From the NCBI GenBank assembly GCA_977016875.1, contig CDRNST010000011.1, positions 1,116,001 to 1,180,000 on the forward strand: a stretch of 64,000 bases of DNA. Reading direction: 5' to 3'. The translations under genes and the position numbers were made by a program. This DNA is from Pavona decussata (lineage: Eukaryota). Shown piece by piece: positions 1 through 64,000 of the stretch; the stretch's first letter is position 1, and each line of letters begins with the position of its first letter. The notes under the pieces are model-generated. The model had not been told where the DNA came from and made no database searches. It saw only the letters and a program-made list of their open reading frames with translations.

Positions 1-64
1 TCCTTCAGCCTAGAAAGTCTCAAAATGTGCTCAATTTCTGCAGCTACCTTTTGGAAAATCAGCT

Positions 65-530
65 CAGATACAAAATGAAACCCAAATTTGGCCGTTATTC
101 CAAATTTATTAACAACCCGATACCGTTCATTATATGAGATGAAACCCAAATTTGGCCATTAACCCACTTGACTTAACGTCAAATGTCAAGACCATAACAA
201 TCATATAGATCATAATGTCAAGATCATAAAGTGAAATATGAATCATGTTGTGAAAATGTGAGACTTGAAAACAACAACGGGATGTTTGTTTGTGTGAATA
301 GTGGTCGAGTTGATAGATATGATATAGCTGATAAGTATGTTGATTTTTATGGATACCGTTTGGTATATAAGATGAAACCCAAATTGGGCTGTTATCCCAA
401 ATGACTTAACGGCCGGATTGCGTTTGTATATTAGATGTAACCCAAATTCGGCCACAATCCCAAATGACTTAGCTGTTTGGTGTATAAGATGAAAACCGCA
501 TTTTTGCCATTGTCCCAAGTGATTTATCTG
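65..530. repeat. Degenerate ~60-bp repeats (core GATGAAACCCAAATTTGGCC)
   Basis: Core recurs at about 73, 139, 370, 433 and 488, with a spacer between the second and third copies. Confidence 0.6.
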
Positions 531-1020
531 TGTAGGAGCACAGGGCGCAGAGGAGTAAAATTTGTTGTAAATGAATGGCGAAATTCCCCTGCACAAACCG
601 AATTTGGTGATTTAAATACAAGAACATGATCTAACAAAGCGTCATGGGATCTTAATACATGTCTGTTGAAATATTAACCCAAAGACACAAGCTGCATGCA
701 TCAATGACTGTAAGTGCATTACCGTAGCTTACGGTACACTTTTCTCTCTCTCAGCAGTTCGTACCGCCCTTTGGGAGACCATCGTATCCCCACAGTTGGC
801 CATAGTCGACTTGGGGTTAATCTTTAAACAGACGCAAAAAAGCAATGAATCAGCTTTCACAAAATAGCCTCCTCCCCTAAATCCACCGAGTGCATGCGTT
901 TGTTTTGGTTTCATGTGTGTGGTTCCAAGAGGATTCACAGCAAGTTCTACCTCTACTTATTTCAAACCACGTCCTTTGATTGGCGGAAATATTTGACGGA
1001 TTTCCTGTGATAATATTTCA

Positions 1021-2557
1021 TACCCCATTTTCCAGTGTATAAGTCGACCTCTTAAGTCTTGAAAATCAGTCAAAAAAATCGACCTCGACTTATACACTAG
1101 CCAAAACTCAATGGTCGCTCAGCAAGTGAATAAAAAAAGTAACAATGTAACAAGTACATTGTTGTTTTACTCATAAGAGTAAACACAATGCACCAATCAA
1201 CAGGCTGATAAACAAAAGGATGCATCACCTAGTAATCATTGAGTAAAGGGTCTTAAATGCAATTAAGTTTATCATTTCATGGCTATCATTAAGTCAAACA
1301 CGAACTTGTTCCATCTGTTAAGAAAAAAAGAGGCCACCCAAACAAATGAAGTATAGTGCGAAGTTTAAACTACAAGCAGTCAAGTTTGCTGAAGATTCCA
1401 ACAACTGTGCTGTGAGACAAGAGTTCTGTGTAAACGAGAAACTTGTGTGTGACTGGAGAAAACAAGTTGAGAAGTTGAAATGTATGCCAAAGAACAAGTG
1501 TGCAAACCGAGGAAAAGAGTGTCGGTGGCCTGAGCTAGAGGACAGCCTCAGAACGTGGATTAAAGCCTAGCGAGGAAGTGGCTACATTGTGAGTAGAAAT
1601 TTAATCAGGCGAAAGCAATGGCAAGTGAGAGGAATTTAACAAACTTTAAGCGACAAATCATCATGGAAAGAGCTATTGGGATAGATGGTTTCTTGCTCAT
1701 TTAAGAAGTGCAGTATTTGGAACCCAATAGATGGAACCGAAGATGACATCTTGTGGGATAATGAGGAAGATGAACTGGTTGCAGCTGAAGGCAGTGAAGA
1801 TGGAGAAATGGAGGACGAGTGTGGCATTTACGATGACTAACAGAGGAACAGTGGCACAACTTGTTTGGAGAGAGTGACCAGGAAGAACAATTTGAGGGCT
1901 TTTAGACATTGAATATTGAAATTCCATTTCATAAGTTTTAAATTTACTTCAGTTTGCTGGTAAATAGTTGAGCAGTGGAAGAAGACTTAGCCGTATTTGA
2001 CATTTGAACATTTGACATTTCATTGTCTGTTTAATGCAAATAGTTGAACTGCTCACCAATATTACTGTAAAAGAAACAGTTTTATAATATATTGAACGAT
2101 TTGCTTCTTTGAATGAGGAGTGTTTTGGGTAGAGAGTGAAGGGATTTCATTTACGTCCAAAGCACGTGCTTTTATTTTAGTTACCAGTGCTCATCAGGTT
2201 TTCATTACCTAGTTACTAAGTTGTACAAGATGGCAGGTCGTTTCCGACTTCGTTCCTTCATGTTTAAATTTTGAATTGTTTTGACATTTTTCTTGGCACA
2301 AAAAGCTCCCAAACATCTAAAAGTCACTCGGTTTCTTAATATACCTCTATGTTAAAGGTAAGGCTTTGAATTTTGGACATTTTTAAGGTAGTTCTCGCTG
2401 AAGTGGGTCACTCAATTGACGCAATATTTTTCTATGCTGAACTCTTTTACAATGAAATGCTCGGGATTTTGAATTCAGTTTGTACACGACAAATAAGTAA
2501 AATCCCAACTTTTAGCCTCAAGAAGTAGAGTTGACTTATACACCGGAAAATATGGTA
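1021..2557 (+). mobile_element. Internally deleted pogo-family (Tc1/mariner superfamily) DNA transposon
   Basis: ~28-bp TIRs TACCCCATTTTCCAGTGTATAAGTCGAC / GTTGACTTATACACCGGAAAATATGGTA with TA ends. Contains the transposase N-terminus and the C-terminal SFKKCSIWNPIDGTEDD tail, with no DDE core between them. Confidence 0.85.
1346..1840 (+). pseudogene. pogo transposase remnant (Brinker-type DNA-binding domain, start of CENP-B HTH, acidic C-terminus)
   Basis: YSAKFKLQAVKFAE...VCDWRK...RWPELEDSL followed by a stop; C-terminal motif at about 1695-1800. Confidence 0.8.
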
Positions 2558-2681
2558 TTTCTTAGCAATTCATCGGTATTACATTTTGATAAGTCAGCTT
2601 TTCGCTGTTGTTAGCTTACAAGACATTGTTGGCTTTTGGCTTTGGTCAAAATTACATTGCAACAATGTCATCAGAGAAACG

Positions 2682-3150
2682 CAGCTATGCTGACAAAGTT
2701 TCTGAAAGGCGTTTGACCTATTGGTCAAAGTTTCAGGTGGAGAATGAGGATGATGCTATGGCTATTGCTGTTAGAAATTCGATTTCTGACTTGAATAAGG
2801 TATTACATCTCAATCTCGCCATTCAGTTCTACCTTTTTCCCTTTTAAAATATTGAGTTCATTTGTTTCGGACTACTCATGTGAAAAAAGTAGTTGTGGGC
2901 AACAATGCGGATTTTAATGCGACCTGTACCAACAAGGCAGAATCAGTTTTTGAGAGTAGCTATGTTGACATAGTTTCTGGAAGGCGAATGACCTATTGTT
3001 CAAAGTTCCATGTGGAGAATGAGGATGATGCTATGGCTATTGCTGTTAGAAATTCGATTTCTGACCTCAATAAGGTATTACATCTCAATCTCGCCATTCA
3101 GTTCTACCTTTTCCCCTTTTACAATGTTTACATCATTTGTTTCAGACTAT
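2682..3150 (+). repeat. Direct duplication of a ~190-bp exon/intron-like unit
   Basis: 2682-2875 is close to 2958-3150; both encode ENEDDAMAIAVRNSISDLNK followed by GTATTAC. Confidence 0.85.
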
Positions 3151-4051
3151 TCCTCCGTGCGGAAGAAAATGAGTTAAAAATTAAACCCGCGAAAAGTGGG
3201 GGTGCAGAGGAGACGAGAAGCAACTGGCAAATCTTGCATTCAAGATGGTTGCAGCTTCAATGGAAAGTTTCCTACATTTTTTTAGACCGGTTCATGAAGC
3301 CGCTAGAGGAAAAAAAACCATCCGTCCACTGACAAATTGCTATGAGATGCTGTTCTTCGAAGAAAATGGATTAGCCCAGCATTTTCGGTCAATCCAGAAC
3401 AGGAACTGAATGCAAACGTATTCATGAAGGCCGAGCGTAAAACGCAGGAACTTTATGGCCTTTCAATGCCTTCTCCGGACTCCACTTTGTCAAACTTTTA
3501 ACCCCCGTTCATGCTCCATGCGTGTTCCCAGGTCATCCTAATCGCAGTGCACACTCCACTCACTTTATTGCACTCCACGCTCAGCTAGACAAGCCTGTGA
3601 AGGAGGCAGTAGAATTAAGAGGTGCACTTCATTTTAGTTTTCAACATAACGTTTTTATCATTAACTTTGTTAAAATAAAAAAATTGCAAAAGGTTTAGAC
3701 ATATTACATTGTGATTATACCTGAAGCATACATGGCACTCGAAAAAAATGTTAAGGCATTATTCGAGATTCAACAACCTTACTTTAATATGTGATGCCGT
3801 TCATCATTTTTCACCTAGCACTGTGACAATGCAACCTTTCTTTGGCAATAAAATTGCAAGGACTGTTTAAAACAATGTGCAGTTTCAAAATATACTCATA
3901 TTCCCTATTGTTTTCCTGTCAGGAAAACCCAGTTCTGCTTCTTAAAGTACCACTAGGGGGTTGGCCTTCCATGGGGTGGATTTTAGATGTTTTTTTATGA
4001 ACTGCACTTTATCATTGCTGTAATGGGTTTGTAGAAAGGAAGGTCAACGTA

Positions 4052-4817
4052 AGGCCCAGGTCAAACGTTGCATTTCACATGTGCCAAATAAAACTCGAGA
4101 ATTAACTGCATGTAAAATGTGACGTTTGAATCAATTAAATTCAACAGTTTCGAATTAAATTTGACTTACTTCGAATCTGTGACTGAAACAGTCGAATATT
4201 CGACTTAAGTTCGACATTTGATTCACATGTCGCATTTCACATGTGCCGAATATAATACATAAATTATAGTAAATTATTATTATTCATTTTGTAACCACAA
4301 TCTGTAACTGCCATGCGCAGAAGAGTATAAGCAGCACTTTGAAAAATGGCGGGAGGCGAAGAAATGTGCAGTTCATACATCAGAATAATTTTTCCACACA
4401 TTTTCCCACCATCTAGTGTTTCTTACCAGTCGTCGACATGATCAGTGTCTGGAAAGCTGCATTATCACCTTTTTTCTTGACAGAAGCATTATCAAAGAGA
4501 TTAAATAAATGCTCAGTAGACATCTTCTTCTAGCGATTAAGTAGCTGACCGTTGATTCCATCATCAACCTATGCCTTCTGGTGTTACAAAACATACGCTG
4601 AATGAAACGAAAAGAGTTTTCTCCAATAAACATGCTGTTCTCTGCCATTTTGGATACAGCCTGTCTGAGAGGAGACTGGGAACATTGAAGGCGGGCGGAG
4701 TTAAATTCAGCACCATTAAATTTGACGTCTGAATCAAATTCCGCATTTAATTATTCCAGTCGACTAAAACAGGAGTTATATTCAGCACATGTGAAATGCA
4801 ACATTTGAACCGGGCCT
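4052..4817. mobile_element. Non-autonomous TIR element (MITE), possibly PIF/Harbinger-ISL2EU type
   Basis: TIRs AGGCCCAGGTCAAACGTTGCATTTCACATGTGC / GCACATGTGAAATGCAACATTTGAACCGGGCCT, TA on both sides; partial internal TIR copy near 4225-4250. Confidence 0.8.
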
Positions 4818-7136
4818 TAGTTGAGCTAGTTAGAGAGATAACATTTTAGTGGTAATTTTTAAATGATGCCAGAGACAAAATCACTAAAAATTCTCGATTT
4901 TGAGGAAGTCTGCTGGTTTCAATTCACCTAGTTTTTTAGTTTGGTTTGGTTAATAAGCAGACATGAATGCAAACCAAGCATAAGCGATCACTTGGTCCAG
5001 GTACGTGTACCTATACAATATTGGTTTCTTACTTGATTTCATAGGTAAAAACGAAGAGAGCTACAACATTTGAGTCTTGGGTAGATGATGTTCACCCGGG
5101 AGTTCCTCAATTGCCAGTGGGCAGCTATACTTACCACACAGTTTGTAATGAAGCCTGGCAGTTTTGCTTTCCTTTGATCTTTGTTTCTTCTTTTAATCTC
5201 CCTCATCTGTCTGCCATTCAAATATTAAATGTTTTTCTTAATCCAAGAGGAGGTTTGGTTTTCTTTTTAATATTTCACAGGGTCCAAAAATAGGGAGGCT
5301 GCGGTGTCAAAGTCAAACTTGGTGAAGGTATGTGTAATGAAAAAAAATATGATAAAATATAACCCAAACAATGACACCCTATCAACAGGAAAAAGAGAAA
5401 CTAAGAATTTTATGTCGTTAACGGCTTTATTCCATTTCTGTAACATCGGAAGTGACTACCCAAGTAACTGTTAGAAAAGCTTAGCACTAATAACAAGTTT
5501 CTAGTGTTTTGTGTGATTGAGGAGGTTAAAGTGGTAAATTAGGTTCAAGAATTTCTGTTGTTTGTATCAAGTTTTGCATAAGGATTTAGCTTTTTATTGT
5601 TACTTAGCGTAGCATTTAGTTTTAAGGGAACACGCCACTTCACTACGTTTACATTCAGCTGCAGTCACCTGTAAAGGGAACTTGTCAATTAATTGCTTTG
5701 TTTTCATGCTTTGCGCTATTTGCTAAACAATTGAGTTACTACACAACTGTTCCTTGTGTTCGTGTCTAAAAATACTATTTCACCAAATAATTACTTTAGT
5801 TAGGTTAATCTATTTACCTTAATTAGTTTTCTTTAAAACTGCACGGTGTCTATTCAATTTGACACTTTTTGCTTTAATTCAATACATTGAGTTATTTTTA
5901 GTCGAACCTTCGCACAGTAATAGCTGATAATTTGCTTTTTGGCATTGCTCTCTTCAACGCAAAAGACAGATCTAGATTAAAAGTATGAATGGTTTTGCTG
6001 ACTCATAGAATTCGAAATATGCAGTTTTTGTTAAAGGTGGTAAACTCTGTAATTAAACAGCGAGGGTATGTGCTTCGGCAGCCGCTCGCTGACCTTGCAA
6101 TTCTATTCATACTTCGCTAGTACGTGCTCCAAGAGCTTTTGCTGACTCTACTGCTCTTGTAATTTATTGTTTTAAGGAATTTTCAATTTAGGTTACTCTT
6201 AAAAATAGCCTTAGTAACAATAGCTTCCAGAGTTAAAAAAATATTTTGTGGTTGACTTTCGCTAAGATCAAACAAGTTGTGTATGCACTTCTTTGTATTT
6301 CTTTTAGTTGAATAGCTGTTCGAATCATATATAACGTAGCAGTTTGTACTGTTTTTCGATTACATCCATGATAACATCTGCAATTACAACCTGTACGATT
6401 ACTTCTGCAACAACATCTACGAGTGCTAGAAATAAACGCTGTTGGATCCAAGTCAAGTTTCTCTCATTGCTGCGTACCAGTTCGTGGTTCGTTCCCATAC
6501 CTCGAGAGTGACGGCTCTTTCCCCGCAAGCGAGTTGCCCATTTGAGTCTAATTTCCCCCGTTGTCAGTCATTTCCTAACGCCAGAGAACCTAAAGTCCAT
6601 AGTTGTCCCAAAGTGGAAAAACCTTCCGTCACATAACAGCTAACGGCGCATGGCAACACACAAAGCTTTTTTTAAATCGCTTTTCTTGTGTAGCTGGACA
6701 TTTACGCACTTCAGTTTTGAATTTTAGCTGATACAACTTAGGTACCTTATCTAAGAATCACACTGGGAACACAATGCCATAACTATCTAGCCATATATGG
6801 GGGTACCCCCCCCCCACCCCAAGACCCAAACTATCAATCACCTGAATGCGAGAAATTTTTCATTTAACCTCAGTCATTTTGTTGGACTCTTTCACAGGCT
6901 TGTATTTTGAAACCTTCGATCTGCTGTTAAGTTGTTTAATATTCGACTGAAGTTTGCAACATCAGAAAAGTTGCTGCTCTCATAAATTAATTTATTTGTC
7001 TAACCGCGGTTATCATATTTCACATAATTGTGCTATTCCGCACCTTATGTACAAATCCTCACAGAAACTTGAGTTTATGCAAGCAGTTTAAATCTGTGTC
7101 TCTGCATTATTCCTTTGTAAACGACAAAGATGCCTC

Positions 7137-7285
7137 GCAAGCAGAGATATGGGATAAATTTGGCCTTTGACATGTGTCCTGGTGCATTTAGACACTGCAG
7201 AAGGACGGCAAGCAGAGATATGGGTTAAATTTGACCTTTGACGGGTGTCCTGGTGTATTTAGACACTGCAGAAGGACGGCAAGCA
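7137..7285 (+). repeat. Two-copy ~70-bp tandem duplication
   Basis: GCAAGCAGAGATATGGG...GACACTGCAGAAGGACG repeated directly. Confidence 0.9.
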
Positions 7286-8183
7286 TATCCAGGTGGCATG
7301 TAAACAATTTTAGGTGCGAATGACCTTGAAGTTTAAGAGAAGGTTGGAGAAAGAAGAAAATTACATACTTCAGCTAAACCACCTCAATGTCCTTCAATAT
7401 TATGGCGCCGATTTGGATAGATCAGCCATCCTATCTGATTACTTAGTGAAGGAAGTTACGATTTTAGCACACACCATTAAGACCGTACATAATGCCAGGC
7501 AGCTAATCGACTCTCTGGAGGGGGAAACGCCTTGTTCCGTCTGATACGAAAATGTACAACAAGCAAGCAATGGTTTAGCATTTTTGCATGAGAATGGTAT
7601 TGTACATTGGGACATAAGGTCCGCAAATATTTTTATTGGGGGTGGTAAAAAGGCAGTCATCACATCGTAAAAATAAGAGACTTTGGACAGGCTGTGTTTG
7701 ACTTTGGACAGTTTTTCCTAACGCAATCGATATCAGTCTCTTGTTCGCAAACACCTTAGGATGGTGCGCAAAACAAAGTGGGTACAGCTCCATATACCGC
7801 ACCAGAATTAATCGACATTCGTGCAAAAAGAAACCTCAAGAGCGATATTTAGTTTTGCGACGGTGATTGTTGAGTTCTCCCTACTTGAAAGAAAGCATCC
7901 ATGGGAGGGCAAAATCAACAGTTTCAACCTTGTCTATCACCATGTCAAGATGGGTCAACGACCAACTATTGAGCCCGACAAGCTGACAGATTTCCCTAAT
8001 AGCAAACAAGACCAATGGCTAGATTTGATTAAAAGATGCTGGGCACAAAGTAGAGAAGACAGACCCTCTATGGCTACTGTTAGCGAGTTTCTTAACAGCT
8101 TGTCATCCACTGAACAGAACACGGCTTGTAGAGAAAACAGAAATGAGTCGAACACAATATCGAGCAGTGACACCGACGTCTAG
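7280..8183 (+). pseudogene. Intronless protein kinase pseudogene (TKL/Tyr-kinase-like)
   Basis: Subdomains across frames: VACK, LNHLNVLQYYG, GLAFLHENGIVHWDIRSANI, KIRDFG, GTAPYTAPE, IFSFA, LIKRCWAQSREDRPSM. Several stops and frameshifts. Confidence 0.88.
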
Positions 8184-9289
8184 ATCTGAGATATTCTGCT
8201 GAAATTGCATCAAGGCACTGTGGCAGAAAACACTGTTGACATTGCTGCCTGGGAATGCCAAGAGCAAGGAGACATTGACAGCCTTCAAAGGGACCTCAAA
8301 GAGTGTATCAACAGACTTGACGGAACCAATGCTTGCCCTTTTCTAGCCATAAAAACTGCAGACAAACTATATAGTAACCCGAAGGTCATTTCAAACATCG
8401 AGGCTATCATAGAGAAAGTTGAAAACGTGCTTGAGAACCTTCAAAGCCAAATCAATGATACACCTGACGCTGCCAAACTATCTTACATAAGCGAGGCTAT
8501 CAAACTGTTGAAGGAAAAGGGCTTATTGGGGCACCAATATTCTATGCTAGAACTGGTAAATTATAATGAAGACCGTGGCAATAATACTGTACTTTTATGC
8601 AATGCTGTTATGAAACTGACACAGTTTGATGTATCACTTGCAGTGTATAGATGTAACCCCATATGCAATTCAATTGGGTTCATCAACAATACATTTGTAA
8701 TTATAGATACCTATCATATTGGAATGGAAATTAGGTGGTAATGGGAACGGGTTCTTAAAACTTGCAAGGTGTAGAAAAGATCTCGAATCAAGAAAAGCTG
8801 GAGCTATGGCCGTTGTAAATTGGCTAAAATGTAAAATGGGAGACAAGAAAGAAGGCATAGGTAGTGAGTCCTAGCTGCACTTAGTTATAGACGAAACAGG
8901 AAATTCCACGACTTCAAGTTTCTTGACTGACAATTTGGTACAGAATATAACGTTTTCACGTCCTGATACTCGAAGAATCATGGACATCAGTGATTGCTTC
9001 TCAGGTGACAATGGGTCTGACATCTATCATAGATGATACATCAAGCACTTTAGAGTTAAAGGCCACAGAAGGCCACTCTGTGATTTTTGAAGATCAGAAC
9101 AGAGGTGACTACAACAAATCCCTTGATTGGACATACAATCAATCAAGAAGTCTAAACAATTCTAGGCGGCGGCAACTCCCATCACCCGACGACGAAGCAG
9201 ACAAGATGACAGTGGCAAGAGTTTGTGCTATCAACTCCCTGCTCAATTTGAAAAAGGCAAAACAACAGTGGCAATCTGTCCCACAATAT

Positions 9290-10700
9290 CTCTCATCAAT
9301 TCTCAAATTGAAGTTCTTCAACTACTCAAAATATAAGTAGTAGCAGTTGGTCCACACTTTGAAATGGATGAATTGCTGTACCAAGAAGAGCTGCCAGCAC
9401 TGATGAACACAACACCAGAATTCGTCGAAAACAAACTGAAACATGGCCTGACCTCGTTGCCTGGGTTGCAAGAAGAATTCCCAATGGTACCTATCATGCT
9501 CCAGTTACTGAGTAGGCTGTACCTAAAAAACGGTTTTGATACGTGACAGAGTAAATTGCCCGAACATCAAACTTAGCCTACAGAAGTAGGCAGGTATGTG
9601 GCAAAGCAACCTGTTAAGGAAGTCAGGAATTGGGTGTGGATGGATGTGGCTATAGAAATCTGTAGAATAGTGGGAGAGGATTACTTAATCGTATATATGG
9701 ATTTCACGAGACATGGACCTCATGGTAAGTTATTTGAAGGAGGCTGGAATTGAAGATACACAGGCGTATCATGGAGCGCTTTCCATTCGACCAAAAATTC
9801 GGGAATGAAATTTTGAGTATTCCATGTGACGAATGGAACAGTATTTTCCGGTTGGTTTGAACCAAGCCGTCCCAGTCAACATGACACTGTTCAGTGTGGG
9901 TAGCTCCTACATGCGTAGGAATTAAAACCGAGTCCGCGACTACTTTGAGGGCACGATACCTCTCTATTTTCCTGACGAGTTTAAGGGTGACTTCAGAATG
10001 ACAAGAGGAACTTGCAAGCTGTTCACTTACGAAAGTTTGCCGTGGCTCCGGTGCAAAAGTGGTGCAAAAGAACATTCAAGTCTTCTGCCGCATAATAACA
10101 AGCGGAACACTGATATTGAGAAGAACAATTGGAAGCCATGTTGAGTTCGATTTCCGGGCTCTGAGAAACTGGGCGCGAGCAGGAATGGTCGAATGGAATG
10201 GAATTTTCCGGTTATTCCGATTTTCTGAGATTTTAGGCCAACCTCGCAAGGTACACCCAAAATTTCGGAATGAAATTCCGGAAAATGTCTGTTCCATTCG
10301 CTCCCAAACCCGGCATTTCCGGAATTTGTGGTCGAATGGAAAGCGCCCATGGAAAACTAACAGAAAAGGAGAAAAAAAGAATCGCTACAAACGAGAAAAA
10401 CAGTTCCAAATTCTGGTGGCTACGGAGTCATATGAAGTAGGTAATCACAACCCTCATGTAAGCAATGTTTTTCGCATTGGTTGCATGCATAACGCAGGTG
10501 TTATTATCCAAGAGTTTGGCAGAGCTGGCCGCGGCAGTGAGCAATCCGATGGATATCTCCTATTCAACGAGCACAAAGATGACAAGCGACTCAGTTATTG
10601 GACCAAGGACTGAAGCCCTGAAGAGGAAGCCAGCATTAAGAAAAAATACCTAGAGTTGTGGCGGTAGATTAATGGCATCTATAACAGAACGTGTGTTCTG
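9290..10700 (+). pseudogene. RecQ-like SF2 helicase pseudogene interrupted by a MITE
   Basis: FPMVPIM, IVYMDF, AYHGKL (after removing the MITE), ILVATESYEVG (motif V-like), IQEFGRAGR (motif VI). Confidence 0.82.
9774..10348. mobile_element. MITE with ~30-bp TIRs and 3-bp TSD (ATG), Harbinger-like termini
   Basis: GAGCGCTTTCCATTCGACCAAAAATTCGGGAA ... TTCCGGAATTTGTGGTCGAATGGAAAGCGCCC; ATG at 9771-9773 and 10349-10351. Confidence 0.9.
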
Positions 10701-11079
10701 TCATGAATTGTCATACCTGTAGTGAATTGTAATAACAGTTGTCATGAATTGTAATAAAGTACCTATCGTGAATTGTAATAACCTGTTGTCGTAAGTTGTA
10801 ATGATCCGAGCTGTTGTGGATTGTAATACCACGTTGTCGTGATTTGTAGTACGTCTGAAGAACAAACAACTATAAAAGAACATAACACATATGATGCAAA
10901 AAAACCAACCTTTATTTTGATGCATGTGTATTTTTTAAAATTTTGAAACAAAATCCAGCTTACTTTCGTAACATAAGTAAAATATGTAATATGACAATAC
11001 GGGCAGATGATTCACATACCGAGATCACATGCTATGGTCACACACTGAAGTGCATTTGAAGGGGGGTGAAAAAGCAGTA

Positions 11080-11450
11080 AATCATGTGGGCCATTTGATG
11101 CAGAACCAAACCTAATTTAAGCCTTGTGAAATTGGGTGTGAGTTTTTGGCATGCAGCATAAGTAGTCATGCCACATGATTCTGTAACGACTGAGGCTGTT
11201 TGGACCAATGCTAATTTCGTGTAATCAAGTCTGTCACGCGTTCAACAAGTTCATCAACTACAGCATCACGTCTCCCTAGCCTATAGTCTTTGAGCCTTTG
11301 TTTCAATGTTTGTTCGTTCATATCTATACAATGATGTTTTCCTTGCATTAGCGTTATTTCCCTGTAGGTAAGATCTCTGTTGAAATAATATTTAATGACC
11401 ACTTTTTCAAATCCATTTGGCAAAACCTTCAATTACAATTCCTCCTCCAT
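11080..11450 (-). pseudogene. Clr5-like HTH N-terminus of an integrase-core-type element protein (fragment)
   Basis: IKYYFNRDLTYREI...TLKQRLKDYRLGRR then GPNSLSRYRIMW resembles that family; recognised from memory only. Confidence 0.45.
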
Positions 11451-13599
11451 TATTAGGCTCAACTTCGCTCAAATCGTCTTCACAGGATTCCATGTTGATA
11501 ATCTCAAATTTGGCACTAATGCGAATCACTTAGTTCCAGTCTGTTGCATCTACCTGTGCACACACAAGTTTTCAGTTTGTTTGCAGTGCCTGATGTTTTG
11601 TTGGCAGTTCATGCTTCTTCTCCAAGGGAAAACAGGGATAATATGACACGCATGCGAAAAGACATGTGCGATATGGTATGCGTGTGATAAGACAAACCTC
11701 ACAGAACATTCGATTTACAGAAAGTTAACTCAACAAATCTATTTCACTGGAATGGAACAGAACTTTAATGACAAAATCAAAGCGCTCTGTGAGTGAACTT
11801 GTGAACTGAACCTGTGAGTGAAGTGATATTTCAAGTTACCACTAAAGTCATTTGTGTATTATACACGCAAAAGGATCAAAAAAACTTCACTCATGCCGTT
11901 CCTTTCAATACGGAAAGTAACGCAAAAGTCAAAATGTACGTTAATTTTTTTAGTAATTTTGCGTGACTGACAATCAACAAAACATCATGACTCAAAAGTG
12001 TTTCCAGTCTTTTTGAAAGGCTTTAAATGGCAGAAGTTGGGTTTATACAGTGGAAAGGCACTGCAGCTCTCATGGTAATTGAATAACAAGTAGAAACAAT
12101 CTGGTTGCCTAGTACATGACCGAAATCTTGCCGGTGTTTTCAGCATGGCAGTTCCTTTCACTGTCCAAACGACCGCTTCTGTCAACGTTTTGTAACATTG
12201 GAAGTTTAGTTTTGTTAATGTTGCTATTTAGGCTTTATCCAACGTAAAAATAAAAATGCATTTAGTGTTGCGGTACTCAGTTGTTGTTGGTATCCATATG
12301 CAAATTTTTGGTGTTCAAGTTTGTTCCTGTGAATCCCTCTTCCCGCTAACACTTAACCCCGAGTAAATGAATGTTTTCTTATTTACTTAATTATTTCATT
12401 CACAGCATTTACTCAGATTTTTATTGTTAGTTCCTTTTTAAATTTTTTTATTTTTTGCATTTCATGTTTGCACACAAGTCATCTGACATGTTATCTAGCC
12501 CTTGTTAGTTTATGTTGCATTAAAGAACATCTACTAAAGAAGAATTAAATAATTTTGGTTTCACACTTGATTGAGAAGAGCTCCCTGGTACTGTAGAAAA
12601 TCTGGGAAGAATGTTTTATTGTTTCTAAAGTATGCATACATTTATACCCCTAGATGAAACTCAGCTCGGGTGTCCACCAAGCTTGTGATTGTTTGACAAG
12701 ACGAGGGTATGGTAAATTGAATGAAATTCAAAATCTTGGATATGACTACTGTGTTATGGTGCTCACTTAAATTGTGTGCTATTTCACTCGGTGCTGTGCT
12801 TGACACACTTCATTGCTCAATCAAACTAATCACCTTTGTTTTCATTGCTCGATACAAACAAAACAAAAATTTTAATTAGCTGTGCATTCTGACACACTGC
12901 TCAGATGCCAGCATGTCATTTAACCCACTGCCTATTGTTTAGCCCGTTGATTTGGCATGTTTGGCATTCACCGTTTTCCCCGTTTTCCCATGGGGGTCAC
13001 ATATAATCATAGAGTCGCAGTCAAATGCAGTTGTATAGCAGTCTTTCAAGGCCACCAAGAGTGATGAGGTAGACAAACATTCCTATAACACATGTGGCCC
13101 GTTTTAGGCCACTCACATAAGCATAGAAGTTTACGTATAGTTGTTCGGCTGTAAGGCTACATTACTTCCTCTAACTTCTCTCCACTAATTTCTTGTATAC
13201 ATTACTCTTTTTAGTTGAAATTGTGTTGCCATGGAAACATCTTTTAACGCATGGAAATGAATAACATAAAATTTATTTTTGACATTTAAAATTTTTAATT
13301 TTTTCCATTCATTTTTTTGGATTTCTTAACACTCAGTCATATTTCTTAGTTTTTGTCAAGAAAACGCTTTATTAAAATAAAAAAATATATATTCTTTAGG
13401 TATTACACACAGCAACAAACTGTCTTAGCCCACTACCTATCGTATTTATCACTGTATAAACTTACCTTACTATTCAACTCCCTTTTCACTTTTATATTTA
13501 TCTCTATTAAAATTTGCTTAAACCTTATTTTTCAGCAGCGATATTTACTTTCTTTTAGTATATATATTGAATTTTTCCCTACAGCCTTGTTATTGTTAA

Positions 13600-27380: not shown

Positions 27381-28019
27381 TATCAAATAAATTAAGCAGA
27401 GAATTAATGGGTGGGTGTGACAATCTGAAATTCCCGCAGAAAACCGTAATCACTTAATGATTTCTCTGTCGCAAAAAAGACAACACAACACCATTCTTTT
27501 TAAAGTTTCTGCAATATTAAATGGAAGAAAAGCCAAATCATAACCTGCATTTTTTTCTTGCATATGGCCATGTTCGCCCTAAGACGAAAATTTGAGTTTA
27601 GCGCTTGCAAAGAAAATGAAAATTTTGTAATCCCCAATTTTTTTTTGTAATCCTGTTCGCACATGAAGATGCGAATTTTTTTAGTAACAGATGTCAATCA
27701 ATTTACCATCAAGTTGTCACGGCGTCTTGTCTGTTAATGTCTGTTTTTGCACAAAGTTTCCAGTTGAAGTTTGTGAATGAAAAATGCTCCCGCGAAATGT
27801 TATTATGGTGCTTTTTGCCTTCTGCTTTTCATGCAAAACCTGATCTTGCTACATCAACAATTAGTTATAGTTTTGGTTGCTAGGATTCGCCTGTTATGGA
27901 TTTTGGAGGTTTTAATTTAGCTGAGAAGACACCGCCATCGCCGTCATTTTCACCTGTACTGGAGAATTCCTCGCCCTGCAGAATCTTGGTTCGAAATCCA
28001 TCTGCACCAGTTCCATTTT

Positions 28020-28951
28020 TCTGAGACCTTGTTCCGTAGAAATATGCGAATGGGTAGAGAGTCATTTGACGATTTACTGAGGCTCTTAAGTGGTTATATT
28101 CAGAGGGAGAACACTTGCTTTAGAGATTGTATACCCCCTGAGAAAGTCTTGGCCACTGGATTATATCGGATAGGACATGTTGGATCTTAAGATAATACAG
28201 CCCTGGCAATGAATATCGGAAAAACTACCGTCCATGAAGCATTCAGAGTCGTTGTTGGTGCACTCTATGACATCAGAAACGACTTCATTTAACTCCCACT
28301 GACAGTAGATGAAACAGCAGCTTCAATTGCAACCTTCAACATTTGTCAATGCTACCACATATTGCCAGAGCAATCGACGGCTCTCATATAAAAATCAGAG
28401 CACCGAGGGAGAGTGCTGTTGATTATTTCAGCAGATACCAGGAACAAGATGTTGTGGTACAGACCGTAGTGAATGGGAAGAAGTTATTTATTGATGTCGC
28501 AGCTGCGTTTCCCGGGAGTTTACATGATGCTCGAGTGCTCTGAAATAGCAGTATTTATCAAAAAGCTGAAAATGGGGATATCCTTTCAGCTGGACCAATG
28601 CACCTCATCAGAACCTAAGAGATACAACCCTACCTGGTGGGTAATAGTGCATACCCACTTTCCCCTTGGCTGCAAAAACCATACCCTGAGGGCACGAGAG
28701 ACCCAGCGAAAATAAGATTCAATAAGGAATTGTCCTCCGCAAGAGTCGTGGTTGAGTGCACTTTTGGCATCTTGAAAAGCCGCTGGAGGATACTAGATGT
28801 TATAGAGGAAAGAGATATCGCTTTTGTGTTCAAAATAATTATAACCTGCGCTGTACTGCATTATTTCTGTATTTTGGCTGGTGATGAATGTGAAAACGGT
28901 GATTTCTACAAGGGTAATGACAATGAGTCAAACAACAGTGACAAAGTGTAA
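28020..28951 (+). pseudogene. PIF/Harbinger (HARBI1-like) DDE transposase pseudogene
   Basis: AIDGSHI, FPGSLHDARVL, GNSAYPL, SSARVVVECTFGILKSRWRIL, CAVLH; stops and a frameshift. Confidence 0.92.
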
Positions 28952-31651
28952 GAGATGGAGACGATGTAAGAGAACTACTACTTGATTTAAAAGTCATGTT
29001 TAATAAACGATTTGTTAAAAAAAATCATTGGAAAATAAAAGAATCTCATGTTAAAATCATTGGAAAAAACAGGAAAATATTTGATACATTTGATTTGTTT
29101 TGTTTTGAAAGTGGCAGCTATTTTTAGTACGATTTTTGATATTTCAAACACTCAATATCTAAAATACAACTTTTGTTAGGGGGGGGGGGGTCATTCGGTA
29201 TCATTGACGTGGAAGGCATTTGACTGGAAATTAACATTGTTTGTTTGTTAACTTTGTTTTCTTAATTCCCAAAGCTCTTTTGCAAAGTAAGAGAATTTGT
29301 AATTGACGACATGCAATCCCGCAAGCAGAAGAAACTCTAAAAAATCGCAGGTGTTTTGCATAAAAATACTTCACATTATGTTTCCATTGATTTTCTTGAG
29401 AGAAAAACATTAACCCTTTCGACTGCTCCACCTTTCATATTTTCAGGTAATCAGGTTGCAAGATGAGCTATCGTTGACAAAAGCCAACCTGAATCAAACA
29501 CTGCTTCTTGAAGTGAACGACAAGTTGGTAGGTCCCAATTTTTCTGTCCAAACTGGTGTTCATCACTGACCTAGAAGCCGAGAAAGCTATTACAAACAGG
29601 CTAACATTCCCCAGAATACGGGAAGTCCAAGAAGCATTTCCCGAGTGCAAAGAGGCACTAGTAAAAAGACTAAAGATTTGTCAGGTAATTACCATAACTT
29701 GATAGCTGACATAACAAGCCAAACAAGTGTGGTACCCTGGAGTTACCAAGGATTGGCCACCCAAAGAGAACTAAACAAAAAGGAATTCAGCCCTAATACT
29801 GTAGTCATCTCGACTTCCTTTTTGATTACTATGTAATTTTAAACGTATTACCACAGTTTCACACTTAAACAATCTGGCAAAATTTCCTTCTCGTCAGGTT
29901 CAAGCCATATGGAATGACACTTCCACCCCTTACCGCACTTTCCCAACTGTTGTTACTTGGAAGGATACCAATTCATGCAATTAGGGATGCCGGACATGCT
30001 GTCTCTATTTGGGCCATCGACAACTTGGAAAAGTGCATGGCTAAATGATTCAGTAAGTCGGATTTTACTGATAAGAAACTGCTGATGCACAGTTATCTGC
30101 CATACACCAAATATGAATGGAGCAGGATTCACTCTCTAAATTTTTGGTTTCGCTTTTAAGCAACAAATGCAGAACAAATTTACTCCCTTTTATCTTTGTC
30201 AGTTTCTAATAGTCTCCTTTAATATAACAGGTTATCAATTCGTATATGGCAGTATTAGAAAAACTGGCTAACAAAAATGCAAGTATAAAATGACTGTAAC
30301 AGTCAATGTTGCCTCACCTCATGAGCGGCAAGTAAAAGTAGTTTAATAGCTTTCTTTTACAATTGCAGGGCAAGTTCGTAATCACTGCGAATAGTTGGAA
30401 AGGCCTGGTGCAAAAAGGTAAGTAGCTGACATACACATTGCATTCATACTACTTTGCACATGCAGAATCGATTTTTTTGAAAATTGGTAAACATAAGGTA
30501 TATGCAAGGGAAAAGGGGGCATCTAAATGTTGGTCATTTTACGGTAAGACTACTGTGTTCTTCTATGTTCAGTCTTAACTATCGGTCATGTAACAAAGAA
30601 AAAACTGTCATAGTTATTTATCAACCGATGCACTTTTTTGCAATGTCTGCTTATTGCAATTGGTTACAGCTTGACATTTCAGCATACAAGAAATGAGTGT
30701 TCCCCTGTTAGGCTACCCAGCAATATCATTGGATACTAGGCATAAGTATACTTAAGGGGAACTACGGGCTCAGATACTTAACCTAAACATAACCGCCACC
30801 AATAATAATCACCTTAGACAAACTGAAGTTTATTGCAATTTCTGGTACTTGCTCATCATTTTTAGTTTTACAAAAGAACCATGGACAATTTATCGTATAA
30901 CCAGGGACTTCCATCTGAAAAAGACGGTGATAAAACCCCCAATGGAGGCAACAGCTTTGGGTATGAATCAAACTTTATTTGATCCCTTGAAGGCACGATT
31001 TCAAAACAGACCGACCAATACATAAGAGCTATGGTGACCTAAATGGTAACAGCGACGTTGAAATGCCTAGACCACAATAACTATGAGAGTGCTTGTTGCT
31101 TTCCTTCCAATAGCATAATAAAAGTATTTGCATTCGACTTGTCTTGAAAATCTAAAGTGATCATTTATTATAATCCGTCATTTAGACTTCTAAGAGATGA
31201 CAAGCATATCGACTTACTTCTTTCATATGGGAGCCCTGTAAAGTGCCGAATCGAGTACCGTGCCGAAAACAGTATGACGCATAAATTATGACAAATTTAT
31301 GCATTGTGTAATATCCCCTCATTAAGCATGTCATCAAGTATCTAGACCTATCTGTTTCACGCTAACACAAGCTATCTAAGTATTAACAGAGTCAGATTAC
31401 TAAATTTCATTCCCTTATGCACGTAAATAGTTCCGGCGACAGGATAATTGAATTAAAGCCCTAGTAAACCAAAATATCATACTTCGTGGTTTTCTGTGTA
31501 CCTTTACACCATAGTCTAACATGGTTTAAAAGGGCTTTTCATTTAAGACAGGCCGAAATGACGCGGATAATATTTCTCTCATCACGCCGGTCACACGATA
31601 TGCAATTGATCAATCTTTCAGGGTCACGTTTTGACCCCCCAGATTAATACG

Positions 31652-32156
31652 TCACGTTCATGTAACAGCATGTCACGCATATGGTACACGCCTCAGTCAC
31701 GCCTTGCTCAAGCACGTAACTCGTTTCCTTAACGCAAATCCGAAAACGTGTTGTACGTTTAACTTTCTGATTCTGTGTAGATATACAATTATGTAACTAG
31801 CACTTGTCAATCAAATCCCTCGTGAGGTAAGCAAAAATAAAGCCAAAAGTTTGCTTAGCGCTACTCACATGTTTAACTTTATTCTTAAAAAAAAATTCTA
31901 AACAAAACGTACGTTTTTGTTGTGACAAAAGTTTGACCTTTACAATCACAATTTGAAATATCCCAATCAAGACAGGGAAACATTTTTAATGCATCACGTA
32001 CATGTAACAAACATGTCACGCATATGCAACACGCCTCAGTCAGTCCTTGCTAAAGCATGTGACTCGTTTCCTTAACACAAATCCGTAAACGTGTTGTACG
32101 CCCAGGTGTACGTTTCACCTTCTGTGTATATATACAAGCATGTAACTATCACTTGT
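31652..32156 (+). repeat. Two ~160-bp direct repeats upstream of the cargo gene (putative duplicated promoter/first exon)
   Basis: 31652-31810 is close to 31994-32156; GTAAG donors follow at 31827 and 32271. Confidence 0.75.
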
Positions 32157-32236
32157 ACATCCCAATTAAGAAAGACCAAGAAACGTCAAACGTCAGAAAC
32201 CTTCAAATTTACAAGCCTTCAGTTTACAAGTGAATC

Positions 32237-35200
32237 ATGAGTAACGAGAGGTCTACGACTACGACATCAGGTAAGTTTAAGCTATACGAAAATTTCCTTG
32301 CTGATGCGAAAATGTTATCGGATAGGATTGATATAAAAAATATCAAAAAGGGTCATAAATGTTTTTTTTTTTCGTTCAAGCTATAATACTTACATGGTAT
32401 TACTCCTATAATATTTTTGATATAAGTACGCTATCGTCATTGTTAAGGAGCTTCACATGTCTGAATGAAAAAAAAGTATTCCAAATTAATCAGAAAAGTA
32501 TTCCAAATTAATCAGAAAAAGAACAAAATATGTACTCTTGAGACTAAGATTACTCTACATAGTCCAATTTAAAAAAAAAAAACGACTTAAAAGTATTGTA
32601 GTGCCAGTACAATAGAGAACGAGGTTACGAGTTAGCTAACTTAACAGTCCGATTATTCGGTTCCAAAAAAAAAAAAACCACTGCGGTATATGTCGGTATT
32701 CTAGTGCGTGCCGAATAGACTGACGAGACTAAGAATAAGTTAATTCAACAGTCGGCAATCATTTTTATGAAAAATAAACTGAATATGTTTGTATTCTAGT
32801 GCGTGCTGAATAGAGTACGAGATAGAGACTAAGTTAACACTACAGTCGGCAGTCATTTTTATGAAAAATGTGTTGTATATGTTTGTATTCTAGTGCGTCC
32901 CGAATAGAGTACGAGATAGAGACTAAGTTATGCATACCGAATAGAGTACGAGATAGAGACTAAGTTAACACTACAGTCGGCAGTCAGTTTTATGAAAAAT
33001 ATGCTGTATATGTTTGTATTCTAGTGTGTGCCGAATAGAGTACGAGATATGGAATAAGTTAACTAGACTGTCGGCAGTCATTTTGATAAAAAATATGCGG
33101 TATATTTTTGTATTCTAGTGCGTGCCGAATAGAGTACGAGATAGAGACTAAGTTAACACTACAGTCGGCAGTCATTTTGATGAAAAAATAAGCTGAATAT
33201 GTTTGTATTCTAGTGCGTGCCGAATAGAGTACGAGAGAGACTAAGTTAACTCAACAGTCTGCAGTCATTTCGATGAAAAATATGCTGAATATGTTTGTAT
33301 TCTAGTGCGTGCCGAATAGAGTACGAGATATGGAATAAGTTAACTAGACTGTCGGCAGTCATTTTGATGAAAAATATGCGGTATAGTTTTGTATTCTAGT
33401 GCCTGCCGAATAGAGTACAAGATAGAGACTAAGTTAACACTACAGTCGGCAGTCATTTTGATGAAAAACATGCTGAATATGTTTGTATTCTAGTGCGTGC
33501 TGAATAGAGTACTAAAGACTAAGTTAACTCAACAGTCTGCAGTCATTTTTATAAAAAAAAATATGCTGTATATGTTTGTATTCTAGTGCGTGCTGAATAA
33601 AGTACGAGATAGAGACTAAGTTAACACTACAGCCGGCAGTCATTTTGATGAAAAATATGCAGTATGTTTTTGTATTCTAGTGCGTGCCGAATAGAGTACG
33701 AGATATGGAATAAGTTAACTAGACTGTCGGCAGTCCTTTTGATGAAAGATATCCGGTATAGTTTTGTATTCTAGTGCCTGCCGAATAGAGTACAAGATAG
33801 AGACTAAGTTAACACTACAGTCTGCAGTCATTTTGATGAAAAAATAAGCTGAATATGTTTGTATTCTAGTGCGTGCCGAATAGAGTACGAGATAGAGACT
33901 AAGTTAACTCACCAGTCTGCAGTCATTTTTATAACAAAATATGCTGTATATGTTTGTATTCTAGTGCGTGCCGAATAGAGTACGAGATATGGAATAAGTT
34001 AACTAGACTGTCGGCAGTCATTTTGATGAAAAATATGCGATATATTTTTGTATTCTAGTGCGTGCCGAATAGAGTACGAGATAGAGACTAAGTTAACACT
34101 ACAGTCGGCAGTCATTTTGATGAAAAAATAAGCTGAATATGTTTGTATTCTAGTGTGTGCCGAATAGAGTACTAAAGACTAAGTTAACTTAACAGTCGGC
34201 AGTCATTTTGATAAAAAATATGCTGAATATGTTTGTATTCTAGTGCGTGCCGAATAGAGTACGAGATAGAGACTAAGTTAACTCAACAGTCGTCAGTCAT
34301 TTTGATGAAAAATTTGCTGAATATGTTTGTATTCTAGTGCGTGCCGAATAGAGTACGAGATAGAGACTAAGTTAACTTAATAGTCTGCAGTCATTTTGAT
34401 AAAAAATATGCTGAATATGTTTGCATTCTAGCTAGTGCGTGCCGAATAGAGTACGAGATAGAGACTAAGTTAACTAAACAGTCGGCAGTCATTTCGATGA
34501 AAAATATGCTGAATATGTTTGTATTCTAGTGCGTGCCGAATAGAGTACGAGATATGGAATAAGTTAACTAGACTGTCGGCAGTCATTTTGATGAAAAATA
34601 TGGGGTATAGTTTTGTATTCTAGTGCCTGCCGAATAGAGTACAAGATAGAGACTAAGTTAACACTACAGTCGGCAGTCATTTTGATGAAAAACATGCTGA
34701 ATATGTTTGTATTCTAGTGCGTGCTGAATAGAGTACTAAAGACTAAGTTAACTCAACAGTCTGCAGTCATTTTTATAAAAAAAAATATGCTGTATATGTT
34801 TGTATTCTAGTGCGTGCTGAATAGAGTACGAGATAGAGACTAAGTTAACACTACAGTCGGCAGTCATTTTGATGAAAAATATGCAGTATGTTTTTGTATT
34901 CTAGTGCGTGCCGAATAGAGTACGAGATATGGAATAAGTTAACTAGACTGTCGGCAGTCCTTTTGATGAAAGATATCCGGTATAGTTTTGTATTCTAGTG
35001 CCTGCCGAATAGAGTACGAGATATGGAATAAGTTAACTAGACTGTCGGCAGTCCTTTTGATGAAAGATATCCGGTATAGTTTTGTATTCTAGTGCCTGCC
35101 GAATAGAGTACAAGATAGAGACTAAGTTAACACTACAGTCTGCAGTCATTTTGATGAAAAAATAAGCTGAATATGTTTGAATTCTAGTGCGTGCCGAATA

Positions 35201-38200
35201 GAGTACGAGATAGAGACTAAGTTAACTCAACAGTCTGCAGTCATTTTTATAACAAAATATGCTGTATATGTTTGTATTCTAGTGCGTGCCGAATAGAGTA
35301 CGAGATATGGAATAAGTTAACTAGACTGTCGGCAGTCATTTTGATGAAAAATATGCGGTATATTTTTGTATTCTAGTGCGTGCCGAATAGAGTACGAGAT
35401 AGAGACTAAGTTAACACTACAGTCGGCAGTCATTTTGATGAAAAAATAAGCTGAATATGTTTGTATTCTAGTGCGTGCCGAATAGAGTACTAAAAACAAA
35501 TAGCATTATTTTAATATATTCCAAAAATTGTATTTTCTTTTTCTCCGAAGGATAAAGAAGAAGTGAAAGGTTTACCGCATAGCTTTTGTATCTGTGGTTT
35601 ACCTGCAACAAAGAGGTAGTTAATATATCATTTCTGTTTTTCTGATTGTTACTACAAGAATCAGTGACATTAAATGGTGTGTCCTCTTTTTTTATGCAGA
35701 GATGACACAGTTAAGTGTCAGTTAAAATATCCTGGTTGTCAAAAAGTGTTCCACACTGCCTGCGTAGGATTTGAGGGCCAGGCTGACACTTCTTTCATCT
35801 GCAAGCACTGTGAAGGTAACTGTTGTTTACAAGCTGCGGATATAATGAACTTCCTTATATTTCCTTTTCGAGACAGATAGACTCATTCTCTTCTTTGTCT
35901 TCCTTCTTTCCAGGAGAGGAAAGAGATCTCCCTTTTTGGAAACGGTGTGAAACTAAAACGATAAATCAGGTGAGTAGGAGTGGAATGATTTTAAAGATTT
36001 AGGAAACGTGCTTCTTATGCCATCGTTCCAACTCCCTTTTCCATAGGTGAACCAGTTGTTCGCAGAGGCAATGGATGGTGATACGCAAGAGCGAACGCTC
36101 CAGTGTGGCTTGAGCCTTGCCGATATTAAGTCTCTTTTACCAGGAGAAGATTTGAATGACAAGGTTTGTGATAGAAAGTTAAAAACTGCTCCACAAGAGC
36201 ATACTCTAACGTTAAGTGTCGAACCGGTTTTCTCAGCGTAAATTAAATCTGGTGCTACCTCATTTTAGTTACCTCATTTTAGTTACATCATTTTACTTTT
36301 GAGTGCAGTAATTAAGAGATATTAGAATTGACAAATGTCTCATTATGTATTTTTTCAGGTTATAAACTCATCACTCGCATTTTTTGCAGAAGAAATGGCT
36401 GCAGAGGTAAAGTAGGTGATTTAATGGGATAATTATTAAATGCTCCACAACGACGCACATTGCCCATGCAATTGATAAATGTCCTCTTTACTCTACTTAT
36501 CACATAATGTTTTTTTCCATTAACATGTACTGAAATTGAGGACAAAATTAACACGAAAACAAATTTATTTCGAAGGGAGCTACTTTGGCGTGCTATTCCT
36601 CTCATCTCCTGCCGAAGTTTCGACGCGACGGATTCATACAAGGGCACATGGGCCGCTGGTTCATGAAGGTAAGAAGTCATTGAATTCCACCTGATAGGTT
36701 GAGGTTTAAACCCTCTACAAATAGGAAACTAACTTTCGATCCTTCACGCAGATTAACCCCTTTGAGAGCGAGTGGATTATCATCCCAGTTCACGCTCCAG
36801 GACATTGGACAATTGCGGTAGGTATTAGTTAAATATTTACATTATACACGCAAAGTACATAAATTAAAAATATAACATACAATGGTAATAAAAAATAACA
36901 AACAATCTGAATTGAGAAATAACACTGATTCGCAGCCGGAGATCTTTCAAGATGATCCCAGCTGAATATTAATCAAAGATAAATTTACAATGTTATGATT
37001 CCTAATGAAAAAATATCACAACTTCCATTATTTTGCCAATTTAGGTGATACACGTTCCCGAAAGTACAATTTATTGGTACGATTCCATGAACCAAAAGAA
37101 CAACCAGGCCAAAGAAGATATAACAGCTATCAAGTAAGATTGTTTTACAAGGAAAAAAACCGTAAACACTATTTAACTCGAAGTGATTAAGATGAAAATA
37201 ACAAAGCTATGTTTTTTTAAGGCACATTTTTTGGATGGCAGCACATGAGCTAAGAACGGACGCTGATCCAACAAATTGGAAGGTAGCAAGACCTACCGAT
37301 GAAGGGGTGAGGGAAGATACACATATATACAATACCTTCAAGTGTTTATTGATTAGCAGTGGGAAAAATGAAAAGAAAACCTTGGAAAGGAAATTTTAGA
37401 CGTGGGCAATGCAAACAAACGTTTCTTTTTGCAAGCCACCGAAACGAAAGAATTTTTTTTTTCATATAAGCCCCTTGTTCCATTAGTCGTTATTGGCAGT
37501 ATCTTCACTGTATGAAAGACATCCACAATCATACGGTTTAAAAGGAGCTTGACTCAAAGAAAGCAGAATAATTAGAGTAAAACATTGTTTTTACAAAAAT
37601 ATAAGGACCAGTAATTAAAAAAATATGTAAAAATATACCATTGTACTCTGAGAAAATCTACTTAACTCTCGGACATATTCCACGTTCTCTTAAAACGTAA
37701 TGGGACACTAACTCCCCACCCCACTCCTCGTTGGAGGTACGAATTAGTTTCCATGTTTAATACACTAGCTAACACTAAGATAACATGGTTTCCTTTCAGG
37801 TCATTCCTCTACAGACATACGGAAATGACTGTGGAATATTCAGCTTAATGGTAATTATCCTCTTTGTCTCTGCCGAAGGGTGCATCTTAGTTTTCTACTA
37901 GCCAACTGCTAAGATATTTGCCATTCATGACAAACATTTCATACTTTATTTCAGTATGCTATATATAAAGTGAGGAACATCAAGTTTGACTTCACTGTGG
38001 TAAGTTATTCTTTGAGGCAAATGACTTGCTGAGATGCATGAAACGTTTCGGCGAGGCGGCAAGTATTCACTTAACGGACTTGGTGCCAATTCCTTTCAGA
38101 ACGACATGCCCACAATTCATCGCTGGATTGCATCAAATATCGTAAAAGTGGAAGTGTCAATGCAGACAAGGTACGTTATTGTAGGGTGATTGTTGTCTTC

Positions 38201-41036
38201 CTTTATATTTTCAATAAAAAAACCGCTCAATTCGATAAATTTGCGTATTTTAGAAATGAGAAATGCCATGGCCCCGCTGAAACGGAACATGAAGATGTTG
38301 CAGATATAGTTGAGTTGGAAGCAAATGCAGAAGAATTGGAGCCCCTAAAGCTCCCCCCAGTAAGCCAGGAGCGACTTATTGCGATTGATAAGGAGAAAAT
38401 CACGAAGGAGCAGAAGCCCACTGCTGGGAAAAAACTTCCTCGCAAAAGGAAAGAGCTAAAGAAATGTGAAAATTTTACAAGATCAAAAAGAAACTGGTGG
38501 TGTAACGTGGGCGCTACATTACTCTTTTTGTAGGTTGCTGCTGGGTCAAAGGGGCCATCCAAGAGAAAGAAAACTGCAACTGAAACAACAAAAACGCCCA
38601 CAAGAAAGAAAAGCAAGAAACAGATTGACAAAGAGCAAAGGTATGTATTGTTTTACTTTACGTATTCTACCTTGGGTAATGTTGTACAGCACTTCGTAAG
38701 AAAGGAGAACTAAAGAAATAGTATTCTTATATCTTCATAAGGGCAAAATTCCTTGAATATATGAACAACCTGGAGGACACGGCTGTTGGAGGAAAGCCAA
38801 CGGAGACGATAGAGGAGCTTATGAAAAAAGTAAGGAACTACTGCAGAAGCCTATATCAACACATGTAATTAGAACTGCTTAGTGTCTATTTTGTCGATAA
38901 GCAGTTTAGGACACCATTAGGATCCTTGATGTGTACTTTCTTATGACTACCAACAAAAAAAAAATAGAGGACGTCGCAAGTTCTAATCATCCCTATTTGT
39001 GCCTATTAGGTGGAATCAATGAGACCACAACTCGTTGAAATAGCATCGACTCCACGGTAAGTAAATAATTAAATACTACCATTGTCATTTTAGATATGAT
39101 CGTAAATTATGGTAAGAAACAAGGTGATAAATTTTTAAAAAATCATTTCCTCATTATGGAAAACCGTTCTAGGCAAAAAGAAACGGAGCAGTTAACCTTG
39201 CATAGTCCAATAGAAATATCTGACACGTACTGTAATCAATATGTCCATGAGAACCATTGGAACCCTGTTGATGTGACCCTAACAGCAAAGTGTCACATCA
39301 AGACTTTACTGAACTATGCAATAACTTGAAAAGTTGATCACAATAGAAACGGGCCCACTGGCTATTCGACTGGTCATTTTTAACTTAATAGGATAACCAC
39401 AAGGATCCAAAAAGGTGGTGAAAATTAGGGGATGACTGGACTTAAGACTGATGTTAAATGTGTTTAATTTTATTTATAAGAGTATTCGTATGGCGGAGTT
39501 CCAGAGTATTTGGAATTAATGATAAAGCCAGGTCGTTTTGCATCACGAATTTCCCTTCATTATGAGTTGCATACTGTACATCCCATAGCTGAATTCAGAC
39601 TAATCTAATCCTCTTGCTCACTAGTTCTACCACACGACCAAAGGAAAGGTACCAGAGGCACCAGGCGTTCCTTAATTTATCAAGGAGAAATTTCCACAAA
39701 CATCAGATGTTTGAATTTGGAATAAAATACTTTGGATTGGATTATTACATAGAGGTAAGCGAGCCAAGATGCGCGGACTATGCCCAAAGCACCGCGAGGC
39801 AAATCAGATATTAATTCAGTCACCCTACAGTACAGTTGAGATAAGAGTACGTTGTGAAAATCACTCTAGTTAACAAACTGAAAAAAAAGACGCTTTACTT
39901 TATCGGTCATTCACAAGGCAAAGCTTTTTTCGCAACAATTAACTTCCAAAAACTATGGTATTGTTTTCAACTTTTTCTTAGCTGTTTCATGTCAAAAACG
40001 AATCTTACCGTTGTAACGGTAACTGTATAGAAAAAAAAGGTACTAGTACGACTACATTAGCTGTTGAAATTTACAGACGTCAAGAAGAGAAAGGGCTATG
40101 ACAAATAAGCAAAAGCAACAAAAAACAAAACAAAAAAAATTCAATTCTGGTAATTCTGGTTCCTACCTTTTTATTTAAAATTTTCAGTTGAAGATGGCAG
40201 TCATTGACAAAATAGAGGACATGTTCACCAAGCGAACATCGCAGAAGCCTGGGTATGTACCTCACTTACATTTCCAGTCCCCGTAACTTAAATCAGCAAT
40301 GCTAGTTCAATTATGTATGGAATGTCATTTTTCCAATTTTACAGGACCCTGTGGCTGCCACCAACGTTTTACATCGATCTTCCACCTTCAATGGACCCGT
40401 ACGGCTTGGAAGGGAAATAGTAAGTCCATAATTATTGATCTAGCCGTAGCCACCACTTTCCTTTTCACATAGTTTCCCGGTGTGGCTTATGGTATTTTAG
40501 GTAACCCATAGGTTGTCTTCAAAACTAATACAATTGTTTCTTTCTGCAGCTATATAATGGAGGTCCTTGCCGAGGAAGCAGTTACAATTTTAATCATGGA
40601 GCGAGAAAACTGCGGTTATGAGACTGCTACGGGTCTAGCGTTTGGACATGACCAGCCGTTAAATACCCTGTACTATGAGAAGTGGTACGAACTTCTTCCA
40701 AGAGCAAGAGTACCGTCCATGGCACATGTGCAGGCTCGCGCAGCATATGACGTGAAAGTGAAGGACTTCCTTCAGAACACGCCGCTCAAAATCAATTTTG
40801 GTGATGTGCCATGGCCATGCGATGGAACAGCACAAGATATGGTTGCCGTCATGCTGTCAGGGGAGGACAAGGCAACCAAACGGAAAAGGATCAAGGACCT
40901 TGTCCTCTTCTGGCATCCAGACAAATTTTTTTCCCGCTATGACCGCATACTCGCCGAGAACGATCGGGAACTGACAACTGATTTAGTTCTCGATATTTCT
41001 AAAGAACTTTCTAGGGTTCTAGAAGAGGAAAGATGA
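32237..41036 (+). CDS. Spliced (~22 exons) PHD finger + Ulp1/SENP cysteine protease + MUM1-like + NFKBIL1-C-terminal-like protein
   Basis: Manual GT-AG splicing gives an open frame: CICG..C..C..FHTAC..CKHC (35558-35815); LNDK|VINS; IIIPVHAPGHWTIA (36752-36817); IYWYDS (37045-37133); PLQTYGNDCGIF (37800-37850); basic KRKK/RKKSKK stretch; last exon DVPWP...WHPDKF; AATAAA near 41055. The first exon join is the least certain. Confidence 0.85.
32690..35494 (+). repeat. Intronic tandem array, ~30 x ~94 bp, three unit variants, higher-order structure
   Basis: Consensus GTATTCTAGTGCGTGCCGAATAGAGTACGAGATAGAGACTAAGTTAACACTACAGTCGGCAGTCATTTTGATGAAAAATATGCTGAATATGTTT. Confidence 0.97.
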
Positions 41037-43635
41037 GCAGACTGAACACTCAAAAATAAAAAGCAATATAGCGTATTTTCTATTTGGTTAGATTCATTTC
41101 AATACAACTGGAAATTCATTACAAATTTCAGACCACTAATTTCTCGCAAAATGGCGTTATCATTGCTATTTGTTTTGCCTTTCATAAGATTTTCATAGGA
41201 ACGACAAGTTAAATCATTCATTATGAATGTGCGTTGTAGAAGTCAGATTCGATGAGAAAAGATAAAACAGTAGCAGAATAACGTGACAAATTGTCTGATC
41301 AGTCTGCCTGTCAGTTCCTACGTGTCTTCTGGTTTTTGACTCTTGTGCTGTTAAGATTAAAGTTTTCGACCTAGTATACCTCAGGCTTTTGCTGATAGGA
41401 CTTACATTCTGTAGTTTTAATTTTAGTAGGAGACTGACAAATGAACGAAAGGTTTCTTTAGTTTGAATTTGTTACAGTTAGATTTAAGAAATAAAACACT
41501 GTTTTGTTGCCGTAAAATGTCTGCTCTAGTCTTTGTATCGCAAGCCCACGTAAAAATATGTGCAATGACGTTTTTTCCTGTATTAATCAAACTACTAAAT
41601 GGCGTTGAGCTGTGGTTAAATTTAGTTTCTTAAAATATCATCCTGAATAGAAAATGCCGTAAGCTTATAGTAGCTGTCGTGACCTATGGCGAGAAGGTCA
41701 TCAATTCCGGTATTTCGCAATTCGACATAATTTATGCGTCATACTGTTTTCGGCACGGTACTCGATTCGGCACTTTACAAGCCCCCCCATTTCTTTCCAT
41801 AAATAAAATGTCATTCAGGAATTTATCTCGTTACATTTTACTAAATAAAGTTATAGACAGGATAACATTTGTTAATTCCTTGCTTTCTTAGGTCATACAC
41901 TTGCAAAACTGTACAATTTCCCAAGTGGATCTGGCAGGGAGGAGAAGCCCAGAATTCTTCGACGTAGTTCGGTACAAGATATACTGTCACTTGTGAAAGT
42001 AACTTGCACTCAAGATAAGTTTGCATCAATCTCAGATCTAACAGGCAAACTGGACCTATTCACATTCATTATGCTCTGTATTAATTTCACAATTTCCTTG
42101 CAAGGGACTTCCTAACTAAAAGGAGCGAGCTTAAGGGACGTCACTGAACTGACGTGTTCGTAATGAAGATAATCGTTTAGACTGTGATTCGTTTTCTTAA
42201 TACTTGAACCAAAAATTACCATGGATATGGTTAGACTCTGACAGGCATTAGTTAAAGTCACTTTTCTTTCTTAGATCATGGAGTGCATTACAGAAAGAAA
42301 GGAAATCGCTTTCCAACACGTGTGTCTTAACTGAAATACTGTACTTCTTTCACCTAATTAGTTTTTAAATGTCATCACTACAATGTCAGCAATAACAGAA
42401 CAAGACATTCAATCAATTTTTCTGTGCCAGGCATTTTATCCCAACGAGCCGACTGCAGCTATAAATTGAGACTGATGGTCATTTTGCAAGGGACCAGTTC
42501 CTTGGCGATCCTTAACTCTTAACTGGGGTGCAAATATAGTTCTCTCCGCAAATGAAGTCAATTGCGCAATTCTGCATAAAGTCAGTAAATATATCTACTT
42601 TGTCTTACCCTATAGCATAAAATTGATGACTACAGATGGCAGATTGTCTACAGGCTGCTCAATGATGGCAACTGGTAGACGGTTAGACTGCAACTATTTT
42701 GGTCAGGTGTCAATGGCTTATAGGATGGTAAAAACTTTGTATACTTCAAAGTGGTTGACAAGTCGAGCAGAGTTTCTGCAAAATGTTTGTAAAAGCCAGC
42801 ATATCTTCAAAAGTCTTACAGTGTCTCCAGTTAATGTGCTTACTAGCCTGAATAAAATGAACAGTGGCAGATCGTTGTAATAGCAAGGATTTATCCCGCA
42901 TACAATTCATGATATGCACAAGATGGTGGCTCACAAAAGCACATGGCCAACTAATCCAACATCTCCTCTCAAAGTTTGAGTGCTAACTTTGTGTACACAG
43001 TTCGGTACACACATTCCTTTGCTTTTCTTGAAAAGCGTGTTGAAATGGAATCGCCTGAGAGAGGAAAATTTCAGTGCAAAGGAATTTTGCTCTCCTGCTC
43101 ATGTGATCTTCCAGCGCAGTGCTTTCTTTGTAATAGTATGCAATACAATGGAGAGAACGGCTGCTGGAAATCTCTACAGCCTGGACAAATTGTGCGAAGG
43201 GGCGTTCGCGGACACAGTAGGGCATTTCTCTACCAAAATGACAATCCTAAAGGACTGCTAAGAACTTCACAAGGCGTTCGAGAAGATGCAATTGGAGCAG
43301 CTACACTCCAGCAACAAGATGGTTTTTTTTTATTTTATTTTATTTATTTAGTTTGCCCAAAATCAACATCTTTTACTATATTTCATTCATCACTGAAGCA
43401 ACAGCATTGAGCAGGAAGTCTCAGAAGCCTTTCAAGGCTTATCGAGGAGACCCCCCTTACTAACTGTTACTAATAACTCTGGCGATATATGAAATCATCT
43501 TAATCTACATTAAATTATAAATTCCTATAATAGGGCAAGGAACGAGCTACAACTAAAATATACTAATAACATCAAAGAGATCAAGAGAAAAAATCCTAAT
43601 TAGCGAAGAGTAAAAAATACAAGAATTGTTTGTAT

Positions 43636-45017
43636 CTATACTTGATTTGTGAGGATAAAGTTTTTTAGTTTTCGTTTAAAAGTTGATTGACATCTGGTTT
43701 TTTTAAGATCACTTGGCAAGTTATTGAATACATCTACTCCCTTATAGCTTATACTAAATTTTCTTATATTTGCTTTGATTAAAGGCTTGTGTAATTTTTT
43801 GGTTGATCGTGTATTATAATTATGCACATCTTCATTAGTCCTGAAAATGTTCTTCAAAGAAGTAGGTAATTGATTATTTATGAATTTTCTTGTTAATATG
43901 GCAATAGTCTAATCATTAATTTGATATACATTCAGTATCTGAAACTCATCAAATAATGGTTTTAAGCTATAATTGTATTGTTTGAAAGTCATTATCCGTA
44001 CAATTTTCTTTTGTAGTTTATATATCCTGTTTAGATGGGATGGGTATGCATTAGCCCAAACAATATTTCCATAATAAATATAGGGATAGATTAAAGCATA
44101 ATAAATTGATTTCAGCAAAGATTTAGTTATATAATGCCTTGCCTTCAGAATATTCCTGTACATCTTGATATTTTGTTTGCTACATAATTGATGTGTTCAG
44201 TCCATTTCAACTGTTCATCAATTATTGTTCCAAGAAATTTTGTATGTTGTACTTGAGTAATACAATGGTCTTCTACCTTAATTCTTAATTTATGATTCAT
44301 TTTCTTCCTTGATGATTTAAATAGCATAAAGTTAGTTTTTGTGAGATTGAGTGATAATTTGTTTAATTGAAGCCAAATGGTTACTTTTTCTAATTCTTCG
44401 TTTATTTTGGCTATCAGTGTACCCAGATTTTTATGAGACATTAACAAATTAGTATCATCTGCAAAAAGAACTAAAGATAATATGTTCGAACTATTACAGA
44501 TATCGTTAATGTAAATTAAAAACAGTAGTGGCCTGAATCCATATTGGTGACTACTGAGTACACATATTTTGTTTAAGTAATTCAATAATCGTTTGTACAT
44601 CATTTTCTCTAATACTTTAGAAAAACAAGGTAACAAAGATATATGTCTGTAGTTTGTGAATTCACATTTGTCTCCTGTCTTGTATACTGGAATAATAATC
44701 GAAGTTTTTAAGTCTACAGGTATCTTACCAGTAATAAAAGTGAGATTTATAATGAATGATAACAGTACACTTAGTTCTGATGCTAATAGTTTAGCTACCC
44801 GGGGCATGATATTATCATGTCTGCAGCTTTTTGATGGGTCAAGATTTTCTAATTCTCTCTTAATTTCCTGTTCACAAACAGGTGATAACAGCATCGAAAC
44901 CATAAAACTTCCCTTCAAGTAATCTTTGAATGATAAATTAGTATTGGTTGTTATCTTCTTAGCAAGGTTCGTTCCAACGTTAACAAAATAATCATTGAAC
45001 ATGTTAACGATTACCTT
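43636..45017 (-). pseudogene. LINE ORF2 RT part with internal deletion and frameshifts
   Basis: NYRHISLL, QYGFR fused directly to PLLFLIYIND, LFADDT, KFLG. Confidence 0.9.
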
Positions 45018-48000
45018 CCTGTTGGTATTTAACGTAATGCGCCAAGATGGCAGCACGCTTTTGGAATTTGCTCTACCTTATTGGGGTCTTTAATCAACTT
45101 ATTCCAAGGTCTCAGTCTCCCATTACCAAGTTGCAAAGCAATAAGAACTTCTGCTACCTATTGAGTATCAATGGGGAATCCAATGCACTTGGTACACGGA
45201 ATTTTCCTCCTTTTCCTGGCCCACTTTTCAGGCCGTCATTGAAGCGCATCGAGTCTTCAGTCCATGCAATCAACTACTCGATTTCAAAACTCAGCAAACA
45301 TGGAAGCACAGCGCTCATACTTCCTGGTCGGTTATTCTGGATTGACCTCACGATCCACATGGATATTCAATGCAACCCAGGACCTGAAAGGCTGGAAAAC
45401 TCTCAAATAAACCATCTGCAGCCATCGGATAACAGCTCCCGAAATTTGACTAATCGCGCTTCAAACGCCATTAAATATTCAAGATCTGAGCTACTACAAC
45501 TGCGGTTACGGCAATTTAAAATCCCAGACGAAACCTTCCATTTGCTGAAAAACAATGGAATATTGAGAACACGAGGAGTTCGCTCTGGTCAGGCCGTCTG
45601 AAACCGTAAACATAATATTGCAATCTCTCATGTTCAGTGGAAACCTGACAACACAAAACCTGGCGAGAGAGGAGTTAATTTGCATAACCTATGCTCAGTA
45701 AAGTGCGTTAAAGAAAACAAACAACCTTCCAAAGCGCCCGGTGGGCTTGAAATCCTTCATTTGAATATTAGATCGCTAAAAAATCGCGCTCACTTGCTTG
45801 AGCTACGACAACTTGCATCTGAAAGGAAAAGCGGCATCATTACAATCTCTGAAACATGGCTCAATACCACCATCACTTCAGCAGAGATACAAATCGAGGG
45901 TTACAAATTACACAGGTTAGATCGACTTCACAAAGGAGGCGGGCGGAGTAGGTGCCTATGTCCGCAAAGATCTCAAATCATCTGTACTGAAGGAGTTGTC
46001 ATCGATATCCGAGCGAAATTTCCATCAGCTTTGGATAAATGTCCAGTGCAAGAAACTAAAATCAACTATAATTTGCGTTACATATCGCCCCGACGACTCT
46101 CCTCTGAGTTCCTTCGAAGAAGTACTTAAGCCCAACTATATTCAAGCCCTGCTGTTTGACAAACCGATCACAATCATAGGCGATCTAAACTGCGATGGCC
46201 TCAAGAAAACAGGCCCTGAATTCAAAGCTCTGGAGAAATTCTATACGGATATGAACCTGAAACAACTCATTACAAAACCAACCAGGATAACATCGACCAC
46301 TCAATCCCTGCTCGACGTTATCCTAGTCTCCTCCAACAATTCAGTGCGAGACAGCGGTGTAATACATCGACCAATTAGTGACCATTCAATTGTCTTTGTC
46401 AAGCTCAAGGTTAAGAAACCCAAGACTACTCCTCAGTACATAACCACTCGAAGTTACAGGAAGTATAATGCGGATCTCTTTGTCATGGATCTAGCTAATG
46501 AAGTGGACTCCCTGCTCACTATCTTCGATCAAACCGATGTAGACTCTAAGCTTAATATTTTAAATGACACTTTGCAGTCTGTCCTGAGCTTACACGCTCC
46601 CGTGAAACAAATTAAACTTCGGAGTAGACCGTGCCCTTTGTGAACCAGGAAATCAAGGATCTCATGAGATCGCAAGATCTCCTCCTGAAGCAATTCATAC
46701 AGTCTCGCCAAGACACCGAGTGGATAAATTTCAAACATTCCCGGGACTTGGTCAAGAAAAAGCTACAAGAGGCTGAAAGAGATCACACCTTTGAAGAGGT
46801 CACAGCTAATAAAAACAACTCTGGCTCACTCTGGAAAATTATTAATCGCGCCATCCCCTCCAAAGATAAGCAGAGACTAGCCTTTACAAAGGATGTGACA
46901 GTCTTAACCTAGGAATTCAATCAGTTTTTGCTAAACTCGGCTTAAATGCCGCTGACGCAGTACAGCGCCTGAGGGAAGAACATAACATCATAGTCCGAGA
47001 TTTTTCAACCGAAACTGGCATAGATACTACCTCTATGGAATTATTCAATTTAAGGACAGTGTCACTCGAAGAGGTTCGCCGAATTGTAACATCTCTCCCA
47101 ATGAATAAATCTCCGGGACCGGATAAGATCAGCGCTCGTGTACTAAAAGACTGTCTCCCTGTCATACTGGGCCCTCTTACTGACATCATCAATTGTTCTA
47201 TCCATACTAGCTCATTTCCTGACAACTGGAAAGAGGCTGAGGTGATTCCGATTCTTAAAGACGGTGACCATGAAAAAGCTGCCAACAACAGGCCGTTATC
47301 TCTGCTAGCCGTAGCTTCAAAGGTCCTCGAAAGGATTGTTTTGAATCAGTTTAGCGCCTACCTCACGAAAAACAATCGCCTTACCTCACACCAAAGCGGC
47401 AATAAAAAAGCTCATTCTACAGAGACCTTAAACATCCTGCTCACGGATAAGATACTCGAAGCAATGGATAAAAAGCAGATAACAGCACTAGTACTATTAG
47501 ATCTATCCAAAGCCTTCGACAGTATAGACCATGCAAGGTTGCTCCACAAACTCTCCATGTTAGGAGCCTCACCCTCTACTGTCAAATGGTTCAAGAGCTA
47601 TTTAACTGGTCACAGGCAATACGTGAGAATTGGCTCCATCTACTCTGACACTCTACCTATAACTCACGGAGTTCCTCAAGGCGCAATTCTATCACCATTG
47701 TTGTTCTGCATTTATCTCAACGATTTACCCACGTCACCGACGTTTTGCAACCTAGAATCGTATGTGGATGACTCAAAGCTATTCATGTCATTTCCTCTCG
47801 TTGAGGTTGATGCTGCCATTGAAAAGCTCGAACAAGACCTTCACAGTGTAGCTCAATGGTGCTGTGAGAACCATCTACTTATCAATCCCGATAAAACTAA
47901 ACTCCTTTTCCTCGGTACCAGACAGATGTTAAGCAGGTTACCAGAAGACCCTAGAGTGGTATTCTTAGGTAAAACACTGAAGCCAACAGACTCTGCCAAG

Positions 48001-48757
48001 GACTTGGGAGTCTTTCTTGACCCCCATCTGACCTACGATCACCATATTTCATGTGTAGTGTCATCTTGTTTCGCAAAGCTCTGCCAAATAAATAGAGTCA
48101 AAAGGAGCTTCGACAAGGAAACACTAGAGTTGTTAATAACATCATTAGTTTTTAGCAAGATGCTTTACTGCTCATCTGTATGGTCTAATACTACACTCCA
48201 GAATATAAACAGATTACAATCTATTCAGAATTTTGCCAGCAAGATCGTAACAAACTCTAGGAAGTTTGACGACGTAACACCTTTGCTTCGAGAGCTAAAC
48301 TGGCTTCCTGTTAAAGAACAATTATTCTATAGAGACTCCGTTTTGACCTTTAAATGTCAGAACGATCTTGTGCCTCAATACTTAACGAGCAAGTTTACCA
48401 AGCGCTCAAATATACATACTCGTAACACACGTACACGGAACTCTTTGCAGATTCCGCTATACAGAACGGCTATAGGCCAGCGCACATTTTCCTATAGAGG
48501 GGCCTACATATGGAATAACTTGCATAATGAACTTAGGCAAAGTGCCTCATTGGCATCTTTCAAACGCACCCTGAAAGACACACTATTGAGGCAGACATTT
48601 CCTTCATAAGCTTTAAATTTTAGTAAAATACCAGCATAAATTGTGATCTCGAGTTTTTATTGTCATTTTTGCTTTTATAAATTGGAAATAGTTTGTAAAT
48701 AGTTCCTGAAAAACCTCACGAGGATGTTACTATTAAAGTTATTTATTTATTTATTTA
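45018..48757 (+). mobile_element. L2/CR1-group LINE nested in opposite orientation; one long ORF (2A-like, APE, RT) now broken
   Basis: HLNIRSL, SETWL, YRP, GDLN, SDH, LDLSKAFD, GVPQG, YVDD; (ATTT)n tail near 48740-48757. Confidence 0.93.
47035..48609 (+). CDS. Reverse transcriptase domain of the nested LINE (open segment)
   Basis: 524-aa ORF containing all the main RT motifs. Confidence 0.9.
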   Translation: MELFNLRTVSLEEVRRIVTSLPMNKSPGPDKISARVLKDCLPVILGPLTDIINCSIHTSSFPDNWKEAEVIPILKDGDHEKAANNRPLSLLAVASKVLERIVLNQFSAYLTKNNRLTSHQSGNKKAHSTETLNILLTDKILEAMDKKQITALVLLDLSKAFDSIDHARLLHKLSMLGASPSTVKWFKSYLTGHRQYVRIGSIYSDTLPITHGVPQGAILSPLLFCIYLNDLPTSPTFCNLESYVDDSKLFMSFPLVEVDAAIEKLEQDLHSVAQWCCENHLLINPDKTKLLFLGTRQMLSRLPEDPRVVFLGKTLKPTDSAKDLGVFLDPHLTYDHHISCVVSSCFAKLCQINRVKRSFDKETLELLITSLVFSKMLYCSSVWSNTTLQNINRLQSIQNFASKIVTNSRKFDDVTPLLRELNWLPVKEQLFYRDSVLTFKCQNDLVPQYLTSKFTKRSNIHTRNTRTRNSLQIPLYRTAIGQRTFSYRGAYIWNNLHNELRQSASLASFKRTLKDTLLRQTFPS

Positions 48758-50022
48758 GTAACTAGTTCATTATCTTTCTTAAATTCTGTAACATGAACTG
48801 TCTCTTTCTTCTTTCTGTTGAGTACATCATTTACTAGTTTCCACGTCTGTTTTATGTTGCCTTTAGTAGTATCAAATTGTCGTTCAAAATATTTCTTTTT
48901 CAGAATAATTTTTAGCTTATTCAACCTGTTATAATAATATTTGTACTTTGCCTTCATTTCTTCACTTACGTTGCTTAAACGTTTTTGGTATAGCATGTGT
49001 TTAATTCTAAAAGATTTAATGAATCCTTTTGTGATCCAAGGTTTGCTGCTGGTTTTAGACTCTTTATTAGAATAATTCTTTTCAGGAATACATGTATTAT
49101 ACAAGCATAGAAATGTTTGCTGAAAATATGAATAAGCATCGTCAACATCATTGATTGTCTTAAGATATTCCCAGCTTATATTATGTATTTCGTTACGCAA
49201 CTTATCTATGTTTGCCTTGGTTAATTCTCTCCTCTTGAAAGAATTCTTTTTCGGTTTTTGTATATTTAAATTCGGTAATATTTGAAAAACAGGTAAGTGA
49301 TCTGAGAGGTCATTAATCAAAATACCACTTGAGCAGTCTAAGTAACTGTTATTAATAAATATGTTATCAATTATTGTTGCTGAGTTAGTTGTTATTCTTG
49401 TTGGTCTGATAATGACAGGATAAAACTGCGAGCTATACATTTGATTAAGAAATCTGTTTGCATGTTCATTGCTCCCATATTTTAAGAGATCAATATTAAA
49501 ATCACCCATTAATATACAGGTCTTGTTTTCTTTATCCATTGTGTGAAGGATTGTTTTCAATTCTGTTTCAAAGTCATTAAAATTATTGGTGGGTGGTCTA
49601 TAAATCATTCCTATTATAATTTTATCATTTTCCTTAAGGAATGTCTCTATAAAAATACTCTCTATGACATCATCTTTTTGTAAGTTCAAGTCATTTCGAA
49701 CACGGTAAGTCAAAGCTGAAGATATAAACATCCCTACTCCTCCACCAGACTTTGTTTTCCTGTTAATATTAACAAATGAGTAACCTGGTAAATGGATAAG
49801 TGATTCGTTGTCATTATTAAGCCACGCTTCACTAATACCAATCACTGAAAATTTATGTGCTAATTCCTTGAGGTACTGTTGCAAGTCATCTACTTTGCCC
49901 ATCAAACTTCGTACATTTTGATGATATAAAGAAAAGTAGGAATTATCCGATAGACTATCCGAAATTTCGCTTTTAAACTTATCCTCAAGATAATAGTCGC
50001 ATTTCGCAATATTGTCAATCAT
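48751..50022 (-). pseudogene. LINE ORF2 APE endonuclease part, cut by a nested insertion
   Basis: HQNVRSL, GGGVGMFI, IYRPP, MGDFNIDL, IIDNIF, LSDHLP. Confidence 0.92.
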
Positions 50023-50373
50023 ACCTTGATACTGATGATATTTTCAAGTCTGACATACCTGAGTTTTGATTAAAAGGATCGAACACTAAATTCTTTAAAC
50101 TATCATTATCTTTCTGAAATATTTGTTGTCTAGTATCGAGTGTAAATAGATCAGTGAACTCAATATCTTCTATTTGTGTAAACCGTATTGATTGTTGTGA
50201 ACCAGCACGGGTTACATCTTGATCAATTAAGACATTCGAACAATTAACGTGGAGGTTTATACCACATTTTTCACAAGAATTTTGTTCTCCACTTATTTGT
50301 CTATTACAATGAAAACAAATGAATTGTATTATAGTTCATAATTTACAATAAAATCTGATCTACTTTACACTCT

Positions 50374-51207
50374 TTATTCAATGTTATGTAATTCAATCCA
50401 ACCTTTCAGTTCCATCACTCGTGCATCATCCTTCAATTTATATTTAATTTTTCCATTTGTAAACCATGCAGTTTCAACTGAACGCTTCTCCTTTAGCCTC
50501 TTCAAACGTTGAGCAAGGTCATGGGCCATATCTTGCAGTAACACCAGCTTTTTCCCCTTGAGCTGCCGTCGCCTCACAAGAAGACACATCTTTGTTTTAT
50601 TTGATACTAGTTTGGCGATGACAACTCGAGGTTTTGGGGTTTGAGTTGACCTTTGGTCGTTGCAATCAGTTACTCTTCTTACACCAACTCTATGTATGAT
50701 TTTAACTTCCTCTGGCTTAACCTCCTCTCCAAGGTTGTCCTGCATACACGTAATGAATTTAGCTTTTAGGTTTTTGTCTGGTTCTTCTTCAAGGCCAAGC
50801 AGTCTGATGTTATCCTTACGAGAATACTGTTCATTGCGGACAGCATACTCACATGTTGAATCAATGTCTTTTCGTAGATCATGTTCAACATCGTTCACGG
50901 TCTCATTGAAGTCTTCTTTCATCTGCAACAGCTGTTCCTGTACACCCTCAAATTTCTCCTGTAGGTCCGCTATTTTCTCGTCCATCATGGCGCTTAGTCT
51001 AGTGGTAAATTTGTCAAGCTTCTCATCCAAGACACTTCTAAGAGCTTCAAGAATCTCGGGTTGGAGATTTTGCATCCTATCCCTTGTCGTTTTCGCCTGT
51101 TTCTTGCTCAGGCTTGTATTTGTGCGCCCCGGTGTTGGTGGGGCACGAACAAAGCTTCTTTTTCCCTTAGCTCCTTCACGCACTTCTGTTATGGCCGCCA
51201 TCTTCAA
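50374..51207 (-). CDS. LINE ORF1 (coiled coil plus RRM-like domain)
   Basis: Coiled coil followed by EQYSRKDNIRLLGLEE, IIHRVG, PRVVIAKL. Confidence 0.88.
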   Translation of the reverse strand: MKMAAITEVREGAKGKRSFVRAPPTPGRTNTSLSKKQAKTTRDRMQNLQPEILEALRSVLDEKLDKFTTRLSAMMDEKIADLQEKFEGVQEQLLQMKEDFNETVNDVEHDLRKDIDSTCEYAVRNEQYSRKDNIRLLGLEEEPDKNLKAKFITCMQDNLGEEVKPEEVKIIHRVGVRRVTDCNDQRSTQTPKPRVVIAKLVSNKTKMCLLVRRRQLKGKKLVLLQDMAHDLAQRLKRLKEKRSVETAWFTNGKIKYKLKDDARVMELKGWIELHNIE

Positions 51208-51849
51208 ATACCTTTATCTAACGTTTATTTGAACGTGATTAAGGTATGTTCTATGCTTTGTATCATTTTCGTTGTCGGCTAAAGATTTACATCTGAATGT
51301 TGTGCCATTTGAACAGTAATCTGCAATGCGAAAACGAAGCACTCATCGGCCGTGCTCGAAGAATTTTTGAATGTTACATGCTATATTGTCAATGGAGATG
51401 AAGGACCATCAAGGCTTTCTTCGCTACAGCATTTTGACTTAATTAGGTGTATGGCAATTGACTACATGCACAGAGTCATTCTCGGTGTACAGAAACTACT
51501 TTTAACCTTGTGGTTTTGCTCAAACTTCTCAAAGCAAAACTTAAGCATATCCTCTTAAGTAGACACCATTGATTTTAGGCTGAGCCAGATTTTGCCACCT
51601 TCTGAAAATAAGCGTCTTCCCCTTTCCATTGCCTACTATTTGAAGTACTGGAAAGCAAGTGAACTACGCTCATTTCTGCTTTATTACAGCCTACCAACCC
51701 TTTGTGGCCTTTTACCAGATAATTACTTTACACATTACACGTTATTTGTCCAAGCTATTTACATTCTTTTGCAAGATTCAATTTCTGAAGCTGATTGTCA
51801 ATGATGGAGCCTAGGAATTTCACAGAGGTCTAGAAAAACTGGCATTTCT

Positions 51850-52870
51850 CAATGTTGAGGGTTATACCAGCCTCTTGCAGACAATGCAGTGTAGCTCTAA
51901 CATGTCTGTCGTGTTCTTCTTGGTCAGCTCCATGAACGAGAATGTTATCCATTTGGCATATTACACCATCAACATCTTCAACGATTTCAGACCATTGTAT
52001 GTTGGAAAATCTCTGAGGCAGAGCTTATGCCAAATGGAAGGCAGTTAAAACAGTATCAACCGAAGGGTGTTACAAATGAACTCAGCAGTTTTGACTCTTC
52101 ATCAAGGGGGAGCTGCCAAAATCCACCTTTAGCATCAAGTTTGGTGAAGCGACTTTTTCCCAGCTTGGCAAACTTTCCTCGACTGACGGCATCGGATGGA
52201 TTTATCGCTGGACTGCCTTGTTTAACTGAATTATATCAACACAGAGTCTAACATTGCCATTTGGTTTGGGGACTGGGACGAGAGCAGAGCACCAGGCAGT
52301 TGGTACAGTTACTGGTGAGATGACTCCCTGTTGAAGAATGAAGCCCAATTCTTGTTTAACCTTTGGCAATAGCGGACAAGGGATTTTTCTTGGTGTGTAA
52401 ACATAATAGGACTTTGTTTCAGGTTGCAGCGATATGTGAACTTCAGTCTTCACCTTTCCCAGGGCACTGAATAGTGAGGAGAATTCGGTTTTGAAATCAG
52501 CATGCTGTGTATCAGCAATTTCTTCATCAGTACGGTTGATTAGCCCCAGTGCAACACAGGCTTTTCTGGCTAGTAGTGGACAAGACTGGTCTGGTATGAC
52601 ATACACCGGTTCAGTGACCTTTCTCTGGCGGTAAGAGAAGTTGGCTTGAAACATGCCAATGACTGGGATTTGAATATTTCCAGGGCCTCACAAGGTTTGT
52701 TTTGGTTTGACTAACTTCTGATCTTTTAGCCACGAGGTATGTGCACCAATGGCTATGACTGCAGAACCAGTATCCAGCTTAAAGAGAGTATTTCGGCCAT
52801 TAATCCCAAGTTGGGCGGTCCAACCACCCTCTGTAGTTTGAACTTCCCCTAGAAATAGAACCATTGTTAG
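51850..52870 (-). pseudogene. Gypsy LTR-retrotransposon pol fragment (protease and RT)
   Basis: FKLDTGS, VPVPKPNGNVRLCVD, LDAKGGFWQ, LPFGISSASEIFQ. Confidence 0.9.
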
Positions 52871-53799
52871 GGTCTATTGCTGTGTGGTCAAATGAAACTT
52901 GCAAAATAGTACATAGAATGGAAGAATTGATCGAGATTGTCCAAAGTTTTTCTCATCATTTTTTTTTTCACATCGCCCACAGGATCCTGCTGCTTTAGCT
53001 GCTGTTGTTGAACCTCCAGACCCAGTTTAAGAAATTCGCCAACATCCTTCCCAAGTCCAAGAGGTACACTTTCTTTCATTTCTTCATACCTTTCTTGGTT
53101 CATGCACGTGTTCAGCTTTTCGCTTTGTCTTCCCATTTGCAAGGTTCTCTTGTCATACTATTGGCACTTTCCATTGTTTATTGTCTTACTCCAAGTTATG
53201 TTCTGTTCTTATTTTCTTTATTCAGGCGTTGTGCTTTGCGCAATACGTTTTTGCAGATTTATGCAGGTTTTTGTTCTTCGAAAGGCAAAAGGTTTTTTGT
53301 AGTCTGTTCTTTAGTGCCATGGGATGTAAATTTCATTTTTAGTTTGTTTTCCCCATGAATATTTTTCCCATGTTACATGGGATGTTGTTTATAATCATTT
53401 GCTCTTCCTTGCTTTTTTTCATGGTATCAGTGTTATATTTTGTTATTGCATAGAATGTTATTTATCTGTTTTTCCTCATGCAAATTCAGTTGTGCCGGTT
53501 TTTCAGTTGCGTTGTTGGTGGCATAAGATGTAGTTCAGCTCCAATGGTCTTTGTTTTCCTCGCACTAGTTGTAAAAGCTTCTTCCTTAGGTTTTGTGGTA
53601 TTACATGTAGATGCTATTTTTGATTAAGTGCAAAATTTATTTTCCTCATACAATTTTGTAAAAAACCATTACCCGCTGATAATTTTAAGAGAAAATTTAC
53701 CATCTCTCATGTGCATGTTTTAAATTGCTAATTTACCATCTTTCAGTATTTAAATCATAGCTACTTGTTGTCACCTTAGTCTGAAGATGATATAGTATC

Positions 53800-54899
53800 A
53801 TGTTAAGTGAACTAAATAACTTAGATGTTGACCCCCATCTTGTCAGGTGGATTGCTTCTTTCTTAACAAATAGGAGTCAGCGGGTTAGGATTGGGAATTC
53901 CTTATCTCCCCCTGTTGGGCTCAATGGTGGGACACCTCAGGGTACCAAACTCGCCCCCCTGCTCTTCTGCATCCTCGTAAATGGAATGGCAGCTAAGTGT
54001 AAGAGCAGAGTCAAGTATGTAGACGATGCTACTGCCATGGAAATCATCCCTAGGTGCTCGCCATCTTACCTACCATTTACAGTATCCGATATCTATACAT
54101 ATGCTTCCTTAAGAGGCATGATACTTAATTCTAAGAAATGCAAAGAAATGATCATTAACTTTATGCAGTATAGCCCATTCCCCCCTGGCCCCCTTACCGT
54201 TGGGGGTTCTGTCATTGAAAGGGTTGTGACCTATAAGCTCTTAGCTGTCTATATCTCTGAAGATCTTTCATGGAACGTACACATAGAGCATATAGTCAAA
54301 AAGGACAACAAGCGTTTGTACACACTGCGCGCGGTTAAGAAGAGTGGCCTCACTATCAAGCAGCTAGTGCAAGTGTACTGTAGCATTGTACGATCTGTAC
54401 TAGAATATGCCTGCACTGTGTGGGCAGCTCTGCCAAAATACTTAGATGACGCTATAGAATCTGTACAAAAAAGGGCCCTACGCATCATTCTACCGAATTG
54501 TCACTATGACGAAGCCCTAATTCAATCTGACATCACTGCCCTTTTCCAGAGAAGGGAAGAAGCTTGCATAAATTTTATCAAGCGTGATTTCCTGTCATCT
54601 CCTGTCCTTAAGCCATTAATTCCTCGCGTGTCAATTGACAGGCCGTACTGCCTCCGATCAGGCGAACGTGTTCCGGTGCGCTTTGTCCCCAAGACAAAGC
54701 GGTTCGCAGATTTCTGCACCATTAAGTATCAAGACCAGTTGTAATCCTTTTCTCTGTTATGTTTTCTCTGTTATTTGTGCTTTAATCATACTTATATAAC
54801 TATTTATCTGAATGTCTTCACACCGTAGTGTCTTGTACTATTGTAACTGACCATCCTTGTAATTCAGCCTTTTAGGCTGCGAGAGGGATTCCAATAAAC

Positions 54900-54958
<59 letters not shown>

Positions 54959-54969
54959 TTATTATTATT
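53800..54969 (+). mobile_element. 5'-truncated L2-group LINE with (TTA)n tail
   Basis: 314-aa RT C-terminal half (GTPQGTKLAP, KYVDD), AATAAA, then a TTA microsatellite at 54900-54969. Confidence 0.92.
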
Positions 54970-55639
54970 GAAAGATAACAATTGAGTACACCAACGTTCC
55001 TTGCATTTGTTGTCCATATCATTGACACAATGGATTTCCTCGGACTGACTGTGAAATGGAACTGGAGCAGTGGGTTGCGGGTACATTTCTCCAACAAATT
55101 CTACATTGGAAGAATAACAAAGTTCACCCATGATGGAAATTTAGTTGTAAGATTTCTTGACCTGCGTCCCAATGACAAGTTCCAGTACAGAAAGGATGTC
55201 GAAGAAGTCGAAAAAAATGGATATTTCATTGTGACGTCAAAGTGTTTTGGACCATAAAAAGTCCTTTGTTATAAAAATTATGGAGATTCTCAGCACAAAA
55301 TATGCAGAATTCAAAAAAGAATTACCTCTGAAGAGCAAAGGTGAGCTGTAAAGGTGGCGTAATAGTTCTGGCCTTCAACAAATGCTTATTATGCATTCAG
55401 AGTGAAGACACTCTTATATGTATGTATATTTTCTTACCATAAGGTCATTCTGAGTGATTTGTGATTCCATTAGATTTTTATTATCATAGACCTTTGTAAT
55501 TAATTTAATTATAGATTTTGTTTTGTTAATTATACACGTAATTCAGTCTTAAGACTGTGAGGTGTTTTTTTTTTCAATAAACGATTTTACTACTACTACT
55601 ATATAAGCTAATTCTCCTATCAGTATAAATCACAACGTA

Positions 55640-56610
55640 ACGCCATTGCAATCCAAGTTACAACAGAAAATCTATGGACAAGGAAAGTTTTCGAAAAATG
55701 CAGACATCAAAATGCCAGAAGAGGAAAAAGAAGTTGTTGCGCTAAAAGCGCTTGCTAATGATCTCTCTGAGGGCCTTACAGCCATCAAAAAAGACAAGTC
55801 AAACAAAGGAAGGGCTGCACTTGAGGTAGCAAAATCGCTTTCTTTTTGACACAATGTTAAAAATGTACAAGCCAAGACTCTTTCAAAGCTGAAAGCCTTA
55901 GATAGAAGAAGCATCAACTCAGGAATTGAGAAACGCAAAAGAATCTTGCAAGGTGAAGAACCAAGATAGCTTGCAACCAAAGAAAAACCAGGCGAGATGC
56001 AGTCACAGAAGAAACCAAAGAAGTTGTTTATGATTATTGGAAATTAGAGGCAAGTAGACCGATAGAAAACAAGAAAGACTTGGTCAGAAAATGCGTTGGA
56101 GTGAAAACGTGGGTTGAACCTCCGAAACATGCGTGAAAAAAACCAAACGGAAGCCTGCGTAGAGTTCACATCCATACATCCAGAAATAAAGATATCTCGG
56201 CAAAAATTTGAAAACCTGAAGCCCTTTTCTGTTAAGGGTGCAAGAGAACAGGATAGACAGATTCGCATGTGTCGCCTGCATGTTGAGCTACAAATAGTCT
56301 TCAAAGATTGCATGAAGTTCAGGAAAAAAGTCACTGATGCGAGTTCAGAGAAAACAGATGAATTGGAAGTATATACCTCTGTTGGAAGTGCCATTGAACA
56401 AACTCTTTGCCTGACACCTGGAGACGAAAAGTACCACAAATTAAGATGTCTGAAAAGGGAGTGTAAGGACAATGGAGTCCACAAATTGGTTTTGCTGCGG
56501 GGGAAAAAGAAGGTGTTGGCAATCATGAAGTCAAATGGAAGAGGTATGACTATGTGCCAACTGGCAAACTGACTGCAGATGGGAAAGAGATGAAGAAAAT
56601 CACCCTATTG
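55640..56610 (+). pseudogene. Decayed DNA-transposase-like N-terminal region (possibly Sola2-type)
   Basis: F..IHPEIKISRQKFENLKP...DR...MCRLHVE...LC...CLKRECKD Cys/His pattern; several stops. Confidence 0.45.
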
Positions 56611-56832
56611 AAGATGCGCATAGGGCCAAAGGAACTGTTTCAGGTTTTGGTGAAGAAAATTTTGGAAAGGCAACGTAGTGCACAAAGAGGACCGAGTAAC
56701 ATATCCAAAGTCTGAAGGAAACAGCAGAAAATATCTCATCTGATAGGAAAAGTGATGATGACGTTAACACATCTGAGACGTTAGAAAAGGCAAAGACAGG
56801 AAACGCTGGATTCAGAGACTGAACACACACAT

Positions 56833-57833
56833 TGTCCCAAAATTCATATTATTCATGTTTTTGTTGTTTTCATTTCATGTTTGCATTTTCATGTTTCGTG
56901 TTTGCATGTAGAAATTTAGTCGTTTCTTTTTCATTATCTAAATTCGTTAGGTTTATTGTTAATTATTTGTAGTCTTAATTCGTCGTATTTTTATCAGTCA
57001 AAAAATGTCACTAGTATATTAGTAGTTATTGTTTTAGAAAATGGTGTGTAGTATTGTAAATTTCAATGTAATCTAACTAACTATTATTATTCCCGTTACC
57101 GTATATTTTGTATCTTATTGTGTAATCAGCATTTATTGTATACCTTGTAGTTAGCGTTTTCTGGAATCTTCTTTGTAATGTCGTAATTGTGTACAGTATT
57201 TAAATAGAGGTCAAGGTTGTTGTTGTGTAGTTGGTTGTTAATCTTGGAAGGAGAAAAAGGACAGAGAAGTAAGAAGAAGTAAGGAGAAGCAAAAAAGTTT
57301 GTATTGCAAGGTCGAAGGCAAAATTCTTCAAGTCACTGTCAAGAGCCATTGGCAGGAGCCGGCCGTGTTTTCCTTGACATAAACCCTTTTGTCAGCGGCG
57401 GCGAGTGAACAAGATTTCAAGGCGTGTGCATAGAAATTAAAACTGAGTGCGGCGGAGTCAAACAAGACGGGAACAAAGAAGAGAAAAGGCGCCAGAAGAG
57501 AAGAAGCAGAGGTTTGTGTGAACGGTTGTTGGTGCGGTTTGTTTATGCGAGTGGTTGAAGTAGCAATTTGTTTGTGCCTGGAGACGACTTCAAGAACAAG
57601 GAAGGACTGAACTGAACTGAACTGAAATAAGTAATTTAGTTTAAGATAATTAATTAGGTTAAGAAAGTTTTTTTTTTACGTTACCGTTTATTGTGTTTAC
57701 TAAGCGTTTATGTATACTAAATTAATTAAATTTGTTGTATTACTTAGTCTTGTATTACTTAGTGGGTTTGCGGGAAGGGTTTTGTACAGTCCCCTTTTAA
57801 ATCGTGCCTCACAAGGGAGAGATCCACGTCACA
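56833..57833. mobile_element. Solo LTR (1001 bp)
   Basis: TGT...ACA termini, exact 5-bp TSD CACAT (56828-56832 and 57834-57838), non-coding, no long TIR. Confidence 0.8.
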
Positions 57834-58354
57834 CACATAAGGCACAATAAACAGCAACAGGACTTACCATATTTACAATACCTATAATACTTAAACTATA
57901 ATTGTAATAATATACTAGTTATATAATTTGCAACGTGAGCAAACAACAGAATATCCAAGTAAATCGTGAGATGTCACTGCCATACCAATAAATGAGTTGA
58001 GTTCTAGGATCATGAGATATGAATGCCTACATTTAATTTGTTGTGTCAGAAACCAGGGTTTATTCTAGAGTGTGGCTTCACAGGATTTCCGCAATTCAAG
58101 AAATAATGTTGCATAAAATTTATGTTGGCATGTCGAATGGGGCATACAAAATAGTTCCTAAAGATAAGTGCTTATTTCCTGAATTAAGTATTTCAAAAGA
58201 TCATTGACCATAAGAGTGATATGACTTCTGCTTTGAATCCCAATTGCCTTTCTCTTATTGGCTCGTTTCTGTGTTCATATTCTTCACTTTCCTGTAAATA
58301 AAGGCTCATGTAGGCCCCATACTTTGTCAAAAGACACTTAATTTGTCAAAGTCA

Positions 58355-58816
58355 AAGTCAAACATGGTCTTGTACCTGACTGTGTTTCTCAACTATTTGT
58401 CCACTCTACACACTCACTAAGGAATAGTGACTTTGTATTACCGCATTTTGAAACTACACATTATGGCAAGCACTCTGTTAGATATCTCGGGCCATTCTTA
58501 TGGTCAAACCTTACCGACAATCAAAGAGATTCTCCCAGTTTACCTGTTTTTATAAACAAAATAAGAAAACTGAACCTTGCTGACATTTTAATTAATAACA
58601 GCAATTGCTGTAATCTTTGTAGTCAATAGAATCATTTTACTTTTTAAATTTTAATTTTATCATGTACGTAAGTTATACAGGATCTCCCATATTCGTTAAT
58701 TTTAATCACTTCATTCTAAATATCTAACTTTTACTAGTATTTTATTAGTGTCCTCAATTAGTCTACCTAGGCTAAATACATCGACACTTTAATAAAGGTT
58801 TTACTTTACTTTACTT
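58355..58816 (+). mobile_element. Short 3' fragment of an L2/CR1-type LINE
   Basis: LRNSDFVLPHFETTHYGKHSVRYLGPFLW...CCNLC*, then AATAAA and a (TTTAC)n tail. Confidence 0.8.
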
Positions 58817-58914
58817 AAGATGTTTACGCACTCACTTCACTTTCACTGAGTATCTGGCATATTAGACCAAATTTCCTGAGTTTTTTTTTGTTGTTGTTCG
58901 CAAGAGCTTTAAAA

Positions 58915-60709
58915 ATGGCGGATTGTATTGATGACAAGGCCGAAATACATCAAATAATCTTTGAAACACCGGATAACGCGTCAATTTCTTGTCAAGTTGG
59001 TCTGATTATTTGGGTGAAGATTCAGGCAGCGATTCAGAGTCAGAAAGTACTGCAGCACCACATGGTTATGAACAACATGAACAAGCAAGCACCTCGAAAG
59101 CTCCAGCACATCAAGTATTGGGTGGAAGATGCCACCAACAACAAAGAGCTGCTTAGCAAAACCCACCTATCAAGTGTAGTGCAACTAACAAAAGGTTTGT
59201 GGTTCAGTACCCTGAATTTAGAAGCCCTGAACATGGTCCAACATTTGACTTTGAGGTGGATTTCTTACCTGTTGCTTTCTTTGATGCATAGTTTACCAAT
59301 GAGCTGTGGGATTTGTTGATGACAGAGACAAATAGATACGTGAGCCAGAAGAATGTAAATAACTGGAATGATACTACTAGGGAAGGAATGCGTTGTTTCA
59401 TTGGCTTTCTCTTTGGAAGCTCAATCAACAAGGTTGGTGAAATCAATGACATCTGGAGCTCAGACTGGGTGGTTGCTTGCCCAGCCTTTGCTAATTTTTT
59501 TTTACCAAAGACAGGTTCTGGGCCTTGTGGTCTTATTTACACCTAGCAGATAATGAAAGAGCTCCTCAAAGAAGTGCCTGAGATGTTGATAAACTGTACA
59601 AAGTCAGACCCATTATGGATATTCTCACAATATCCTTCAAGGACAATTTCAGTTTAAGTCACAATGTCAGTGTGGATGAAGCTATGGTAAAGGGGAAAGG
59701 ACGCAACCCCATAAAGCAGTATATGCCAGCAAAGCCAATCAAAAGAGAATCTAAACTCCAGTGCCTTGGCTGTTCTTACTATGCATACTTGTGGGCCTTC
59801 CAGATTTATGCAGGCAAAAAAGCAGGAGCAACTTAAGACGGATTGAGTTCCAGAGTCGTTCTTGATCTGTGCCACCCCCTTCTTGACAACTGAAACCATG
59901 TCATTTAGATGAACAACTTCTTCAGCAGTGTTGCATTATGCAAGAAGCTTCATGGCTTTGGCACCTACTCTGTGGGAACTCTTAGGCCAAACAGAAAGGA
60001 TACCCCCAGCCCTAAAAGCCAAGGCCCTCCTAAAGAATCTTAAGAGAGGTGATTACCATTCAGCAAGCAGTGATGGCATTACTGTCACTATCCAGAAGGA
60101 TACAGAAGATGTATCCTTTATTTCTGATGTTCATTCATCCAGAGCGTAGGATACCGTAGGAAGGAGACAAAAGGATGGCTCCGTTCATGCCATAACTGCA
60201 CCACCAGTAATCAAAGACTACAACAACAATATGGGAGCCATTGAAAAAGATGACCAATTAAAAAAGTAAGATGCCATTGATCGCAAGTCTAGGCGATGGT
60301 GGGTGCACATTTTTTTACATTTGTTGGACATTTACAGGGTCATTCTTTTATAATGTATCAACAATGTTATCAGAAATAGAACAGTGGACCTATGGAGGAA
60401 GATCCTTCTCGTCGTTTGCATCAAAAGGAGTTTTCATCACGTCTGGTGAAATCCCTTTGTGGCACCTTCAAAAACAGAATACCCACAGGGCCACCATTTG
60501 CTGTCCCTTTGCCTCTTGTTCGTTCACCTGGCCATGATATCAGTCAATGTGTCACTAAAGAGAGGAAGATGCCATCAATGTGCATGGGTCCAAGCAAAAA
60601 AGTTAGAACAGAGACTGTATTTGGATGCCTTAGGTGCAGGGTGCAGCTGTGTCGTGACAAGTGCCATGATCTTTATCATGCTAGTTTGGCACTGAATAGC
60701 CCCAAATGA
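58915..60709 (+). pseudogene. piggyBac (PGBD4-like) transposase pseudogene
   Basis: SVDEAMV.GKGR..IKQYMPAKP, NNFFSS, DYNNNMGAI, C-terminal Cys-rich domain CxxC...CLRCRVQLC..KCHDLYH. Confidence 0.92.
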
Positions 60710-61062
60710 GTTCTTTCTCTCAAACAGAACTATTTTCTTTGTCAGAACTTTACACTTTACATAGAACATGTGCAATGACTCAGAGGAATTGAATGAAGAC
60801 AGAGTTAAAACTTGAGAATTTGTACACCATATTTATTGTTTGATTATGTTCCCTATTTGTCAAATATAACCAGACCAGAGAAAGTTTTTTTAGGTTTTTG
60901 TACTTGACAGTCTAAATACTTCGCAGAATTTCCATTTACTTTTCCAATATACAAATGTGAAAATTTGAACAAGAATGTATGTAAAAGATCCATTTTTTCC
61001 CATTTTAGTCGCCATTTTGAATAAATTATTTCACTGGAACAATCTGAAAAAGGAGGCTGAAC

Positions 61063-61835
61063 TTTTTAATTCTATCTCGTCCCCAGTCCTAGTCACTCCG
61101 TAGTCACATGAGAGAGCATGCGCATGCGATCAGTCAGTCAGTTGCAAACGTATCTTTCAGTCGATCGGACGTACAATTCTTCACTCCACGAATAAAATAC
61201 ACATCTATCCAAAGAACGACATCAGCGGTAGGCTGCCGACAGGGAAGCGAGTAAACGGAACCGGACTATCCTTCTGTGGTAAGATTTCCCTTTGTGTTTC
61301 CCTGTTTTCTTTCAGCATTCACTGAGGTTCCCGCCAAAACTAATGGCGGCAAACGCAACAAACGCCAATAGCGACGGTCCACCGGACAACGCAACTACAA
61401 GTATCAATAGCCCACCGGGCACCTCAGGCACGACCACAGTCGCGACAAATAATGAGCTTCAAACCACGCTCACTAGCCTCAATAACAACATGACCAGTAT
61501 GGCTCACCTTTTGGAGCTACTTTATCAAGAAAGATGCCCACCGGGCAGTGAAAATACGAAAAGAACAGCCCCAATAGGGGACTCGGGCTCTATCTCGGCT
61601 ACAGACGAAAGACCACGTAAAAGGGCCAGAACGGAGTCGACAGATGAGGATGACTCAGTAAGCCTCACAGCTAGCGACAACTTAGAAGACGATATTGAGG
61701 AGTTAGTTGACCCAACACCCACTCCTCCTAATTCTGCGGAGGCCTCAGCCACTGATAAATTTCTCGCAGATATTGAGAGTATCCTCGATTCGAGTGAAGC
61801 CACCGGTGAAAACCTACAGCCTAAACTGGCTGATA
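61063..61835 (+). mobile_element. Probable DIRS-type retrotransposon 5' end with truncated gag
   Basis: TTTAATTCTATCTCGTCC terminus-like start; ORF from 61343 ends ...FLADIESILDSSEATGENLQPKLADI, which resembles DIRS gag, and is cut by the next element. Confidence 0.6.
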
Positions 61836-61978
61836 TTCTCGGTTTTCAGCTGACGTCATTAGATTATGCAAATTAGGTTTCCGCCATGTTGGTGCCCATG
61901 TGCGGTGTGAAATTGTATGCAAATCTATGCCATTTCTAAGCGCTCACGTTCAAAGTCTTCGAGTAATTCATCTTTCTA

Positions 61979-64000
61979 ATGGATATTTCCCAAGAAAGCG
62001 ACCCAAAACCACAAGATGAGATACCAGTGCTTTCATCCTATGCAAAAAATCTCGAAAGCGACGTCCGAGTACGCTATTTAAAGAAAATTTCTGTGGTTGG
62101 CGTAGATCCAGCGGCCATACCGAGCGAGCAGTTCAGCTCAGAATGTTTGCCTCCTATAGAGGTCTCGGACTTGCTATCCTATCTAGTTTTGGAGACGAGT
62201 TACTACACAAATAAGCAATTTAAGCCCTTCAAAAGTTTGGAGGCGTACAACCAAATGGTTTCTGGTTTTGTTGCGTCAGTTCAAGGGAAAGAAATCGCGG
62301 GCAAGATTGTTGTTGTGGCCAAGGTGAGACATTCACAGCGAATGAACGATCCCCTTGTGAACATTTGGATGATTGTAGAAAAGGACGGCACCATTATCTC
62401 CGCGCATTGCTTAGGCTGCAAGGCAGGACTGGCTGAATCCTGTTCTCATGTAGCGAGCGTGATGTTTTACATCGAAGCTGTGACACAGATTCATGGAAAG
62501 CTCGCCTGTACACAAACGAAATGCACGTGGATTTTACCAACATATGTCAACGAAGTACCGTATGCAAAGGTTAGGGACATAAACTTTTCATCAGCTAAAA
62601 AACTCAAAAGCGCGCTGGAACAGAAAATCGAGACATTACATCAAAATACTGGGGAAGGAAGCAAAACAGAAGAACGGTGCGATCAAACCCAGTTTGCGTC
62701 CAACGCCATTCCATCATATGGAGAAATGCAGGAAGTCTATGCCAAACTTAACGCTTGCAAAATCAAAGCTGTAGCACTTAGCCTAATCGATCCCCATGCC
62801 GACCAATTTATTGATGATAGCCGCACACTGCCAATTATTCCTGACTTGTTTGGAACGGAAAATCTCAAGCTGGACTACCCGGAATTAATCAAAATGTGTG
62901 TTGGAGTATCACTGGGTGTTCCTGAAGAACACATTAGCAAGGTAGAAATCAGCACACGTGCTCAAGCAAGTGGTTCTGGTTTTTATAGACATCGTGCAGG
63001 CAGAATTGGTGCATCTCAGTGCTTTTCAGCCTTTCACACAAACCTTGCCCAGCCCTCCCAGTCTTTGATTAAGACAATTTGTTACCCAGGCCTCTATAAA
63101 GTCAACACCAAAGCTACAAGGTATGGCCAAAAGCACGAAAGTGATGCCATAAAGGCATATGAAGCATCCATGAGAACACGTCATGTGAATTTAGAGGTCA
63201 AGAAGTGTGGTTCATTCATCAACAAAGAGAATTCATTTCTTCATGCCACCCCTGATATTCTTGTGTCCTGTGACTGCTGTGGAAGTGGAGGTGGAGAAGT
63301 TAAATGTCCAATAGTCATTGTTGATGGCAACTTTGAGGACTATGCTAAACATAAAAATTCCTGCCTGGAAAAAGTTGATGGGAATTTACAGCTGAAAAAA
63401 AGTGACAGGTACTACTATCAAGTACAGCAGCAGCTTTTCTCAGTCCCAAATCTGCAATATGTTGACTTTGTTGTGTGTGCCATTGATAAGGCAAAAAACA
63501 TTCATTTATTTGTGCAGCGTATATATCCAGATGTGCAGCACTGGAACTTTGTTTTGCCTAAACTAGAATTATTCTGGAGAATATGCATTCTCCCAGAGAT
63601 TTTGGGACGGTGGTATACCCGAAGGTGCACAGTACCACCTACACTACCAAGCAAGGATGCTATTTGTTTTTGTCGCGTAGAAAGAGACGAGGACAGCATT
63701 TTATGTTGTAACAAGGACTGCCCTTATCAAAGGTTTCATCCGTCTTGTCTGTCTCTCACTTCCATCGGAATGCCAAAGACCTGGTACTGCCCTCACTGTT
63801 CCAGACTTCCTCAGTTCAAGAGGAAAAGGAATACCAGAAAATCCTCACGACCTACTGTTGTGTCAGATCATGCAGCAATGAAATGTGATAGTATTTGTAT
63901 TTGCAAGGCAAAGCCTACCCCCACCGACAAGTTAGTTGAGTGCCATGGAGAAAGCTGCAAAAATGGAAAGTACTTCCACCTTGCTTGTCTTGATTTGAAG
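61979..64000 (+). CDS. SWIM finger + YqaJ/lambda-exonuclease + tandem PHD protein (ISL2EU/Kolobok-type accessory gene), runs off the window
   Basis: Frame from ATG 61979: AHCLGCKAGLAESCSHV, HRAGRIGAS, YGQKHE, FLHATPD, EVKCP, YYYQVQ, two PHD patterns. No stop seen in the segments I translated. Element terminus near 61835. Confidence 0.9.
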   Translation, partial: MDISQESDPKPQDEIPVLSSYAKNLESDVRVRYLKKISVVGVDPAAIPSEQFSSECLPPIEVSDLLSYLVLETSYYTNKQFKPFKSLEAYNQMVSGFVASVQGKEIAGKIVVVAKVRHSQRMNDPLVNIWMIVEKDGTIISAHCLGCKAGLAESCSHVASVMFYIEAVTQIHGKLACTQTKCTWILPTYVNEVPYAKVRDINFSSAKKLKSALEQKIETLHQNTGEGSKTEERCDQTQFASNAIPSYGEMQEVYAKLNACKIKAVALSLIDPHADQFIDDSRTLPIIPDLFGTENLKLDYPELIKMCVGVSLGVPEEHISKVEISTRAQASGSGFYRHRAGRIGASQCFSAFHTNLAQPSQSLIKTICYPGLYKVNTKATRYGQKHESDAIKAYEASMRTRHVNLEVKKCGSFINKENSFLHATPDILVSCDCCGSGGGEVKCPIVIVDGNFEDYAKHKNSCLEKVDGNLQLKKSDRYYYQVQQQLFSVPNLQYVDFVVCAIDKAKNIHLFVQRIYPDVQHWNFVLPKLELFWRICILPEILGRWYTRRCTVPPTLPSKDAICFCRVERDEDSILCCNKDCPYQRFHPSCLSLTSIGMPKTWYCPHCSRLPQFKRKRNTRKSSRPTVVSDHAAMKCDSICICKAKPTPTDKLVECHGESCKNGKYFHLACLDLK

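What the first reader, a model, noticed from the sequence alone, without database searches (positions are those of the whole stretch)
35558..38170. Hidden, catalytically complete Ulp1/SENP domain spread over tiny exons
Seen: about 12 exons of roughly 45-120 bp splice in phase with no stops. They give a PHD finger and a C48-type protease with His (GHW), Asp (YDS), oxyanion Gln and Cys (PLQTYGNDCG). The usual W of WLND is replaced by D (EDLND). Known: SUMO takes part in transposon silencing. Inference: a chromatin-targeted deSUMOylase, possibly with altered substrate specificity.
Basis: partly seen in the sequence, partly recalled or inferred. Interest (0 to 1): 0.72.

Follow-up and report, generated by a model that had tools for sequence, protein, structure and literature searches.

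The report
Transposon-borne PHD–Ulp1 protease exons
The tiny exons are real and encode a PHD finger plus a Ulp1/SENP-type cysteine protease with all four catalytic residues, but they belong to an internally deleted copy of a Ginger-like DNA transposon, a known kind of transposon cargo, not to a host chromatin regulator.

Summary
Twelve + strand exons (35551-38170, 45-117 bp) all have AG/GT borders and read in phase without stops. Contigs of three RNA-like runs carry matching GT..AG joints; a DNA run carries none.

- **Domains, exon by exon:** exon 2 hits PHD. Exons 7, 8 and 10 (His, Asp, Gln+Cys) match a C48 profile in order. Exon 7's only solved-structure matches are SENP2.
- **Transposon context:** the exons lie in a 10,543-bp element (31237-41779) with 61-nt TGT..ACA inverted repeats and a 5-bp target duplication.
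- **Full-length relative:** an ENA contig, 98% identical over 6.3 kb, carries the same exons after a 94-bp array, a 783-aa rve integrase ORF and OTU exons.
- **State of this copy:** 5.7 kb is missing (integrase, OTU, the upstream exons), no Met precedes the PHD, and one later splice donor reads CT.
- **Expression:** the RNA contigs carry the full-length copy's letters and its upstream exon. They prove the splicing for the family, not transcription here.
- **Other copies:** all six others in this assembly are broken.

Ulp1 (+PHD) in Ginger1 transposases was published in 2010. New here are OTU with Ulp1, the 5-bp duplication and about 20 exons. DeSUMOylase activity and the W-to-D claim are untested.

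The parts
31232..31236 (.). Left copy of the 5-bp target-site duplication (AGCCC)
   Evidence: The same 5 bases follow the right end. Three other copies also have 5-bp duplications (AGCAC, GGTCT, AGGCC).
31237..31297 (+). Left terminal inverted repeat, starting TGTAA
   Evidence: (69-nt arms, 93% complementary), and (the 74-nt end is 100% identical in C330, C274 and C233).
31298..32160 (+). Left backbone of the element, shared with the other copies
   Evidence: 85-90% identity to C274, C330, C233 and C7.
32688..35490 (+). 94-bp tandem array (about 30 units) whose units carry a TIR-like GTGCCGAAT..GAGTAC motif. It is part of the transposon backbone.
   Evidence: Arrays occupy the same place in C274, C330, C7 and the ENA contig L045.
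35490..35495 (.). Internal deletion junction. About 5.7 kb of the full-length element is missing here: the integrase ORF, the OTU exons and the upstream exons.
   Evidence: Window 35495-41779 equals L045 9822-16094 at 98.1%. The array in L045 ends at 4136.
35551..35615 (+). Exon 1: first Cys pair of the PHD finger (FCICG)
   Evidence: joint 35615|35700 in X1 and X2.
35700..35815 (+). Exon 2: rest of the PHD finger
   Evidence: (PF00628, E 2.8e-4, 21.3 bits, cut-off 24).
35914..35969 (+). Exon 3: linker
36047..36163 (+). Exon 4: presumed start of the C48 domain (EDLND). It is skipped in one isoform.
   Evidence: joints 35969|36047 and 35969|36359. No significant exon-wise match.
36359..36406 (+). 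Exon 5
36576..36668 (+). Exon 6
36752..36817 (+). Exon 7: catalytic His (PGHW)
   Evidence: the only PDB matches are SENP2 (E 0.11), aligned on the HW; 8.7 bits at profile positions 11-31, reached by 0 of 500 shuffles.
37045..37133 (+). Exon 8: catalytic Asp (YWYDSM)
   Evidence: 9.6 bits at profile positions 34-52, reached by 0 of 500 shuffles.
37222..37306 (+). Exon 9: variable insert between the Asp and Gln boxes
   Evidence: 0.3 bits at profile 64-81, collinear but not significant. (joint 37133|37222).
37800..37850 (+). Exon 10: oxyanion Gln and catalytic Cys (LQTYGNDCG)
   Evidence: 11.9 bits at profile positions 90-104, reached by 0 of 500 shuffles.
37955..37999 (+). Exon 11
   Evidence: loose end joining to exon 12.
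38100..38170 (+). Exon 12: end of the C48 domain
   Evidence: Intron 12 is seen retained in contigs of X1 and X2.
38254..38455 (+). Exon 13: acidic then Lys-rich linker. Its donor at 38456-38457 reads CT in this copy and GT in the full-length copy.
   Evidence: (joint 38453-5|38532-4).
38534..40419 (+). Exons 14-19: 38534-38640, 38742-38829, 39010-39056, 39625-39754, 40188-40252, 40345-40419
   Evidence: joints, (frame stays open; all AG/GT).
40550..41036 (+). Last coding exon, with stop at 41034-41036. No Pfam family. It is shared with the integrase-bearing copy C330.
   Evidence: no family; 700 codons open from 35551.
41719..41779 (-). Right terminal inverted repeat
41780..41784 (.). Right copy of the target-site duplication (AGCCC)

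Best explanation
Window 35551-38170 holds twelve genuine coding exons. They encode the PHD-finger plus Ulp1/SENP-type (C48) cysteine-protease module of a Ginger-like, integrase-type cut-and-paste DNA transposon.

The full-length element is seen 98% identical in an ENA contig. In order it reads: left end, 94-bp array, integrase (rve), OTU protease exons, PHD, C48 protease, Lys-rich linker, a C-terminal domain of unknown family, right end.

The window copy (31237-41779, 5-bp target duplication) is a young internal-deletion derivative. It lost the integrase, the OTU exons and the upstream exons. It kept the PHD-C48-C-terminal exons as an open 700-codon frame.

Shown here:
- the exon structure and its splicing in the family;
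- the transposon boundaries and the deletion;
- conservation of the four C48 catalytic positions.

Inferred:
- The protease removes SUMO or another ubiquitin-like modifier, or cuts after a Gly-Gly-type site, in the service of the transposon. The PHD finger would bring it to histone tails.
- This copy has no start codon upstream of the PHD, no upstream exons of its own and a changed donor after exon 13, so it probably makes no full protein by itself.
For: - Exon chain and phase.
- GT..AG joints in X1, X2 and X3 and none in DNA run X10.
- PHD hit for exon 2.
- Exon 7 matches only SENP2 among solved structures, on the catalytic HW.
- Exons 7, 8, (9) and 10 align in order to a profile built from 18 PF02902-positive domains of the same genome. 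E-values are 1e-3, 5e-4, (0.38) and 1e-4. None of 500 shuffles reach the scores of exons 7, 8 and 10.
- Inverted repeats and 5-bp duplications in four copies.
- Backbone shared with C330, C274, C7 and C233. C330 carries an rve ORF (E 1e-13).
- ENA contig L045 has array, a 783-aa rve ORF (E 2.6e-16), OTU exons (E 3e-6 and 1.6e-8), then the same PHD-C48 exons and the right inverted repeat at 98.1% identity. It also holds the exact 30-mer of the RNA contigs' upstream exon, which is absent from the window.
- Ginger1 transposases with Ulp1, and Ulp1+PHD, are published: PMC2836005.
Against: - No Pfam-level score for C48 was obtained.
- The N-terminal half of the domain (exons 4-6) has no significant exon-wise match.
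- At the seven diagnostic exon positions listed, the RNA contigs carry the letters of the full-length copy (38119, 38132, 38155, 38299, 40725, 40944, 40975). Transcription of this copy itself is therefore unproven.
- Constraint is weak. Exon versus non-exon divergence to L045 is 1.14% versus 2.25%, and pN/pS is 0.71 from 16/6 changes.
- No enzymatic data exist for any transposon-borne C48 domain in the papers read.
- Whether integrase, OTU and PHD-C48 form one protein or two is not known.
Confidence: 0.8

Rival explanations
1. A host gene for a chromatin-targeted deSUMOylase: a cellular SENP-family member with a PHD finger, acting in transposon silencing.
For: Intact catalytic residues and a PHD finger. 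Spliced RNA exists.
Against: - The exons lie between inverted repeats with a target duplication.
- Seven loci in the genome carry the exon chain, and six are broken.
- The full-length relative has integrase and OTU upstream inside the same inverted-repeat-bounded unit.
- This copy has no upstream exons and no Met before the PHD.
- The 38-aa PHD exon found no protein relative in 1.84 billion representatives. This is weak evidence, because so short a query has limited reach.
Confidence: 0.04
2. An exapted or trans-acting derivative. The deletion copy is kept because it still supplies the PHD-C48-C-terminal protein, to the transposon family or to the host, driven from the element's left end or from a neighbouring promoter.
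For: - It is the only copy in this assembly with all exons open.
- The frame is open for 700 codons across 20 exons.
- Exons diverge at half the rate of introns.
- One minor RNA contig over exon 4 differs from the window by a single letter (record 2).
Against: - The element is only about 2% from the full-length copy. An open frame is therefore expected by chance: about 12 substitutions on this branch, each with a chance of a stop estimated at about 5% (my own rough figure).
- pN/pS is 0.71. On the branch to the window copy 7 of 9 exon changes are non-synonymous.
- No 5' exon or start codon was found.
- The donor of exon 13 reads CT.
- The RNA letters are those of the sister copy.
Confidence: 0.1
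3. A host gene fragment captured by a non-autonomous transposon (Pack-type transduplication), with the TIR-less paralogues (C90, C1, C350, C157) as the source gene.
For: Homology to those paralogues starts exactly at the end of the array. None of them has the TIR motif within 20 kb.
Against: In the ENA contig the same exons are contiguous, at 98%, with array, integrase, OTU and the right inverted repeat in one element. The breakpoint is therefore a deletion, not a capture. The paralogues also carry the OTU exons and look like old decayed copies of the same full-length type.
Confidence: 0.03

Closest known systems
Ginger1 DNA transposons with C-terminal Ulp1 (and PHD) domains, e.g. Ginger1-9_HM of Hydra (Bao, Kapitonov & Jurka 2010, PMC2836005)
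   Same: Gypsy-type integrase (rve plus H2C2-like zinc domain) in the full-length copy. Inverted repeats of tens of bases that start TGTNR. A Ulp1 protease domain with a PHD finger in the same element. Spliced transposase genes.
   Different: - The target duplication is 5 bp and not CCGG/CCGT (4 bp in Ginger1).
- OTU and Ulp1 occur together; the paper states that a Ginger1 transposase has one or the other, never both.
- The PHD-C48-C-terminal part alone has about 20 exons, against 0-4 introns.
- There is a kilobase-scale internal array of 94-bp units with a TIR-like motif.
- The window copy has no integrase.
SENP2/SENP1/Ulp1 SUMO proteases (peptidase family C48, PF02902)
   Same: Order and local context of the His (HW), Asp (DS), Gln and Cys (DCG) boxes. 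Exon 7 aligns to SENP2 residues 96-116 of chain 5aek_A across the catalytic HW.
   Different: - No significant similarity outside the catalytic boxes at exon level.
- From my own recall of the family, the first tunnel Trp (WLND) appears to be Asp here. This was not tested.
- It is fused to a PHD finger and is transposon-borne, not a conserved single-copy host gene.
- The substrate is unknown.
Ginger2/Tdd transposons (TDD-4, TDD-5)
   Same: Integrase-type transposase, TGTNR ends, and a 5-bp target duplication as reported for TDD-4/5 (PMC2836005).
   Different: No protease domains are reported for Ginger2. Ginger2 of Nematostella prefers AT-rich RTATAY targets, whereas the targets here are G/C-rich (AGCCC, AGCAC, GGTCT, AGGCC).
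ULP1-like domains in plant Mutator-like and CACTA elements (cited in PMC2836005; rice ULP expansion, PMC12903978)
   Same: A C48 domain carried and amplified by cut-and-paste DNA transposons. Its function in transposition is unknown.
   Different: A different transposase superfamily and a different kingdom. No OTU partner and no integrase.

Membership tests
Peptidase C48 (Ulp1/SENP, PF02902) | His, Asp, oxyanion Gln and nucleophile Cys in that order, in the conserved HW / DS / Q..DCG contexts | tested here: met
   Exons 7, 8 and 10 align in order to the conserved H-W, D-S and Q..D-C-G columns of a profile built from PF02902-positive domains of this genome. None of 500 shuffles reach these scores. 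Exon 7 aligns to the HW of SENP2.
Peptidase C48 (Ulp1/SENP, PF02902) | Score above the Pfam gathering threshold over the domain | tested here: inconclusive
   Single exons give no PF02902 hit. The locus is not among 105 six-frame candidates in the genome. The joined protein was not scanned.
Peptidase C48 (Ulp1/SENP, PF02902) | N-terminal subdomain with the WLND Trp that forms the Gly-Gly tunnel together with the HW Trp (established knowledge of SENP/Ulp1 structures) | tested here: inconclusive
   Exon 4 reads EDLND followed by VIN in exon 5. No exon-wise alignment reached significance, so the W-to-D equivalence is by eye only. The second Trp (HW) is present.
Peptidase C48 (Ulp1/SENP, PF02902) | SUMO (or other Ubl) C-terminal hydrolase or isopeptidase activity | not testable with these tools
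   Needs a biochemical assay.
PHD finger (PF00628) | C4-H-C3 zinc ligand pattern | tested here: met
   Read from exons 1-2: C-x-C-x12-C-x6-C-x4-H-x2-C-x12-C-x2-C.
PHD finger (PF00628) | Pfam score above the gathering threshold | tested here: inconclusive
   Exon 2 alone gives E 2.8e-4 and 21.3 bits against a cut-off of 24. The first Cys pair lies in exon 1.
Ginger1 transposons | Gypsy-like integrase (zinc finger plus DDE core) | tested here: not met
   The window copy has none. It is present in sister copies: C330 (rve E 1e-13) and L045 (rve E 2.6e-16, H2C2 E 5e-4). The family has the feature; this copy is non-autonomous.
Ginger1 transposons | Inverted repeats of 40-270 bp starting TGTNR | tested here: met
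   61-nt inverted repeats starting TGTAA.
Ginger1 transposons | 4-bp target duplication, CCGG or CCGT | tested here: not met
   5-bp duplications in four copies: AGCCC, AGCAC, GGTCT, AGGCC.
Ginger1 transposons | Extra OTU or Ulp1 protease domain (one, not both) | tested here: not met
   Both OTU (PF02338) and the C48 exons are present in the full-length element L045 and in the old copy C90.
Host SENP-type gene | Single-copy cellular gene outside mobile elements, with its own first exon and start codon | tested here: not met
   It lies inside an element bounded by inverted repeats and a target duplication. Seven loci carry the exon chain. The window has no upstream exon.

The most novel reading that the evidence does not exclude
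The full-length element encodes two different ubiquitin-like-modifier proteases (OTU and C48) and a histone-reading PHD finger beside a Gypsy-type integrase. This could be a transposon-borne 'de-modification' module. It would strip SUMO or ubiquitin marks from silencing or repair factors on the element's own chromatin or at the integration site. The window's deletion derivative is the only copy in this assembly with the PHD-C48 exons intact. It might persist as a trans-acting supplier of that module, or be on the way to host co-option.
Probability: 0.12. Interest if true: 0.7.

Novelty: new variant of a known kind. Interest (0 to 1): 0.4.

Why it matters
Transposon-borne Ulp1 and OTU proteases have been catalogued since 2010, but none of the papers read here reports a tested function. 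This family is young: its ends are identical between copies and its copies are about 2% apart. It is transcribed and spliced, and it combines OTU, PHD and C48 in one element. That would make it a practical system for asking what such proteases do for a transposon, for example counteracting SUMO-dependent silencing, helping repair after excision, or self-processing.

For annotation, it shows that a complete protease domain can escape both six-frame domain scans and gene callers when it is cut into 45-117-bp exons. It also shows that such a 'hidden gene' should be checked for transposon ends before it is read as a host regulator.

Tried and rejected
- **Whole-genome six-frame PF02902 scan,** at default and at E 10. 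The locus is not listed because its exons are too short.
- **Exon-wise Pfam**. Only the PHD finger was found.
- **Exon-wise PDB searches** for exons 4, 6 and 8. Nothing relevant; only exon 7 hit SENP2.
- **A profile that includes N-terminal columns**. Exons 4-6 remained unplaced.
- **The big protein search with exon 2**. It returned no annotated protein, only a read-through ORF, but that ORF led to the ENA contig.
- **The 'captured host gene' idea,** which I held. One search rejected it.
Exon-wise tblastn of the whole window gave only noise outside 35.5-38.5 kb. The apparent C48-like words at 44.7 kb lie in a reverse-transcriptase ORF.
- **Upstream exon of the RNA contigs.** It is not in the window. 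In the assembly it occurs only in old paralogues, with one mismatch each.
- **Search for a young full-length copy in this assembly** using the OTU-linker region. None was found above 96%.
- **Empty-site search with the flank of the ENA element**. The flank is repetitive, so no answer.
- The exons were joined only inside scripts, to check phase and stops.
Full report
**1. The observation**

Reading 35000-38800 and locating the borders by script gives twelve + strand exons:
- 35551-35615, 35700-35815, 35914-35969, 36047-36163
- 36359-36406, 36576-36668, 36752-36817, 37045-37133
- 37222-37306, 37800-37850, 37955-37999, 38100-38170

Each is preceded by AG and followed by GT. The phases are compatible and there is no stop. 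Introns are 77-493 bp.
- PHD-type Cys/His pattern in exons 1-2
- PGHW in exon 7
- YWYDSM in exon 8
- LQTYGNDCG in exon 10
- EDLND in exon 4

The true start is the acceptor at 35550/35551, not 35558.

**2. Splicing evidence**

Contigs of three runs that the tool guesses to be RNA (X1, X2, X3; two studies) carry GT..AG joints at e1/e2, e2/e3, e3/e4, e5/e6, e7/e8 and e8/e9. Loose ends fit e4/e5, e6/e7 and e11/e12.
- A second form joins exon 3 directly to exon 5. That in-frame skip removes exon 4.
- The DNA run X10 has none of these joints.
- The intron-only bin 37495-37694 has zero depth in all three RNA-like runs.
- Joints e9/e10, e10/e11 and e12/e13 are not among the rows printed.
- Intron 12 is seen unspliced in contigs of X1 and X2. 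If read through, it would end the protein a few codons after the protease domain.

Further joints (38455|38534, 38640|38742, 38829|39010, 39056|39625, 39754|40188, 40419|40550), plus one inferred from a loose end (40252|40345), extend the gene. The result is a 700-codon open frame ending at 41036.

**3. Domain identity, exon by exon**

It was assembled only inside scripts, to check the frame.
- Exon 2 alone hits PHD (PF00628, E 2.8e-4, 21.3 bits, just under the 24-bit cut-off). The first Cys pair lies in exon 1.
- No single exon reaches PF02902.
- A six-frame PF02902 scan of the 602-Mb genome lists 105 segments but not this locus. 'Hidden' is therefore apt.
- I built a profile from 18 PF02902-positive domains of this same genome and searched each exon on its own:

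| Exon | Bits | E-value | Profile positions |
|---|---|---|---|
| 7 | 8.7 | 1e-3 | 11-31 |
| 8 | 9.6 | 5e-4 | 34-52 |
| 9 | 0.3 | 0.38 | 64-81 |
| 10 | 11.9 | 1e-4 | 90-104 |

- The four exons align in order, on the conserved H-W, D-S and Q..D-C-G columns. None of 500 shuffles of exons 7, 8 or 10 reaches the observed score.
- Against all solved structures, exon 7 matches only SENP2, across the catalytic HW (E 0.11).
- Exons 4-6, the presumed N-terminal subdomain, could not be placed. The EDLND motif is conserved in all paralogues, so it is ancestral to this family.

**4. Context: a transposon**

*Boundaries.* The exons lie inside an element with 61-nt terminal inverted repeats (31237-31297 and 41719-41779, starting TGTAA). 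It is flanked by a 5-bp duplication, AGCCC.

*Other copies.* The same ends occur elsewhere in the genome, with the 74-nt end 100% identical in three places. Three further complete copies have 5-bp duplications of their own: AGCAC, GGTCT and AGGCC. All share:
- a left backbone (31237-32160);
- the 94-bp tandem array (32688-35490);
- a right backbone, from about 40500 or 40800 to 41779.

Copy C330 carries an integrase core ORF (PF00665, E 1e-13).

*My first reading, later rejected.* Six other loci match the exon region at 81-96%, and only C68 of them carries the inverted repeat. At first I read the PHD-C48 exons as a captured fragment of that TIR-less multicopy gene.

*How it was overturned.* The search of 1.84 billion protein representatives with exon 2 found only a spurious 96-aa read-through ORF. 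The contig encoding it is ENA ERZ25073805 ctg131050 (117.6 kb). It holds a full-length element, read here as locus L045:

| L045 coordinates | Content |
|---|---|
| 1-4136 | 94-bp array |
| 4326-6677 | 783-aa ORF: rve (E 2.6e-16) plus a weak H2C2 zinc domain |
| 7333-7629, 8123-8506 | Two OTU exons (PF02338, E 3e-6 and 1.6e-8) |
| 9822-16094 | Equals window 35495-41779 at 98.1% over 6.3 kb, up to and including the right inverted repeat |

The window copy is therefore an internal-deletion derivative. About 5.7 kb (L045 4137-9821) is missing, and the junction lies at 35490/35495. C330 is a different deletion derivative that kept the integrase and lost OTU-PHD-C48.

**5. State of this copy, and whose RNA it is**

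*Broken copies.* All other copies of the exon chain in this assembly are broken:
- C90 has a stop at the W of GHW.
- C68 has stops in exons 6 and 12 and lacks exons 7-9.
- C1a, C1b and C350 have stops in exons 4 and 6 and lack exons 7-12.
- C157 has stops in exon 2.

The window copy is the only open one. It still has three defects:
- No Met precedes the PHD finger.
- It has no upstream exon.
- The donor after exon 13 reads CT, where the full-length copy has GT.

*Source of the RNA.* The RNA contigs splice exon 1 to an upstream exon whose last 30 bases are absent from the window. In the assembly those bases occur only with one mismatch, in old paralogues. They occur exactly in L045. At the seven diagnostic exon positions printed (38119, 38132, 38155, 38299, 40725, 40944, 40975), the RNA carries the L045 letter. 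The RNA therefore validates the exon structure of the family, but it comes mainly from full-length sister copies that this assembly lacks. Transcription of the window copy is not shown.

*Constraint.*
- Window versus L045: exon divergence 1.14%, non-exon 2.25%.
- Exon changes: 16 non-synonymous and 6 synonymous, pN/pS 0.71.
- On the branch to the window copy, polarised with older paralogues: 7 of 9 exon changes are non-synonymous.
- At about 2% divergence an open frame is expected by chance, so intactness is not evidence of selection.

**6. Mechanism**

*Shown.* A spliced transposon gene carries a PHD finger and a C48 domain with all four catalytic positions. In the full-length element it lies downstream of an integrase and an OTU domain.

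*Inferred from family knowledge.* C48 enzymes cut after the Gly-Gly end of SUMO-family modifiers. PHD fingers read histone H3 tails. Bao et al. (PMC2836005) proposed that the OTU and Ulp1 domains of Ginger1 transposases act in the ubiquitin/SUMO pathway during transposition or repair.

*My best guess (about 50-60% given that the domain is active).* It is a Ubl-deconjugating enzyme recruited to chromatin for the transposon's benefit. Self-processing of a multidomain precursor is the alternative, as in adenoviral or Polinton clan-CE proteases. The exon-4-skipped isoform would lack the start of the protease domain and is probably inactive.

**7. Comparison with what is known**

Ginger1 transposases with Ulp1, and one with Ulp1+PHD, were described in Hydra in 2010. 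The element here differs in five ways:
- The target duplication is 5 bp and not CCGG/CCGT.
- OTU and Ulp1 occur together; the paper says never both.
- The PHD-C48-C-terminal part alone has about 20 exons, against 0-4 introns.
- It carries a long internal array with a TIR-like motif.
- Its C-terminal exon has no known family.

It fails two Ginger1 criteria and is best called Ginger-like. It is a new variant of a known kind, and the protease module itself is a known kind of transposon cargo.

**8. Verdict**

The host-deSUMOylase interpretation is replaced by a transposon protease module in a deleted, probably non-functional copy. Interest is moderate (0.4).

The scan had already noted this same DNA as an integrase-less Ginger-like element (s1-504711). 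I tested that note independently and extend it with the full-length relative.

Noticed in passing
window 35969|36359 (exon 4, 36047-36163, skipped): RNA contigs of X1 and X2 show an in-frame isoform that joins exon 3 to exon 5. It removes the 39 codons that hold EDLND, the presumed start of the protease domain.
   Followed up: partly
window 38171-38253 (intron 12): Contigs of X1 and X2 run unspliced through intron 12. Read through, it gives a stop seven codons after exon 12, which would yield a protein ending right after the C48 domain. These contigs differ more from the window (6 letters and 3 gaps in 268), so they may come from another copy or from pre-mRNA.
   Followed up: no
window 38456-38457: The donor of exon 13 reads CT in this copy and in DNA run X10. 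It reads GT in the full-length ENA copy, and the RNA contigs are spliced at this place.
   Followed up: partly
L045 4326-8506 (ENA ERZ25073805 ctg131050): The full-length element combines an rve integrase ORF (783 aa) with OTU exons and the PHD-C48 exons. Bao et al. 2010 state that Ginger1 transposases carry OTU or Ulp1 but not both. It is not known whether the integrase ORF is spliced to the OTU exons.
   Followed up: partly
L045 about 12650 (equivalent to window 38350): The ENA copy has two extra C in a C-run in exon 13, which would shift the frame. The RNA contigs show no gap there, so it may be a homopolymer error of that assembly.
   Followed up: no
G000 C1:117000-137000, C1:394000-414000, C350:30000-50000: The old broken OTU-PHD-C48 copies sit in a repeat unit of more than 20 kb, shared at 91-97% between three loci. 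A piece equal to window 39948-40759 lies inverted 8-9 kb downstream in each.
   Followed up: partly
L032 (G000 C90), minus strand 7747-7896 and neighbours: A CCHC zinc knuckle (PF00098, E 2e-6) and a duplicated 1.1-kb segment with a coiled-coil ORF lie upstream of the OTU exons of the C90 copy.
   Followed up: no
L045 7680-8100 and L045 16099-16830: Two short high-copy repeats. A unit of about 400 bp lies inside the OTU region, with dozens of copies at 85-95% in G000. A unit of about 735 bp flanks the right end, with more than 30 copies at 97-99%. The second shows that the ENA contig comes from the same or a very close species.
   Followed up: no
window 44145-54744: Downstream of the element lie fragments of non-LTR retrotransposons: RVT_1 ORFs at 44148-45056 (-), 47035-48606 (+) and 53800-54741 (+), and endonuclease ORFs at 48754-50022 (-) and 45996-46640 (+).
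   Followed up: partly
P0001 (protein database entry, 96 aa): The only database protein matching the PHD exon is a prokaryote-style ORF call. It reads from intron 1 through exon 2 into intron 2 and is not a real protein.
   Followed up: yes
window 40550-41036: The last exon (161 codons, containing WHPDKF) has no Pfam family. It is shared with the integrase-bearing copy C330 at 92%, so it is the common C-terminus of the element's coding capacity.
   Followed up: partly
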